Notes under the pieces: model-generated | Seen by the model: the letters and a program-made list of their open reading frames with translations, nothing else | What the model was told of the DNA's origin: nothing | The model's database searches: none | Shown: one piece after another, positions 1 to 64,000 of the stretch | Numbering within the stretch: position 1 is the first letter of the stretch | Layout of the letters: every line of letters starts with the position of its first letter | Virus record (IMG/VR): IMGVR_UViG_3300046318_000520 | Location: 1 to 64,000 of that record | Strand: one strand, 5' to 3' | DNA from: a virus | Length of the DNA stretch: 64,000 nucleotides | Translations under genes and position numbers: made by a program

Positions 1-1
1 C

Positions 2-598
2 TATAAGGTATTTGCGGATGACGTGTATAACTCATTCCGTCAGATGCGTTATGGTATCCACTCTGGCCGCCACGACTCAGAATATGAGGTGGCAGCTATT
101 AGAAAAGAACTAGTAGACTGGCAATCTAATGCAGATAATGATGCTCTTACTCAAACATCTATTAGTTATTATGGCTGGTTGCCAGTTACGTATAATAGCT
201 CAGATGAGTCTATTGTATTTAGCTCAAACATCAATGATCCATACCGCTATCTTAAACTATGCTCAACAAACCCAGTTAATGTAGGATTGAGTTATAACTA
301 TGGCACTAATAGTAACCAAAATCTTATAGATGTAAACGCCGGAGGTTGTGTAACAAGAATTAATTTAAACCCTGCTATTACTATAAATAATCCAACCACT
401 CAAAGTGCACAGTATACTTTCCACCAGCAGACAGCGGCTTCTACATGGACTATCAACCACTCTCTTGGTTTTGTTCCTAATGTGATGACACTAAATGAGT
501 CTGGCCAAGAAATTATGGGTGTTGTAAACTCTGCTACTACATCAACACTGGTGCTTCAATTCTCTGATCCTGTAACAGGATATGCATACTTATCTTAA
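2..598 (+). CDS. Virion structural/tail-associated protein, 5'-truncated by window edge
   Basis: The frame is open from the window start (YKVFADDVYNSF...), so the GTG at 23 is probably internal. The C-terminal module 'QQTAASTWTINHSLGFVPNV...LQFSDPVTGYAYL' is typical of phage tail/baseplate-associated small domains. Confidence 0.6.
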   Translation, partial: YKVFADDVYNSFRQMRYGIHSGRHDSEYEVAAIRKELVDWQSNADNDALTQTSISYYGWLPVTYNSSDESIVFSSNINDPYRYLKLCSTNPVNVGLSYNYGTNSNQNLIDVNAGGCVTRINLNPAITINNPTTQSAQYTFHQQTAASTWTINHSLGFVPNVMTLNESGQEIMGVVNSATTSTLVLQFSDPVTGYAYLS

Positions 599-606
599 AT
601 GTAATC

Positions 607-3600
607 ATGCCTACAGTAAATAAAAAATATTATCATAATATAGATCTTGACAACAACCAGTTGTTAAATGCTGTTATTGAGAACCTGGCTACGGCACCAA
701 CAAGTCCTGTGGACGGGCAGATTTATTATAACACGACTGATAAGGTAATATATTTTTATAATGCTACGTCGGCAATATGGAAACCTATACTTTCTGATAA
801 CATTTATTCTGCCAATGGTACTCTTACCGGCAATAGAACTGTAAATACAGGTATTTACCAAATAAGTTTTACAGGTTCTAGCTCAACACTAAACACTATA
901 TCAACAGGCACTAATGCATCAACAGATTATGCTGGTATGAATATGTGGGATTCTGCTGGAGCTCTTGTTGGTTCATTTCAGATAGGAGGAGTTAGTGCAG
1001 GAACACCAGAATTAAGAGGTAATTTCTTTTTTGGAGCCAGAAAAACCGGTGGTAAAGTTTATATAGTCAATCAAGATGGTACACCATTACATGCATTTTT
1101 TAATTCAACAGGTAATGTAACTTTTGGAGGTATAACAGATGCTGGATTTAGGGTTGATGTAATTGGAAAGGATGCTAGGATTAATGGTGTAACTATCGGT
1201 AAAGGAAACAATAGTATAGCAACGAATACTGTTCTTGGAGTTAGTGCAGGTTTTAGTATAGCAGCTGCAATAAGAAGTGTTTTAATAGGATATGAAGCTG
1301 GATATAGTATTACTACAGGGACATCTTACACAGGTAGTGTTTTAATTGGATATCAGGCTGGTTATAATATGACTACTGGATTTTGGAATGTAATCATAGG
1401 TGACCAGGCAGGATACAGCATGACATCAGGTACCAGGAATACCCTTGTTGGTGAAGCCAGTGGTTATAGGATCACAACAGCAAGTGGAAATACTTTAATT
1501 GGTGATGGAACAGGTACATTCATAACAACAGGTGCTTATAATACTGTTATTGGTGTTAATTCTGCTCAAAATTTAACTACAGGACAATACAATATTGTAT
1601 TAGGATCAATTCCTTCAGTAGTAACAACAGGGAGTTATAATGTATTTATTGGGAATACAATATCAAATATATCTTCGGCACTTTCTAATAATATAATAAT
1701 TGCAGATGGTCAAGGTAATATAAGATTCAGAGATGATGCAACAAGTACCATTTTAGCACGACTTGCTGGCACCGGTACAAGAATGGTTGTTGCAGGTACA
1801 AATGGAGAGTTGAGTACACAAGCTATTACACAGGGTAGTTCAAATACATACTCAGCAGGTCTTCAATTAATAGGTACAAATGTTAAACAGAAACTGTTTA
1901 CAACGATCTATCAAAAGTCATTATTTACTGATTTATCTGATTTTACTGCTACAGGATTTACTCCTACAATAGTAAATAATAGCATACAGCTAACAAGTGG
2001 AGCACTTGACTTCAATCAATATTTTACTCTCAATAATAATACCAATGCTGATGAGAATATTGACTTTGAGATAATTGTAAAAGTGTTGGCAACCGGCTAC
2101 GGATTTAGCATAGGAAAAAGAACTGCAAATACTTGGTATACAGCAAGCTCTAACCTACAAGTTAGTATGACCGAAAACCAAATAAAACTTGGTGGTCAAT
2201 TCAAAACATTAAGTACAGTTACAGTTAATGATATATTAAAGGTTAGGTATTTTCAGAGAGGTGGTAGATTAGTAGGTTCTGTTGAAAATTTAACTACAGG
2301 GACTTATAACTTTTTGACAATCCAACCTGAATTCAATCCGGTTAAAACCGTATTACGCCCCAATACCAATAACTATACTATTTGGAATCATCAAGGTACT
2401 TTCAATATAATGAGCATGAACATAAGGTCTGCAATACCTTATGCTCCAGATGTTGTATGTATTGGTGATAGCAAAACATTTGGTTATTCATCAACATCAC
2501 AAAACTTAAGATGGACATCTTTATTAAATAGCCTTGGAAATGTTATTACATATGCCGGTGATGGGGACAGAACTGTAGAGGCTGTACTATCCGTGAATTA
2601 TATTATAAAATTTAAGCCAAAGTATGTAATACTTGCAATAGGAAGAAATGACTTAGGATCTGGCGTGTCTACAAGTACATGGCAAAGTAATTACCAGAGT
2701 ATTGTAAATACATTGACTGCTGCTGGTACTACTGTAATACACTTGTTTGGGATGGGTGAACCAGGTCTAGATCAAACAGCATTATGGTCGTGGATTAACT
2801 CTACGTATTCTACAAATAAAATAGATATTAGCTCAGTATGGGTTAATGCTACAATGGTCAGTACGGATAATATACATCCAAATGAATTTGGTCATAGGTT
2901 TATTTCTTCTCAAGTTATTGCAAGTGGATTGATTCCATTGTCATCTAACTATATCTCAGATTATATAGATCATGTTCCCAAAGAACCTATAGATGCTAGC
3001 AGTATTGTAGTAGATACAAGCAATTTAGTAACACTTACTACTGCTCAATCTATATTTGGGGCTAAAACCTTTACCAACAAGGTAACCATTAATAATAGCA
3101 CAAATGGTTCATCTCAATTTGCTACTGCATTATCTGTAAATAATATAATGACATTGTCTTCATTTACCAATATATGGGGAATGGATGTGAATGTTGGTAA
3201 TAGTGCAGCAAGTGTAGCAATGACATCTGTAGGTTATTTACAATTTAAAGATGAAATAACACTTGGAGCTGGAGGAAGTATACAGAACGCTTATGGCTTG
3301 AAAATGCCATCAATTAATAAAGCGGTAAACAATGTATATATAAGTCTTGCTGGTGGAACCCCTACAGGAAACTGGGGAATATACAATGCATCAACAAATG
3401 ATAATTACTTTGCAGGTAAGATATCTATTAACGCTGTAACTCCAGCTGCTACAGCAATACTACAAGCAGATTCTACTAATAAAGGTTTCTTGCCTCCAAG
3501 GATGACTGCCACAGATCGTGGAAACATAGTTTCAGCTGCAACAGGTTTGATTGTGTATCAAACGGATGGTTTAGAGGGCTTATACGAAAAGATATCTACT

Positions 3601-4482
3601 GGTTGGAGGATATTAAATGGAAGTGGAAGTAGTGGCTCAATGGCTATTGGTGGAGCAATAACATCTGCAACTATTGGGAGTGTATTGTTTGCAAGTACTT
3701 CGGGAGTTTTGGCTCAAGATAATGCTAACTTTTTTTGGGATAACACAAACAAAAGATTAGGGATTGGTACTAATACACCACAATATCCATTACATGTTAT
3801 TGGTGATGGACAATTCATAAAAAATGTTAATTATGTAAATTTAATAGTTGGAAGCACAGAGACGAGAGCAGCTGGCATGACTTGGAATAATCTTGAAAGT
3901 CAGTTTAAGTTTCAAACATATAACGCTTCATTTCCGATAGCTTTTGACTCAAGTGAATTAAACTTTTATATAAACTTTAATTTAAAAGCAAAAGTATTTG
4001 CTTCAGGAAATTTAGCATTACAAAATGCTGGAACTTTTACTGACATTCCTACGGCAATATTACAGTTAAATTCTACTACACAAGGTTTCTTACCTCCTCG
4101 GATGACTTTATCTAATCGTACAGGAATAACCAGTGCCGCCACTGGTTTAGTTGTATACCAGACTGACGGAACAGAGGGATTGTATGAAAAAACATCTGCA
4201 GGTTGGAGATTAATAAATGCCGCAGCTAGCGGTGGTGGATTAACAGCTGCAAATTTTGTTTCAGATTATGACAGTGTAATTACTGGACTCAGAAACAGCT
4301 CAAACAAAGTGTACACACTTACCCAAAATTATCAGTCTGGTACTACTAAAGTGTATGTTAACGGTGTGCGGTACAGCCCGGGTGCCGGTAATGATTACAC
4401 AGAATCAGCAGCTAACCAAATCACTTTTACTAATGCTCCAGACAGTGGAGATCTTATACTTGTAGATTATATAAAATCTTAA
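607..4482 (+). CDS. Tail fibre/spike protein with SGNH (GDSL) esterase domain
   Basis: 1291 aa, Thr/Gly/Asn-rich. It has YadA-head-like beta-roll repeats (NTVLGVSAG, SVLIGYEAG, NVIIGDQAG...) and the complete SGNH blocks IGDSKTFG / GDG / AIGRND / DNIHP. Other tail-fibre motifs include RLGIGTNTP and KGFLPPRMT. Confidence 0.85.
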   Translation: MPTVNKKYYHNIDLDNNQLLNAVIENLATAPTSPVDGQIYYNTTDKVIYFYNATSAIWKPILSDNIYSANGTLTGNRTVNTGIYQISFTGSSSTLNTISTGTNASTDYAGMNMWDSAGALVGSFQIGGVSAGTPELRGNFFFGARKTGGKVYIVNQDGTPLHAFFNSTGNVTFGGITDAGFRVDVIGKDARINGVTIGKGNNSIATNTVLGVSAGFSIAAAIRSVLIGYEAGYSITTGTSYTGSVLIGYQAGYNMTTGFWNVIIGDQAGYSMTSGTRNTLVGEASGYRITTASGNTLIGDGTGTFITTGAYNTVIGVNSAQNLTTGQYNIVLGSIPSVVTTGSYNVFIGNTISNISSALSNNIIIADGQGNIRFRDDATSTILARLAGTGTRMVVAGTNGELSTQAITQGSSNTYSAGLQLIGTNVKQKLFTTIYQKSLFTDLSDFTATGFTPTIVNNSIQLTSGALDFNQYFTLNNNTNADENIDFEIIVKVLATGYGFSIGKRTANTWYTASSNLQVSMTENQIKLGGQFKTLSTVTVNDILKVRYFQRGGRLVGSVENLTTGTYNFLTIQPEFNPVKTVLRPNTNNYTIWNHQGTFNIMSMNIRSAIPYAPDVVCIGDSKTFGYSSTSQNLRWTSLLNSLGNVITYAGDGDRTVEAVLSVNYIIKFKPKYVILAIGRNDLGSGVSTSTWQSNYQSIVNTLTAAGTTVIHLFGMGEPGLDQTALWSWINSTYSTNKIDISSVWVNATMVSTDNIHPNEFGHRFISSQVIASGLIPLSSNYISDYIDHVPKEPIDASSIVVDTSNLVTLTTAQSIFGAKTFTNKVTINNSTNGSSQFATALSVNNIMTLSSFTNIWGMDVNVGNSAASVAMTSVGYLQFKDEITLGAGGSIQNAYGLKMPSINKAVNNVYISLAGGTPTGNWGIYNASTNDNYFAGKISINAVTPAATAILQADSTNKGFLPPRMTATDRGNIVSAATGLIVYQTDGLEGLYEKISTGWRILNGSGSSGSMAIGGAITSATIGSVLFASTSGVLAQDNANFFWDNTNKRLGIGTNTPQYPLHVIGDGQFIKNVNYVNLIVGSTETRAAGMTWNNLESQFKFQTYNASFPIAFDSSELNFYINFNLKAKVFASGNLALQNAGTFTDIPTAILQLNSTTQGFLPPRMTLSNRTGITSAATGLVVYQTDGTEGLYEKTSAGWRLINAAASGGGLTAANFVSDYDSVITGLRNSSNKVYTLTQNYQSGTTKVYVNGVRYSPGAGNDYTESAANQITFTNAPDSGDLILVDYIKS
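3461..4218 (+). repeat. Diverged intragenic duplication (~155 nt; ~3461-3618 and ~4061-4218)
   Basis: DSTNKGFLPPRMT...AATGLIVYQTDGLEGLYEK...GWR versus NSTTQGFLPPRMT...AATGLVVYQTDGTEGLYEK...GWR, offset 600 nt. Confidence 0.85.
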
Positions 4483-4500
4483 ACTTATAAATTATTAGAG

Positions 4501-6147
4501 ATGGCAATTACACAAGTTAAATCTAAACAACAGCTTGTTATTACAGATAATGTTTCTTTTCAAGATACTTATCGTTTAACAAATCTTGTTAGCCCTACAA
4601 ATGCCCAGGATGCCGCCACCAAAGCTTATGTAGATACATTAAAGCAAGCACTTGACATTAAAGACTCAGTCAGAGTAGCTACATCTGGTGCTGAGACATA
4701 CACTATTGCTTCAGGAGCTGTAACACAGATTACAGGTACATCAGTAGATGGTATTTCTGTTGTTTTAAACGATCGTATTTTAATCAAGAATGCTCCAGCA
4801 ACATCTGGTGCAGGAGCAGGAGTTGGAACAGCAAATACTACACAGTCTGCAAATGGTATTTATATTGTCACCAATGCAACTACTAACCTTACAGTTCAAC
4901 GTGCTACTGATGCCGATGTAAGTGCTGATGTGACTGCAGGATTGTTTGTTTTTGTAGCGGAAGGTACTGCAGCTGCAGACAATGGTTATGTGCTTACCAC
5001 CAATGACTCTATTACATTAAATACGACAGGTCTTACTTTCACTCAGTTTTCTGGGGCAGGTCAGATTACAGCCGGTAACGGTTTGACAAAAACTGGTAAC
5101 ACCATAGATGCTGTCGGAACAAGCAACCGTATATCTGTTTCTGCAGACGCTATTGATATTGATGCTAACTACGTAGGACAAACTACGATTGTTACTCTTG
5201 GTACAGTAACCACAGGTACATGGAGTGCTACTGCTATAGCTGCTACAAGAGGCGGTACTGGACTTACTTCTTATGTACTTGGTGATTTAATTTATGCTTC
5301 CGCTGCTAATACTTTAGCATCACTTGCTGGTAGCATTGTAGCAACTAAGAGATTTCTTACCCAGACTGGTAACGGATCTATATCTGCAGCTCCAGTATGG
5401 AGTGTTATTGCTGCATCTGATATTGGATCTGGAGCGGCTCTTACTAAAACAGATGATACCAACGTAACCCTGACTCTTGGTGGCACACCAGCCAGTGCAT
5501 TGCTTACTGCTGCTTCTATAACAGTTGGCTGGTCTGGTACATTGTCTATTGCTCGTGGTGGTACTGCAGCAGCTTCTTTTACTGCATATATGCCAATTGT
5601 AGGCGGTACTACAACCACTGGTGCTTTCCAGAGTGTGGCTGTAGGATCTGCAACAGGTCAGCCTCTTACTTACCAGGGTACTGGAGCGGTTCCTACTTTT
5701 TCTGCATTAAACTTGGCTGGTACTTCTGTGGTAACAGGAACGCTTCCTGTTGCAAATGGAGGCACGGGGCAGTCTACATATACCGATGGTCAGCTTTTAA
5801 TTGGAAATACTACCGGTAGTACGCTTTCTAAAGCAACACTTACACAAGGAACAGGTATTGCCATTACAAATGGTAATGGTACAATTACCATTGCTGTATC
5901 AGCTTCTGTTCTTACAACTACAAACTTTGTTACCCGTGAAATTCCATCAGGAGCAATTAACGGAACTAACGCTGCATTTGTTTTAGCTAATACGCCAATT
6001 GCAGGCACAGAAGAATTGTATGTCAACGGTATACTTCAAAACGTAGGTGCAGGAAATGACTATACTATTGCAACTACTACAATTACATTTCAGACAGGAG
6101 CTATTCCTCAAACAGGAGATACGGTACTTGTAAATTATCGTAAGTAA
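4501..6147 (+). CDS. Tail fibre/virion fibre protein
   Basis: 548 aa, Thr/Gly/Ala-rich. Contains SPTNAQDAATKAYVD, DRILIKN...ANGIY and repeated 'xxGGTG' fibre motifs. The C-terminal domain is paralogous to that of 607..4482. Confidence 0.8.
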   Translation: MAITQVKSKQQLVITDNVSFQDTYRLTNLVSPTNAQDAATKAYVDTLKQALDIKDSVRVATSGAETYTIASGAVTQITGTSVDGISVVLNDRILIKNAPATSGAGAGVGTANTTQSANGIYIVTNATTNLTVQRATDADVSADVTAGLFVFVAEGTAAADNGYVLTTNDSITLNTTGLTFTQFSGAGQITAGNGLTKTGNTIDAVGTSNRISVSADAIDIDANYVGQTTIVTLGTVTTGTWSATAIAATRGGTGLTSYVLGDLIYASAANTLASLAGSIVATKRFLTQTGNGSISAAPVWSVIAASDIGSGAALTKTDDTNVTLTLGGTPASALLTAASITVGWSGTLSIARGGTAAASFTAYMPIVGGTTTTGAFQSVAVGSATGQPLTYQGTGAVPTFSALNLAGTSVVTGTLPVANGGTGQSTYTDGQLLIGNTTGSTLSKATLTQGTGIAITNGNGTITIAVSASVLTTTNFVTREIPSGAINGTNAAFVLANTPIAGTEELYVNGILQNVGAGNDYTIATTTITFQTGAIPQTGDTVLVNYRK

Positions 6148-6169
6148 AATCTAATTAATTAAAAAGTAC

Positions 6170-6802
6170 ATGGCAGTTACAGGCGTACGTGGCAGACAAA
6201 TACTTGATGGTTCAGTGGTAAGAGCAGATCTTAATACTACTGTAACGGGTGATGCTGTAATAAGAAAACTAATTCAAAGCACTGGTTTATCTATTTCTTC
6301 AACAGGAGTAGATGCAGGTACGGGGGATGTAACTATTACGTTGGCTACCTCAGGCGTTGGAGCTGGTGGAACATTTGGTTCTTCAACTTTAATTCCTGTT
6401 GTAACTGTTGATACATACGGACGCATTACTAGCATATCAACAGTTAGTGCTAGTGGTGGCGGAGGTGGTGGTGGCGGTATAACATGGTCTGAAATACTTA
6501 CAACAACAGCTACAGCTGCTATAAACACTGGATACATAGCTAACAATTTATCATTGGTAACCATCACTCTACCAGCCACAGCTGCTGTGGGATCTATAGT
6601 AGAAGTGACGGGTAAAGGAGCAGGTGGATGGAAGATAGCATATCCAACAGGAGACATAATTCACTTTGGAAACTTGGATACAACAATAAGCACAGGATAC
6701 TTACAGTCTACTCTTACTAGAGATTCTGTGCGTCTTGTATGCGTTGCAGCAGATACTGAATGGAACGTAATATCATCAATGGGTAACATAACAATAGTAT
6801 AA
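6170..6802 (+). CDS. Short tail-fibre-associated protein
   Basis: Has a VTVDTYGRIT fibre motif, a poly-Gly hinge and a 'TITLPATAAVG' beta-sandwich. The N-terminus is paralogous to 9464..11698. Confidence 0.7.
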   Translation: MAVTGVRGRQILDGSVVRADLNTTVTGDAVIRKLIQSTGLSISSTGVDAGTGDVTITLATSGVGAGGTFGSSTLIPVVTVDTYGRITSISTVSASGGGGGGGGITWSEILTTTATAAINTGYIANNLSLVTITLPATAAVGSIVEVTGKGAGGWKIAYPTGDIIHFGNLDTTISTGYLQSTLTRDSVRLVCVAADTEWNVISSMGNITIV

Positions 6803-6803
6803 C

Positions 6804-7586
6804 ATGCCTGCACCAACATACGATGGCTCATATTCATTTACTAATGGATGGGGTACTTTAGAGACAACTAGTAGTACAACTACTGCAACATTTGTAGTCA
6901 ATCCAAATGATTTAATTGTTGTTTTTGCTGGACAGGCTAACTATGACCCAAGTGTTGGAGTGGATAGTGTTCCATCAATATCAGACAACTATAACTTACA
7001 GTGGAGTTTAGTATCTGTCAACCAAAATAATGTAGGGTGGTGTCCATTGCTTTGCTGGAGTGCTGTAAATAGTTATTCAACAAGTATTACAATTACAATT
7101 AAGCTAACACTATTTATTGTACAATCAACACCAGTTAAATTTGGTGGTAAGGCATATAAGTTTTCTTATGCAGATGGTATTGGGTTTACTGCAAACTATT
7201 TAGAAAATAATGCACCGGATGGGAGCTATGATTTAGCTATAACTCCATATAGAGGCAGTAGTTTATTTATTTTTTATGTATTAGATTGGGATACTTTTGA
7301 TTTACTAGATAGAACATACGGAACTAATAATGGATTTTCTCCAACAGAAATAGACTATGCATTAGAATCAAACTATAGTCTTGCTGCTGCTTTATATCAT
7401 GATACCGTTGATGGTAACTTGAGTTTTTTAACAGCACAAACTCCCAGAGTAACAGCAATGGCTGTAGAAATATTGGGATTTAACTTTGGGGCTGCTCCAG
7501 GTATATTACCTCCCTTACCCAATACTGGTGAAAGATGTGTAAGTAACATTTCTTCTATAACTAACATATCATCCATAACAATATAA
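6804..7586 (+). CDS. Hypothetical beta-rich virion/receptor-binding protein
   Basis: 260-aa ORF tightly packed in the fibre operon, aromatic and beta-rich. Confidence 0.55.
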   Translation: MPAPTYDGSYSFTNGWGTLETTSSTTTATFVVNPNDLIVVFAGQANYDPSVGVDSVPSISDNYNLQWSLVSVNQNNVGWCPLLCWSAVNSYSTSITITIKLTLFIVQSTPVKFGGKAYKFSYADGIGFTANYLENNAPDGSYDLAITPYRGSSLFIFYVLDWDTFDLLDRTYGTNNGFSPTEIDYALESNYSLAAALYHDTVDGNLSFLTAQTPRVTAMAVEILGFNFGAAPGILPPLPNTGERCVSNISSITNISSITI

Positions 7587-7587
7587 C

Positions 7588-8643
7588 ATGGCAAAACGGA
7601 ACTCAAGTAATCAAGACTTTACCGTAAACATAGACGGGTGGGATTTAACAGCTGGGCTTGCTCCTAGAAAACTTGCTGTTAAAGGTGGTGATGTTACATT
7701 AACAGGTGGAGCATCTGCTACTACTTATACATTTCCTACAGTAACCAATTATTCCAGGTTAGTGGGAGCTAATGGTGGGGACAATGCTTATTTCAGCAAT
7801 GACGTAGGTAACTATGCTACTACTGTAAATGCTGGTACTACCACTACATTGACATTTGCTTCAAAAAGATATCAATATTTCACAGCTGGTACTGCTGTTT
7901 TAACTCAAACTTGTAAACTACCCGATGCAACTACTCTAGAACTAGGAACAGCTTATGAAATAATAAATGAGTCTTTAGGTAGCTTAAATGTTGTTGACGG
8001 TGGTACCATATCAGGTATTACTCCTAAAATACAATTACCTCAGAATACTAAGGTTATTGTTAGATGTATAGGTATAGGATCTGCAGGTGGCACATGGGAA
8101 TATCAAACATATAGTACGGAGGGTGTTGTTTTGGGATCCCAGTATATTATGATAGCAAGTACTACTACTCGTACTATGTTAGCTCAAGCTGCTGCTCAAA
8201 GTATATTTAACGTAACACAAGCAGGTACAACAGCAGGAGCTTTAAATAACATACCTGTTGGAAACTATGCATTTGAATGTCTAGTATATTTAACGAATTT
8301 GTCAACAACTGCAAGTTCATCATTTGGATTTGCCCTGGGAGGTACAGCCACATTTACTTCTAAATGGATGTCTACAGCATTGAAAGGAACTTTGACTACA
8401 GCTGCTGCACATCAAACCACCTTTAATATTACAAACGCTAACACAACTATAGCTACAGCCAGTAACTCTACTACAGGTTACTTCTTTATTAAAGGAACTA
8501 TTTCTTGTACAGTTACAGGAACTTTGATTCCTCAAATGACTCAGCTTTCTGCTTTTTCAACAGCTGCAGTAAATACTGGATCTTATTTTAAGATTGACAA
8601 ACTAGGTACAACTGCAATTCCTTCTGTAGGAAACTGGATTTAA
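7588..8643 (+). CDS. Tail-fibre-associated protein
   Basis: 351 aa, Thr/Ala/Gly-rich, with a 'KLPDATTL..GTAYEIIN' beta-sandwich motif. Assigned partly by operon position. Confidence 0.65.
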   Translation: MAKRNSSNQDFTVNIDGWDLTAGLAPRKLAVKGGDVTLTGGASATTYTFPTVTNYSRLVGANGGDNAYFSNDVGNYATTVNAGTTTTLTFASKRYQYFTAGTAVLTQTCKLPDATTLELGTAYEIINESLGSLNVVDGGTISGITPKIQLPQNTKVIVRCIGIGSAGGTWEYQTYSTEGVVLGSQYIMIASTTTRTMLAQAAAQSIFNVTQAGTTAGALNNIPVGNYAFECLVYLTNLSTTASSSFGFALGGTATFTSKWMSTALKGTLTTAAAHQTTFNITNANTTIATASNSTTGYFFIKGTISCTVTGTLIPQMTQLSAFSTAAVNTGSYFKIDKLGTTAIPSVGNWI

Positions 8644-8666
8644 TAATTAAACATAAATAATAAATC

Positions 8667-9050
8667 ATGGTAAACGTAACGCTTAAAGCAAAACACTTGT
8701 ATTTTATCAGTAATGATCTTCGTAACTACTCAGCTGCTGAGTACTTTGCCCTTTTGGGTCGTATTAAAACAGTTTGCGTTGGTGTAGCAGACGATGATTC
8801 AGTTGCTGTTGATGTAGCGGTAATTGAACTCATCAAGATATTTAACATCATTGCATCTAAACCAGAAGGTCAAGCTAACAGGATTAATACTGAAATGATG
8901 GAGTTACTCACTCCACAATTGGAGGCAGGGGTGCTTAGTGAAGATCCTGAGTGGGTTGAAGCTGCAACTGCTATTAACAATATCCGTAATAACAACTGGG
9001 CTATTACTGACAACGCAATTGTTATTGGTAAGACTTTTATACAGGGATGA
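8667..9050 (+). CDS. Hypothetical protein (helical; possible fibre chaperone)
   Basis: 127-aa ORF with an A-rich leader and an ATGA overlap with the next gene. Confidence 0.55.
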   Translation: MVNVTLKAKHLYFISNDLRNYSAAEYFALLGRIKTVCVGVADDDSVAVDVAVIELIKIFNIIASKPEGQANRINTEMMELLTPQLEAGVLSEDPEWVEAATAINNIRNNNWAITDNAIVIGKTFIQG

Positions 9051-9457
9051 TAACCACAAGGAACGTCATAAAGAAACTTATGACAGATCTCCTGATCATA
9101 CAATCTTATGTCTACTCTAACGCAAGTTCTAAGTATTGGATGATCATTCAACCTTTAACTGTTGAGCTAAGTGATAAGTCCATCATAGAAATTCCCAGGA
9201 GGTTTATGTATGACATGGCAACAGTCCCTAAATGGTTGTGGAGCTTTGTAAGACCGTTTAACGACGGTCTACTGGCGTTTTTAATACACGATTATTTGTA
9301 CATACATCAGGAAGCTCACAATCTTACTAGAAAGCAGTGTGACCAGGAGATGCTCTTTTGGTTAAATATTATCAATAAACGGAATTCCATGGATAACTAT
9401 TTCAGGTATTTTATTGTAAGATGCCTGGGATGGTTATGGTGGAAAAAGATAGTCTAA
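9047..9457 (+). CDS. DUF1353-family protein
   Basis: IEIPRRFMYDMATVPKWLW...AFLIHDYLY...RKQCDQEM matches the DUF1353 pattern (VP.GF.TD.AS.P...HD.LY...R..AD). Confidence 0.8.
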   Translation: MITTRNVIKKLMTDLLIIQSYVYSNASSKYWMIIQPLTVELSDKSIIEIPRRFMYDMATVPKWLWSFVRPFNDGLLAFLIHDYLYIHQEAHNLTRKQCDQEMLFWLNIINKRNSMDNYFRYFIVRCLGWLWWKKIV

Positions 9458-9463
9458 TATCAA

Positions 9464-11698
9464 ATGGCAGAATACATTAATGGTACTACAGATATTTTAG
9501 GGGGCTCCGTAATAAGACATACGTTAAACACTACTACCCCCAACCAGGCTGTGATCAGAAAGATCATAGCCGGGAACGGGATATCTATATCCTCAACTGG
9601 AGTAGATCCTGGTACAGGTGATGTTACTATAAGTATTGATACTTCAGGCACGGGTGGATCAACAAGTGGTGGATCAGGAGGTAGTGGTAATAGTGGTACC
9701 CCTACAGCTGTAGGAACAGTCACGGCTGTAAATATGACTGCACCAGAAGGTATGTTTGTTATTGGAGCTCCTATTACCACAGCCGGCACTATTTCACTAA
9801 GACTTTCTAGTGGATATGTTATACCATTATATGATGATGTACAACAAGGTAAGACTGCTTATAGTTGGGGTAATCATGCAAATTATGGTTATGTAACAGG
9901 TAATATTTATACAACAAATGGAACACTTACAAGTAGCAGAAGTATTTTAAGTGGTGGTTTTACATTGACTATTAATCCTATAACAACCTTTTCTGGTTCT
10001 GTTACAGCATCAGCTAGTTTAGGGATTGGTCATAAATTTACTCCTACTATATCGGCTTCAGCAAATAATGATATATTAGTAGGTTTAGATATTTTACCAA
10101 CATTCACAGCAAATGGTTTTACACCTATTTATACTTATGGCACAAGAACTAAAAGTCTTTGGATAAATCATACTAGTTGGAATAGTGCTAATACAACTCC
10201 TGCTTTACATATAGGAGATACAGCCTCTACAATTTTTCAAATTCAACCTGGTGCAAGTAACTCTACTACATTATTTTTAAGAGGTAACAATCCTTTATTA
10301 TTTAATTGGTATTTACAAATTATAGCAGATTATAATGCAACAATTCAAACAGGTCCCTATGTAGAAAACATGTATTTTAAAATGGGTAGCACTACAGCTA
10401 TGACCATTAAAAGTTCGGGTAATGTTATTATAGGTACTGGCGTTACAGATACAACTTACAAAGTAGATGTTCAAGGTAATATTTCAGCAAAGATGCCATC
10501 ATACGCTTCAACTGGATTTAGATTATTAAATTCTGACTTAACCGTAGACTGGCAATTTACTAGCAATGGTAACAATAGCACAAATGGTAGACCATTTTTA
10601 CTTGTACCAAGATGGGGAGCTGGGACTCCAATACAAATAGGAAATATTGAACAGCTTGGGAATAATGCAAACTACGCAATAATGATTGGTGGTGGTATTT
10701 CAAATGGTTCATATTTAAGTAATAAGTCTATAAGGATTGGATATAATTCAAATGCAACAATAGGTGTAGGTTCTATAGTAATAGGAACTGGGAATGCACA
10801 AGGTAATTATAGTATTTCATTGTCAAGTGAACAGTATGGTGTACCTAGAGGTAATGTACCAAATAACAATTCATTTGTTATAGGTTCTACACATGAATCA
10901 ACAACTACAAATAATAATCAAGGGATATTAAATGCAACAGAAGTTTATATAGGTAGACCTGCAAGAAGCTTATCGTTTACTGGTGATACGTATCAAGGAA
11001 CTGCTACATCAATTAATGGTAATGGAGGATATGGATTTACAGATGCAACAGGTGGTGACTTGAGAATAAATGGCGGTATAGGTCTTGGTTCTGGTACTCC
11101 GGGAGATGTCATCATAGGTACTGCTACTCCAACTACTACAGGGACTACCCTACAAACATTAATAGATAGAGTCTGGATAAAGGGTGGAGGAACAAATGTA
11201 GGAATAGGAGCATCTCCTAATGTAATAAATTCATTAGAGATTAGTAAATCTAATCAATGGTCTGGAGCTTTTATAGGCAACATGGGAGGAGTAAGAATTC
11301 CGTCTGTTGCTTATGGTATTCATCTTGGATGGAACTATGCTACATCTGGTGATGCTAACATATTATGGGGCACAGGAGAAGGACTTTATCCATACCTGAC
11401 ATTTAGTTCTTGGGATGGAACAAATAAGGTAGATAGGATGGTGCTGTCTGATAGCGGTAAACTAACACTAAAACAATACTTAACTACTGCATCATTTACT
11501 GGTACTCCTGTTGGATATATTGCTTTTGATAGTACTGGCGGACTAATAACAGTACCAGTACCTTCTAATGTTGTATCTAGTATGAGATTTACCCCTACAA
11601 CTACACCGGTTTCTCCGTCAGCTGGTGATGTATATTATGATAGCAGTACAAACAAATTGAGATGTTATAATGGTACTACATGGAATGATCTATTCTAA
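9464..11698 (+). CDS. Tail fibre protein
   Basis: 744 aa with TAYSWGNHA, GNVIIGTG and NVGIG fibre motifs, and a C-terminal PSAGDVYYDSSTNKLRCYNGTTW module. Confidence 0.8.
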   Translation: MAEYINGTTDILGGSVIRHTLNTTTPNQAVIRKIIAGNGISISSTGVDPGTGDVTISIDTSGTGGSTSGGSGGSGNSGTPTAVGTVTAVNMTAPEGMFVIGAPITTAGTISLRLSSGYVIPLYDDVQQGKTAYSWGNHANYGYVTGNIYTTNGTLTSSRSILSGGFTLTINPITTFSGSVTASASLGIGHKFTPTISASANNDILVGLDILPTFTANGFTPIYTYGTRTKSLWINHTSWNSANTTPALHIGDTASTIFQIQPGASNSTTLFLRGNNPLLFNWYLQIIADYNATIQTGPYVENMYFKMGSTTAMTIKSSGNVIIGTGVTDTTYKVDVQGNISAKMPSYASTGFRLLNSDLTVDWQFTSNGNNSTNGRPFLLVPRWGAGTPIQIGNIEQLGNNANYAIMIGGGISNGSYLSNKSIRIGYNSNATIGVGSIVIGTGNAQGNYSISLSSEQYGVPRGNVPNNNSFVIGSTHESTTTNNNQGILNATEVYIGRPARSLSFTGDTYQGTATSINGNGGYGFTDATGGDLRINGGIGLGSGTPGDVIIGTATPTTTGTTLQTLIDRVWIKGGGTNVGIGASPNVINSLEISKSNQWSGAFIGNMGGVRIPSVAYGIHLGWNYATSGDANILWGTGEGLYPYLTFSSWDGTNKVDRMVLSDSGKLTLKQYLTTASFTGTPVGYIAFDSTGGLITVPVPSNVVSSMRFTPTTTPVSPSAGDVYYDSSTNKLRCYNGTTWNDLF

Positions 11699-11755
11699 GC
11701 ATAGTTAATGTTAATAAAAGGTGGATATGCTCTACATTTATTTTCTACAATATGT

Positions 11756-11763
11756 TATCTTTG
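11756..11763 (+). promoter_or_regulatory. Bacteroidota-type -7 promoter element
   Basis: TATCTTTG matches TAnnTTTG, 24 nt upstream of the ATG at 11788. It lies inside a TTCTACAA...TTGTAGAA inverted repeat. Confidence 0.6.
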
Positions 11764-11787
11764 TAGAAGTTTAAACTAACCTCACGT

Positions 11788-12282
11788 ATGAATAAAACAA
11801 CACTAACCCTGGGTGAAATTTATGCCCTTGAATCAGAAGTGTCTGGTTCTGTAAATCAGCAGACTGGTGAAAAAACTTTAAAAGGACTTCTTTCTCAGCA
11901 GATTTCCTTACTACAAAAATATTGGCTTACGGATCTAGCTGAAGACTTGGCTAAGCACAAAAAAAATGTTGATAATCTGCGTAATGAGCTGATTCAAAAA
12001 CACGGAGAGCCTGTACAAGATGGTGGCATATCTATTTTGGTATCTATTGATAAGCTGGATGAAGAAGGTACGCCGGTGTTAAATGAAGAAGGCAAGCCTG
12101 TAAAGGTGCTTAATCCTAAGTTCCAAGAGTTCAACAATGAGATGGAAAAACTCTTTGCTGAAACCAATGAAATAGAACATTATCCTTTTAAAATAGAAGA
12201 CTTTGATTTTAAAACAGATGAGTCATACTCAGTGTTTTTTAAACTTATGAAACCTAAGAAAGAAGCTGAGCAATCTAAATAA
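11788..12282 (+). CDS. Hypothetical acidic helical protein (possible tail-fibre assembly chaperone)
   Basis: 164 aa with its own promoter and terminator, placed directly after the fibre genes. The chaperone function is inferred from position only. Confidence 0.6.
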   Translation: MNKTTLTLGEIYALESEVSGSVNQQTGEKTLKGLLSQQISLLQKYWLTDLAEDLAKHKKNVDNLRNELIQKHGEPVQDGGISILVSIDKLDEEGTPVLNEEGKPVKVLNPKFQEFNNEMEKLFAETNEIEHYPFKIEDFDFKTDESYSVFFKLMKPKKEAEQSK

Positions 12283-12310
12283 TTGCTTTTTGCGAGTCAT
12301 ACAGTGTTTT

Positions 12311-12341
12311 CCCCCTGGGCTTTTGCTTGGGGGTTTTTTTT
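12311..12341 (+). terminator. Rho-independent terminator
   Basis: CCCCTGGGC-TTTT-GCTTGGGGG stem (with G:U pairs) followed by T8. Confidence 0.75.
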
Positions 12342-12361
12342 GGAAAAAAGTGTAGAATTTC

Positions 12362-12383
12362 TTATATTATATTGTAGACCTAT
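12362..12383 (+). promoter_or_regulatory. Putative phage late-promoter motif, copy 1
   Basis: TTATATTATATTGTAGACCTAT is 21/22 identical to 35846-35867. It sits just after a terminator at the head of an operon. Confidence 0.6.
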
Positions 12384-12420
12384 CTTTTAGGAATAACTCT
12401 CTACAAGTAATCCAAGCCCT

Positions 12421-13638
12421 ATGCTACCAATATCTTCCAATACTGCTGACCAGGGGTGTTCCCCAGTCTCTTCTAATTGTGTAATTTGGCAGGGTCCTAA
12501 CCTGTCCTGTATTAACCTTTGCAAGGGTGATACAGTATCTGACGTAGTTTATAAATTAGCTACGGAAGTATGCGCTCTTTCAGATAGCTTCGGGCTGACA
12601 GACTTGAATCTATCCCAGCTTGTGCAAGTCTGTACTACAACCGTAGAGCCAGCCAAAACCCTGGCAGCAGTATTGGATCTTTTGATTGACAAGGTGGTAT
12701 GCCTGGCTGATCTTGTAGATGCCATTGTACCAGGTGGTGCTACTTACACAGAACCTACGCTTAACCTTCCGGCATGCCTTCAGTACACCAATGCCCAGGG
12801 ACAGACCGTCACCCAGCTTATACACAACCAGTATTCCTTAACACTAGCCACCAAGATCTGTGAACTTAAAACTACAGTAGATCTTCATACTTCACAAATT
12901 GCCGGAGTTAGTGCAAGGGTAAGTGTTTTAGAAGCAAAGACTAATACTACATTACCCACACTTGCTGTACAGTGTCTTAACGGCAGTGCTACGGCACTTG
13001 ACCTGGATGATGCACTGGATGTAGTGGCAGACGAACTGTGTGCCCTTAAAGGTGTACTTGGTACAAACACAGCCATAACAACAGCAGCTGCCAAGCAGTG
13101 TGCCAGTTTAAGCAGTCTTCCTGCACTTAGTTCTACTGGAACAATGAGCAGTATTGCAGGCTGGAAACCTACCGTGACAACACTCTCTGATTCTATCTTT
13201 AATCTGTGGCTTACTATATGTGATATGAGAGGAGCCATGGCCACCCTTAAAAACTGTTGTGGAACATTGGATTGCAGTTCTGTTATAATAGATTTTGCAG
13301 CTTCAGCAAACTCAAACAGGGATCAAATTACGTTGAACTTTGCCGGTCTTACTACTATTCCTGTTACCCTTAGTGAATGCAGCCAGCAAGGAAGTAAACT
13401 TACTATTACAGATGGTAATAACAAAGAGTATGTAACCTATATTCAGGTGGTATCAAATAAGAACGGAAGTGTTGCTGTATCACTTGCTGGATCAGGTCTT
13501 AACACAGCCCTTAACTATACTGTAAAACTTGAGCCTTGTGTTAAAAACACTGAAGGTAAAACATGTGAAAAGGTAATTAGTAAATCACTCTTTGCACCAT
13601 GTACCAATATTACAATAGGCAGCGCAACAATATCATAA
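12421..13638 (+). CDS. Cys-rich virion protein
   Basis: 405 aa with many Cys (CSPVSSNCVIWQGPNLSCINLCKG...), a coiled-coil middle and an Ig/FN3-like C-terminus. Confidence 0.7.
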   Translation: MLPISSNTADQGCSPVSSNCVIWQGPNLSCINLCKGDTVSDVVYKLATEVCALSDSFGLTDLNLSQLVQVCTTTVEPAKTLAAVLDLLIDKVVCLADLVDAIVPGGATYTEPTLNLPACLQYTNAQGQTVTQLIHNQYSLTLATKICELKTTVDLHTSQIAGVSARVSVLEAKTNTTLPTLAVQCLNGSATALDLDDALDVVADELCALKGVLGTNTAITTAAAKQCASLSSLPALSSTGTMSSIAGWKPTVTTLSDSIFNLWLTICDMRGAMATLKNCCGTLDCSSVIIDFAASANSNRDQITLNFAGLTTIPVTLSECSQQGSKLTITDGNNKEYVTYIQVVSNKNGSVAVSLAGSGLNTALNYTVKLEPCVKNTEGKTCEKVISKSLFAPCTNITIGSATIS

Positions 13639-13646
13639 AATAAACT

Positions 13647-14201
13647 ATGGCATCAGCAACTATAAACTGGACCCCTGGCGGTGGCGGTAACGTAACTACC
13701 CAGGAAGTACAGTACAGAATACAGGGAGCCAGTAACTGGACATCAGCTGTGACCGGGTTATCACCCAGCACAGCTACATATGTAGTTACCGGGCTTGCTG
13801 TAAATACCATTTATGAGTTTAAAGTGGTCAGCAACTGTTCCATAGGTGGCCCTATATCAAGTGGGACACTGACAGACATTGAATGGTTCTGTCCTACAAT
13901 CACGGTTACTCCTACACATAATACAATCACCTATAGTTTTTCTGCCTTAGGTGGATCTATAAGTGCATATTCTGTACAGTTGCTTAGCAATGATCTGAGT
14001 ACTGTAATTCAAACTCTGACTACAGTCAGTGGTGTTTTTAACAGTGTATCTATTGCACCAAGTACCTCTTACAAAGTCAGACTTACACTCACGGCAGGTA
14101 TATTTACAAATGTTTGTACTCCTGTTAGTACAGCAACCACAGCTGCTCCTACTTGTCCTATACCAACGCTTCTTGTAGCAAATCTTGGTCCCGATACTTA
14201 A
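13647..14201 (+). CDS. Fibronectin type III domain protein
   Basis: ATINWTP...VQYRIQGASNW...VVTGLAVNTIYEFKVVSNC is an FN3 signature. A second FN3-like unit follows (APSTSYKVRL). Confidence 0.8.
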   Translation: MASATINWTPGGGGNVTTQEVQYRIQGASNWTSAVTGLSPSTATYVVTGLAVNTIYEFKVVSNCSIGGPISSGTLTDIEWFCPTITVTPTHNTITYSFSALGGSISAYSVQLLSNDLSTVIQTLTTVSGVFNSVSIAPSTSYKVRLTLTAGIFTNVCTPVSTATTAAPTCPIPTLLVANLGPDT

Positions 14202-14220
14202 TCTAATAAATTCTTAAAAC

Positions 14221-14853
14221 ATGGCCTGTAATCCTTGTAATGATTGTCCTCCGGATGTTTCATATACATATCCTGACTGTCCTGCCGGTGAAAGCTGTGA
14301 GGAAATACTGAACGGAAACTGTGTAAAATACACAGGACCCAATCTTCCGTCTTTAGGTGTAATCAGTGGTGAACGTTTAAAAGATGTATTGATTAAACTC
14401 TATAAGGCAATCAATACCACAGTGGCCACTAAGACCTATACCATTATAGTCAGCAGTGCACAGACAAAAACAACTGTAGAATACCTGGATGCTAACGAGG
14501 TGATTGCCTCAGTGAGTGTGAATGCTGATGACTCTACAACAATTTGTGCAATAGAAAATACACCGGTGGTTATGTCTGGTTCTGGGTTCCTTTTAAAAGG
14601 GCCTATTGTATATACCTCTTCTGCAGGTGCCACTTCTGTTGGAACTACTATAACCACAGCTTCTACTACAGGGCTGGTTGTCGGTCAGACAGTGATTGTA
14701 TTTTCAGGAACAGGTGCTTTTGCAGCCAATACCCTGGTAAGCTCTATTACCAATGCTACCACATTTGTGGTATCTGCAACACCAACGACAGCTCTCAGCG
14801 GTACAGCTGCTATTATCAAAGCTTACACTACAGGTTCCGTAACCTGCCCATAA
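14221..14853 (+). CDS. Cys-rich virion protein
   Basis: N-terminal CNPCNDC...NCVKYTGPNL is paralogous to 12421..13638. The C-terminus is a 'TTGLVVGQTV...ANTLVSSI' beta-barrel module. Confidence 0.65.
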   Translation: MACNPCNDCPPDVSYTYPDCPAGESCEEILNGNCVKYTGPNLPSLGVISGERLKDVLIKLYKAINTTVATKTYTIIVSSAQTKTTVEYLDANEVIASVSVNADDSTTICAIENTPVVMSGSGFLLKGPIVYTSSAGATSVGTTITTASTTGLVVGQTVIVFSGTGAFAANTLVSSITNATTFVVSATPTTALSGTAAIIKAYTTGSVTCP

Positions 14854-14866
14854 AACCAAATAATCA

Positions 14867-15337
14867 ATGGCTACTTTAACTATTACTTTTTCGTCAGACA
14901 ATAATCCTACCAATGGATATATTGTCAAGTACCGTCAGGTAGGAACTACCCAGTACACAAAGATTGAACAGAATCCTACACGTTCTCCTATTATAATTTC
15001 AGGGCTTGGTTCCGGAGTAACTTATGAAGGAACTATTCAGGGAGATTGTGGTAACGGGCAGTATGGTGCAACCAGTACATTTACTGCAACGGTGGCAGCC
15101 AAGTTTGATATGTCCAGGGATCCTTCCAGTGCAGCCAACGCATGTGGCCTCACTAACTATAACTATACGTTCTATGCTGCTGTTCCTGTACTTATAGTAG
15201 GTTCACAGCTTTACGCAAATGCCGATCTGTCAACAGCTTATACTACAGGCGGATATTTTTCTAACGGCACTAATGTATACCAGGTTAGTTCACTGGGTAC
15301 CGTGCTTTCTGTTGCCACCTGTACTATTATTCCTTAA
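14867..15337 (+). CDS. FN3-domain virion protein
   Basis: GYIVKYRQVG...ISGLGSGVTYEGTIQGDC is an FN3 signature. Confidence 0.75.
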   Translation: MATLTITFSSDNNPTNGYIVKYRQVGTTQYTKIEQNPTRSPIIISGLGSGVTYEGTIQGDCGNGQYGATSTFTATVAAKFDMSRDPSSAANACGLTNYNYTFYAAVPVLIVGSQLYANADLSTAYTTGGYFSNGTNVYQVSSLGTVLSVATCTIIP

Positions 15338-15350
15338 AATATTATAAACT

Positions 15351-16643
15351 ATGTCTGGTATAATTACTTGTGGTTGTCCTGTTACTAAAACATTGACGGT
15401 TGCCTTTACAGGTAGCACGCCTGCACCGGCCAGTGGGTACATTGTAAAATGGGCTATTCCTAACGGTGCCTGGAACTATGTTACGCCTAATCCTACCAGC
15501 TCACCCGTAACTATTAACAATGTACCGGCTTGTGAAAACATTAGTGTTGTGGTACAAAGTCAGTGTGATAATTCCCAGGTAAGTTCTGAAGTAACAGCTA
15601 CAGCTACAGGAAATACATTGTATGATTGCGGAGATACTATTACAGGATCTAACACACATAATGGATTATATACCTATACTCCATACATACTGGATGTACG
15701 GGCAGCTACTTCAGAAATTAATTTATCCTATGATGTTATAGATAGACCTAATAGAATAAGGGTTTTTGATGATAATAATAATGAAGTAGCCAATAGTGAT
15801 TGGAGGGGAGTAGCTGCTTATCCTTATACGTGGGGAGCCACTTTGAATACACCCACTACAGGAATAGTTAATTTTACTAAGACAGCTGGTAAATGTTTTT
15901 ACAAGATGGTTGTAGAATCATATACAAACATAAGTACTCAGGACAGCTGGACTGTAAATATTTCTTGTCCTACAACTGTAACACCTGTTACACCTACTAT
16001 TACTTATGAAAGTTGTTCAAACGGATACGGACAATATCGTATTGATGCTCCTGCAGGTACAGTACTAAAGCTATCTCTTTCTGCTACTGATAGTTTAATT
16101 AATAATTCTACTACTGGATCATGTGCCCGTATAGATGGAAATATTACTTCCAGTACAGGACCAACCGCATCTGCTGTTTCTGGTGTTATTGTCTCAAGCG
16201 GTACAGCCACACTTGGTGCAGCCAATGCTCTATTTGTAAGTGTTACAGTTCCTGGTACAGGGTATCTTGTAGTAAATACTACAGTGGATATTAAAAATTC
16301 ACCCATTTCTGAATCTGTATCAGCACTGTTAAAAATATTTGAGGTCAATGGCTCAACAGTTAATATTATGCAAAGTGTTTGTGTTACCTCATCTTCTGCT
16401 ACAGTAAGCTGCGGTGTAAGTACAAACTACCAGTATTCTGCAGTTCAATGTTCAAATGGTTTGACAGTAACAATAGTAACGTCATCTCTGAATACAATTA
16501 ACGCCACCTATAAAGGATCTAACAGTCCGATCAGTGAGTGTTACACTATCCTTACATACTTAGGCTTTACTAACCAAACACCTACACATACATTGTTCAG
16601 TACAGTGTCTGGTTGCGGATCATCACAATGTGTACAGCTTTAA
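15351..16643 (+). CDS. FN3/Ig-like Cys-containing virion protein
   Basis: The N-terminal FN3 (GYIVKW...PNPTSSPVTIN...VQSQC) is paralogous to 14867..15337. Further beta domains with paired Cys follow. Confidence 0.7.
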   Translation: MSGIITCGCPVTKTLTVAFTGSTPAPASGYIVKWAIPNGAWNYVTPNPTSSPVTINNVPACENISVVVQSQCDNSQVSSEVTATATGNTLYDCGDTITGSNTHNGLYTYTPYILDVRAATSEINLSYDVIDRPNRIRVFDDNNNEVANSDWRGVAAYPYTWGATLNTPTTGIVNFTKTAGKCFYKMVVESYTNISTQDSWTVNISCPTTVTPVTPTITYESCSNGYGQYRIDAPAGTVLKLSLSATDSLINNSTTGSCARIDGNITSSTGPTASAVSGVIVSSGTATLGAANALFVSVTVPGTGYLVVNTTVDIKNSPISESVSALLKIFEVNGSTVNIMQSVCVTSSSATVSCGVSTNYQYSAVQCSNGLTVTIVTSSLNTINATYKGSNSPISECYTILTYLGFTNQTPTHTLFSTVSGCGSSQCVQL

Positions 16644-16650
16644 AATAAAA

Positions 16651-16688
16651 GTCAGTGGTTTTGTTGGTTTCCACAATGACAAACAAAA
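16651..16688 (+). ncRNA. Candidate structured RNA element (hairpin with possible pseudoknot)
   Basis: GTCAGTGG pairs with CCAC(AA)TGAC. The loop segment TTTTGTT is complementary to the AACAAAA that follows the stem. Confidence 0.35.
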
Positions 16689-16723
16689 GCCCCTTAGTTT
16701 CTACTCGGGGGCTATATTTTTTT
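16688..16723 (+). terminator. Rho-independent terminator
   Basis: AGCCCCTTAGT-TTCT-ACTCGGGGGCT stem followed by ATA and T7. Confidence 0.7.
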
Positions 16724-16739
16724 ACATAACATAATAACT

Positions 16740-17144
16740 ATGATTGAAAATTTATTTAACTACATCATTGACTCTAGTGGAGTGATTCAAAACAAAACTA
16801 CTGGCAAGATTCTTAAAGCTCACCTGTTAAAAGGTTATCCAACAATAAGTTTACGAGACCAAGAAGGAAAGAAAAAAAACTATCTAGTTCACAGACTTGT
16901 AGCAATGACCTACATACCTAATCCAGATAACAAACCTTTTGTGAACCACTTAGATGGAGATACTACAAACTTTAAAGTAGATAATCTTGAATGGTGCACG
17001 CAGAAAGAAAACATATATCATTCTAGAAATTTAACTGGAAACGGTTCAGTTATTTCAAAAAAGAAGTTACTGGAACTATACAGTGAAAATCCTGAACTGA
17101 CTCTTGAAGCTTTTATCAAAGTGGTTACAGAAAACTGCAACTAA
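16740..17144 (+). CDS. Free-standing HNH endonuclease (HNH_3/homing type)
   Basis: VHRLVAMTYIPNPDNKPFVNHLDGDTTNFKVDNLEWCTQKENIYH. Confidence 0.9.
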   Translation: MIENLFNYIIDSSGVIQNKTTGKILKAHLLKGYPTISLRDQEGKKKNYLVHRLVAMTYIPNPDNKPFVNHLDGDTTNFKVDNLEWCTQKENIYHSRNLTGNGSVISKKKLLELYSENPELTLEAFIKVVTENCN

Positions 17145-17153
17145 AAAATTCTA

Positions 17154-17161
17154 TATTTTTG
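17154..17161 (+). promoter_or_regulatory. Bacteroidota-type -7 element candidate
   Basis: TATTTTTG (TAnnTTTG) followed by TAGAA, as at 11756. It is upstream of 17259. Confidence 0.4.
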
Positions 17162-17258
17162 TAGAACTGTTAATAGAATGTGTACAAATGTAGAACTACA
17201 TCTACAATATAAACTAACTTCACCCTCCATATACTCTTCTGTACCAAATAAATAACCT

Positions 17259-18572
17259 ATGAATTTAATCAACGATGTATATGGCTCTTTGAGATGGAAA
17301 AAGTCTGACGATTACTGTGCTGCTAAGATAGGAATTTCTATTGGCAAATACCAGGATCTGAAAAAACAAGTCCTGGAAATTAAGAACCATTTGCACGATG
17401 AGCTAGAAGGCTCCATGATGGAGCTGGTCAATAAAAGAATGCTTGACCTGATTGATGACAACACCATTAAGTCTCAGTACATAGGTGACTTAGAAGATCA
17501 ATTAGTAGATGCTATTAACCAGCAGCGGGAAAAAGTGGTGGAGTTTAAAGAGAACCTGGAAGAAGGCACCGCTGAAATCAAAGGCATAGCCTTTGCAGAA
17601 CCCAAGAGCCCGGAGGAGATTATTCGTATTCTAAAGATAGACACCGAAAAATGGAAGCTCAGTTCATATTGGAACAAACAACATAAAGATTACTGGCTCA
17701 TATCAGCCATGATCACTCAGAACAAACTTGAAGCAAAGGACATGCTGGAAGAGACCCTTAAATCTTTCAAGCCTTTGTACGTTCCCGTAAAAGATAAGTA
17801 TATTAATGAAAAGTTTCAGTCTGCCACAGTAGGGGTGCTTAGTATACAGGACCTGCACTTTGGCAAGGAAGGAAACTTTTCTGTTATAGAAGATTTTAAA
17901 AATGCCGTTGTTAACCTAACCCTTAGAGCTTACCACTCACACCGGATGAGTAAAATCATCTACGTCTTTGGTGGGGATCTGCTAAACATGGATACATTCA
18001 TGGGGCAGACCACCAAAGGCACTCCGGTGGATAATGACCAGCGGGCACAGGACGCGTACAATGACGCCTTTGATGCCCTCTACTGGAGTGTCAATCACAT
18101 CTCACAGTTCTGTGATGAACTAGACGTGGTATACCTGCCGGGTAACCATGACCGCTTGAGTTCCTATCATCTTGCCCACGGACTCAGTAAATGTTTTAAG
18201 AGTCCCAGTATAACCTTTCATGTTGAGTATGCAGAGCGTAAGGTGCTCACATGGGGAGAGAACTTCTTTGCTTTTGAACACGGAGATGTAAGTAGTAAAA
18301 ACACTCCGCTGGTATACGCTACAGAATTTTCCACACAGTGGGGCCAGACAAAATACCGTACCTGTTACACTGGTCACTGGCACCGTAAGAAGACCATGGA
18401 ATATGTCACCGAAGACGAGCAGCATGGTTTTGCTATCAAACAACTTCCCTCTCTTTCCCGCTCAGATTACTGGCACTATCACAACAAGTTTGTAGGAGCC
18501 AAAAGACAAGCCGTTATGGAACTGCATGACCTTACAAAAGGTAAGGTTTGTGAGCTGACTCATAATGTCTAA
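17259..18572 (+). CDS. Calcineurin-like metallophosphoesterase with N-terminal helical extension
   Basis: Motifs DLHFG, GGDLL, GNHD, FEHGD and GHWH occur in canonical order. Confidence 0.9.
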   Translation: MNLINDVYGSLRWKKSDDYCAAKIGISIGKYQDLKKQVLEIKNHLHDELEGSMMELVNKRMLDLIDDNTIKSQYIGDLEDQLVDAINQQREKVVEFKENLEEGTAEIKGIAFAEPKSPEEIIRILKIDTEKWKLSSYWNKQHKDYWLISAMITQNKLEAKDMLEETLKSFKPLYVPVKDKYINEKFQSATVGVLSIQDLHFGKEGNFSVIEDFKNAVVNLTLRAYHSHRMSKIIYVFGGDLLNMDTFMGQTTKGTPVDNDQRAQDAYNDAFDALYWSVNHISQFCDELDVVYLPGNHDRLSSYHLAHGLSKCFKSPSITFHVEYAERKVLTWGENFFAFEHGDVSSKNTPLVYATEFSTQWGQTKYRTCYTGHWHRKKTMEYVTEDEQHGFAIKQLPSLSRSDYWHYHNKFVGAKRQAVMELHDLTKGKVCELTHNV

Positions 18573-18628
18573 ACCCTGGAAGTTTACCTAGGAAACCTGC
18601 CAGATTTTTTGTATATTATTAATGTAGA
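18570..18628 (+). promoter_or_regulatory. Bipartite regulatory element: TAAAC-N7-GTTTA box plus TATATTAT..TGTAGA
   Basis: Same architecture and 42-nt spacing as 35805-35867. It lies immediately upstream of the tail block. Confidence 0.6.
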
Positions 18629-18631
18629 GAT

Positions 18632-19219
18632 GTGGTAAAGAAATTCAATAAACCTGATCTTAATGCTCCCCGGTACAGACCCAAAAAACTGAATATCTGT
18701 AACCAGAACTTTTATGAAAAGTTCATACAGGATAACCCCAAGTATTCCGGCATAAGCGTTTCTCAGTTTAAAGATGTTATTAAAACTTTTAATGGTTTGA
18801 TTTGGCAGCAAGCTGTTGACTGCCGTGACGGAGTAGAACTTCCCGAACAGCTTGGTTATTTGTTCATAGGCACCTGCCAGCGCAGAAAGAAAATATCAGT
18901 AGACTATAAAAAAAGTGCTGATTGTGGTGTCAATGTCCAGAACCAAAACTGGGAAAGTGATAACTACATGGCCAAGATCTTCTACACCAACTTTGAAACC
19001 AGGTACAGGTTTAAGCACCATGACCTTTGGGGCTTTACAGCGGTAAGGGATTTTAAGAGAACAGTGGCAGCTACTTACCCCGTGCAATGGAAAATGTATG
19101 TAGTGGTGGACAGCTTTATGAAAATATCAAAACTGTTTAGACTCTATAAATATAAAGAATATAAGAAACAGGAAACAATAACTCTTCTTGAAACATATGA
19201 CGAGTTCAACTTAGATTAA
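18632..19219 (+). CDS. IHF/HU-like protein of crAss-like tail block
   Basis: HU-like pattern 'FKDVIKTFNGLIWQQAV...GVELPEQLGYLFI'. Its position before the ring and muzzle genes matches crAss-like synteny. Confidence 0.6.
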   Translation: MVKKFNKPDLNAPRYRPKKLNICNQNFYEKFIQDNPKYSGISVSQFKDVIKTFNGLIWQQAVDCRDGVELPEQLGYLFIGTCQRRKKISVDYKKSADCGVNVQNQNWESDNYMAKIFYTNFETRYRFKHHDLWGFTAVRDFKRTVAATYPVQWKMYVVVDSFMKISKLFRLYKYKEYKKQETITLLETYDEFNLD

Positions 19220-19220
19220 C

Positions 19221-19895
19221 ATGGCCAGACCTACTATTGGAAATATCATATCCCGTATCCGCAATCAGATCAAGGCCTCCAAGCAGGACTTCTTCCTGAC
19301 TGACAGGGTATTGTACAGCTTTATATTAAAGCATGCCCAGTGGCTGATGAAACGTGAGGACTCTAAAAGCAAGCTGCTGAGTTTTAACTCCGTTATCCAG
19401 ACATTGGAATTTGTTGAGTTGGTTGATGTTGACAAAGTGCTTGCCTGTTGCACCGGTATAAAGAGTGACATTCTTATTAAACGCACCAAGGAAAAGCTTC
19501 CCACATTTATGCAGGGATACTGGGGGCCGCTAATCAGAACCATTGCCTCTATAGACGGATCAGAAGAACTACAGCCTATTTTGCCCAGCACGTTTATAAA
19601 GATGGCCAATTCTAAAAACTTCAGGTTTAACAATACCCAGTACTACTGGTTCCTGGATGACTATATCTATTTTCCTAACCTGGACTGGGACGCCGTCAGA
19701 ATAGAAGGAATCTTCCAGGATGATATACAGTTATTTACCTGTAAGGAAGATGACTGCATTATACGTTCTGACCAGCCTTTGAATGTCCCTGATTATTTGT
19801 TTGGTGAACTGGAATCTGCTGTCATCAAAGACCTTGGTTCTATGGCTCAGTTTCCTACTGACCTACCTAATGACAAACAAAACGCACTTAGATAA
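19221..19895 (+). CDS. Tail ring protein (crAss-like neck/tail ring)
   Basis: N-terminal TIGNIISRIRN...LTDR helix, 'YYWFLDDYIYF' and a C-terminal D..ND tail. Supported by synteny. Confidence 0.65.
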   Translation: MARPTIGNIISRIRNQIKASKQDFFLTDRVLYSFILKHAQWLMKREDSKSKLLSFNSVIQTLEFVELVDVDKVLACCTGIKSDILIKRTKEKLPTFMQGYWGPLIRTIASIDGSEELQPILPSTFIKMANSKNFRFNNTQYYWFLDDYIYFPNLDWDAVRIEGIFQDDIQLFTCKEDDCIIRSDQPLNVPDYLFGELESAVIKDLGSMAQFPTDLPNDKQNALR

Positions 19896-20755
19896 TGAAG
19901 ACAGAGATTAAATACCGCACGTTTGATGAATTACTCAGTGAGGTGAGTGCTGACTTCTATATGTATAATAACGAAGGGATGATAGAACCCGGGGCTTTGA
20001 TTAAAATAGCTCAGCGGGTAAACTATGATCTTGGATTGCGTATACACGGAACTAAAGAAATACTACTTGATATTCAGAACCAGAAGATCAAACTTCCGGA
20101 TGATTTTTATGTACTAAACTTTTCTTACCTGTGTGGTCAGTATAAAGTTGTGGACAAAGCTCCAATGGGCAGGCACACAGAAAACGTCATACTGGATTCT
20201 GCGGCTTGTGGAACCTGCGGTAACCTTGATCCCCATTGCACCTGTGAGAAAACATATTCTGTAGAATGTCAGACCGGGGAAAAGATACATGTGCAAGTCG
20301 TAGAAAAAAGAATTAATGAGACTAGGGTGTATGATCACTTTGAAAAACTCATGATATCCGGAGTGAAGAACATGAGCCCGCATGACAAGAACCTGGCAGG
20401 CTATATCAAAAACGGATTTATATATACCAACCTGGAATCAGGAAAGGTGTTTATTAACTACCAGGGTGCCCTGGAAGATAACAACGGAAACCTCTTGGTG
20501 CTGGATCATCCACTCATCAATGAGTATTATGAATATGCCATCAAGCAGCGTATCCTGGAAAACCTTTTCATGAACGGTGAAGATGTTACCAACAAGATGC
20601 AGCTTATAGAACAGCGTCTACGCTCTGCCCGTAACAATGCCTTGAGTATAGTAAACACACCTGATTTTTCAGAGATGTACAAGGTATGGGAGATGAACAG
20701 AAAAGCCATGTATAATAAATACTATGACATGTTCAAAAGTTCTGAAGGCTGGTAA
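19895..20755 (+). CDS. Tail tubular/ring protein (P22 gp4-like, crAss Ttub)
   Basis: 'IKLPDDF', 'YIKNGFIYTNLESGKVFINY', 'DNNGNLLVLD...EYYEYAI' motifs. TAATG overlap with the previous gene, and located just before the muzzle. Confidence 0.7.
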   Translation: MKTEIKYRTFDELLSEVSADFYMYNNEGMIEPGALIKIAQRVNYDLGLRIHGTKEILLDIQNQKIKLPDDFYVLNFSYLCGQYKVVDKAPMGRHTENVILDSAACGTCGNLDPHCTCEKTYSVECQTGEKIHVQVVEKRINETRVYDHFEKLMISGVKNMSPHDKNLAGYIKNGFIYTNLESGKVFINYQGALEDNNGNLLVLDHPLINEYYEYAIKQRILENLFMNGEDVTNKMQLIEQRLRSARNNALSIVNTPDFSEMYKVWEMNRKAMYNKYYDMFKSSEGW

Positions 20756-20758
20756 ACT

Positions 20759-21118
20759 ATGAAACTATTTTCAACAGTAAAACTTTCTACTTACAGTTGC
20801 CAGTTTACAATCATGGTAACCGATGAACTAATTCAACAAGTTAATGCTGTTTATAAAAAACACAAACTTAATGCTGAGTTTGATATACCGGCAGAAGGTG
20901 TGATGGTTTCACCTACTATGAGTCACTACTATATAATCATAGACGAGGACTGTCTCTCTCACAATACAATAGCCCATGAAGCTTTTCACACAGTGAACAG
21001 GATTATGACAGACCGGGACATACATGATGAGGAATCAGGAGCGTGGTTATCCGGACATATTGCAAGTGTTATTTACAAGTTTTTAGACAAGAAGAAGTTA
21101 CAAATAAAACATGGCTGA
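20759..21118 (+). CDS. Small zincin-like metalloprotein
   Basis: TIAHEAFH (HExxH, 20975-20989) followed by DEESGAW, which supplies a third-ligand Glu. Confidence 0.7.
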   Translation: MKLFSTVKLSTYSCQFTIMVTDELIQQVNAVYKKHKLNAEFDIPAEGVMVSPTMSHYYIIIDEDCLSHNTIAHEAFHTVNRIMTDRDIHDEESGAWLSGHIASVIYKFLDKKKLQIKHG

Positions 21119-24100
21119 GCAATCACAAAATCCAGGGACGGTGACCAACACCTTTACTAAGGGTATGGTCAAAGACTTAAATGAAACTTTCCAACCGGAA
21201 GGGATGTGGACTCATGCCCGCAATGCCGTAAATAATTCTCATGAAGGGCAGATGGGTGTAATTGGTAATGAACCTGCCAATCTTAAGTGCGTACAACTTC
21301 CCTATACATTAATAGGCGTTATTAGTTTGAGAGAAGGAGAGTGGGCTATTTTTACCACTGATGATATTAACTCTGAGATAGGAATTTTTAATGAACTTAA
21401 GTGCACTTATACCAAGGTTGTCAATGATGCATGTCTTTCTTTTAAAAAGTCCTACCTGATTACAGGTGTTTCCCGTAATAGGTTTGACTGTGAAACAGTG
21501 CTCTATTGGGATGACGGGCTTAACCCAAGCAGGTATATGGATGTTCATAAACCTCCATTCAAATATACAGATAAGATAGTAGACGGTTGTATTAACCGCA
21601 CCTATAGCACTCAGCTTGATTGTGAGAAAATCAGGCTGGCTCCGTTGCTCAGTCACCCGTGCCTGGAGCTTTCTAAAGGTAAAGGAGCCGGTACACTGGC
21701 TAATGGATCCTACCAGGTATGCATGGCCTACACTATTAATCAAAACCGTATATCTGATTATATTGGGCTTTCCAATATACAGTCTATATTCTCACATCAG
21801 AATCTTGGGGGTGCCCTGGAAATAAAAGTTCAGAGTGTAGATGTTGACTTTGACGAGTTTGAATTGATAATTATTTCTACTGTTAATGCACAGACCGTTG
21901 CTAAAAGACTGGGTTATTATAATACCATCCAGGGAACCATATACATTGACACCATTTCTCCGGAGCTTATAACCGTTCCGCTAAGCCTTGTTTCTTTAAG
22001 GACAGAGCCTGTAGAAAAAAGTGATGCCATGTACCAGGTAAATAACTACCTGCTAAGACTGGGTACTTATTCTAATTTTCAATTTAACTACCAGAAGCAG
22101 GCTAACAGTATCCGTACCAAATGGCAGGCTGTACAGTATCCTGCTAACTTTTATTACAAAGGCGGTAATAATGCATCCTATCTTAGGGATGAGCAATATT
22201 CCTTTTTTATTCGTTGGATATATAATACAGGCAGCCGTTCTGCAAGTTTTCATATTCCTGGACGTAGTTCTTTTCCTGATGAACTTACACCAGTTATAGG
22301 TGGAGATGCTTTTGAGACATCTGATCCGGAGTCTGCTGAACAGAAAAAACTTTGGCAGGTACAAAATACAGCAACCATTGATAGCCTTGCTTCCAAAGTT
22401 TTAAAAGACGGTGGCGTTGTAATAGCATCAGGTAAGATGGCTTATTGGGAAAGTACGGAACGTTATCCTGCAGACCGTCCTGATATATGGGGTGATCTGT
22501 GCGGTAAACCTATCCGTCATCATAAGTTTCCTGATGAAACCAAAGATGAAATTCTTAATCACTATAATACAGATGGTCAGAATATTGTTTTGATGGGTGT
22601 AAGTTTTGAAAACATCACACATCCTTTGGACAATACAGGCAAACCGATTACTTCTATTGTTGGTTATGAAATACTCAGAGGATCCAGGGAAGGTAACAAG
22701 TCTATCATAGCTAAAGGTCTCATGAACAACATGAGAGAGTATAACATTCCGGGAAACACAACTGTTGAAGGCCTCTATCAGAACTATCCTTATAACGATC
22801 TTAATGCTGATTACTATCTTACATCAGATCAGTCTATACTAGATGTCAAACTTAAAAACATAACGGATCCTGAAAATCCTGATTTTAATATTGATGACAC
22901 GGATGATGATGGTAATGTTGACGGAGAAACCAGAAAACAGGCTAAGGCCAGGCTGAAAGCACAAAGAAACAAACTTAAAGAAGGTGACAGTTCACCTGGT
23001 GATGTAAACCTTTCTTTTCCTTTATCCAAATACCGTAAAGATTATTTCTCATTTCATAGTCCTGATACCACATTTACACAACCCTTTCTTGGTATCAACG
23101 AGGTAAAAATTTACCAGGAAGTATACGGTGAATCTGTTGGTAAGTTTGTCACTCCATACAAGCATCCTAAGTTTAAGACCGTAACAAACTTTGCAGCTAT
23201 ATTTAGCAGTGTAATATCTACCATTGCTGCTATTGGAAACACTATAAGCATTCTTGCCCAGGATAGCAACATCACTTTACAAGGAACAGATAAGCTACCG
23301 TTTACCAAGAAGCTTACCTTGACTAAGGTGCCTAACCACAGTGTGGCAGCAAGTGCTTTTGGTACAGGAGTGACTGTACCTAATCCTGCTATTGTGGCAA
23401 TAAATACCGTGATAGGTGTTTACAATGGTGTTGCAGCAGTTGCCATGACCTTTATAGAATCTCAGGCAATAGGTGAACAGCTTATGAATATTATTTACGG
23501 TATGATTCCCAGGCGTCAGAATGCTTTGCAATATGACAGCTATGGATTTTATAATCAAAGCCGTATTAATAACCTGGACAACCGCAGATTTAAAATAGAT
23601 AACGCTTTATATGTAGGGCCTAATCAGCATTCTTTTGATACCAAGTATGTTATTAATAACTTATTTCGTTCAAACTTTGTTGCCTTAAAACTAGGTAGTG
23701 ATGTGACAGATCCTGTAAACCCGGACAATAGCCGTTTTAGAATCGGTGAAAAGGGCGGGGCCTTAAATACACCATACAAAAGTAAAATCTCAGGATACTA
23801 TGGTTCACTAAAAGTGAGTATACCATCCCAGTATGGTCAGCTGGAAAGCATAAAGCAGGTTCCTATTTCTGATTGCATTCATCCTGCAACTAATCCTGAC
23901 ACTAAATATTCAACAGAAATACTCTTTGGTGGTGACACTTATATTAACCGCTTTACAGAAAAGAACTCTTTCTTTTTCTTTAATTCCTGGCTGATGGGTG
24001 AACCGGATGAAGCAGAGACAGACTACAGGGATTATGTAAATGTAGCCTATCCTCGTTTCTGGATAGATTCCAACCGTCAGAGCTTTAAATTATTTACCAA

Positions 24101-25817
24101 CGCTTCTAACTTTCGTCACCTGGATGAACGTGAAAGCTCTGTGTTTTTTGTAAGCAAGGGATATTTTTATCTGTTTAACAGTGGTGTGCGTGACTTCTTT
24201 GTAGAGAGTGAGATCAACCTGGCCCAGCGTGACTGGGAAGAGGACATAAGTAAAAGACACTATGATCCAAATAACTTTGTTGATTATGAGAGCATGTTCC
24301 GCTCCGATATAATCCGCAGTGGAAACTATTATAAGTACGACTATTCACTGAGTGCATCCAGGCTTTTTAATAACTTTTCTTCATGGGGAACAATGCTTCC
24401 CAGGGATTATGATCCTAAGATTGCAGATACCTGTTATATATACAAGCCTAATAATGTTGTCTATTCTCTGCCCCAGGAACTGGAGCTTAAGAAAGATAAC
24501 TGGAGAATATTCTTAGCCAATAACTATAAAGACTTTGTAAGCCGTGTTACGTCCATTAAGTCTGTAAACAAAACAGGTGCTTTGTTTATGATGAAAAGCA
24601 AAAGTCCATTCCAGTTTATGGGTGTGGACCAGCTGCAGACTGATGCCGGTACAAAGATAACTATTGGGGACGGTGGGCTTTTTAATCAGCCGTTGCAAAG
24701 TATAGTGAATGCAGACGATAGTTTTGAGTATGCTTCATGTCAGAACAGATATGCTGTACTTGGAACAACCTATGGTGTGTTCTGGGTTAGCCAGAACCAG
24801 GGTAAGGTTTTTAACTATGCCGGCCAGATAAATGAAATCTCCAAGGACGGTATGAAATGGTGGTTTGCCAACTACCTGCCTAGTGAACTTTTAAAAGTGT
24901 ATCCTGACTATCCCTTGTATGATAATCCTGTAAAGGGTGTGGGTGTGCAGATGATCTATGATAACACAAATGAAATTATATACATATCAAAAAAGGATTA
25001 TAAACCTATCTTCAAAGATCTATTGTACGATGACGGAGGTTTCTACAAATACGTCAATGCAGTCAAAACCTATTTTGACTTTAACAGTGCAGCTTTTGAA
25101 AACGCTTCTTGGACTATAAGCTACGACCCTAAGATTAAAAGCTGGATATCTTTCCATGACTGGAAACCCACCTTTGTTATTCCCGGCAAGAATCACTTTA
25201 TGTCTGTTAATACGGACAGTATTTGGAAACACAATGAACGCTGTGATCTGTTCTGTAACTATTATGACAAGAGTTATCCCTTTGATATAGAGTTTGTATC
25301 AGCCACAGGTCAGTCAGTGAATTCAGTGAGAAACATTGAGTACTTGCTGGAGACATACAAATATCATAATAACTGCAGGGATAAGTTCCATGTGCTGGAT
25401 GCTAACTTTGATCAGGCACTCATCTACAACTCAGAGCAGATTTCAGGTATACTGGAGCTGGAGCTTAAGAGTAAAACCAATCCTGTAGCATTGCTTGCCT
25501 ATCCTCAGGTCAGGACACAGTCTATTGGAATTAATTTCTCTAAAGAGGAAAACAAATACCGGTTCAACCAGTTCTGGGATATTACTAAAAACAGGGGAGA
25601 GTTTGACGCATCTGTAAACATTCCGATGTTTAATACATCTGCCAATGGGTATGAGTACCAGATCAACCCACAGTATGTTAACTATAATAAAATCAGTCTT
25701 GAGCGTAAGAAGTTCCGCCATCATATAAACAAAGTCTTTTTGCGTAAGTATAGTTCAGGCAACCTAAAGTTTTTGTTTAAAATTTCTAACCAGAAGATCC
25801 TAACATCACCCAGATAA
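21111..25817 (+). CDS. Tail muzzle/stabilisation protein (P22 gp10-like, crAss Tstab)
   Basis: 1568 aa. N-terminal NTFTKGMVKD...ARNA, WDDGLNPSRY, FGGDTYINRF and WTISYD...WISFHDW beta-propeller motifs. It follows the ring genes. Confidence 0.85.
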   Translation: MAEQSQNPGTVTNTFTKGMVKDLNETFQPEGMWTHARNAVNNSHEGQMGVIGNEPANLKCVQLPYTLIGVISLREGEWAIFTTDDINSEIGIFNELKCTYTKVVNDACLSFKKSYLITGVSRNRFDCETVLYWDDGLNPSRYMDVHKPPFKYTDKIVDGCINRTYSTQLDCEKIRLAPLLSHPCLELSKGKGAGTLANGSYQVCMAYTINQNRISDYIGLSNIQSIFSHQNLGGALEIKVQSVDVDFDEFELIIISTVNAQTVAKRLGYYNTIQGTIYIDTISPELITVPLSLVSLRTEPVEKSDAMYQVNNYLLRLGTYSNFQFNYQKQANSIRTKWQAVQYPANFYYKGGNNASYLRDEQYSFFIRWIYNTGSRSASFHIPGRSSFPDELTPVIGGDAFETSDPESAEQKKLWQVQNTATIDSLASKVLKDGGVVIASGKMAYWESTERYPADRPDIWGDLCGKPIRHHKFPDETKDEILNHYNTDGQNIVLMGVSFENITHPLDNTGKPITSIVGYEILRGSREGNKSIIAKGLMNNMREYNIPGNTTVEGLYQNYPYNDLNADYYLTSDQSILDVKLKNITDPENPDFNIDDTDDDGNVDGETRKQAKARLKAQRNKLKEGDSSPGDVNLSFPLSKYRKDYFSFHSPDTTFTQPFLGINEVKIYQEVYGESVGKFVTPYKHPKFKTVTNFAAIFSSVISTIAAIGNTISILAQDSNITLQGTDKLPFTKKLTLTKVPNHSVAASAFGTGVTVPNPAIVAINTVIGVYNGVAAVAMTFIESQAIGEQLMNIIYGMIPRRQNALQYDSYGFYNQSRINNLDNRRFKIDNALYVGPNQHSFDTKYVINNLFRSNFVALKLGSDVTDPVNPDNSRFRIGEKGGALNTPYKSKISGYYGSLKVSIPSQYGQLESIKQVPISDCIHPATNPDTKYSTEILFGGDTYINRFTEKNSFFFFNSWLMGEPDEAETDYRDYVNVAYPRFWIDSNRQSFKLFTNASNFRHLDERESSVFFVSKGYFYLFNSGVRDFFVESEINLAQRDWEEDISKRHYDPNNFVDYESMFRSDIIRSGNYYKYDYSLSASRLFNNFSSWGTMLPRDYDPKIADTCYIYKPNNVVYSLPQELELKKDNWRIFLANNYKDFVSRVTSIKSVNKTGALFMMKSKSPFQFMGVDQLQTDAGTKITIGDGGLFNQPLQSIVNADDSFEYASCQNRYAVLGTTYGVFWVSQNQGKVFNYAGQINEISKDGMKWWFANYLPSELLKVYPDYPLYDNPVKGVGVQMIYDNTNEIIYISKKDYKPIFKDLLYDDGGFYKYVNAVKTYFDFNSAAFENASWTISYDPKIKSWISFHDWKPTFVIPGKNHFMSVNTDSIWKHNERCDLFCNYYDKSYPFDIEFVSATGQSVNSVRNIEYLLETYKYHNNCRDKFHVLDANFDQALIYNSEQISGILELELKSKTNPVALLAYPQVRTQSIGINFSKEENKYRFNQFWDITKNRGEFDASVNIPMFNTSANGYEYQINPQYVNYNKISLERKKFRHHINKVFLRKYSSGNLKFLFKISNQKILTSPR

Positions 25818-28800
25818 TGAACAAGCTTTTACAACACCTTATTGATTCAGGAGATGTATCTCATAAAGTCTTGCCTTCACTTATGAAGTTCCAGATGAAA
25901 GGAGAGGTACCTGCTAGTTTAAAACCCATACCCAGGTCTGTTGGAGATATTGCCGGAATGAAAAAACCGGTTATACAGATGACAGCTGAAGAAGCTAAAA
26001 AGCGTCAGCTTCAAATGATGGCTCAACAAGCATTAGCTAATCAGGCAACAGTAACATCACCATTAATGACATCTATCCCAATGGATAGAAATGCTATCAT
26101 AGAAAGAAACAGACAGCATGCTGCAGCAACTGGTAAAAGGTTTAATCCTAACACAGGAGCAGTGACTCAGTTGTTATCTGATAACACAGATAGAACAATG
26201 AGACGTGCACAAGAAAACATAGTAGATCCTATGTTAGAATTAGAGATGGCTTTATCTGGTGCAAAGTTTGTTGGTCAAGGTTTAAAAGCTGCCGGTAAAT
26301 TTGCCCTAAATAAAAGTGCTAATAAAGTTTCTGGAATATCAAATAGTGTTCCTGCAAATAGTGCAAACAGAGTTAACTGGGAGTTAAGTGTACCTGATGC
26401 TCCAACAGCCATTAAAATTAGAGAGGGAGTAGGTAATGCTAATGCAACAATTCAGAATGAAGGTTCAGGTATATATAGTGAATTGTCTAGTCCTGAAGGA
26501 ATGAGAAGACTAAAAGAACAGTTTAGAAAAGTTGATCCTAATTATACAGAACAGCAACTTCAATGGTTAGTATCTAGCAGGCTTGGTGAGGTACATGATG
26601 CAATTAGGTTAAATAAAAACAGATATTTTTTAGAACACGGTGAAGGAGCTGCTGGTTCACGTACAGAAAATATGTTAAGGGACTTTTATCCTTTTCAGAA
26701 TGCTCATTTTAGTAGTTACAATCCTTATCCTGTTCAAACCATGGATGCACCACTATCGTTGTTTCCTAATAAACCAGTAAGTCAATTAAATACATCTGGG
26801 CAATATAAACAATTTAATCTGTTTAAAACTAATGGTAGAGAGGTTTTTGTTGATCCACAAAATAAAGCAGGAACAATTGCACTAGGTGAGGGTTTAGAAA
26901 ATAACCTTAGAGTGTTAGACCATGAAATAGGACACGGCATACAGAAAGGAGGCAGTATGCCTATTGATGAAGAGTTGTTACAGTTACTAAAACCTAAGTC
27001 TGCTGCGGATCGTATCTGGAATAAAAAGTTACCTAAACAGTCTATAGGTGATTTAGATTACTTTACAAATTCTGGTGGTAGAACAATTAAGAATGAGCCT
27101 TACGCTTTTATGTCAGAACAAAGAAGGCGTATGATGGAAGATGGTGTGTTAGCTCACAGATATGATAAAGTAACACCACTAAAACTTTTAAAAGCCAGGT
27201 TCAATGCTTCATATCTTCCTGACAGAAACTTTTTAGAAGGAACCAGATTGATTAGATTTACCCCACCATGGAAATATGGAAAGCTTGCTAAAATAATGAA
27301 TACAGCCCCAGCTGCTGTACCTGCTATGGGAGCTGCTACTTATCTTGGAACACAAGGTAATGATCAAGAAATAAAACAAGAAGGTGGTCAGTATAAGGGA
27401 CCAAGTATAGTAGACTTTCTAGCTACCAAAGGTTACTCTGGAAAAAAATCTTTTAGAAAAGAACTTGCTGAAAAATATGGAGTGGAAGGTTATAATTTTT
27501 CTGCTAAAAAGAATACAGAGCTAATGAATAGAATACAGGAGAATGATGATCTCCTGGAAACCTATAAACAAACTATGCAACCCATTCCTGTTCAACGTAT
27601 GATGGAAATGGAAAGGCAGCAAGAGTTAAGACGCAGTGCACCTCAAAATACCAATCCTGTAGTACAAGCTAGGGATATTCCACAAGTTGAAAATAATGTG
27701 CCACAGAATCGTGGTGAAATTAAACGTAATCAACAAGTATTTCCAGTACCTAGCAACAATCAGGAGCTACAAATGTATCAGCCTCCAAGATGGAATACAA
27801 CACCTCAACCAAGTACTACTGCATCAACACCTGGTATAAATCCTAACACTGTTTGGAATACTTCAGGTAGAAATCCTAGAGTGGTTAGACCACAAAGCAG
27901 CAGTCCTCTTCCTGGTATTGATCCAAATATGATTTGGAATACAACTGGCAGAAGTCCTAGAGTTATTACAGAACAACAAGGTAATTCATCTTTACCCAAT
28001 ATTGATCCTAATGTTATATGGAATAGATCAGGTGTTAGTCCTAGAGTTGTAAATACACAACCGAATCCTAACTTACCAACTAAAAGCCAAGATTGGGGAT
28101 ATGATAAAGTTCCTAATGCAGAATCATTTTTTCCTTTTGAAACATTTCCTGGATATCCTGATCAACCAGCTAAAGCTCCGGTTGCTCAACCAGCTGCAGC
28201 TCCTGACTGGCGGTATGTACAACCAGGAAAAGCACTTCCTCAAGATCCTTTTCAGCAGTTTCCTGCTTATCCTGAATCTAAAGTAAAACAGTTACCTAAG
28301 AAAAATACAGCACAAGCCGCTGCTATTAATAGGACAAGTCCTGTTAACTATTCTATGGTATCAGATCCTTCTGCATTTAATGATTTGGTTAGTCTTACTG
28401 CCAACTATGCAAAGAGGCAGTATTACAAAATGTTTGGAGATGATGATAGCCAGGTAAGTGTACTTAACCAACCTGTTGTAAATACACCTAAAAAACTTCC
28501 AGGTAACAAACCTAGTCAAGTTGTTATACCGCCTCAAGAACTTCCTCCTGCTATCATTAAAGGAAACAACCTATGGGATGAAGGTAACAGGGTATATCAT
28601 GCTCCGGAAATTATTGATCTAAACCGTACTAAATGGGGACATAGAAATAGGGGAGACAGGACCGAGGTAAATTCTGCAGGTTACGAGTTTGGTGTCATTG
28701 ACGATCCTAAGAATCCAAATAGAATTAAAAGTACTAAAAGCATAAATCTTGATGATTCCGCTACATATGTCGGTATTGACAAGGAAGGTAAGATGAAAGT

Positions 28801-31096
28801 GGGTACCGGAAAGATGTTTAGAGACAAGGAATACTTTGTTGGTAGATTCAACTCACTTAATGATGTAACAGGTTTTAAAAGAAAAGCATCTGGTGATTAT
28901 GATCTTATAGATGCAAGTGAAGCTGCTGCTAATCATGTTAGTCCTCAGATGGTAAATGAAAATGGGGAGACCAGGTCTGCTGGTCTATTGATAAAGAAAA
29001 ACTCTCCCAATAACTATAACCTATACGGCAATATAACAGGAGGGCATATCATTGTTACTTCTCCTGATTATAAAAAGCAAATTCTTATCAGTGGTAGTCT
29101 TACCGATGTAGATACTGCCATGAACAAGTTTATGAAAGATAACAAGCTTACAAAGGTAAATTTTGTACAGCTGGATAACGGATCTTTTAGCAGAAACTTT
29201 AAAACAGCTGATAACAAAATTACTGCTAATGACTGGCAAAAGTTTGATGATAGAAATACATCAGGTGGTAGCGGTTTCTTTTTACAGGGATCGGGTATGA
29301 AAAATGGCGGCCCTATTGTAGATCAGCGTGGTCAATGGGCTCATCCTGGTAAAGTGACCAGGATACCTTCTAATCAAATCACTATGCAGGGAGTACCGTA
29401 TCCTGTATATGGTGTAGGGAATAACGGCAAGTCTCAAATGATGTACCCAGGACAAGACTATAGTTTTGGTGGAGCATCTTATGTAGATGAATATCCAATG
29501 ATGCAAAAGGGCGGTAGTCTACCTGCTTATCAAATGAGAGGACAGGTTGCACCTACTTATACAGATAATACAAGAGTAGTAAGTCCAATAAGAAAAAATA
29601 ATTTTCCAATAGGTATTGTAAATGAACCTGATACTTTAAAATATCTTAAAGTTAAAGATGATCCACTTTGGGGTGATCCATATAAGTTTTTGATGAATTG
29701 GTATAATGATCCGGCAACTAAAAAAAGATTAGAAGCAGATAATCTTCCAGAAAGACCAATGACTCATGCATTAAATCAAAAAAGATATGATAATTATGAG
29801 GACTGGTATTTAGCAACAAAGGATAAAAATAAAAAGGATGCTCAAACAAAATATGGAGATAATTTTTCTAAAGTTCGTGAATACACTAATAAACTTGATA
29901 AATATACAGAAACTGAGTTTGACCACCTTAGTACAACAACTAATGGTTTTCACAATCCTTGGGACTCACTTGTAGCTCTGAATACAAGTTTTATTAATAG
30001 GACTAAAGACGAGCAAATGCGTACTGCAGTCCATGAACTAACTCATGCTACAGGTTTAGATTATTATTATAAAAATTACTTTACAGAGAATAAACCTAAA
30101 AACCCAGGCAGTGAAGCAGGTGATTATTTTAATAGTAATCCTGAAGAAATATATCCACGTATTCAAGATATCAGATTTCAGATGTGGAATAAAAGTAAAA
30201 TAGCACCTGGTACAAAAATTACCCCACAGATGTTAGAAGGTTATAATAATAATAATACTATAAACTTACGAGAGTATTATTCTCCAGAGGAACTAGCTAA
30301 AATAATGAATGAGGTAGCATCTTCATCTGGTAATAAAAAACCAATGGCTGAAGCTAAGTATGGTGGTGGATTACTTAGTAAAACAGTAAGCTGTTCTAGC
30401 TGTGGTCATTCCTGGAAATCTGTAGACGGTGGTGGAGATCCTCTGCATTGTCACAAGTGTGGTGGTATGGTAAAGATGCAAGTAGGTGGTCAGCAAAATT
30501 TATGGAATACTAACAGAACTCAATGGGTGGATAGCGTCAACAACGCTAACATGGTTAAGAACTTTGTACAGAGAGAGTACCTAAAGAACGGACCTAGTAT
30601 GCAAATTCCTGGCAAACCAGGTAGAAGTACTCATTACATGGAGGAATCTGACGGTATGGTTTATCCTACTGTCGTACAATTTCCTGGTCAACAGGGTGTA
30701 CAATATCTGAACAAGTCTGATAAAAATGGAGCTTATAACTATGCAAAAAAGACCGGTGAGTTTATAAAGTTCCCTACTGTAGAACAAGCTTTATGGTATG
30801 CTAGTGATGGTTATAAAACTGGTACTGGTGTAACAATAGGTAATAAAAAAAGTGGCGGACAACATGGTGGACTAGATCGTTGGTTTGCAGAAAAGTGGGT
30901 GGATGTAAAGACAGGTAAAGCATGTGGCAGACAAGAGGGTGAAAGTAGAGCTGGTTACCCGGCATGTCGTCCTTCCAGAAGAGTATCATCCCAGACACCA
31001 AAGACTTCTTCAGAAATGAGTGCTGCTGAAAAAGCTAAGTTTAAAAGAAACAAGACAGGCAGTGAACGCATAAACTATAATCACAAAAGAAATTAA
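25817..31096 (+). CDS. Modular virion cargo polyprotein A (two zincins, DUF3597-like, Zn-ribbon, DUF5872-like half)
   Basis: 1759 aa with HEIGH (26921) and HELTH (30032), SIVDFL...RKELAEKYG...N, CxxC..CxxC and GLDRWFAEKW modules. The modules are separated by xxGG linkers. Confidence 0.75.
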   Translation: MNKLLQHLIDSGDVSHKVLPSLMKFQMKGEVPASLKPIPRSVGDIAGMKKPVIQMTAEEAKKRQLQMMAQQALANQATVTSPLMTSIPMDRNAIIERNRQHAAATGKRFNPNTGAVTQLLSDNTDRTMRRAQENIVDPMLELEMALSGAKFVGQGLKAAGKFALNKSANKVSGISNSVPANSANRVNWELSVPDAPTAIKIREGVGNANATIQNEGSGIYSELSSPEGMRRLKEQFRKVDPNYTEQQLQWLVSSRLGEVHDAIRLNKNRYFLEHGEGAAGSRTENMLRDFYPFQNAHFSSYNPYPVQTMDAPLSLFPNKPVSQLNTSGQYKQFNLFKTNGREVFVDPQNKAGTIALGEGLENNLRVLDHEIGHGIQKGGSMPIDEELLQLLKPKSAADRIWNKKLPKQSIGDLDYFTNSGGRTIKNEPYAFMSEQRRRMMEDGVLAHRYDKVTPLKLLKARFNASYLPDRNFLEGTRLIRFTPPWKYGKLAKIMNTAPAAVPAMGAATYLGTQGNDQEIKQEGGQYKGPSIVDFLATKGYSGKKSFRKELAEKYGVEGYNFSAKKNTELMNRIQENDDLLETYKQTMQPIPVQRMMEMERQQELRRSAPQNTNPVVQARDIPQVENNVPQNRGEIKRNQQVFPVPSNNQELQMYQPPRWNTTPQPSTTASTPGINPNTVWNTSGRNPRVVRPQSSSPLPGIDPNMIWNTTGRSPRVITEQQGNSSLPNIDPNVIWNRSGVSPRVVNTQPNPNLPTKSQDWGYDKVPNAESFFPFETFPGYPDQPAKAPVAQPAAAPDWRYVQPGKALPQDPFQQFPAYPESKVKQLPKKNTAQAAAINRTSPVNYSMVSDPSAFNDLVSLTANYAKRQYYKMFGDDDSQVSVLNQPVVNTPKKLPGNKPSQVVIPPQELPPAIIKGNNLWDEGNRVYHAPEIIDLNRTKWGHRNRGDRTEVNSAGYEFGVIDDPKNPNRIKSTKSINLDDSATYVGIDKEGKMKVGTGKMFRDKEYFVGRFNSLNDVTGFKRKASGDYDLIDASEAAANHVSPQMVNENGETRSAGLLIKKNSPNNYNLYGNITGGHIIVTSPDYKKQILISGSLTDVDTAMNKFMKDNKLTKVNFVQLDNGSFSRNFKTADNKITANDWQKFDDRNTSGGSGFFLQGSGMKNGGPIVDQRGQWAHPGKVTRIPSNQITMQGVPYPVYGVGNNGKSQMMYPGQDYSFGGASYVDEYPMMQKGGSLPAYQMRGQVAPTYTDNTRVVSPIRKNNFPIGIVNEPDTLKYLKVKDDPLWGDPYKFLMNWYNDPATKKRLEADNLPERPMTHALNQKRYDNYEDWYLATKDKNKKDAQTKYGDNFSKVREYTNKLDKYTETEFDHLSTTTNGFHNPWDSLVALNTSFINRTKDEQMRTAVHELTHATGLDYYYKNYFTENKPKNPGSEAGDYFNSNPEEIYPRIQDIRFQMWNKSKIAPGTKITPQMLEGYNNNNTINLREYYSPEELAKIMNEVASSSGNKKPMAEAKYGGGLLSKTVSCSSCGHSWKSVDGGGDPLHCHKCGGMVKMQVGGQQNLWNTNRTQWVDSVNNANMVKNFVQREYLKNGPSMQIPGKPGRSTHYMEESDGMVYPTVVQFPGQQGVQYLNKSDKNGAYNYAKKTGEFIKFPTVEQALWYASDGYKTGTGVTIGNKKSGGQHGGLDRWFAEKWVDVKTGKACGRQEGESRAGYPACRPSRRVSSQTPKTSSEMSAAEKAKFKRNKTGSERINYNHKRN
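27830..28051 (+). repeat. Three tandem ~27-aa coding repeats
   Basis: PGINPNTVWNTSGRNPRVV / PGIDPNMIWNTTGRSPRVI / PNIDPNVIWNRSGVSPRVV start at 27830, 27911 and 27995. Confidence 0.9.
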
Positions 31097-31107
31097 GAGT
31101 ATATACT

Positions 31108-33813
31108 ATGGCAAACAAACCTAATAACCCCAGCTTGTGGTCCCGTGCTAAGTCTTTAGCCAGGCAGAAATTTGATGTATATCCTTCTGCTTATGCTAAC
31201 GGCTGGGCCGCTAAGTGGTATAAAGGTAAAGGTGGTACCTGGCGTAAAGCCGAGTATGGCATGGAAGTAATGGAAGAAGGTGGTGTCCCTGATAATGAAG
31301 GCTTCAACGCTCTTCCTGAAAGGGTTCAGCAAATGATTATTAGCCGTATGGAACAAGGTGGAGAAAAGATGCCACCTGAAATAGCTCGTGCCCGTTTTGC
31401 AGCAGCAGGAAACATGGATCAAATGTCGGACTATGGTTATGCCTATGGTGGTATGACCTATCCTTTTATGGCAGATGGTGGTGAACCTAATGGTGGAATG
31501 GCTCTTGGTCAGATGGCAGCTGTACAGGATAAGATGAATAAGCTTTTACAGTTTGTTAAACCTGATGATAATCTGGATCCCTGGATAGCTTCTAAGCTGG
31601 CTGTTATGGATCATTCTGCTGATGCTATTGCTGACTACATGATGTACAACCCTGAAGCTCAGCAAGAAGATCAAATGATGGCTAATGGTGGATATGTAGT
31701 GAGCAGAAGCAATGACAGAAAAGGAAAGACCCATAAAGTAACAGGGCCTGATGGCACAGTAAAATACTTTGGTGATTCTAAACTAGGTCAGCATCCTAAA
31801 GATCCGGGAAGAAAAAAAGCGTTCTATGCCAGGCATAAAAAGAACTTAGCCGGTAACCCTTACTTTAGAGCATTTGCCAGAAAGACTTGGGAAGAAGGTG
31901 GTGAGATAGAAGAAATGAAAAATGGCGGAAGCACTTATGCTAATGGAGTGTGGTATCAAGAAGGCGGTCAAAACCAAGACTCAATTGTAGAAAACATAAC
32001 TGAGATATTTGATCCTACAGGTATTAGTTCATGGGATGATGTTTATCGTTCTTATAAGAAAAGTGGTTTTTCACCAGAAACTAATTTAGAAATATTTGGA
32101 GCAATACCTTTATTAGGAAAAGTAGCTAAAGCAGGTCAGTATTTAGGAAAACTGGGTAAAGCTGCTGCCGTTACTGCCAGGCAAAAAAACAATGTAAAAG
32201 CTGTATCTAAAGGTTTACAGGCTGCACCATATATTGGTCGTGGTACGGATGGTGCTCAAGCAGCACAGTCATTACCTTCTGCTCCCATAATGCCAAATTT
32301 TGGTATGGATAATATGCCTTTTGGTATGGGTGGGTATATTCCAGATTTATCTAAATATCAGTCTAAAGGTCAGGTGGATGAGAATGATACAGATTATATA
32401 CAAAGTATGTTTAGCATGGAGCAGCCTCAGAAGATGCCTGCTTTAAATCCTATTCCAGGCAGCATGCCTCCACAGGTAAACTATAATGGAAAGCAACAGG
32501 CTTACCTATCTGATATGTACGGATCTGGTATGATGACTTTTGATAACAAGCAGCAGATGGACCTTACAGGTCAGGGGGTAAATAACTATGCCTGGGATTC
32601 TTACGGTCAAAATCAAAGTGCATCTGGTAAGACTGCAGCAATGAGAGAAGCTGATAAGCCGTTTCAGATTGAGCAGCAAGAGGCTATTAATCCTATATAT
32701 GGAGATGTAGAAAAATTACAAGGTATGCTTAATGTTGCTTCCAGAAAAGATCTAAAATCATCTGTTCAAGAGTTTAATAATACATATGGCTCAGACATGA
32801 AGGTGCCTGGTTCTTATATGGGAGCGGATGGTAAAAAGGCTACCAGGAGAATAAACAACCTTTCTGATTTTCTGAGAAAGGGTATAAGCACCGCTTCTGG
32901 TGTTACGGATGTTTTCAACATGAGAAAAGGTAAAAGAGAACAGGAATGGAGAGACCGTAACCTGGGATCAACCAGTTCACTATATCCTGTTGTTCCTGAG
33001 AACATGTCTGGAAACAGAGGGGATTATGTTGTCACCGGCAGTCGGTATGGAGATTTTCGTCCTGATGAAAAAACAGTAAACCTGGGACAGTATACCGGTA
33101 AGTTTTACCCACAGTCAAATATGCAATTTGGTGGTGGTATAATAGATGAACAACTTTCTTTACCAGAAGAACTTATGCAGGATCCAGCAGCTTCAATGGA
33201 AATACCAGAGGAGTCTAACGCAGCTTATGAAAATAATACAACGCCTGTAAATTTTAATCTGACTAAGGACTATAAAGAATACGCTACTATTGCCAACAAC
33301 TTTATAAAACAAGTTAATCCTGATACAGATATTACAGGTGAAATGCTTGCCTACGGGGCTCAGATGGCAGAAAAGAAATATGGTAAAACAGTACCGGTAG
33401 AACTTGCATTAGCTCAGTTGCAACAAGAAGGGTATCTGGCTAAAACAAATAAACCAAACCGTCCTCAAAGAACCAAGAACCCATTTAATGTAGGTAATAC
33501 AGATGATGGAAGCAACATACCACATAATGATCTGCAGAGTGGTATTGATAGTTACTATAAATTAATGGCTACTAATTATCTGTCTACAAGAACACCTGAT
33601 CAGCTACTGCAAAATTTTGTAAATAAAAGCGGAAACAGGTATGCCTCAGCTGAGAATTATGAGTCCAGTCTCAGAAACATAATAGCAAAGATTAATAAAA
33701 CCCGTCAGACTAAGTTTGAGGAAGGCGGCTTTGTAGAGGGAGATGTCTATGAACTATCCGAAGAACAGATAAGGTCTATACTTTCCACTGGTGGGAATGT
33801 AGAATTTTTGTAA
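31108..33813 (+). CDS. Modular virion cargo polyprotein B with C-terminal glucosaminidase/lysozyme-like domain
   Basis: 901 aa with 11 Phi-x-x-GG motifs. C-terminal ELALAQLQQEG...NPFNVG...GIDSYYKLM...RYASAENY resembles GH73-type peptidoglycan hydrolases. Confidence 0.75.
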   Translation: MANKPNNPSLWSRAKSLARQKFDVYPSAYANGWAAKWYKGKGGTWRKAEYGMEVMEEGGVPDNEGFNALPERVQQMIISRMEQGGEKMPPEIARARFAAAGNMDQMSDYGYAYGGMTYPFMADGGEPNGGMALGQMAAVQDKMNKLLQFVKPDDNLDPWIASKLAVMDHSADAIADYMMYNPEAQQEDQMMANGGYVVSRSNDRKGKTHKVTGPDGTVKYFGDSKLGQHPKDPGRKKAFYARHKKNLAGNPYFRAFARKTWEEGGEIEEMKNGGSTYANGVWYQEGGQNQDSIVENITEIFDPTGISSWDDVYRSYKKSGFSPETNLEIFGAIPLLGKVAKAGQYLGKLGKAAAVTARQKNNVKAVSKGLQAAPYIGRGTDGAQAAQSLPSAPIMPNFGMDNMPFGMGGYIPDLSKYQSKGQVDENDTDYIQSMFSMEQPQKMPALNPIPGSMPPQVNYNGKQQAYLSDMYGSGMMTFDNKQQMDLTGQGVNNYAWDSYGQNQSASGKTAAMREADKPFQIEQQEAINPIYGDVEKLQGMLNVASRKDLKSSVQEFNNTYGSDMKVPGSYMGADGKKATRRINNLSDFLRKGISTASGVTDVFNMRKGKREQEWRDRNLGSTSSLYPVVPENMSGNRGDYVVTGSRYGDFRPDEKTVNLGQYTGKFYPQSNMQFGGGIIDEQLSLPEELMQDPAASMEIPEESNAAYENNTTPVNFNLTKDYKEYATIANNFIKQVNPDTDITGEMLAYGAQMAEKKYGKTVPVELALAQLQQEGYLAKTNKPNRPQRTKNPFNVGNTDDGSNIPHNDLQSGIDSYYKLMATNYLSTRTPDQLLQNFVNKSGNRYASAENYESSLRNIIAKINKTRQTKFEEGGFVEGDVYELSEEQIRSILSTGGNVEFL

Positions 33814-33833
33814 ATTTACAATATAAATAACGT

Positions 33834-35807
33834 ATGAAAACTTTCAAAGTTAGAATCACTAAATCCCCTGTAGAGCAGATGGCATACGGCGGTCAGTCCG
33901 GTTACGGGCTGGATCTCGGAAGAAGCAAGCTCTACACTGATATGGCTGAACTTCCTTCTGAAGGTGTAAGTTCTACAATGTCTGAAGAAGATGTATCTAA
34001 TGACGAGTATGTACTGGAAGCAGAAGGTGGAGAAACTATTGTACGCCCTGATGGTTCTCATTTTAATATTAACGGACCCAGGCATACGGCTAACGGGGTA
34101 AAACTTACAAACGAACAAGCTCCGGAAGGTTCTTTTATATTTTCTGATACTAAGAAAATGCGTATGAGTGGCCCGATGCTTTCCATGTTTGGCAAATCAG
34201 AGGCTTCTAAAAACAAGTATACTCCGGCTGAGCTGGCTAAGCAATACCCTACCAACAAGTATAGAGCTTTGGTAGATGACCCTAATGTAGACCCGCTTAC
34301 AAAAAAGACAGCTAACATGATGATTAAAAACAATATGACCAAGCTTGCACAGCTTGCCCTGGCTCAGGAGGGTATGAAAGGATTTCCTTCTGGTATTCCT
34401 GATATTGCCCAGAGCATCATGCCTATGGGAAACAGTCAGGAGATGGCTGAAGCAATGTATGGTGGGTATTACGCAGATGGTGGTGAACTTGACTTATACC
34501 AGGATAAGGGTCAGGTAACTCCTAAAAAACCTCAGTTAGTTGATAAAAAAGATATTGCCAGATATGAAGCTGATGGCTATAAAAAAGTTGGTCCAAATCT
34601 GTGGAGAAAACAAGGTAGTACCATAGAAACAAAAGATCCTATTATAACCAAAGGATCATCTACTACAAAAACTTCTCCGGGAATACCGGCACAAAAGGAT
34701 CAGTATAAAGGTCCAAAAATGTCTAACAGTGACTGGTTAAAGTTTTTACAAACTTCACAGGGTCAAAAGTACAAACAAAAATATATTACAGGCACACCAG
34801 GGGTTACTGAGAATGTTGTCATACCTGATAAAACAAATTGTCCTGACGGTTATACCCTAAATCCTACCACAGGTGTTTGTGAAAAAACTAATCCATACTC
34901 AGAAGAGATTACTATTAAAGATTCTTTAACACCAGGAAATCCTTCTAATCCTGTTTATCCAAACTATACATCAGGCAGGCTTCCTTTCTTTGGTTCCAGC
35001 TTGGGTGTTGCTCCATATAAGGAACAGTTCTACGGAGCTGACATGGACGCCATGATACCGGAGCCTACTTTTTATGATCCTGAGCGTGAGCTGGCGGCTA
35101 ATGCTGAGCAGGCTAACATAACACAGGGCTATGCAGCTAACTTTAGCAATCCCCAGGCTTTTATGGCCAATGCATCAGCCGTTCAGGGTAATGCCAGCAA
35201 GGCTGCTGCAGATACGTTAGGTAGATATAATAATCTAAATGTAGGTGTTGCCAATCAGTTTAGCCCGCTACAGACAGATATTATGAACAAGGTGATGGCT
35301 TATAGGGCAGACAGGGCTGATAAGCTTTTCTTTAATAATCAGCAGGGAAATAAGATGGATAAAAACAACCTGCGTCAATGGATGAATAACATAGAAAAGT
35401 ATAGAATAAATGACTATGTTACCAAGACCGGCATTGGTATGGAAAATGCAACCAATCCATACTTTGATCTGGTGCCTGGCAGAGGACAGATGAACATGCA
35501 AATGAAACCGGGAACTGACTGGTACAGTGCTGTAACAGGACAGAGTGCAGCTACTCCTGCAAGTTCAGAGCAAGATCTTGCTGAATATCTTAAAGCTGCT
35601 AAAGAATATGAATCACAAGGTATAAAGGAAAGCGTATTTATGCCTGCCCTGAAAAGAAGATTTCCAGGAATGTTTACAACTGTAACTGCCAACTCCGGCA
35701 GGGGTAATCAAATGGCTAACTATGCAAACCCTTACATGAATCTTTTAAACATGTACGGGGCCAGGGCAGCTTCTCCACTTAGCATGATAGATGCAGATTA
35801 CGAGTAA
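33834..35807 (+). CDS. Virion cargo protein C
   Basis: 657 aa. Contains an EAEGGE...GPRHTANGV...FIFSD module as seen in crAss-like cargo proteins, an Ala/Gln/Asn-rich helical C-terminal half, and xxGG motifs. Confidence 0.7.
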   Translation: MKTFKVRITKSPVEQMAYGGQSGYGLDLGRSKLYTDMAELPSEGVSSTMSEEDVSNDEYVLEAEGGETIVRPDGSHFNINGPRHTANGVKLTNEQAPEGSFIFSDTKKMRMSGPMLSMFGKSEASKNKYTPAELAKQYPTNKYRALVDDPNVDPLTKKTANMMIKNNMTKLAQLALAQEGMKGFPSGIPDIAQSIMPMGNSQEMAEAMYGGYYADGGELDLYQDKGQVTPKKPQLVDKKDIARYEADGYKKVGPNLWRKQGSTIETKDPIITKGSSTTKTSPGIPAQKDQYKGPKMSNSDWLKFLQTSQGQKYKQKYITGTPGVTENVVIPDKTNCPDGYTLNPTTGVCEKTNPYSEEITIKDSLTPGNPSNPVYPNYTSGRLPFFGSSLGVAPYKEQFYGADMDAMIPEPTFYDPERELAANAEQANITQGYAANFSNPQAFMANASAVQGNASKAAADTLGRYNNLNVGVANQFSPLQTDIMNKVMAYRADRADKLFFNNQQGNKMDKNNLRQWMNNIEKYRINDYVTKTGIGMENATNPYFDLVPGRGQMNMQMKPGTDWYSAVTGQSAATPASSEQDLAEYLKAAKEYESQGIKESVFMPALKRRFPGMFTTVTANSGRGNQMANYANPYMNLLNMYGARAASPLSMIDADYE

Positions 35808-35867
35808 ACCTTAAAAGTTTAGTTTTAAACTTTTAATATTTTAAGTTATATTATATTATAGACCTAT
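35805..35867 (+). promoter_or_regulatory. Bipartite regulatory element: TAAAC-N7-GTTTA box plus late-promoter motif, copy 2
   Basis: TAAACCTTAAAAGTTTA at 35805 and TTATATTATATTATAGACCTAT at 35846, overlapping the ATG at 35866. Confidence 0.6.
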
Positions 35868-38800
35868 GGCACAATACGTACCCTATGTAGCTGAAGTTTT
35901 TCCAGAGCCCGCGTTATACAAACCGGACTTTAACTTTTTTGAACGAATGCTTCAAAAGAAGCAGTCTCTTTATGAACAGGGGGTAAGCCGAGTTCGTTCT
36001 TCTTATAACTCTGTACTGTCAGCTCCCTTGTCTGATGAGGCTAACATACCTCTTCGTGATCAGTATGTCAAAGATGCCAGGGAAAAACTTAAGAGTATAT
36101 CCTCAGCGGATCTCTCAATGCCTCAAAACATTGCGTCAGCTGAAGGTATATTTGCTCCATTCTGGGAAGACAAGATGATATTGCAGGATGCCAGTCTTAC
36201 AAAATGGTACCAGGGTGAGGCACAAAAACTCAGTGCCTGGAAAAATTCTACAGATCCAAAGATTCGTTCAAAGTATAACGGTATAGCTGAACAGTATCTA
36301 ATGGATGGTCATGAAAAGCTTAGAAAGGCAGGACGTAATGAGCAGGCTTACGCCAGCATTGAAAAACGCCAGGCCACACCTTTTGAAAACATACAGGAAT
36401 ACTTGCAACAGCAGGCTAAAGATCAGGGTATGGACATCAAAAATGATGACCCGGCTGGTCCATATTTAATTCAGACAATTAACGGAGAGCGTTCTAAAAA
36501 GAAATATGCTACCTGGGCATCTGCCATGATGGGTAATAACTTCTATGAGCAGTTTAAAGTGACCGGTATTGTAGAAAAAGAACAGCGTGCCAAAGCTTTT
36601 AAAAAGATGAACCCCAATCTTTCTGATCAGGATATAGACAAAATGATTGGTGATGATGCTATTTACGAACTGGACAAAGGTTTCAAAAAACGTGTAGAGG
36701 AAGTAGATGTTGAACTGGCTAAAGTAAACTCTTTGCTTGGCTCACTGCCTGCACAAGGTGGTGAAAAGGAAGCTCAAATCTATGAAAGACTTATAGATGA
36801 AAGAACACAGCTCTTGTCTAAGAAGTCAGGCATAAATGAAGAATATAAATACTTTGATGAGCCGTCTAAGACAAGATTAAAAGAAGCTATTGCAGGTAAC
36901 CCGGATGCTTATTTTGCACAACTTGCAAAACAACGTACAGTGGATAACTGGGCTACAGGCAGGGCAAGTGTTGATAGCAAGCTTGTAAAAGAAAATAGTG
37001 CATGGACAGCTGCTGAAGGTATTCAGTTAAGAAGGCAAGAGTTAGCAGTAACTAAGCAAAAAGCTGAATGGGACAGAGAGCAAAATCTTTGGGAACGTGC
37101 AAACCCCACTGCAGGAAAAGGTACTAAGACAACTACACTTAAAAATGCCAATGGTGATGATATAACACCTCCTGTAGAAGGGCTTGACAGGGAAAATTCT
37201 ATGATGTACCGTGGTTTGTCAGGTATTGACATTACTAAAAATGCAGGTACGGCTTTGGATGTTTTTAACAAAATTCAGACCAGGGATTATATGGAAAGTT
37301 ATAATCTGATATTTGATCAAAGAGGTATTTTAGGTCTTGCTAAAAAAGGTCTTGGTCTAAACGAATCAGAAATATCTTATGTAGCCACTGCGTTGCAAAA
37401 AGAAAATGAATCAGCAGGTGCTCATAAGTTTACTAAAGAAGAAAGAGAAGCCAGTAATAAGCTGACAAAAGCTCTTGAAAGTAATGAAGCTGTAAAAAAC
37501 TCAGGTATTAAAGTAGCAGGACCCGCCACTTTACGACAAGCTATGCTTGTATATGCTAAAGATTATTTTAGCCAAAGAAACGCTAACAGTAAAGATGGTA
37601 ATGATATAGCGTTGGATAAAAATGAGCTTGATATGCTGCTCAGGTATACAACAGCTGTACAAAAACTTGACAGGTATAATCAGAATGAAACCAAGCGTGA
37701 AGAGCTTATTAAAAAGAATATACTTACAAATAAAAACTATGCTCCATTAGTTGTTGACAGGGGTGGAAAAAAAGATCTGATTTCTATTTCTGACATGTCT
37801 AAAAACTTTAAATCTACAAAATTTCAAACAGAAGACGGGGAGTCAATGGACTTTTCAAGTGAAGATATTGCCAGGGCTTATTTTAATGGATCATTATCTA
37901 CTTATATGCCTACTGGATTTGCTGCACTAAATGCATCAGCAGGAGCGCAGGGTGGTAATGTTATTGCAGGTTATACAATTACAGGAGCTGACGGTAAAAA
38001 ATATAATGCCATAGCATCTACTAACTTGTTTAAGTCAGCTTTAAATACCCAATCTCAAGGTCTTGCTGAACTGGACAATGGAGTCAGAGAATTAGATAAA
38101 AGATTTAAGTCATCACAGGACTTTTCAAAACTTATAAGAGGCGCCCAGGAGTCTGTTGTACCTGATCTATTGATGTACAAAGGACAAACAGGTAAACAGG
38201 GTACAGCATGGACATTGATAACCAAACCTAATAAATCAATGGCTGATGGTGACACAGCTGCTGCTGTAATAGACCAGGCTTTGAATATTTCAAATGGTGA
38301 TATTTATAATGAAAATGGTAGTAGAGTAGATGCAACTACTGTGCGTGATATCAGAGCCCTTTTGAAATCTGAAAAAAACATGGAAGATTTTGTCTCTGTG
38401 GAATATATTCCCCAGGGTGTAAATGGACAGCGTACACTCAGGTTATATTTTAACAACGCCATGTCTAATGATGCAAAGACAACAATTGGTGCAACCAATA
38501 TTGCCAGTTTATCCGAACAAACATTTGATGTTGTGATTAAAGATGGGGCAACCGCTCCTGCTTTGGACAACTTACCTAACAGTACCGGTTACCAGGTTTA
38601 TGATATGCTTGCCAGGGGAAAGGTTTTTAAAAGTGATGAAGTAATCAATGCCTCAGGTTTTAAATTCAGCATTACACCTAACAAACTTACAAGTGAAGGT
38701 TCTGCAGATGAAAAGCCTGAATATGTAACTGTTGATCTTGAGTATAACCTGCGTGTTAATAAAAAAGATGCGTCAGGAAAAATTGTCAGTACTGTTGAAC

Positions 38801-39015
38801 CCAAGACAGTCAGTGATAAATTTAATCTTTCCGGCACAGGTGCCAAAAGCCCTGATGAAATAGTTGGTTACCTCTATAAGCTATACTATGACAACCTATT
38901 GCAAAATAGAAGTACACAGGAAGAGTATGAATCTTATATAAAAAATACACCAGCTGCTCGTGTATTTAACCGTGACGAATTTTTCAAACGTGATGGTGTT
39001 GTGTTATCAAAATAA
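35866..39015 (+). CDS. Virion cargo/ejection protein
   Basis: 1049-aa charged helical protein (N-terminal LYKPDFNFF...Q..YEQG) located immediately before the RNAP gene. Confidence 0.7.
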   Translation: MAQYVPYVAEVFPEPALYKPDFNFFERMLQKKQSLYEQGVSRVRSSYNSVLSAPLSDEANIPLRDQYVKDAREKLKSISSADLSMPQNIASAEGIFAPFWEDKMILQDASLTKWYQGEAQKLSAWKNSTDPKIRSKYNGIAEQYLMDGHEKLRKAGRNEQAYASIEKRQATPFENIQEYLQQQAKDQGMDIKNDDPAGPYLIQTINGERSKKKYATWASAMMGNNFYEQFKVTGIVEKEQRAKAFKKMNPNLSDQDIDKMIGDDAIYELDKGFKKRVEEVDVELAKVNSLLGSLPAQGGEKEAQIYERLIDERTQLLSKKSGINEEYKYFDEPSKTRLKEAIAGNPDAYFAQLAKQRTVDNWATGRASVDSKLVKENSAWTAAEGIQLRRQELAVTKQKAEWDREQNLWERANPTAGKGTKTTTLKNANGDDITPPVEGLDRENSMMYRGLSGIDITKNAGTALDVFNKIQTRDYMESYNLIFDQRGILGLAKKGLGLNESEISYVATALQKENESAGAHKFTKEEREASNKLTKALESNEAVKNSGIKVAGPATLRQAMLVYAKDYFSQRNANSKDGNDIALDKNELDMLLRYTTAVQKLDRYNQNETKREELIKKNILTNKNYAPLVVDRGGKKDLISISDMSKNFKSTKFQTEDGESMDFSSEDIARAYFNGSLSTYMPTGFAALNASAGAQGGNVIAGYTITGADGKKYNAIASTNLFKSALNTQSQGLAELDNGVRELDKRFKSSQDFSKLIRGAQESVVPDLLMYKGQTGKQGTAWTLITKPNKSMADGDTAAAVIDQALNISNGDIYNENGSRVDATTVRDIRALLKSEKNMEDFVSVEYIPQGVNGQRTLRLYFNNAMSNDAKTTIGATNIASLSEQTFDVVIKDGATAPALDNLPNSTGYQVYDMLARGKVFKSDEVINASGFKFSITPNKLTSEGSADEKPEYVTVDLEYNLRVNKKDASGKIVSTVEPKTVSDKFNLSGTGAKSPDEIVGYLYKLYYDNLLQNRSTQEEYESYIKNTPAARVFNRDEFFKRDGVVLSK

Positions 39016-39038
39016 TTAATCATTAAAGATAGATATAA

Positions 39039-42000
39039 ATGGCAGTTCCTACTGGTGTTATTCCTGAAGAATTAATGGGTGCGTATTCAGAAGATCCTTT
39101 TCTTTCTTTACCGGCTCAATCAGAGCTTGGTATGTTAGACCTGATAGGTAACACAGGTATGAGTCAGGGACCTGCTGTACAGGATGCTGTACAAAACGGC
39201 CTGGATGCATTTGCAAAACAACCAACAAGTATGGAAACCTTGTCGGCTCCCAGGTTTTTTGACTATGAAGGAGCTCAGACAGACAGGTACAAGCAATCTG
39301 ATAATTTCAGGGAGCTTGGATTTGATCCATTTGGAGGAACAGAAAACGAATACAAGTACGGTGCCCGCCAGACATGGGGTGACGTATGGAGTAATGGTTT
39401 AAGCGGTATGTTTAAGCTGGCCGGTAATACTTATTTGGAAGGATGGAAAGGCTGGGGTAACCTGGCTGATGCTGTTTATTCTGACGGCAACTGGTTTAAT
39501 GCTGATAAGTTAATGGGTTCTTCTGAAGAACTTTTGGCTCAGGATAAGGCTACTAAGGATATTATGAACAAGTATGCCATCTTTTCTACACCTGAAAGTG
39601 AAGAAGGTTTGTTCAACAGGAAGTTCTTTGGTGACATGTTGCAGCAATCAGGTTTTGCCGTAGGCGCCATAGGACAGTTTCTGACAGAGGAGCTTATAAC
39701 CATGGGACTTTCTACAGAATTTTCCCTGGCTAAACTGGGTATAAAGGCACCGGCGTGGGCTGGTAAAGTTGTAACTAAAGCTGACATAGCTGCTGATATT
39801 GTTAAGTTGGGTAATCCTGTAGTGCAGTCAACAAGATTATCTGAGGCACTTGTACAAGGTGCTCGTAGCATAGTTCCGTTTGCTGACATGGCTTATGATA
39901 TTAACCGGTATAAAAAAGCCGGAGCTGGAGCCTTACAAATAGCTTCTATTGGAGCAGGTGGTGTAAGGCGTTTTTTATCAGAGGCCAACATGGCTATGAC
40001 TGAGGCTCGTATGGAGGCTGCCGGTACTTATGGAGAGCTGTATAATAAACTTTATGATGAGTCTTTAAATGCAACAGGTCAGGCACCTTCTGGTCTAGAG
40101 CTTAACAATATGGAAAAGACAGCTAAAGATGCTGCCTTTGATAACTTTATGGTAAACACCGGCATTTTGATGCTGTCTAATCGTCTGCAGTTTGATAATC
40201 TGTTCAGCAAATTTGGTGTTGGTAGAAATGTATTGGGAGCTGCCGGTGAATACGCTGATGATGTATTAAAAGTAACAGGAAAAAGAGCAGGTCAGGAGGC
40301 CGTAGAAAACTTTACCAAGACATATGCCAAAGGTCGTTTTGGTACATTAGGTGTCCTTGGAGGTATAGCTGCTGATTTTGGAAAGAAACGTGCAGCCTGG
40401 GAAGCTACAAAGTCTTTTGGTAAGAATTTGTTTAAATGGGAAGCTTCCGAAGGTATCCAGGAACTATTACAAGAGGGATCAAACAAGGGACTGCAGGACT
40501 ACTACTATGATCTATACCATGGTAACAAGGGATATGACAGTAAAACGGATGCTATGCTTAGCAGCATTCAGAATCCTTTGACAGACCTGGAAGGTGCAAA
40601 GACATTTCTTATGGGTGCCCTTACAGGAAGGTTGCTTTCCCCGATTAACTTTGCAATGGGCTCTGCTAAAAAGTATGCAAGTACCACGGCTGAACAAAGA
40701 GCAGAACGTACAGCAGATCTTGAAAAGACTGTTTTTACAATAAATGCGTTTTATGAAAATCCTCAGCTGTTTTTAAACGAACATATTGCCAACGTAAAGG
40801 TCCAGGACAGGGCAGCTAAAAATATGGAAGAGGCGGTTGTTAACCGTGACAAGTACCAGTTTGTGAATAACAAAGACGGTGCGTTTGCCAAGCTTATGTC
40901 TGCAGCCATGAAAACAGATATGTACAAGGCTGTAACAGATACTATTCGTGGCTATGGAGAAAACTTCAACGATGAGGATTTCAAGAAAGCTTTTGGTATT
41001 GACAAGACAGAAGAAAACATGTCTTCTGTAAAGGATTATTTTAATAAGATAGCAGACGAAACAGACAGCTTCCAGAAAAACTGGAAGGCGTTAAAAGAAA
41101 AATACGGTGACAGGGTGCTACTGGATTTATACAAAGAGGGTACACCTGAGCGTAAAACAGCTCTGATGGCTAAGCGTGCTTTGGATGACGCCTTGGAAAT
41201 ACTGGCTACTAATAATTATAAGGCAACCAGGTCTGCAGAAAGAGCTGTTAAGTTACAAACAGATATGGCTGCTATTCCTGTATTGGGTAGTTCTGCCGCA
41301 GCTGCATTCCGTAACCTGGCCGTTGTACAAAACACGGCTAAGGAAACAGAGCTTATAGAGCAAGAGTTAAAGAGCCTGGAGCTTGTAGAGAAAAAAGACA
41401 GGGCCACTAAAGAGCTTATCAAAACAAAAAAAGAACAGCTTAAGAGTCTAAAAGACTGGAGTGAAAACTATGAGGTTCTGAAAGGCCAGGGGGTCAAGCA
41501 AAAACGCAAGTTTAAAAAAGCTGTTAAGGCATTTGAAAACTATTTCAGGTCTAAGAACATGGAGTCTGGTATTACCCAGGAAGTTAAACTTGATCAGATA
41601 GATGAGATTTATACTAATCTGATAGATTACATTGAGCTTAATAATGATAGCAAAGACTATATAGATGCTTATAATATAATAGCTAATCCTATTAAGTTTG
41701 CCCAGGTGCATGCTAGATTATTAGATGCCATGGAAGTGACAGGTAATAAGCTAAATGCAGAACACCTTCAAGAAGCAGCAAATGCATTAAATCCACAGGC
41801 ACCTCCTGCTGGTAACCCTCAACAACCTGGTGGATCACCTTCTACTGAGGCTCCTGATTTTATGCAGTATTTAAAAGATGCATGGGATTCACAGACTGTT
41901 ACAGGATCCACTACATTACCATTTGATGAATGGTTAAAATCTCCTGTAGCCAAAACATTTACAGAGCTTTATAATAAAAAGTATAACAAGACTGAAAAAT

Positions 42001-45000
42001 TGGGCAGTACCAGCAATGAATTAGCTGTCCTTAAAAATGATCTATTAAACAATACACTCACAAAGGAATATTTAGAAAGCTTTAATGAAAGGCTTAGTAA
42101 AATACTTAACCTGCCTATTATAAAAGTACAAGAACTTTATGATCAGTTTCAGAAAGCATTAGACCCTAAGCAGGTAGAAAAAGATATTGCTGAAATGGGC
42201 TTTCCTGAAAACCCTACAGCTGAACAGGTTTTCCAGACAGTTAGCAAATACCTGCTGCCTAAATTTATTGATAGCCTTATTAACGCCGGATCTACTGAAG
42301 GTGGTAATATAGTTGGCTCTGATAAAGCCAACATGGAAGTTATAGAACTTCCTGCAATGAAAATAAAGTTAACAAAGCCTGCTCTTTTTGAAGGGGAAAA
42401 ACTTGTTGATGACGGTAAAAACGGAGTGTTTATTATAGAGACCGGTTTAGTAGCTGATCAGGCTAAACGTGATGAACTTATGAAGTTGATGGGTGCTGGC
42501 TCAACGGCAGGTGCCCCGGTTACAGCATTTATTGTTGTTAACTCTGATAGAGTAGATCCTGTAACATTAAGCAGTGATCTTGTAAGGTATCAAAAGAAAT
42601 CTGAAGCTTATACCGTAAGGGATGAGGCAATTAAAAACAGGGAACTGCAGGATAAAAAATCCAGATCATGGTACCAATTTGATGGTAAGGAAGTAAGAGC
42701 AGGCCTTGTTCTTACAAATAAGGATGGTAAATCCTTTGTTGTTGCCACAACGGGGCAGCCTTATTTTGCAAAGGATGATGTAGACAAAAAAGTTCCTTTA
42801 ATTAAAATTACCATGCTGCGTAATAACTCACGCACTAATACACATAGTTTTATATCCAGCTTAGAAGGATATAACATCAAACAAAAGGTTGAAAAGTTAA
42901 GCACAGGAGAACCTGTAGACACCAATACCTTTCGTTTATTTCGTACAGAAGAGCTGTCTCGTATCTTTCCTAACAAAGCAGCTAATGAGAGTAAGGAGGA
43001 TGCACAGAAAAGACTGGATACTCTTTTGAAAAACACAGATCCTAAAGAACTTCTTGCTGGTCTGTCTATTACTGTTTCAGAAAACCCAGGAACTCGTAGT
43101 TCAAAAAATGCAGGTGCTGATAGTGATAAAACACCTAATTCCAACCTTATACAATATGGTGATAAGTATCAGATTCAGATTAGTTATAAAGGACAAACTA
43201 TTGGTTTTTTAACTAACTATGATCATTTAAGGTTTGTAACTGCCAATGGTACACCTGTACCTATGAGCAATCTTACGCTTGATCAGTTTAGAAGCATTTT
43301 TGATTCTCAGGGTAAGGATCCAAAAGAACAAATGGAACTGTTCAAACGTGCGTATGAAAATTCCAGAAAAGTATATATTGCGCTGACCAAGAACATAAAG
43401 CCTGGTCAACCTGTATCTTTTACACCTGAACAAGTAGCTAAGATCTTAACAGTAAATATTGGGGCCGGTGAGTTTGACTTTGTACCAAAGACAGAAAAGG
43501 GAGTAACTTATGATGAGCTTCCTTTTAAAACAATCAATGGTTATTATTATATACTGGATCGTTCCAAGCGTTATGGCAAAGGTTACACTTTCTCAGTGAC
43601 TGAAAATGCTATTACCAATGCAAAAGGTGATGACCGTAAACAGATTGAAAAAGAAATAAAACTAATCAGGCAGCAGCGTGATGCTACAGAACAGCTTGGT
43701 CGTTACGTAGCTGTTATAAAACTACCCAATGGTAAGATAAGGTTTGTTGAACTGAATACAGAAGCAATGGCTGATACTCAGTTGAATGATATAATCACCA
43801 AGTTGAATGAACGCAGTGAAATCACTAAACGTGATAACCTGCAGGAAGGGCTCAATGAAAAGAAAGAGGTTATTCAAAACCGTAAGAAGATAGATTTTAA
43901 TGAAGAGCTAAATTCAGAGCTTGCTCAACAGTTGTTTCTTTCTGTACCCCAGGCTAATAAAGGAACCTACATAAACTTTTCTATTACAGATACTGGTAAC
44001 CTGGAACTTGCTTTTCATAAAAAAGTGGATAATAAAGATATCCGCAGGTCAGTTGTGGTCATGGGTAAGTCTGGCAAGGATCCAATTAATATCAAAAATA
44101 TTGATGATTTAATTAGCAGGATAAATGCTGCTATAGAGCGTCATGATAAATCATTTGCCAAGCGTGAAGTTGATCAGATTGGAATTACATTAAAAAAAGA
44201 AAACTTTAAACAGTCTACTCCGGATACATCTTATATTGATGATGTAAAAGGACTGAGGTCTAATGTTTCTGCAGATATTAGTAAGAATATACCTTTAACC
44301 ATTAAAGCGTCTTCAGATCTTAATATTCCGGAAATAACACCTGCACCTGCAGGAAATGCAGCCAACAAAGGTCAGGCTGATAGCAGTGGTATTGATCCAG
44401 CTATGAGAGCTGCCTTTTTTAAGGAAATGGGTGTAGAGGATACTACTAAGGGGCAGTCTCCTGCTCCAGGACAGCAACCTACTGAAACACCACTTCAGGC
44501 TTTATACGCACAACTTAATAGTCTTAAAAGTGAAAAAGAACTTGAGACTATAAAGCGCAGGGATGAAAAGATTGCTGCCGGTCAAAGACCATCTTTGGCA
44601 ATGCTTGAAGCTAATGATGAATCTTCTGCTATATATGATAAAAAGATTAAAGAGGCACAAGCCAAGGTAAATGCAGAAAAGAACTCAAACAAAGGTTCTG
44701 CACTTAAAGTTCTTGATAAACCATTCTTTGATCAGAACAGTATTGTAAGCATAGACAGGTTTCGTAAATACATCAGTAGAGTTTTAGGTGATAAAGTATC
44801 TGTCCAGGAAATGGATATGATAGCTGATAACTTAAAAAATAACAACATTACAGTAGGTAAGTTTATTGCCTACATGGAGTCAGTAAGAAAGGGAAGTCCT
44901 GTTGTAAAAGGTCGTATTGAGGTGGGTGAAAACACACCTTTTAAATACCATGAGGCATTTCACGCTGTATTCCGTTTGATGCTTACTGATGCACAAGTGG

Positions 45001-48000
45001 ACAAGCTGCTGGCCTATGCAAAAATGGAGTTTAAGAAAAGCCTTCTTCCTGGTCAGACTGTTGTATCTAAGATGGCTGAGATGCGTCAGCTGCATAAAGT
45101 ATATGCAGAGATGACAGATGTAGAGTTAGAAGAAAGAATGTATGAAGAATATATGGCCGATCAGTTTGATACATGGAAGATAAACCAGGATTCTAAAAAG
45201 GTTATTCCAGGTATTCGTGGCTTTTTTATGAAGCTCTGGGACATGATTACTTCTTTATTTAAGGGTGGCAAGAATCAATTAGAATCACTCTTTAAAGAAA
45301 TTGAACGTGGTAAGTACAGAAACGCCAAGATAGCGGACAATCGTTTTACCAAAGCTGACGCTCTTAGTGTTAGTGAGCCTGTGCTCAAAGCAATACAGGT
45401 GGGTACAATAGATGTACAGGATGAGAATGGTCAGTTTATTACTATACCTAAGTACCTGTCTCAGCAGGACGGGGATCAGATGGCAAGTACAGTAGCTTCT
45501 TTGTATCATAGCAGGGTTTTGAATAACACAAACAGCGGCTATAATAAGAAAGAAGTTTTAAATAATATATATGCAGATTTCCAGGAGCTCTATGACATCA
45601 ATGGAGCCAATCGTGAGTTTTATCTTAATGAAGCAGATGCTCTTTTTGAAACTGATCCTAACCTGGCAAAAGAATATCTTAACAGACTTGAACAAAGACA
45701 TACTATATTCTTAGAAAAAGACAATCGTCAGACTCTTTCTGAGTCAGTAGATATCCATCTTCGTGTAATGGGATACCAGCAGGAACTGGAAGATGATGAA
45801 TATATATCCATGGAAGACGAGTTTGGTTCCAGGGTTACTACTGAAAACTGGAAAGAAGCACATTCTATTGGTGGCTTTGGAAGCTTGAGTAAGTTTTTAC
45901 GTCAGTATATAGCATCTACTACTTTTATTCTGGACCGTGATGAGTTTGGAAATACCCAAATGGTTAACGGAGAACCATTGATCCAGGCTGTTAATGCCAA
46001 CCTTGTTTACAGCGGTATTTTAAAAGCCGTTGCTAACATTACAGATCAGAAAAAATTTGTCAACAGGCTTCTTGAATTAAAAAGTGCTGATACAGAAACC
46101 AGTAAGTTTCTAAATAAATTCTTTGATGAAGTTGGTCTGGAAATAGATCCTGATACAGGAGAGTTTGCAGTTACAAATTCAAAGCAGGCTACTTTATTTC
46201 AGATGGTTCTTAAAGGTTTTCAGCAGTATACAGTGGATTACATCTTTATAAACAAGGATGTACGTAAGTCTAAGAAGGTGTCAAGGCTTATGATTGCCAA
46301 CCGTATGGGAGCTGTTAAAGCACAGTTTACACAGTGGCAGAATGCGTATGTACATGTTTTTGAAGAACCTGTATTAAGACTTCGTTCTATTGAGGAGAGA
46401 AAAGAATTTGCTAAAGAAAAAACAGGGGCCCTGCAAGACTTGTTAACAAATCTTAATCCTACTGGATACATTTCTGATGAAGAACTGGCACTTGATTCTG
46501 AGATGTTAAGCAATCAGCTTAAGACAGATTTAGGTATTTCTTTATCTCCTTTGTATATTAAGTACGCCATAGCAGCATCTAAGAATGCTGATATAAAAAC
46601 TGAGGCTCAAAGAAAACTTAGTGAAAGCTATAGTGACGTTGTTGGTATTGATCCGGATGCTATAAAACAATTGATCAAGTCTGTACAGGCTCTGGAAAAT
46701 CCTTTTGCTAAAAACATTGAACCATCAAACCAGGATTTGGATGTTCCCGGACAAGATGATGACCAACAGGAAAAAGAGGCTATTGACAGCCTGGGAGAAG
46801 GAGGAGCTATAAAACGTGTTAGTGAGCTGGCTGCCGGTAATGCCGTCTTTGATGAGACAGTAAGCACTACTTCCTATAAAAATGCAGAAGGTGAACTTGT
46901 GTATGCGCATCAGCTTCCTACATATCATTTGGTTAAAGTAAATGAGTTCAACAATGATACTGAGCTGACTAACATGCAAGTATCTGACGAATTTATGCAG
47001 GGTAATATGTTGCTGGATTCTGCCAAGTTCCGTTCTATGAGCGGTGACTTTGTTGTAGAAAGAATTGAAGGAATGAAAAGCTCTATTCTTTCTGAAGATG
47101 AAGATGGTAATTTAAGAGAGGATAAAACAATTCAGAGTAACCAAAATGAGGGGATCACTTATGGATCATTCTCTGACCGTGAGTTCATTGTTTCTTTGTT
47201 GGATCTGTATGCTTATAATAAAACATATAAGAATACAGCAGGTACATTTAGAACAACACAGCATCTTATAAGAGTTATTGAAGCCTCTAATACAGGAGAT
47301 ACTATTTCACTGCCTGCAATTTCTGCTGTTACTTCTGATCAAAACGGCAAAGTAACATTAAGTCAGGAAGCGTTGACTATCCTGATGCAGGAAGTTGCCC
47401 GTGAGTTTGAACGTATCAAGCGTGTACGCAGAGAACTTGCCACTGGTGTATATGAGAATGGAGAAATTGAGGGATATCATTACGCTGTAGATGGGGATGG
47501 CCGCAGGACTAATAAAAAGGTTCCAAGGGGTCTGAAGTTTTACAAGACGGCTAATATGCTTGGAAGCCTTGCTTTGGAACTGGAAGAGTCATCCAGGAGC
47601 GGATCATTTGATTTAAGCTCCCGTGCAGCAGAAATCAATGCCCAATTTAAAAGATACTGGGAAGCCAGGATGGAAGAATTTGTAGACAAGCTTGATAACA
47701 TTGGTGTAGTAAGTACTGTAAAAAGTGAAGACCCTGAAGAAAACGGTAGGCTTATTAACAACCTGGTTGATGATTTTATTGAAATTGGTTTTACTGTTAA
47801 AGATGACGGTAAAGAAATACTGGATGAAAAAAGGAATCAAGATCTGAATATTATCCCAGGTAATATGAAACACAACCTGGGTCAGATCATGATGAATGAT
47901 TATCTAAACACAATGGCTGTAAATCAGCTTTTGTATGGAGATGAAGCCCGTGCCTTTAAAGATGAGATTGATCAGGTCAAGCGTGCAAAAGGAGCTAACG

Positions 48001-51000
48001 GTTCTGGTCAGTCTTTGGAGTCCTTGGTAACTAATGAAGAATTGGGTATTACAGAATCCTTCACTGAAAGTTATATATTAACTTTTACAGATCCTAAATA
48101 TAACGCCCGTTTTGCAGGTGGACTTAAAGATAAAGCAGATGCTCAGTCTTACCAGAGTGTGAAGTCAATGAGGTATACACTTCATGGACTTGGAAAACTT
48201 ACTCCGTATGCTGCCAAGATCCTTGATAAACTTGAGCGTGGTGACAAGCTTACCAAAGAAGAGGTATTTGGTCCTAGTGGTCTCAAAGCCATGGAAGCTA
48301 TGTTTAACTCTGAAAAGCTTGTTTACTTTGATGGTCCTCAGTATATCAAGACTTCTACAGTAATGCTTACAAAGGAATTGACTTCTGTATTGGTGAATGG
48401 TAAATGGCTTGCACGTCCTGGATATGAAGATCTGCACGACTTACGTGAGCGTCTTGAAAAGTTTGAAAAAGACAATAACACAGTAACTTTTGCTGCTCCT
48501 AAAAGTGCCAGCAAGGGACTTAAGAGAAATGTTTTTGATCATAATGAAGGGTTTCGTAATGCAAAAGATGATAACTTTTCCCGCCAAGAAACCAAATACT
48601 GGAGACTACAGTTGGTAAATCCTTCTAATAAAGTTATGATAACAGATCCTACGCAGGCAAAACAAATCATTATTGCAGAACAGAATGATGATACCTCTGT
48701 AGAATTTATGGGTGTTAACACCACTATTGGTGAACTTAAAAAAGCTTATTTAAACGATACAGCTCAGCGTGTCAACAATAACTATACAAGAACCAGAGAT
48801 GAAATATTTGACATAGAAGAAGGTTTCTCTGAACTTGGTAAAGCTATTCAGCAAGATAAAATATCTTCAAAGCTTGAAAAATTCCAGGCCAGGGCTATAG
48901 AAAATCTTAGGTCTACTGGGGCTGACAGCCAGCTTATTGAATTTTTCTCATTGGATCCGGAAACAGGAAAACCTAATTACAACCTGAACAATCCTGTCAC
49001 TCTGGAAAAATACACACAGCTGTTTCTGGCTTATTTTTCAAAAGGAGTACTTAGTGAAAAAATTCCTGGTCACTCTGTTGCTTTGATGTCTAACTACGGT
49101 ATAAAAGTAGTTAAAGTATTTACAGGTAAGTTTGACGAAAGCGGAGCACCTATTGGTCAGATTGTATCCAGGGATGAGGTTGAAAGAAACTACAACAAGT
49201 ACAAGAGCGTTAAAAAGTGGAACAACGATGTTGATCGTCAGTTTACAGGTCTTGTTGCCGGTGACATATACCTTGATGATTTAAGGCATAATGTACCAGA
49301 GTTTGATAGCAAGGGTAAAATCATAGGACGGTATACAGAGTTTATGATGCCTCCTCACTTCATGGAAGATATGGGTCTGAAACCAGGGGATAAAATACCT
49401 GACCATATAGCCAAAGCATTTGGAGTGCGTATTCCTTCACAGGATAAACATAGCTTTATTTCTCTTAAACTGGTAGATTTTCTACCTGCTTATTACGGAT
49501 CTACAGGTGTGTTCCCACATGAGCTGATTGAAATATCCGGAGCTGACTTTGACATTGATAAACTCTATATGCACATTGCAGATACGTATTCCAAAAATGG
49601 TAAGCGTATAGCATATGGTACAGAGAAATCCAAGACAGGCCGGTTTGAAGAATATGTACGCTGGAATGATAAAAACAATAAAGCATTTAGAGATACTTTA
49701 GATAAACTTAAAAAAGAGAATGTAAGATACCAGGAGCTTTTACAAAAGCAGGCTGCTATGAAACGTCTTGAAAAAGATATTGACAAAGCGTTTGATAATG
49801 TCCAGCAGAGTGATGGGTCAATTAAAGAAGGTTTTAACACGGCTATTTTGAGTGCAAGACTTGTAGATCAGGTTATAATGGGGCTTCTTGGTCAGGACCA
49901 AAATCTTGATGTAAAACAATATGACACTGAGTATGGTCTTATTGAGAGTGTCTACTTTATGAAAGATCTCAATGAGATGTTGAACAAGTTGGAAGAAAAA
50001 GACAAACGTGATTACTTGTTAGCAATGGGTTCTGACTTCTTCAATCAATTTGAAGACATCACAGCAAAGCTTGCAGATGTAGAAACAAGGCTTATTTCTG
50101 AGACACTTGCTGAATTAAAACTCCCCAGTTCTATTACTAAATATGCTGAGTCAGCTGAAGAATTGAACAACGGCGTGCTAAACAACCGTATCCTGGATCA
50201 AAAGATTGCAATGCTTAACAATGAGCATATGGTTAGCGGTGGAGAAAAGGCCATTGCTTATCAGGTAGCTTCTGTGGATGCATTAAAAAATCTTCTTGAT
50301 GAAAGCAAAGAAGGTAATTTGTTAGAGCTGCTCTCTATAGGTGTGGATGAAAATGGTAAAAAAATATATCCGGAAGGGCTTGCTGAGATCTTGTTGGAGG
50401 GTGGGGTAGATACTGACTCTATGCTTGGTAAGTATAAGGCATTTAAAAACAATAAGGAGGGTAGTCGTCTTATCGGTCCTGCTGTAAATTCAATGCTTAC
50501 ATATGCAGTGTTTAATAACTTTGGTATTTCATTACGTGATACAGCTATTGATCCAATAACCGGTGAGACTATTCAAATGTTCAAGTTTAAACTGAATGGA
50601 CATGTGTTCACAGGGTATAATGAAACCCGTAGTGCAAGGTTTGATGCTGAAGGCAAGTTCCAGGGCTATGATGGAGAGCGTGTATTTAATACTATTTCCA
50701 CTATTGTATCAGCTATGACCGATAACGCCAAAGAACGTTTGGCTGCTCGTCTTGGTTTGAATATAGAAGCTATAGGATATGTATCCAACATGGTTGCACA
50801 GGGTGTACCTATACAGTCTGCTATTATGTTTATGCTTCAGCCTGTAGTGCGTGAGTACTTTGAGCTTACAAAGATTGCATCTAATAATATTAAGACTGGT
50901 GCAGAAAGTGAAATTTACAAATCACAAGTTGCTAAAGAACTCAGGAATAAATATCTTGAACTGGCAGGTGAGGACTTTGTAAAAGAAGATATCACTGATG

Positions 51001-53414
51001 AAATATTAGTTGAAAATATAAAAAACAAAGGTGCCAGTGCTAACTATCAAGCTTCTGTTCTGTTAGACTTTATAGGTATTATAGATCAAAGTAAATATTA
51101 TGCAGCTGTAGCTCAGGTGTTAAAACTTACTAAGGGTCTTGGTACAAGTTTTGAAGACTATGATGCTATCAATGACAAAATTGAGATGCTGGGTCTAAGA
51201 GTTAGTGACGATAAACAATTTGAAAAGTTTATTCCGCAAGGACAGACAACACCTCCGCCTTTTGATCTCAGACAGATTCTCATGGGCTATGATAATGATA
51301 AACCTTATCATACAATTATTCAGCGTTATATCAAAATTGCTGATCAGATCAGTGAGATCAGTAAAGGTATGTTCCTTGAAAGAACTGCTGTGTTTAAAAG
51401 GATTGAAAATATCATTAAAGATAACTTGACAGTAAGATCCAGCTTGAAACAAAAGTTTAATTCAGATCTGAAAAAAGATCTGCTGTCATATCTTTCTATT
51501 AAAGCATATCGTAAATACCTTGCTGAAAATGGAAGATCAGGAACTCTTTCCACTATGACCAATGCTTTGATTTATGATGAAGCAGCTGTAGCAAAGGGTG
51601 ACAAGTTTAGTGATATAGTAGACGTTTTACGTGTAATCAGGGAGAAAATGCCAAATAACTATTTGGCCTCTAACTTTTTAAACATGATAAAGACCACTGT
51701 GGTGGACGCATCAGGTAATGCATCTCTTAATCCTAAAAACCGTGATGGTATTAATAAGATTGAGTCTAATACCTGGGCAAAACTTAGTGAGTATCAGGTA
51801 GAAAAGCTCCGTGATTCCTTTATAGAGATTTACCAGTCTGACATGGACTTTGATGGACAGGGTGCTAATGGACGTGACATGGCTAATGCTTTGTTTAACT
51901 ACCTGCTTGTAAAAGATGGTGGTCAGTTTAGAAGTGGTTCATTTATCAGGTATGTTCCCAATTTTATGTTCAATGATCTGTTGATGTCCACTGGTTTGGC
52001 TAATGATGTTATGAAGCTTTCTGTAAAGGCTGATAACGTAGATCAGATGGACGAGGCGTATAAAAAAGTGTTTGGTATTACTGCTGTAGAACTGTTCAAC
52101 GAGTTTATGGAAAACTATACCACACATGTAGGAAACTCTTACTATGTTAAAAAGCTTAGCTTAAATAATGAAACTAAGTTTGATCCTACAGGAAACTCTG
52201 AAATAGATGGTTTTGAACCTCAGTCTGTGGTTCCCAGCAAGAAAGAAGGATTTATTATTAACATATTTAAAGGTGTAAGAAAAAAGGAGCAGGCTGTATC
52301 TGAAATTACCCTTGAGGAACAAGCAGGTATTACATGGATGAGTGATGAAGATTATTTAGAGTATGTGGATAGCTTGACTGATGAACAAAAAGAGTTAGTT
52401 AAAGAACAACAGGCTAAATCCAAAAAGTATAATGATGTAGAGAAAGGTAAGTTTGCTAAGAACATGCAGTCTCTCAGGGATAAAGGGTTTAGAACAAACA
52501 CCAAGAACGAGGTAGAGTTTCCTTACATTATCAGGGTACCCGCCGGTGAAATGTTTACTGCAGATAGTTATTACATTCTTAAGTCTGTAAGAAAAGCTGG
52601 TCAGAACAAGGATAAAAAAATAGATTCTAAAAAGCTGATTCAGAAAAATGAAACTATTGCAGCAGGTGTTTCTGCAGTGTATGAGCCAGTTGAAAGAAAA
52701 GGATCCAGAAAAACCTTTAAAGGAGCTGCTATGTTTGATGCAATTCCTGAAACAGCTAAGCTTCCACGTTACCGTAAAGCGGTTGATAACAATTCAAGTT
52801 ATTCTCCTTTTTACCAGACAATGAATGCAGATGCTGAAAAAGAAGAGCTCTGGATGCAGAATCATGGTTTTGCACCAAAAGATTCTACTAAGGCGGCACC
52901 TGTTTCTGCACCTGTAGATACAGGCTCAAGGTCTCCAAAGGATGTACTTTTACAAGACTATGGTATCCAAATGAAGTATGACAGTGTTTTAAAAATGTTT
53001 ACCTTTGTTGGAGATATTTTGAATGATATTCCAGATGATATAAAATCCTCAGTAGGAGGTAATCCAAAAACACTTCTTTCTATGCTTGGATACAAACCTA
53101 CAGCTCCTGCTCCTCAGGTTCAGCAAGCTTCTCCACTACCTGCAGGCGTTCCAAAAATCAGCAAAGAAGCTGGAAAAGGAATATCAGATATGAACATGCG
53201 TAATAGCTTAATGGCCGCCATGTTTGGTCAACCTGCAACGTCTACTCCGGAGTCTACTCCTGGTGCAGGATCTCCTTCTGCAGGAACTAAAGTTGATGAT
53301 GTTACATTGAGTGAAACAGCGGCTAAAGGTATCTCTGATATGGAGAAGTATAAACAGCTTATGAGAGCAATGAATGGTGAAAATCCACTCAATGATGAGT
53401 GTGCCCAGCCATAA
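39039..53414 (+). CDS. Giant virion-packaged RNA polymerase polyprotein (crAss-like two-barrel vRNAP) with zincin domain
   Basis: 4791 aa. GVRIPSQDKHS (~49421) and GADFDIDK (DFDID at 49545-49559) are the catalytic motifs of crAss-like vRNAP. Also TDNAKE, and HEAFH at 44949 followed by EEYMADQF. Confidence 0.92.
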   Translation: MAVPTGVIPEELMGAYSEDPFLSLPAQSELGMLDLIGNTGMSQGPAVQDAVQNGLDAFAKQPTSMETLSAPRFFDYEGAQTDRYKQSDNFRELGFDPFGGTENEYKYGARQTWGDVWSNGLSGMFKLAGNTYLEGWKGWGNLADAVYSDGNWFNADKLMGSSEELLAQDKATKDIMNKYAIFSTPESEEGLFNRKFFGDMLQQSGFAVGAIGQFLTEELITMGLSTEFSLAKLGIKAPAWAGKVVTKADIAADIVKLGNPVVQSTRLSEALVQGARSIVPFADMAYDINRYKKAGAGALQIASIGAGGVRRFLSEANMAMTEARMEAAGTYGELYNKLYDESLNATGQAPSGLELNNMEKTAKDAAFDNFMVNTGILMLSNRLQFDNLFSKFGVGRNVLGAAGEYADDVLKVTGKRAGQEAVENFTKTYAKGRFGTLGVLGGIAADFGKKRAAWEATKSFGKNLFKWEASEGIQELLQEGSNKGLQDYYYDLYHGNKGYDSKTDAMLSSIQNPLTDLEGAKTFLMGALTGRLLSPINFAMGSAKKYASTTAEQRAERTADLEKTVFTINAFYENPQLFLNEHIANVKVQDRAAKNMEEAVVNRDKYQFVNNKDGAFAKLMSAAMKTDMYKAVTDTIRGYGENFNDEDFKKAFGIDKTEENMSSVKDYFNKIADETDSFQKNWKALKEKYGDRVLLDLYKEGTPERKTALMAKRALDDALEILATNNYKATRSAERAVKLQTDMAAIPVLGSSAAAAFRNLAVVQNTAKETELIEQELKSLELVEKKDRATKELIKTKKEQLKSLKDWSENYEVLKGQGVKQKRKFKKAVKAFENYFRSKNMESGITQEVKLDQIDEIYTNLIDYIELNNDSKDYIDAYNIIANPIKFAQVHARLLDAMEVTGNKLNAEHLQEAANALNPQAPPAGNPQQPGGSPSTEAPDFMQYLKDAWDSQTVTGSTTLPFDEWLKSPVAKTFTELYNKKYNKTEKLGSTSNELAVLKNDLLNNTLTKEYLESFNERLSKILNLPIIKVQELYDQFQKALDPKQVEKDIAEMGFPENPTAEQVFQTVSKYLLPKFIDSLINAGSTEGGNIVGSDKANMEVIELPAMKIKLTKPALFEGEKLVDDGKNGVFIIETGLVADQAKRDELMKLMGAGSTAGAPVTAFIVVNSDRVDPVTLSSDLVRYQKKSEAYTVRDEAIKNRELQDKKSRSWYQFDGKEVRAGLVLTNKDGKSFVVATTGQPYFAKDDVDKKVPLIKITMLRNNSRTNTHSFISSLEGYNIKQKVEKLSTGEPVDTNTFRLFRTEELSRIFPNKAANESKEDAQKRLDTLLKNTDPKELLAGLSITVSENPGTRSSKNAGADSDKTPNSNLIQYGDKYQIQISYKGQTIGFLTNYDHLRFVTANGTPVPMSNLTLDQFRSIFDSQGKDPKEQMELFKRAYENSRKVYIALTKNIKPGQPVSFTPEQVAKILTVNIGAGEFDFVPKTEKGVTYDELPFKTINGYYYILDRSKRYGKGYTFSVTENAITNAKGDDRKQIEKEIKLIRQQRDATEQLGRYVAVIKLPNGKIRFVELNTEAMADTQLNDIITKLNERSEITKRDNLQEGLNEKKEVIQNRKKIDFNEELNSELAQQLFLSVPQANKGTYINFSITDTGNLELAFHKKVDNKDIRRSVVVMGKSGKDPINIKNIDDLISRINAAIERHDKSFAKREVDQIGITLKKENFKQSTPDTSYIDDVKGLRSNVSADISKNIPLTIKASSDLNIPEITPAPAGNAANKGQADSSGIDPAMRAAFFKEMGVEDTTKGQSPAPGQQPTETPLQALYAQLNSLKSEKELETIKRRDEKIAAGQRPSLAMLEANDESSAIYDKKIKEAQAKVNAEKNSNKGSALKVLDKPFFDQNSIVSIDRFRKYISRVLGDKVSVQEMDMIADNLKNNNITVGKFIAYMESVRKGSPVVKGRIEVGENTPFKYHEAFHAVFRLMLTDAQVDKLLAYAKMEFKKSLLPGQTVVSKMAEMRQLHKVYAEMTDVELEERMYEEYMADQFDTWKINQDSKKVIPGIRGFFMKLWDMITSLFKGGKNQLESLFKEIERGKYRNAKIADNRFTKADALSVSEPVLKAIQVGTIDVQDENGQFITIPKYLSQQDGDQMASTVASLYHSRVLNNTNSGYNKKEVLNNIYADFQELYDINGANREFYLNEADALFETDPNLAKEYLNRLEQRHTIFLEKDNRQTLSESVDIHLRVMGYQQELEDDEYISMEDEFGSRVTTENWKEAHSIGGFGSLSKFLRQYIASTTFILDRDEFGNTQMVNGEPLIQAVNANLVYSGILKAVANITDQKKFVNRLLELKSADTETSKFLNKFFDEVGLEIDPDTGEFAVTNSKQATLFQMVLKGFQQYTVDYIFINKDVRKSKKVSRLMIANRMGAVKAQFTQWQNAYVHVFEEPVLRLRSIEERKEFAKEKTGALQDLLTNLNPTGYISDEELALDSEMLSNQLKTDLGISLSPLYIKYAIAASKNADIKTEAQRKLSESYSDVVGIDPDAIKQLIKSVQALENPFAKNIEPSNQDLDVPGQDDDQQEKEAIDSLGEGGAIKRVSELAAGNAVFDETVSTTSYKNAEGELVYAHQLPTYHLVKVNEFNNDTELTNMQVSDEFMQGNMLLDSAKFRSMSGDFVVERIEGMKSSILSEDEDGNLREDKTIQSNQNEGITYGSFSDREFIVSLLDLYAYNKTYKNTAGTFRTTQHLIRVIEASNTGDTISLPAISAVTSDQNGKVTLSQEALTILMQEVAREFERIKRVRRELATGVYENGEIEGYHYAVDGDGRRTNKKVPRGLKFYKTANMLGSLALELEESSRSGSFDLSSRAAEINAQFKRYWEARMEEFVDKLDNIGVVSTVKSEDPEENGRLINNLVDDFIEIGFTVKDDGKEILDEKRNQDLNIIPGNMKHNLGQIMMNDYLNTMAVNQLLYGDEARAFKDEIDQVKRAKGANGSGQSLESLVTNEELGITESFTESYILTFTDPKYNARFAGGLKDKADAQSYQSVKSMRYTLHGLGKLTPYAAKILDKLERGDKLTKEEVFGPSGLKAMEAMFNSEKLVYFDGPQYIKTSTVMLTKELTSVLVNGKWLARPGYEDLHDLRERLEKFEKDNNTVTFAAPKSASKGLKRNVFDHNEGFRNAKDDNFSRQETKYWRLQLVNPSNKVMITDPTQAKQIIIAEQNDDTSVEFMGVNTTIGELKKAYLNDTAQRVNNNYTRTRDEIFDIEEGFSELGKAIQQDKISSKLEKFQARAIENLRSTGADSQLIEFFSLDPETGKPNYNLNNPVTLEKYTQLFLAYFSKGVLSEKIPGHSVALMSNYGIKVVKVFTGKFDESGAPIGQIVSRDEVERNYNKYKSVKKWNNDVDRQFTGLVAGDIYLDDLRHNVPEFDSKGKIIGRYTEFMMPPHFMEDMGLKPGDKIPDHIAKAFGVRIPSQDKHSFISLKLVDFLPAYYGSTGVFPHELIEISGADFDIDKLYMHIADTYSKNGKRIAYGTEKSKTGRFEEYVRWNDKNNKAFRDTLDKLKKENVRYQELLQKQAAMKRLEKDIDKAFDNVQQSDGSIKEGFNTAILSARLVDQVIMGLLGQDQNLDVKQYDTEYGLIESVYFMKDLNEMLNKLEEKDKRDYLLAMGSDFFNQFEDITAKLADVETRLISETLAELKLPSSITKYAESAEELNNGVLNNRILDQKIAMLNNEHMVSGGEKAIAYQVASVDALKNLLDESKEGNLLELLSIGVDENGKKIYPEGLAEILLEGGVDTDSMLGKYKAFKNNKEGSRLIGPAVNSMLTYAVFNNFGISLRDTAIDPITGETIQMFKFKLNGHVFTGYNETRSARFDAEGKFQGYDGERVFNTISTIVSAMTDNAKERLAARLGLNIEAIGYVSNMVAQGVPIQSAIMFMLQPVVREYFELTKIASNNIKTGAESEIYKSQVAKELRNKYLELAGEDFVKEDITDEILVENIKNKGASANYQASVLLDFIGIIDQSKYYAAVAQVLKLTKGLGTSFEDYDAINDKIEMLGLRVSDDKQFEKFIPQGQTTPPPFDLRQILMGYDNDKPYHTIIQRYIKIADQISEISKGMFLERTAVFKRIENIIKDNLTVRSSLKQKFNSDLKKDLLSYLSIKAYRKYLAENGRSGTLSTMTNALIYDEAAVAKGDKFSDIVDVLRVIREKMPNNYLASNFLNMIKTTVVDASGNASLNPKNRDGINKIESNTWAKLSEYQVEKLRDSFIEIYQSDMDFDGQGANGRDMANALFNYLLVKDGGQFRSGSFIRYVPNFMFNDLLMSTGLANDVMKLSVKADNVDQMDEAYKKVFGITAVELFNEFMENYTTHVGNSYYVKKLSLNNETKFDPTGNSEIDGFEPQSVVPSKKEGFIINIFKGVRKKEQAVSEITLEEQAGITWMSDEDYLEYVDSLTDEQKELVKEQQAKSKKYNDVEKGKFAKNMQSLRDKGFRTNTKNEVEFPYIIRVPAGEMFTADSYYILKSVRKAGQNKDKKIDSKKLIQKNETIAAGVSAVYEPVERKGSRKTFKGAAMFDAIPETAKLPRYRKAVDNNSSYSPFYQTMNADAEKEELWMQNHGFAPKDSTKAAPVSAPVDTGSRSPKDVLLQDYGIQMKYDSVLKMFTFVGDILNDIPDDIKSSVGGNPKTLLSMLGYKPTAPAPQVQQASPLPAGVPKISKEAGKGISDMNMRNSLMAAMFGQPATSTPESTPGAGSPSAGTKVDDVTLSETAAKGISDMEKYKQLMRAMNGENPLNDECAQP

Positions 53415-53442
53415 GATTTATTAATAACAAAACGTACCCTAT

Positions 53443-56400
53443 ATGCCCTGCCAGCTATTTAGAACAGATGGTAAAGTTGACCGTGTGCTTGCTCCTAATG
53501 AGCAGCCTTCCAACTTGTACAAGGAAATTTTAACTACTGTAGAAAAAGAAGGACCTAAAAAATTTATTGATCAGATGCCGTACCTGCGTGATCGTTTGGA
53601 TGACGGCACTCTTTTAAATGAATCTGCAGAAGAAATAGCTGTTGGTATATGGAGCATTGCGTATAGTCCGGAGTATCAGACTTTTTTTACAAACATGAAC
53701 AAGGCTCTTGGCATCTTTGCAGATGAGAACGGGGAACCTAAGTATAATGTTTTTCAGGCTAATGTTTTAAATCAGGGATCTAATTTTAACAGGGTTAGTC
53801 CAGGATACGTTTTGGATCCGGAAAGAGCAGCTTTTGTAAAAGGTGCCACTAAGAGAGGTAATGCTTTACAGCAGAAGATTGTTGAAGAATTAATTGAAAA
53901 ACCAGCTAATCCTGTAGTGCTTGAACCCAATGAGCATGTTTATATTGATCAGGACGGAGAAGTATATACATCTGTAACAACTGCCATTAAAGGTAAACTT
54001 GAGAACGATGCCTATGCTGTAAACAGGGATTATGGTACTTCTATTGATAAGCTGCTGCAAGGTGTTATCCTGGGTCAGTCTTTTGATGTGGCTACTAAAG
54101 ATATAACTAATATTGATAAGCAGAAGCTAAGCACATTATTTACTCTGTTACAAGTTTATGTGGAAGGTCTTACCAGAGACGGATCAATTATTATGACGCA
54201 GGTTGCTTTAGGTGATAAAACATCCAGGATTGCCGGTTCTTTAGATATGCTGGTAATATCACCATCAGGTAAAATGAAAGTGGTAGATTTAAAAGTATCA
54301 AAAAATAGTGTAAAAAACGAAGGATACAACAGACCCTATGATGTAAAAGCAGGATCTGTATTTCCTGGTCAGAAACTTTCAACAAGGCAACAGCACGGTA
54401 TACAGGTAGGTACTTATAAAAAACTCATTGAGCTTGCAGGTTTTGAAGTAGAACAGGTTCAAACACTTCATATCAAGCTTGATCTGAATTCTGATAAAAG
54501 TATAAATGATATCAAGTGGGAAGGTGAACTAACACATCCCTTGTCTCTTAATAAAAACTTTGTAGATGCTGTTATTCCTACTGAAATAGAACCAAGGAAC
54601 AGAACAAATGAACTCAAAAAAGAACTGGGTGTAGATAATCCTGCAGAAGATGAGGATTTTTTGAATGACGATGAAAGTAAACCTGAAAGAGAAGTTTTTG
54701 GTGATATGTATGAACGCATGTACCAGGAAGCTAAAAGTGTTGTAAACCTTCTTGATTCCCGTAAAAAGTATTTGGAAAAAATCCGTAAGGGCAAGACTCA
54801 TCTTGATAAGGAAGTAATGATTGATAAAATCAATGAGATCATTGTCATGATGGGGTCTGAGCTAAAAATTGAAAGACCTTCCGTAGCCTATGGTGCCTTT
54901 TTAAGATTTGCCATATCAGAGGTTAAAGATTATCTCAAAGAGATTACAGATCCTAAAAATGCAACTAATTCTGATTATGTGGCAATGCTTCTAGAAGTAG
55001 ATAAGTACATAGAGTCTTACAGAGGTATTGTAAACGTAAAAGGAGTTGGTAGTAAAGAACAGCAGCTTATGCTGTTGGAACTGATGGATTTGCTGGACGA
55101 TACCAAAGAGGCTATAGATGACAATCTGGAAACTTATGTAAAAAATGTTATAAGCAAAAATACATCCAGGGATCTTACCAAAGAAGAGTTAGACAGTATT
55201 GTAAAAGAAGTCTATGATATCAAAACTGAGGATTATTATCTTGGTGACATGGCTACCAGTACCGATACATTATTAGCTATTGCTGACAAAATATTTAAGG
55301 CAGCTTCAAACAGAGCTAAAGATACTTCTGAAGCTACCACATCCAGAATTCTTAAGCTTGGTGCTTCTTTATTAAAGATATCAGGATTTTCCAAACCTCC
55401 AGCCAACTTTTATGACTTCATGAAAGTCTTTGATAAAGCTGGTAAGTTTACAGGGCGTTTTGTTTCAAGAGTAGGGTCTGCATACTGGGAGAAATACTAT
55501 GAATTAAAAAATAAAACCAAGGAAAAAAACGGTGAAACTAAGCAGTACATACCTATTCTTGATCCTGCTAATGCCAGCCAGGATGATATTAACTACAACA
55601 TAACCCTGTTTTACGATAAGAGTAACTATCGTGATTTTATGAATGCTGAAATACTTGGTCCCAATGGAGCAGAAGACGGCAAGTTTCATAAATATTCTGA
55701 TTCTTTTAAAACTATACGGGCCCGTTACCAGGAACTGGTACAATATGATAAGCCTGATGGTACTGTATTTTACAAGTGGGAAAAGAAAACAGGTGTAACT
55801 GATGATCAGTATGAGCAGTTTCGTTTAAAATACTTTAATGAAGTAGATTATTGGGGTGCCCAGATGGAAACAGACGGTACATTTAAAGGTAGAGTAACTT
55901 TAAAGACCGGCTATTTTGCAAAGTATGAGTTTATAGAAGTGCGGGATATTGCAGAAGATGGTACTGATCTAAGAGATTCAAAGTATACAAAACTGATGGA
56001 TCCAAAAACTGAACTGGAAAAAGCCCAGTCTGACTTTTATAAGGCATGGGTTGAAGAATATAGCAACGCCCTGGAAAAACTTCCTCCTGATGTAGCAGCA
56101 CAAATGAGGGGAAAGGTAAGCCGGGTCAGGGGATCTTTTATGGATACCCTTAAAAGCAAAGGTCCTGGTTTTACCAAAGCTGTTTCAAAAAGCTTAAAGC
56201 AATTTTTTTCTTCAGAGGTGTATACTAATCAACGATTGGTAGATGAGCTTGGACAAATAGACCGTGGTTTACCTATTCTATATGTGGGAAAGCTTCAGAA
56301 TGAGGGCCGTGTAGAGTATCTAAAAAATGAAATAAACAAGCTTAAAGAAAAAAGAGCTACAGGAAAGATTGGTTTAAAACCATATCAGGAAGAAAAAAAG

Positions 56401-57999
56401 AAACTCAAAGAGTATCTCAAAATAGAGGAAGGTAAAGTTAAAGCTGGTGAGATAGAAAGTGATTTGGTTACAAACCTGATTGCTTTTACTACAATGGCTG
56501 AGAACTTTGAAGTGATGAGTAATATTGAATCTGATCTGCAGGCTATTGCCAAGGTGATGGATGACCGTATATACTATGAAACAGATTCTTTAGGAAATAA
56601 ACTGATACGTAAGGGATCTAAAGCTACCAAAGATGATGAAGGTAAACCGGTTATCAAGCGTAGTGAAGATGTCATGGCTACAAAAAGATTGCGTAAATGG
56701 TTTAAAATGGTGTATTATAATAACCAGGAATTTAACCGCAGCACTGTTGCAATGGTTGCTTCCAGGATACAGAATCTTACATCATTGAAAGGAGTTGGTT
56801 TTAACGTTTTTGGTAACATAAACAACTACATCATGGGTCGTATAAACACCTCAATAGAAACAGCAGGTGCCTTATACTATGACCGTCCGGCTGCCAACAG
56901 AGCAGTAGGGGAATATAACAAAGATTATTTACCTGGTGTATTCAGGGGTCTGGGGAAAAGCAAAGATAGCTACTATGCTGAAAAAGAATCCAACAGTAAG
57001 TATGAGGCTTTAGTGGATAGATTTAGAATAGTACGGAAATTTCAGGCTGATTCAGGTAAAGTAGATCCAATGTCATGGGCCTACATGCTGCAGGAAGGCG
57101 GTGAATATAACGTACAAAGTAAAACTGGTATTGCTATTCTGATGTCTAAACAGATTACTAATAGTATTACAGGTGAGACCCTTAGTATTTATGATGCCTT
57201 TGACTTTAATTCAAACACTGGTGAGGTTAAACTTAAGACCGGTTATAATCTTTCAGATAAAGAACGGTATGATATCACCAATTATATATTGGAAGTTAAT
57301 AAGCAGATACACGGTAACTATGCCTTTGAAGATCGTATGATTATTCAGGAAGGCTGGCTTGGTCAGCTTGCTGCTCAGTTTCACAAATGGGTATATCCTG
57401 CTTATAAAGTGAGATTTAAAGGCCGTTACCAGGATGAAAATCTTGGTGATGTAGAAGGCAGGTATGTAACCGTCATGAACTTCATCAAGTACATGAAAGA
57501 GTCAGAGGGAAACTTCTTTGAAAAGATGAGAGAAGGTTGGCAGTCAATGGATGCCGTACAGGTAAAAAACATGTATAAGAATCTGGCAGAATTGGCATTT
57601 TTTGCTGGAAGCTTTGCTATGTACGGTATATTTAAAGCATTGGCTGAAGGTGTTGATGATGATGATGTAACGCTAAAACGCTGGATAAATTTTATGTCAT
57701 ATCAGCAAAGTCGTCAGATGAATGAGGTTTCTACAATGATGCCTGTAGTAGGTTTTGAAGAACAGTATTTATTAGCCAAGTCACCAATAGCAATTTTAAC
57801 AACTTTAAAAGACTTTGGTCAGGCTTTGAAATCAACATTGCTTTTACCTTTCCCACCGTATGATAAAAACTATTATGAACGCGGGCCAAGAGATGGTGAT
57901 TTAAAAGCATGGAAAGAATGGAAAGATATTATTCCGGCTCTAAGTGTCCTTAACAAATGGGAATCTTATGATCAGGTAAAAAGTTTCTATATCAAATAA
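53443..57999 (+). CDS. Large cargo protein with PD-(D/E)xK nuclease-like domain
   Basis: 1518 aa with SVTT, IAGSLDML...VVDLKVS and QVGTY motifs. C-terminal IHGNY...QFHKW...EGRY motifs and hydrophobic helices are typical of phage internal virion proteins. Confidence 0.8.
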   Translation: MPCQLFRTDGKVDRVLAPNEQPSNLYKEILTTVEKEGPKKFIDQMPYLRDRLDDGTLLNESAEEIAVGIWSIAYSPEYQTFFTNMNKALGIFADENGEPKYNVFQANVLNQGSNFNRVSPGYVLDPERAAFVKGATKRGNALQQKIVEELIEKPANPVVLEPNEHVYIDQDGEVYTSVTTAIKGKLENDAYAVNRDYGTSIDKLLQGVILGQSFDVATKDITNIDKQKLSTLFTLLQVYVEGLTRDGSIIMTQVALGDKTSRIAGSLDMLVISPSGKMKVVDLKVSKNSVKNEGYNRPYDVKAGSVFPGQKLSTRQQHGIQVGTYKKLIELAGFEVEQVQTLHIKLDLNSDKSINDIKWEGELTHPLSLNKNFVDAVIPTEIEPRNRTNELKKELGVDNPAEDEDFLNDDESKPEREVFGDMYERMYQEAKSVVNLLDSRKKYLEKIRKGKTHLDKEVMIDKINEIIVMMGSELKIERPSVAYGAFLRFAISEVKDYLKEITDPKNATNSDYVAMLLEVDKYIESYRGIVNVKGVGSKEQQLMLLELMDLLDDTKEAIDDNLETYVKNVISKNTSRDLTKEELDSIVKEVYDIKTEDYYLGDMATSTDTLLAIADKIFKAASNRAKDTSEATTSRILKLGASLLKISGFSKPPANFYDFMKVFDKAGKFTGRFVSRVGSAYWEKYYELKNKTKEKNGETKQYIPILDPANASQDDINYNITLFYDKSNYRDFMNAEILGPNGAEDGKFHKYSDSFKTIRARYQELVQYDKPDGTVFYKWEKKTGVTDDQYEQFRLKYFNEVDYWGAQMETDGTFKGRVTLKTGYFAKYEFIEVRDIAEDGTDLRDSKYTKLMDPKTELEKAQSDFYKAWVEEYSNALEKLPPDVAAQMRGKVSRVRGSFMDTLKSKGPGFTKAVSKSLKQFFSSEVYTNQRLVDELGQIDRGLPILYVGKLQNEGRVEYLKNEINKLKEKRATGKIGLKPYQEEKKKLKEYLKIEEGKVKAGEIESDLVTNLIAFTTMAENFEVMSNIESDLQAIAKVMDDRIYYETDSLGNKLIRKGSKATKDDEGKPVIKRSEDVMATKRLRKWFKMVYYNNQEFNRSTVAMVASRIQNLTSLKGVGFNVFGNINNYIMGRINTSIETAGALYYDRPAANRAVGEYNKDYLPGVFRGLGKSKDSYYAEKESNSKYEALVDRFRIVRKFQADSGKVDPMSWAYMLQEGGEYNVQSKTGIAILMSKQITNSITGETLSIYDAFDFNSNTGEVKLKTGYNLSDKERYDITNYILEVNKQIHGNYAFEDRMIIQEGWLGQLAAQFHKWVYPAYKVRFKGRYQDENLGDVEGRYVTVMNFIKYMKESEGNFFEKMREGWQSMDAVQVKNMYKNLAELAFFAGSFAMYGIFKALAEGVDDDDVTLKRWINFMSYQQSRQMNEVSTMMPVVGFEEQYLLAKSPIAILTTLKDFGQALKSTLLLPFPPYDKNYYERGPRDGDLKAWKEWKDIIPALSVLNKWESYDQVKSFYIK

Positions 58000-58032
58000 A
58001 AAAGAAGGGGTTTATGCCCCTTCTTTTTTTTT
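57998..58032. terminator. Bidirectional Rho-independent terminator between convergent modules
   Basis: AAAAAAGAAGGGG-TTTATG-CCCCTTCTTTTTTTTT. Confidence 0.9.
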
Positions 58033-58185
58033 GTACTTGGCTATTCTAAAATAGATAAAGATGAGACCAATAGCAACTTCTGTAAACTCTCGTTTCTCTT
58101 CATCTAAAATTTCAGAACCTCTTTGAAAAAAGATACCTAGTAGGCATCTGTATTCACTTGCAAACTCTAACTGTATACCTATCAT
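58012..58185 (-). CDS. Small hypothetical protein (57 aa; not in ORF track)
   Basis: MIGIQLEFASEYRCLLGIFFQRG...IAKYKKKEGA*. It starts 3 nt after the previous stop, fills the gap, and its stop codon lies in the terminator loop. Confidence 0.55.
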   Translation of the reverse strand: MIGIQLEFASEYRCLLGIFFQRGSEILDEEKREFTEVAIGLIFIYFRIAKYKKKEGA

Positions 58186-58188
58186 AAA

Positions 58189-58782
58189 TCATAATTTTTC
58201 TACTTTAAAAGGATGCCTCATAGTAAAGCAATCCTGTTCTTGGCCCATGTGTTTTTTAAATCCATTAAGCATACTCTGAATATTAGCCGCTCCTACAGGA
58301 TTGTGGGAGTGAACACAGCATTTCTTCAGACTTGTTTTATTATCCTGGCAATAAGATATCAACCAGTCTGCACAGTTAAGCCCGGTCTTTTCTGTAAAAA
58401 GCTCATAGCTGGGATGCTGGTATCCTTGTTGGGCTATCTGCTGATAGTAATCATCCATGTGTTCGTCAGCCAGGTCATGGTCAAAAGAGATCATGTCAGG
58501 GACCCCGTTCTCTGTGATCCAGGCAGTAAACTCATCATAGTTTCTCACTACGTACCAGGGTTCATACCCGGCCATGGTTTCTGTTGGTGTTCTCACGTCA
58601 TCTAAGTATAATGCTTTCTTCATTAGTTCCAGTTTAGTGTTTCCTTTCTTTGGTGGTTTTTCATAAGGACAGTGACGGCATTTATTTCCACAGCAGGAAC
58701 CTCTGTTTAGGAGGAACCTTGCTGTGAAAATGTACATTCTGCCTTCTCTATAGTAGTCTTCGTTACTGTCTGTAGTTTTCAT
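58189..58782 (-). CDS. DUF5522-like Cys motif fused to cyclic-phosphate-processing receiver-like (cREC) domain
   Basis: RGSCCGNKCRHCPY, then LYLDDVR...ISFDHDL...TG..CADWL...VHSHNPVG. The start is moved to MKTT (58782), which overlaps the end of dcd. Confidence 0.7.
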   Translation of the reverse strand: MKTTDSNEDYYREGRMYIFTARFLLNRGSCCGNKCRHCPYEKPPKKGNTKLELMKKALYLDDVRTPTETMAGYEPWYVVRNYDEFTAWITENGVPDMISFDHDLADEHMDDYYQQIAQQGYQHPSYELFTEKTGLNCADWLISYCQDNKTSLKKCCVHSHNPVGAANIQSMLNGFKKHMGQEQDCFTMRHPFKVEKL

Positions 58783-59302
58783 GGTACTTAGATTCCTGTA
58801 CGCCGGTTTGACCATGGTACTTACTACCTGCTTTTTGGTCATAAGTCTCCAGGATCTCTCCTTCTACCCGGGCAAATTCTATCTGGCAGATCTTCATATT
58901 GGGGTAAACAACCACTCTACGGGTAGCCACTAGTTCCAGTACTAGGCTTCCTTCAAAGCCAGTATCTATAAAACCCGCTGTGACATGAATAAAGAGCCCC
59001 AGTCTTCCCAGTGAGCTCTTACCCTCAACCTTAGCTCTGATGTTATTCTTGACCCCTATGCGCTCGTTACAGGCATATAGGTAGACTTCACCTGGTTCCA
59101 AGATGTATCCGTTCTCTGGAATGACCATTTCTATGAACTTGTTTTCTTTGCGTGGATCCAATACACGTTCAGTATAAACTTTAAACGTGGGAGCCAATGT
59201 AAGATCTACACTGTTGGGGTTTACATAAGCCGGGTTTAAAGGGCTGATGATAATATTTCCTTTCTCTATCTCTTGTAGTATTGTCTTATCACTCAGGATC
59301 AT
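58763..59302 (-). CDS. dcd: dCTP deaminase
   Basis: MILSDK, NPNSVDLTL, VEGKSSLGRLGLFIHVTAGFIDTGFEG, LEL, ICQI and SKYHGQ. Confidence 0.93.
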   Translation of the reverse strand: MILSDKTILQEIEKGNIIISPLNPAYVNPNSVDLTLAPTFKVYTERVLDPRKENKFIEMVIPENGYILEPGEVYLYACNERIGVKNNIRAKVEGKSSLGRLGLFIHVTAGFIDTGFEGSLVLELVATRRVVVYPNMKICQIEFARVEGEILETYDQKAGSKYHGQTGVQESKYHENYRQ

Positions 59303-59954
59303 AACCAAATGCTTTTAAAGATTGTTCAAAAGGGTTACCAGGGATTTCTTGCACAAGCTTCAACATTTGCTTGGCTATGTCATGAATCTCCAGCTGGGCA
59401 TGTTCAGAGTATCTGAGATCCTGAAAGTGCATAAAGCTTCTAAAGTTAAACTGTACGTCAGCTGCTATCTGTGAGTTATAGGTCTTGAAAAACCTGGCTG
59501 ATTCCTTAGCGCGCTTGCGTCCCAGGATAGGAGTGAGGTCTGCTAAACATTCATGATATAACCGGTTGCAGTCTTCTGTATTTTCTTTAAGCGTTTTAGC
59601 CCATTCTGTTAATACTTTATCGTGACCACTAGTTTCATGACCCATACTCCAGTCTTCAGGTAGATACATTTTATCTTCCTTTAGCTCTTTATACCGGGCT
59701 GATTCACCGTTTACACTAACACCTATACGGTGTTTAATGATATGAATGTGTGACGCTATGTCACAGTTTACCAAAAAGTGTAAACTGCTTTTCTCAAAAG
59801 GAGTGTGGTGCTCGTCTCTTGCCAGCATTTCAAGTAATGCAGGCATTCTATCTTTTTTACTTTCATAATCACGGGAAGTAGACGTCCATGCCGAGATGGC
59901 ATGGGTCTGGTCTCCTCCATAATATCCTAATAGTTCTACTGAGTTATTTGTCAT
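59289..59954 (-). CDS. thyX: FAD-dependent thymidylate synthase
   Basis: HHTPFEK, KHRIGVSVNGESARY and NFRSFMHFQDLR...HAQLEI. Confidence 0.9.
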   Translation of the reverse strand: MTNNSVELLGYYGGDQTHAISAWTSTSRDYESKKDRMPALLEMLARDEHHTPFEKSSLHFLVNCDIASHIHIIKHRIGVSVNGESARYKELKEDKMYLPEDWSMGHETSGHDKVLTEWAKTLKENTEDCNRLYHECLADLTPILGRKRAKESARFFKTYNSQIAADVQFNFRSFMHFQDLRYSEHAQLEIHDIAKQMLKLVQEIPGNPFEQSLKAFGYDPE

Positions 59955-60115
59955 TTTTCTTTTTTAAGATGCTCTTTTATAGTGTACTCCATCCAGAATC
60001 CAAAAGCAGTTATGGCCAGTATACCCCAGGCTGCAGCTGTTGTACCGCAGTGGTAATAGTCATAAGCTGCAGCTGCTCCGAAGAGCGTAAATAGCACAGT
60101 GCTTAATCTTTTCAT
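59951..60115 (-). CDS. Small membrane protein (54 aa; not in ORF track)
   Basis: MKRLSTVLFTLFGAAAAYDYYHCGTTAAAWGILAITAFGFWMEY...; ATGA overlaps at both ends and two hydrophobic segments. Confidence 0.6.
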   Translation of the reverse strand: MKRLSTVLFTLFGAAAAYDYYHCGTTAAAWGILAITAFGFWMEYTIKEHLKKEK

Positions 60116-60507
60116 GTTGTAGGTGTTTGATTTTCAATAAGCCTGTCACATTTAATCTGCCATCCGTTAGAGTCTACCTGGATCATGGGTACGGAACATC
60201 CGTGAGACTTGGCTTTAGTAAACTCTTCCGGGTTATCATCCAAGTGCCAGGTAAAGTTTGTGCCGTTCAGGTATGTGTACTTCCATTCCATACAGGTAAA
60301 TCTTACTTGGTGTCTTGGTATACCTATTCTATCTACTACTTCCCACAGATCGTCTAGCGTGGCGTTCAGGGGATACTTGTGTTTGTGGTTTTCATCCCAC
60401 CGGGTAGTCACTACCCATACTTCATGACCTTTGTCAATAAGTTCTTTGGCATAATTTTGCACATCCTGAAATTCCAGGGTGCCGTCAAAATCAAAAGATA
60501 GCTTCAT
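60112..60507 (-). CDS. HAD-superfamily phosphatase
   Basis: SFDFDGTL (motif I), VVTTR (motif II), K (motif III) and HLDD (motif IV). Confidence 0.85.
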   Translation of the reverse strand: MKLSFDFDGTLEFQDVQNYAKELIDKGHEVWVVTTRWDENHKHKYPLNATLDDLWEVVDRIGIPRHQVRFTCMEWKYTYLNGTNFTWHLDDNPEEFTKAKSHGCSVPMIQVDSNGWQIKCDRLIENQTPTT

Positions 60508-60598
60508 GTAATAGTTTAAAAAGTGATCTCCATAAAAGAAAGGTGAAAAAAATAATTGTTGTCCAGGTCACAATAAAAGTCCAGTTGTACCGTTTCAT
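60491..60598 (-). CDS. Putative 35-aa membrane peptide
   Basis: MKRYNWTFIVTWTTIIFFTFLLWRSLFKLLHEAIF*. It lies between the promoter and the HAD gene. Confidence 0.4.
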   Translation of the reverse strand: MKRYNWTFIVTWTTIIFFTFLLWRSLFKLLHEAIF

Positions 60599-60616
60599 AC
60601 TCTACAATTTAGACAG

Positions 60617-60648
60617 CTAATGTAGAAATTATTTGTGACATCTACAAA
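60617..60648 (-). promoter_or_regulatory. Bacteroidota-type promoter (-33/-7)
   Basis: On the minus strand, TTTG-N20-TACATTAG (one mismatch to TAnnTTTG). It is embedded in four TGTAGA/TCTACA hexamers. Confidence 0.55.
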
Positions 60649-60661
60649 TGGTTCTACATTA

Positions 60662-60892
60662 TTATTGTACATCGTCAAAAGATATATGGTTTTCACTCAT
60701 GATTTCATGGAGCTTAGTTCTTGTTTGGTCAAGAGCTTCATCTGCGGAGTCTGAGAGACCTTCTTCATATTTAAGCCTGGACCGTAGGTGCTGGTCAAGC
60801 TCATAAAGTGCAGAGTACCAACGACTGGCATGGGAAGCCAGTAAAAACTCTGCATTGTCATCGGGAAGGTTGAATTCAAGGATAGCTTTCAT
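60662..60892 (-). CDS. Conserved-type phage hypothetical protein
   Basis: MKAILEFNLPDD...LDQHLRS.LKY; it overlaps the upstream gene. Confidence 0.7.
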   Translation of the reverse strand: MKAILEFNLPDDNAEFLLASHASRWYSALYELDQHLRSRLKYEEGLSDSADEALDQTRTKLHEIMSENHISFDDVQ

Positions 60893-61106
60893 AATATAAT
60901 TTTCTTACTTTTTCACCCAGTTCCATATCATTGGGTGTGTCTACAATTAATTTTTTAGAAACATGGAGATCAGGGCTTACGTGATTGCCCTTAAAGCAAT
61001 TAATACATAACTGACCAGCTCCTTCTATGTACCCATATCTGAGATCAATATGAGTGTCTACATTAAAGCTGGTGTCTTTACCGCAGGAGATGCATTTATC
61101 TTTCAT
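60876..61106 (-). CDS. Small Zn-finger-like hypothetical protein
   Basis: CISCG...YIEGAGQLCINC. Confidence 0.7.
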   Translation of the reverse strand: MKDKCISCGKDTSFNVDTHIDLRYGYIEGAGQLCINCFKGNHVSPDLHVSKKLIVDTPNDMELGEKVRKLYYESYP

Positions 61107-61112
61107 AGATTA

Positions 61113-61358
61113 TTATTTAGGAATTACATAATTGAAATCAAATATAAAATCATAGAGCTCTTCCTTAGGAATGTTTGTCATTTTAAAAAGCTCCTTTATC
61201 GTATCCAAGTTAGGCTGACAACGCCCAGACTCATAAGCCTGAGTAACATGCCTGGTAATATTTAAAGCTTTACCAAAGGTGTCTTGTGTTACTCCTAACT
61301 TGTGCCTGACTTTCATAAAATTTACATTGATAGGACGTCTGTTGTATATGTTTTTCAT
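61113..61358 (-). CDS. XRE/Cro-family HTH transcriptional regulator
   Basis: RHKLGVTQDTFGKALNITRHVTQAYESGRCQPNLDTI. Confidence 0.85.
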   Translation of the reverse strand: MKNIYNRRPINVNFMKVRHKLGVTQDTFGKALNITRHVTQAYESGRCQPNLDTIKELFKMTNIPKEELYDFIFDFNYVIPK

Positions 61359-61364
61359 AATCTA

Positions 61365-61580
61365 TTATGCAAGTAAGTCTAGCTGATCACCAATAGACCG
61401 GATAGTTCTGCCCAGCTGTTTAGCTAAATTCTTCACAGCTTCTTCATCTAGTGAGTTAAGCCACTCATCTTGTCTATCTTCAGGACAGTCTTCAAATACT
61501 GTGGGTTCTCTACGTTCTTCATCTTCAAACTTGTGAAAGATGTAAATACCTGATATATTTCTACGATTCAGTTTTTCCAT
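61365..61580 (-). CDS. Hypothetical protein
   Basis: 71-aa ORF with a TAATG overlap with the upstream gene. Confidence 0.65.
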   Translation of the reverse strand: MEKLNRRNISGIYIFHKFEDEERREPTVFEDCPEDRQDEWLNSLDEEAVKNLAKQLGRTIRSIGDQLDLLA

Positions 61581-62272
61581 TATAGTGTTATTATGTTTCC
61601 GTGTGAAGTTAGCCCGTAGTCAAACTTGCCGTCATAGACGCAGGCTGCATTAGAGAAAATAGTGGGTGTACTAGAGTAGTGAGATACACCCTGGTTGGTG
61701 ATGACACCGTCCATGTTATGAATGTGACCAAAAGCTACCAGCTTTAAAGAGTCTTTAAGGGCCCAGCAGCGTTTGGTTAACGCTCCACAGCCACACATCT
61801 CAAGGTCACCTTGCTGATCAAAGCTTAGGTCTCTGACACCTTTAGGCGGGCCGTGTACAATGAGAACATTAGTGTCATCTGGGATACCTTCCCAGACTCT
61901 GTTAATCTTCTCACGTCTTTTCATAAAGGCCCACTCACCATAAGTAGGCGTGTGAGGAGATCCCCAGAATTTAAGTCCGTCTATCGTAGTGCTTGCGTTC
62001 TCTAAGTACGTAATACCGGCAGCATGAAAATCTGCAGGTGTAACCATGCGTCTTTCTATAGACGTATCATGATTACCGGCTACAAATATTTTATGCTTGA
62101 CAGGTATGGATTCATACCAGGTAATAAATGATCTCACTTCAGGCTCGTTCCGGTATGGGTCTCTCCAGTTAGAGCAGTCACCACTGTGGATGACTACGTC
62201 TATATCTTTAAAGCGTTCATCAGGAAACGTACCATGAAATCCATGGGTGTCAGATATGTGCAGAATTTTCAT
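61580..62272 (-). CDS. Metallophosphoesterase (MPPED/239FB-like)
   Basis: HISDTHG, HSGD, AGNHD, VHGPP and FGHIH motifs. Confidence 0.92.
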   Translation of the reverse strand: MKILHISDTHGFHGTFPDERFKDIDVVIHSGDCSNWRDPYRNEPEVRSFITWYESIPVKHKIFVAGNHDTSIERRMVTPADFHAAGITYLENASTTIDGLKFWGSPHTPTYGEWAFMKRREKINRVWEGIPDDTNVLIVHGPPKGVRDLSFDQQGDLEMCGCGALTKRCWALKDSLKLVAFGHIHNMDGVITNQGVSHYSSTPTIFSNAACVYDGKFDYGLTSHGNIITL

Positions 62273-62468
62273 AATGTTTGGTTATATAGTTTTTAGCAAA
62301 CTTGATCTTCCATTCACCGGTGTGACCGTCTTCATCAAGAGTATACATAATAGCATCTTCTACTTTTCTTTTTTCTATCTCTATAAGATTAGATACCAGG
62401 TTTTCAAAGACTTCATTGGTCTCGTACCTGGATCTTACATAATCAGCTAAGCGTTGTACTGGGGTCAT
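62250..62468 (-). CDS. Hypothetical protein
   Basis: 72-aa ORF overlapping both neighbours in a tightly packed operon. Confidence 0.6.
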   Translation of the reverse strand: MTPVQRLADYVRSRYETNEVFENLVSNLIEIEKRKVEDAIMYTLDEDGHTGEWKIKFAKNYITKHYENSAHI

Positions 62469-63264
62469 ATCCTTCTTTTTTAAGAATGGTGTTAACAGTA
62501 AACATTAAAGACAATATATCAGAGCCATTCATGATCTTGTGATCAAAGTTCCAATCATCTAGTCCGGTCTCTGATGGGTGAGCGTTGATAGCTTTTACAC
62601 CAGGACGGTCTACACGTATGACAATACCACCGGCATCTTTGATAGCCTGGGCTTCATTAGGAAACCGGGTGTCTGTGATGATCCAGTTGGGTAACTTAGC
62701 ATGATCTTCTGCTCGTACTTGAGGATAGTATTCTCCTGGTTTGTAATCTGCCATCAGAGCATTAACCCAGGTATTAGGATGTAGTCCGTTACGGCAGGCG
62801 TCAGTACCCAGCTCTTGTAAAAACTGTCTGACAGTCATCTGTTGCATACCTACTGCGTATTCCATTCTGAACTCACCGTAGATTTGTTTAAGCATAGGAA
62901 TAAAAGCTTCAGCTTCTTCTTTTGTAGTATACCTGCCCTTCTGAACTAATAGTTTACCATTGTCTATAAGAGATATAGTATAATAATTCCACTGTTCAGG
63001 TAAGTAAGTTTTCTTAAACTCTTGGTCTTCAAACTTGTCTGCTGGAATACCAGTAAGATAGCCAGCTATCATTTTAAGTTTACCTGCCCATTTCTTAATT
63101 TCCCAGCCAGACTCTTCCTCTAACCACCACTCATGTTGTGTATGATAAAAAGTAATAAGCTCTTCTATAGTATACTGGTCAGGAATCTTTGAGTTTGCTA
63201 TTTGTATCAGCTTACCTATAGTGTCTTTGCCAGTTCCAGAGTAACCATTAATTCCAATAATCAT
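62443..63264 (-). CDS. Deoxynucleoside monophosphate kinase (T4 gp1/T5-like)
   Basis: IIGINGYSGTGKDT P-loop, RQFLQELGTDACR, IITDTRFPNEA and HPSE. Confidence 0.9.
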   Translation of the reverse strand: MIIGINGYSGTGKDTIGKLIQIANSKIPDQYTIEELITFYHTQHEWWLEEESGWEIKKWAGKLKMIAGYLTGIPADKFEDQEFKKTYLPEQWNYYTISLIDNGKLLVQKGRYTTKEEAEAFIPMLKQIYGEFRMEYAVGMQQMTVRQFLQELGTDACRNGLHPNTWVNALMADYKPGEYYPQVRAEDHAKLPNWIITDTRFPNEAQAIKDAGGIVIRVDRPGVKAINAHPSETGLDDWNFDHKIMNGSDILSLMFTVNTILKKEGYDPSTTLS

Positions 63265-63279
63265 AATATGTTTTTAAGG

Positions 63280-63302
63280 AGGGAGGGTAGTTAACCCTCC
63301 CT
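63280..63302. terminator. Intergenic hairpin (terminator or mRNA-stabilising stem)
   Basis: Perfect 9-bp stem AGGGAGGGT-AGTTA-ACCCTCCCT. The T-rich flank is on the + side rather than the coding side. Confidence 0.5.
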
Positions 63303-63312
63303 TGTTATTTAT

Positions 63313-63999
63313 TTACTTATCTAATCTGATTCCAACTGTTACCGGAAACCTGGGTAATCCATCATCAGTGTATTCAAAGAATCTGATTTCAGCAGTCTTG
63401 CCGATGTATTGATCTTTAAACATGAGCCAATGCCTACGCTCGTCATGGGAAAACTTCATACCTGAGCTAAACCTCTTTCCGTTTAGTTCATAGATAGGTT
63501 GACCCCATTCTGGTCTGGCATCAGAGGGAACAATATCAATGATAGGTAGTGCCATATCTTTGAAGTCTTTATACTTTAAAAGATTTTCACTTCGTGCATT
63601 AACCTTGTAACTTTCAGAACCCCATCTTACAATGCTTCCTTCAAAACCTTCAGTAAGGTTAAGAGCATGAAATTTGATAAGTTCTTCTTCTGTAGTAATT
63701 CTTATAGTATCAACCAGTTCAATATGCTCACATTGGATATCCCAGCGTTGACTTATTACATCAAACCTGTCAGAGAAAGAATCATCACCTATCATGTCGT
63801 AGTTGTGAAACTTTACCAACTCTGTTTCGTCTGGTCTGTATTTCTTAATGAGCCTCATGTTGTCTTGAAAAGATTTACCATGAGCATAAAGCTCACCATC
63901 CAGTATAAAACCTTCAGGAAGTTTACGCAGGTCAGCCAGGATGTGTTCACAAGTGTCAATAGGAGATCCGGTTCTGGAAGTCAGACTGGCATTAGGACC
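63313..63999 (-). CDS. ATP-dependent DNA ligase, 5'-truncated by window edge
   Basis: The frame is open to the window end: SRTG...LDGELY (motif III), EGSIVR (IV), LLKYK (V) and PRFPV..IR (VI). Confidence 0.92.
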   Translation of the reverse strand, partial: GPNASLTSRTGSPIDTCEHILADLRKLPEGFILDGELYAHGKSFQDNMRLIKKYRPDETELVKFHNYDMIGDDSFSDRFDVISQRWDIQCEHIELVDTIRITTEEELIKFHALNLTEGFEGSIVRWGSESYKVNARSENLLKYKDFKDMALPIIDIVPSDARPEWGQPIYELNGKRFSSGMKFSHDERRHWLMFKDQYIGKTAEIRFFEYTDDGLPRFPVTVGIRLDK

Positions 64000-64000
64000 A

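Follow-up and report, generated by a model that had tools for sequence, protein, structure and literature searches.

Processing of viral polyproteins at Gly-Gly is known for the adenovirus protease (adenain) and for ASFV pS273R, and the internal proteins of phage T4 carry an N-terminal capsid-targeting sequence that is removed by the prohead protease. In Bacteroides phage crAss001, two cargo proteins, C1 (gp45) and C2 (gp46), are stored in capsid and tail and are thought to be ejected partly unfolded, according to the sections of Bayfield et al. 2023 (PMC10172136) considered here. The polyvalent proteins of phages and conjugative elements, as treated in the portions of Iyer, Burroughs, Anand, de Souza and Aravind 2017 (PMC5512222) used in this study, resemble the proteins analysed below in being multi-domain, encoded in late or virion gene neighbourhoods, delivered with the DNA and extensively mosaic, in having lysozyme-type wall hydrolase domains and in an embedded zincin-like metallopeptidase, whose predicted role is to divide the protein by cleavage into its functional units. 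Processing of phage polyproteins by embedded or packaged zincins is likewise predicted in the part of Drobysheva et al. (bioRxiv 10.1101/2020.03.07.982082) considered here, where fused virion RNA-polymerase polyproteins (phi14:2) are described as 'likely cleaved' and have a zincin domain that may act in activation or on peptidoglycan. This statement concerns the giant protein and not small-module cargo strings; the 4,791-aa neighbour of the cargo genes analysed here is of the same kind (DFDID, HEAFH).

The window (64,000 nucleotides, positions 1 to 64,000 of IMG/VR record IMGVR_UViG_3300046318_000520) belongs to a 127.7 kb phage genome, estimated to be 99% complete, that contains ORFs A-C and 132 other ORFs. 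The best explanation of its source is an uncultured, distant crAss-like podophage, with ORFs A-C as its ejected cargo proteins. Its terminase is about 25% identical to terminases of crAss-like and Flavobacterium FPSV phages, and its gene order, from the muzzle-like gene through three variable ORFs and the conserved 1,049-aa ORF to the giant with DFDID, corresponds to that of crAss001 gp44, gp45, gp46 and gp47. The initial annotation had named ORFs A-C as cargo, and their position agrees with this, being the slot of crAss-like virion cargo genes, which in crAss001 holds gp45 and gp46 between the muzzle gene and the RNA-polymerase genes. The muzzle-like protein is about 26% identical, over 89-99% of its length, to proteins of Leptolyngbya phage Lbo-JY46 and Cellulophaga phi4:1 (gp042); the record annotation gives gp042 as a virion protein from MS/MS. 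The features of the locus are given below, with motifs counted in the strict class [MFYW]xxGG because the class [MYFWAK] used earlier is loose.

20759..21118, plus strand: candidate small zinc metallopeptidase, 119 aa, HEAFH at 20975-20989, directly upstream of the muzzle-like gene
21111..25817, plus strand: virion structural protein, 1,568 aa, muzzle-like position (phrog_37948 and phrog_15100, 'virion structural protein'); upstream flank of the cargo block, two motifs in 1,568 aa
25817..31096, plus strand: ORF A, mosaic cargo protein, 1,759 aa
Order within ORF A: N-terminal leader (aa 1-~33), HEIGH module (26921-26935), KQEGG, peptidoglycan-peptidase-like 75-aa module, three Pro/Asn-rich repeats, MKNGG, 68-aa 'GQWAHPG' module, MQKGG, HELTH module (30032-30046), AKYGG, zinc ribbon, MQVGG, 123-aa module, KKSGG, C-terminal half of DUF5872 (30851-31057)
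29297..29515, plus strand: example cassette in ORF A (aa 1161-1233), MKNGG with the 68-aa module and MQKGG
31108..33813, plus strand: ORF B, mosaic cargo protein, 901 aa, 11 [MFYW]xxGG
Start and middle of ORF B: N-terminal half of DUF5872 (aa 5-50), linker cluster (aa 44-130), helical module (131-195), DUF5754-like module (196-265), low-confidence region (263-532)
33241-33717: GH73-like peptidoglycan hydrolase in ORF B, aa 712-870
33730-33810: end of ORF B, FEEGG and then the 27-aa C-terminal tail
33834..35807, plus strand: ORF C, more conserved cargo protein, 657 aa
33879-33893: MAYGG, the end of the N-terminal 20-aa peptide of ORF C
35866..39015, plus strand: conserved downstream flank of the cargo (related-locus comparison), 1,049 aa, 0 motifs
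39039..53414, plus strand: fused giant, 4,791 aa, zincin-like HEAFH at 44949-44963 and DFDID, a motif of crAss-like virion RNA polymerases, at 49545-49559

Comparative analysis revealed that ORFs A and B are strings of small self-folding modules exchanged among thousands of related phage proteins, and that each module terminates in the linker motif [M/Y/F/W]-x-x-G-G. Related proteins at E <= 1e-3 form 2,493 representative clusters with modules in every order, and modules of 40-120 aa recur across other phages in other orders, in other ORFs and between unrelated flanks, with GG at both ends. The 68-aa cassette module has GG at both ends in 13 of 13 homologous rows (60-83% identity, unrelated flanks), and the motif stays with the module end, one module ending in EYPMMQxGG in all 13 homologous rows. 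Across homologous loci, modules were gained, lost and moved between ORFs at or adjoining the GG motif, as the initial annotation had expected of a cassette system. Its description of all three ORFs as module strings holds for the mosaics A and B, where shuffled modules and motif borders were found, and not for ORF C, most of whose homologues align over the full length (in one case residues 1-654, with 42% identity). The ORF breaks also vary by phage, ORF B being one ORF here and two in many loci and the A/B junction being fused in locus L014; since the breaks differ between phages, covalent linkage between modules is dispensable.

The motif falls at module borders about twice as often as expected, which bears out its reported placement there. 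In ORF B, 9 of 31 border clusters have a motif no more than 6 aa away, compared with 4.29 expected (a value reached by 47 of 5,000 permutations), and in ORF A, 7 of 30 lie near any GG (2.77 expected; 67 of 5,000). Among 150 database representatives, the internal borders close to a motif number 934 of 3,364, versus 428 expected. Mapping of the motifs on the AlphaFold model of ORF B placed 9 of the 11 motif GGs in segments with pLDDT<50 and the remaining two at confidence dips (residues 194 and 873); the motifs are thus predicted to lie in disordered linkers, outside folded domains.

All 20 pentapeptides listed in the initial annotation were found in the ORFs to which they had been assigned (six in A, 11 in B and three in C). 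In the strict class, ORFs A, B and C contain 4, 11 and 2 motifs, a total of 17 in 3,317 aa (5.13 per 1,000 aa) versus 23 in the remaining 36,308 aa of the proteome (0.63 per 1,000 aa), and MxxGG alone occurs 10 times in ORFs A-C versus five times in the other 132 ORFs. The neighbours are motif-poor, as had been noted, with one motif in the 4,791-aa protein and none in the 1,518-aa protein. Taken singly, the shuffle significance is strong for ORF B only: within-protein shuffles gave a mean of 1.32 and reached the observed 11 in 0 of 500 trials, compared with 18 of 500 for ORF A (4 observed, mean 1.25) and 58 of 500 for ORF C (2 observed, mean 0.59).

Enrichment in all three ORFs is supported by sequence comparison across the family, in a sample of homologues from 38 related viral contigs or loci in which near-duplicate loci were kept. 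Motif density was 4.51 per 1,000 aa in A-type (24 ORFs), 10.37 in B-type (56 ORFs) and 4.71 in C-type homologues (33 ORFs), compared with 0.85, 0.13 and 0.31 in homologues of three flanking proteins; the 150 representatives gave 9.2. Without a preset residue class, M/F/Y/W occupied the third position before GG in 364 of 781 distinct GG contexts of cargo homologues and in 32 of 242 of flank homologues, against a background of about 13% in both sets. This position is the most informative one (relative entropy 0.69 bits versus 0.24 in flank proteins), with methionine enriched 6.3-fold and tyrosine 3.0-fold.

Analysis of the termini revealed that each polypeptide starts with a short conserved leader and that B-type proteins end in a tail of about 27 residues, found only at the free C-terminus after a GG linker (55 of 55 and 42 of 42 regular-expression matches). 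The ORF C leader, MKTFKVRITKSPVEQMAYGG followed by Q, is conserved; at aa 207-217 this ORF has AMYGG and YADGG in tandem, and its C-terminal region is weakly similar (E 0.001, two-sequence comparison) to gp040 of Cellulophaga phi4:1, which MS/MS places in the virion. The leader recalls the T4 internal proteins, which are likewise packaged and ejected and begin with a short conserved peptide ahead of a candidate cut site; the motif differs, however, no S77/S78 prohead protease was found in this genome, and the ORF C leader is also internal where the ORF is fused to upstream modules.

crAss001 gp45 is also GG-rich (20 in 842 aa), and a short peptide at its N-terminus precedes FDTGG (residue 17). 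Its other two motifs, FAEGG (260) and FAYGG (559), directly follow the resolved segments 214-245 and 425-552. Pairwise similarity between ORF C and the crAss001 cargo was not detectable (BLASTP E 4.3). The phage analysed here has three cargo proteins instead of two, and its motif density rises to 12 per 1,000 aa (ORF B), compared with about 3.6 in gp45 and zero in gp46. Two ORFs at the cargo position of the crAss-like Flavobacterium phage FPSV-D12 contain 0 motifs. The sections of PMC10172136 considered make no mention of module shuffling, a terminal tail or a motif; those of PMC5512222 name no cleavage or linker motif, and 'linker' and 'glycine' occur 0 times in them. In contrast to the anti-restriction, nuclease and ADP-ribosyltransferase domains of the latter survey, most modules of this phage are very small and virus-specific, such as the DUF5872 halves and a DUF5754-like fold, and the HExxH modules are at most candidate members of its MPTase family.

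The initial annotation had drawn an analogy with adenain and pS273R, with which the locus shares Gly-Gly after a hydrophobic residue at borders of virion-protein units. This analogy fails, since the hydrophobic residue lies one position further upstream (Phi-x-x-G-G versus the consensus Phi-x-G-G as quoted) and no C5, C48 or C39 protease gene was found in the phage, which has a bacterial host. The suggested phage-encoded Ulp1/C5/C48-like or prohead protease was not found: a six-frame Pfam search of the 99%-complete genome (E <= 1) returned no Peptidase_C5, C48 (Ulp1) or C39, and S78, S77 and ClpP prohead proteases gave 0 matches at E <= 1. The HExxH proteins are the sole protease candidates found, namely the zincin domain of the giant, the upstream 119-aa protein and two modules in ORF A, and a virion-associated zinc metalloprotease of this kind may cut the strings at the motif, either within the capsid or once they have been ejected. 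The 119-aa protein lies at the same position in 18 of 20 related loci with upstream DNA (tblastn), with H73, E74, H77, D90 and E92 invariant in 47 sequences and an AlphaFold pLDDT of 96.5; it has no Pfam match, its fold comparison returned no known peptidase (best Z 5.3), and it is missing from one related genome that is 100% complete and has retained 7.6 motifs per 1,000 aa in its arrays. The HEAFH segment of the giant is kept in that genome (32% identity, E 8.5e-38), and the giant is a candidate trans-acting protease packaged with the cargo.

Putative cleavage at the motif is given somewhat less than an even chance. Proline directly after the motif is depleted (3.3% versus 6.0% background), which favours it, as do the crAss-like cargo slot, the family-wide enrichment of the motif and its place at borders and in linkers, the dispensable linkage between modules, the terminal peptides, the HExxH candidates and the predicted zincin precedents. 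GG-Pro junctions are common ahead of the C-terminal tail, which counts against it, as do the protease search that returned no match, the 119-aa protein's missing fold match and its absence from the complete genome, the motif's presence at none of the likely junctions of the giant, the in-array HExxH modules in only 9 of 21 complete loci and the zincin matches of the ORF A modules below Pfam cut-offs. A further point against it is that zincins are not known to cleave behind Gly-Gly, their cuts lying more often before a hydrophobic residue. A loading or docking signal, the alternative in the initial annotation, is about as likely as putative cleavage. The strings may remain uncut, like beads on a string, with GG as a flexible joint that lets small modules thread singly through portal and tail and the Met or aromatic residue as a putative weak sticker binding the capsid interior, portal or tail barrel repeatedly; encapsulins (HK97-fold shells) use short cargo-loading peptides that this arrangement would resemble. 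We regard this hinge and docking role as a serious, if still tentative, explanation. It accords with the predicted disorder around the motifs, with a genome in which no dedicated GG protease was found, with methionine enrichment at other positions upstream of GG (2.3-2.4-fold) and with tandem clustering, 21.8% of successive motifs being 10 aa or less apart versus 12.1% at random; given this spacing, full cleavage would release many peptides of 5-16 residues. The placement of two of the three gp45 motifs after structured segments also fits, as does gp45 itself, modelled in the parts of PMC10172136 considered as one chain spanning tail and capsid, separate parts of which are bound inside the tail barrel and at the portal; 'cleav' and 'proteoly' are absent from those parts, and both points count against cleavage. 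However, one loading signal per polypeptide would suffice and conserved terminal peptides are already present, ORFs split and fuse freely at the motif, from which linkage is seen to be dispensable, and the proline depletion is left over.

An unlikely explanation is that the motif is a by-product of recombination, a tolerated module end with no specific reader (protease or receptor): modules would carry their own C-terminal linker, and only joints in flexible GG linkers would survive selection. The massive shuffling and the motif staying with the module end agree with this, but a simple hinge would not require Met or Tyr to be conserved at the third position before GG, the same signature occurs on unrelated modules, leaders and tails, and the mixed Gly codons (GGT 21, GGC 8, GGA 4, GGG 1) indicate that there is no DNA-level recombination site. 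It is improbable, being a pure analogy, that a periplasmic or cytoplasmic host protease would cut after ejection, or that an exposed C-terminal GG would mimic ubiquitin-like proteins as a substrate or decoy for bacterial ubiquitin-like conjugation systems; for this speak only the likeness between a C-terminal ...xxGG and ubiquitin-like tails and the genome search that returned no matching protease. Accidental pentapeptides in Gly-rich, Met-rich low-complexity sequence would fit the singly weak or non-significant shuffles of ORFs A and C. This origin was rejected as extremely improbable in view of the ORF B shuffles, the enrichment kept over 38 loci and 150 representatives, the positional preference (47% versus 13%) and the GG invariant at both ends of aligned modules.

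Overall, the architecture as a whole, a modular cargo with linker motifs, leaders and tails, is very probable. Under cleavage at the motif, the terminal peptides would bring the strings into the capsid as polyproteins, and the separate payloads set free would be the GH73-like wall hydrolase, the HExxH peptidase-like modules, the zinc ribbon and a number of small virus-specific domains.

Analysis of this uncultured crAss-like phage centred on three adjacent candidate cargo genes (ORFs A, B and C) and on the five-residue motif [MFYW]xxGG within them. They lie downstream of a muzzle-like gene and upstream of a virion RNA-polymerase gene, as the cargo genes of crAss001 do.

Features of the locus (window positions; strand where noted)
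13647-14201 and 14867-15337, +: two small fibronectin type III proteins (Pfam fn3, E 2.3e-9 and 1e-4) in the tail/structural block
17259-18572, +: SbcD-like 'DNA repair exonuclease' (phrog_704, E 3e-45) amid structural genes
20759-21118, +: 119-aa HExxH protein, directly upstream of the muzzle-like gene
21111-25817: muzzle-like gene, 1,568 aa
25817-31096: ORF A, 1,759 aa
31108-33813: ORF B, 901 aa
33834-35807: ORF C, 657 aa
39039-53414, +: giant, a single ORF of 4,791 aa with a zincin-like HEAFH (aa 1971) fused with a DFDID RNA-polymerase motif (aa 3503)
53443-57999, +: 1,518-aa protein after the giant, with an exonuclease-like region (phrog_298, E 1.4e-7)

The genome encodes a terminase, a portal and a major head protein and is estimated to be 99% complete; its terminase shares ~25% identity with the terminases of crAss-like, Flavobacterium FPSV and Cellulophaga phages. 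An IHF/HU-like DNA-binding protein (phrog_858) also occurs among the head genes (genome 124274-124690). The 1,568-aa protein is a PHROG-type 'virion structural protein'; over 89-99% of its length it shares ~26% identity with proteins from Leptolyngbya phage Lbo-JY46 and Cellulophaga phage phi4:1. The phi4:1 counterpart and the next three proteins, gp040-gp042 at the corresponding positions among these four, carry virion-protein annotations based on MS/MS. Since a muzzle-like gene lies upstream and a giant bearing the DFDID motif that characterises crAss-like virion RNA polymerases lies downstream, ORFs A-C are placed in the slot of crAss001 gp45/gp46. The crAss001 cargo protein gp45, in the same slot, has a weaker form of the motif, with the copies FDTGG, FAEGG and FAYGG, but no detectable homology to ORF C (BLASTP E 4.3, pairwise comparison only). 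ORF C found no match by tblastn among 50,697 phage records, and a weak link (E 0.001) was found to phi4:1 gp040.

All 20 pentapeptides listed in the initial annotation were found in ORFs A-C, and the three ORFs themselves were confirmed. The class used there for the first position, [MYFWAK], is generous, and the stricter [MFYW] was used for counts. The motif occurs four times in ORF A, 11 times in ORF B and twice in ORF C, giving 17 copies in 3,317 aa, and the 132 other called ORFs of the 127,703-bp genome hold 23 copies in 36,308 aa; MxxGG alone occurs 10 times in ORFs A-C against five in the other ORFs. When residues were permuted within each protein (500 shuffles), the count of ORF B was never reached (0/500; mean 1.32), while that of ORF A was reached in 18/500 (mean 1.25) and that of ORF C in 58/500 (mean 0.59). 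Within this single genome, strong significance is found for ORF B only. The neighbours are poor in the motif, as had been noticed, with one copy in the 4,791-aa protein and none in the 1,518-aa protein.

Scanning of viral contigs with ORF B identified 38 related loci with identical gene order, and the motif is kept in the homologues, its density being raised in the cargo-type ORFs.

Motif density in the 38 related loci (motifs per 1,000 aa; near-duplicate loci included)
A-type ORFs (n=24): 4.51
B-type ORFs (n=56): 10.37
C-type ORFs (n=33): 4.71
Homologues of three flank proteins (n=23, 26 and 15): 0.85, 0.13 and 0.31
All remaining ORFs of at least 100 aa (n=173): 0.40

When every GG was considered with no preset class, M/F/Y/W appeared three residues before GG in 364 of 781 distinct cargo-homologue contexts against 32 of 242 flank-homologue contexts. 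In the cargo homologues methionine is enriched 6.3-fold and tyrosine 3.0-fold at this position; the position after Met/Tyr favours Q, A, K or E and the following position favours Y, N or E. An exhaustive HMMER search with ORF B as query revealed 2,493 representative clusters at E <= 1e-3 (1,185 at <= 1e-10), and the best 150 of these 2,493 representatives contain 1,248 motifs in 135,763 aa (9.19 per 1,000). The motif is not universal in crAss-like phages: FPSV-D12 has none at the corresponding position, Lbo-JY46 has two and phi4:1 gp040 has four, namely FQAGG, YQNGG, FQIGG and FQSGG.

The motif uses all four glycine codons (GGT 21, GGC 8, GGA 4, GGG 1), so the signal lies at the protein level and not at the DNA level. 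A DNA-level signal was ruled out by these mixed codons together with the absence of Shine-Dalgarno-like GGAGG. Internal translation starts at the motif methionine were ruled out as a general cause, as Tyr, Phe and Trp replace Met. Tandem copies are common, for example YAYGG-MTYPFMADGG-EPNGG and WEEGG-EIEEMKNGG-STYANGVWYQEGG, and successive motifs are spaced by 10 aa or less in 21.8% of cases in representatives against 12.1% at random. Proline directly after the motif is halved (3.3% against a background of 6.0%). The motif is mostly internal to proteins, leaders (short conserved N-terminal peptides) accounting for only part of the occurrences.

The initial annotation described all three ORFs as strings of unrelated modules. 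This description proved right for ORFs A and B, which match related loci by BLAST in short, sharp, high-identity pieces whose order and host ORF vary. Residues 193-307 of ORF B are found within an A-type ORF in four of these loci (L016, L019, L021 and L024), ORF B is divided into two ORFs in many loci, and in L014 a single ORF runs from the end of A into the start of B. ORF C does not fit the description; it is a conserved protein whose homologues mostly align end to end. A 68-aa module at residues 1166-1233 of ORF A is represented by 13 homologous rows, each with GG directly before it and M-x-x-GG at its end, and the sequences outside the module are unrelated among the 13 rows. Modules starting at KQEGG, KKSGG and MANGG have the same pattern of GG at the ends with unrelated sequence outside.

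Border tests (borders near the motif, observed against expected; permutations that reach the observed count)
ORF B, border clusters <=6 aa from the motif: 9/31 against 4.29; 47/5,000 permutations
ORF A, any GG: 7/30 against 2.77; 67/5,000 permutations
ORF A, strict motif: 2/30 against 0.81; 936/5,000 permutations, not significant
ORF C, strict motif: 1/20 against 0.76; not significant
Best 150 representatives, internal borders: 934/3,364 against 428, these borders being non-independent events

The distribution of border-motif distances in the 150 representatives peaks at 0. Mapping of the motifs on predicted domains agreed with a linker position for most copies in ORF B. Built from a 75-row alignment, the AlphaFold2 model of ORF B (mean pLDDT 56) is confident at about 60-83, 89-108, 131-181, 195-262, 533-582, 712-870 and 875-900, and nine of the 11 motif GGs lie outside these stretches, in segments of pLDDT < 50 that make up 451 of 901 residues. 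Of the remaining two, the one at residue 194 borders a low-confidence segment and the one at residue 873 sits in a local drop in confidence.

Conserved peptides were found at the termini. A-type ORFs begin MNKLLQHI...LPGLQKMQKGG, ORF C begins MKTFKVRITKSPVEQMAYGG|Q and ORFs arising by a split begin MKIRITGKGLPKAQ. B-type proteins end in a tail of ~27 residues that follows a GG linker in the listed examples, in ORF B as FEEGG|FVEGDVYELSEEQIRSILSTGGNVEFL; a second tail type has the ending ...VTPEQLEQLRAQGYQFEII. All matches to a regular expression for the tail were C-terminal (55/55 in representatives and 42/42 in locus ORFs). The leader of ORF C gave seven N-terminal and three internal matches in representatives and 23 and nine in locus ORFs, the internal copies occurring where it is fused to upstream modules. 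A second short recurrent motif, L-P-x-x-Q-x-x-G-Q-V (forms YQMRGQV, YQSKGQV, YQDKGQV and LPKAQVGQ), comes after the GG motif or closes N-terminal leaders; it is present at aa 1236-1245 of ORF A, 415-425 of ORF B and 220-230 of ORF C and at many locus-ORF N-termini. Overall, there is good support for an architecture in which mosaic cargo strings have modules ending in a conserved linker motif and carry terminal peptides.

Several unrelated domains per polypeptide and a mosaic architecture, the hallmarks of polyvalent proteins, were both found in the cargo ORFs. Polyvalent proteins, as set out in PMC5512222, share the logic of delivered multi-domain proteins with embedded zincins, and the words 'linker' and 'glycine' do not occur in that paper. 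In the main text of the papers searched, neither the motif nor the terminal tail nor the 119-aa HExxH protein is described.

Among the module identities, DUF5872 was matched above its cut-off at aa 1679-1747 of ORF A (48.4 bits against 27.5), covering only profile positions 49-110, the C-terminal half. The N-terminal half (positions 1-45) matches ORF B aa 5-50 below the cut-off (17.5 bits). The two halves flank the ORF A stop and the ORF B start, which are separated by 11 nt, with their order reversed (window 30851-31057 and 31120-31257), and in L014 both are within a single ORF with the reversed order retained. Pfam DUF5872 may comprise two independent mini-modules. Residues 3-29 of ORF B (window 31114-31194) share 89% identity with the C-terminal end of a hypothetical protein found in Synechococcus phages Sf-CH8 and Sf-CH5 (L045, 1039-1644), both pieces ending ...WYKSKGGGW. 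This identity is unusually high for very different phages; the 27-residue stretch in two Synechococcus phages was the sole match of ORF B among phage records by tblastn.

ORF B 712-870 appears GH73-like from its predicted structure: its top Foldseek matches are GH73 enzymes (AtlE, LytB and FlgJ-type; probability 0.98, E 0.076), and Pfam Glucosaminidase matches positions 4-122 of 123 at 12.8 bits against a cut-off of 30.2 (E 0.2). The resemblance of the predicted structure of ORF B 194-265 to DUF5754 models (TM 0.72-0.75) is a lead only. DUF5872 and DUF5754 are mentioned in two papers on eukaryotic viruses. ORF A matches a PHROG of L-alanyl-D-glutamate peptidases at 517-618 and contains a four-Cys zinc ribbon. 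Three tandem Pro/Asn-rich repeats of ~27 aa also occur in ORF A (aa ~672-746; window ~27830-28054), namely PGINPNTVWNTSGRNPRVV, PGIDPNMIWNTTGRSPRVI and PNIDPNVIWNRSGVSPRVV. ORFs A and B had no match below E 0.26 among PDB sequences by phmmer, and the 10-kb region had none among phage records by megablast.

The initial annotation had likened the motif to the sites cut by the adenovirus and ASFV proteases and called for a search for a Ulp1/C5/C48-like or prohead protease. None was found: six-frame profile searches of the genome gave no match at E <= 1 for Peptidase_C48 and Peptidase_C5 (a very divergent protease could escape), for C39 peptidase, or for the S77, S78 and ClpP prohead proteases (PF03420, PF04586 and PF00574), and Pfam assigned no protease family to ten unassigned structural-region ORFs. 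The cleavage consensus of adenain, as quoted in the initial annotation, is (M/L/I)-x-G-G, with the hydrophobic residue two positions before GG, whereas the enriched position here is three before GG. The analogy fails on this position, and no protease that would fit it was found in these searches.

HExxH motifs occur in exactly three proteins of the genome, namely ORF A, the 119-aa protein and the giant. ORF A has two (HEIGH at 369 and HELTH at 1406), and its second half has sub-threshold Pfam matches to DUF6782 (E 0.03) and to Aspzincin_M35 (E 0.019, with 15.8 bits where the cut-off is 30); HExxH modules occur in the cargo arrays of only nine of 21 complete loci. The 119-aa protein is at the same place in 18 of the 20 loci having upstream DNA, and H73, E74, H77, D90 and E92 are invariant in 47 sequences. 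Its model is confident (pLDDT 96.5), and fold searches found neither a peptidase nor another clear fold (Foldseek best E 0.12; VIA-align best Z 5.3, to RsfS-like chains). Pfam gives no family for it, the Atlas points weakly to Peptidase_M78 (score 0.88, 19% of members), and a predicted complex with Zn and ORF B residues 96-135 was uninformative (score 0.02). The 100%-complete genome that contains the related locus L038 lacks this protein, and its arrays keep 7.6 motifs per 1,000 aa. The HEAFH segment of the giant is conserved in that genome (E 8.5e-38), and a 4,514-aa open frame with the same segment was seen in a related complete genome. Pfam gave no match to the giant or to its HEAFH region; the segment corresponds to the zincin domain named for RNA-polymerase-associated proteins in the phi14:2 preprint (bioRxiv 10.1101/2020.03.07.982082).

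What reads the motif was weighed against these results. Cleavage of the cargo strings at the motif, with a packaged zincin as candidate protease, has in our view somewhat less than an even chance. It is favoured by where the motif sits, flanking every mobile module on both sides, behind leaders and ahead of the tail, by payloads that differ in target, by ORFs that split and fuse freely at the motif and by the depletion of proline directly after it. Putative packaged zincins with HExxH are present, and such enzymes are predicted in published work to process phage polyproteins (PMC5512222; bioRxiv 10.1101/2020.03.07.982082). Against cleavage stand the missing protease of a matching class, the many tiny peptides that tandem motifs would give, and the frequent GG-Pro at tail junctions. 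For zincins, cuts ahead of a hydrophobic residue are more usual than cuts behind Gly-Gly, and if that preference were followed here the cut would fall before the motif Met/Tyr.

The neighbouring giant polyprotein also lacks such a motif; junctions in this 4,791-aa protein were tried as further sites and rejected, none of its 13 GG sites fitting. Moreover, crAss001 gp45 was modelled as an intact chain in PMC10172136. The motif might then be an uncleaved hinge or multivalent docking motif, the latter close to the repeated loading signal first proposed as the alternative to cutting, and we regard this as a tentative possibility of roughly one part in three. A functionless linker that merely tolerates recombination is an unlikely explanation of the same borders, and host-enzyme or ubiquitin-like ideas, together with chance, share the small probability that is left. 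If cleavage by a packaged zincin is nevertheless followed to its broadest form, a large uncultured crAss-like clade would possess a programmable system of cargo cassettes that is general in scope. Whatever small domain was set between [M/Y/F/W]xxGG linkers, in a polypeptide with the conserved N-terminal leader and an obligatory ~27-residue C-terminal tail, would be loaded into the capsid, cut free by the zincin and injected ahead of the DNA. Each phage would then deliver some 15-20 separate small effectors, swappable in evolution, several of them tiny 'DUF' domains of cyanophages and giant viruses; as a whole this scheme is doubtful.

The way in which tailed phages choose, load and release injected proteins is poorly understood, above all in the abundant crAss-like phages. 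This study indicates that the joints of predicted injected proteins are marked by a simple rule across thousands of relatives, namely a five-residue linker, a short leader and a strictly C-terminal tail, and that the predicted virion cargo modules include 'DUF' domains which are widespread and confined to viruses (DUF5872 and a DUF5754-like fold). The rule is clear and widespread and opens cargo loading and the proposed processing to testing. Should the linker be a cut site, it would reveal a new specificity of a phage maturation protease and provide a list of small effectors that are injected; should it be a hinge or docking motif, it would be a clue to the storage and tail threading of long protein strings. 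Either way, virion terminomics can test the question, and the motif offers a handle for detecting and analysing cargo proteins in metagenomic data.
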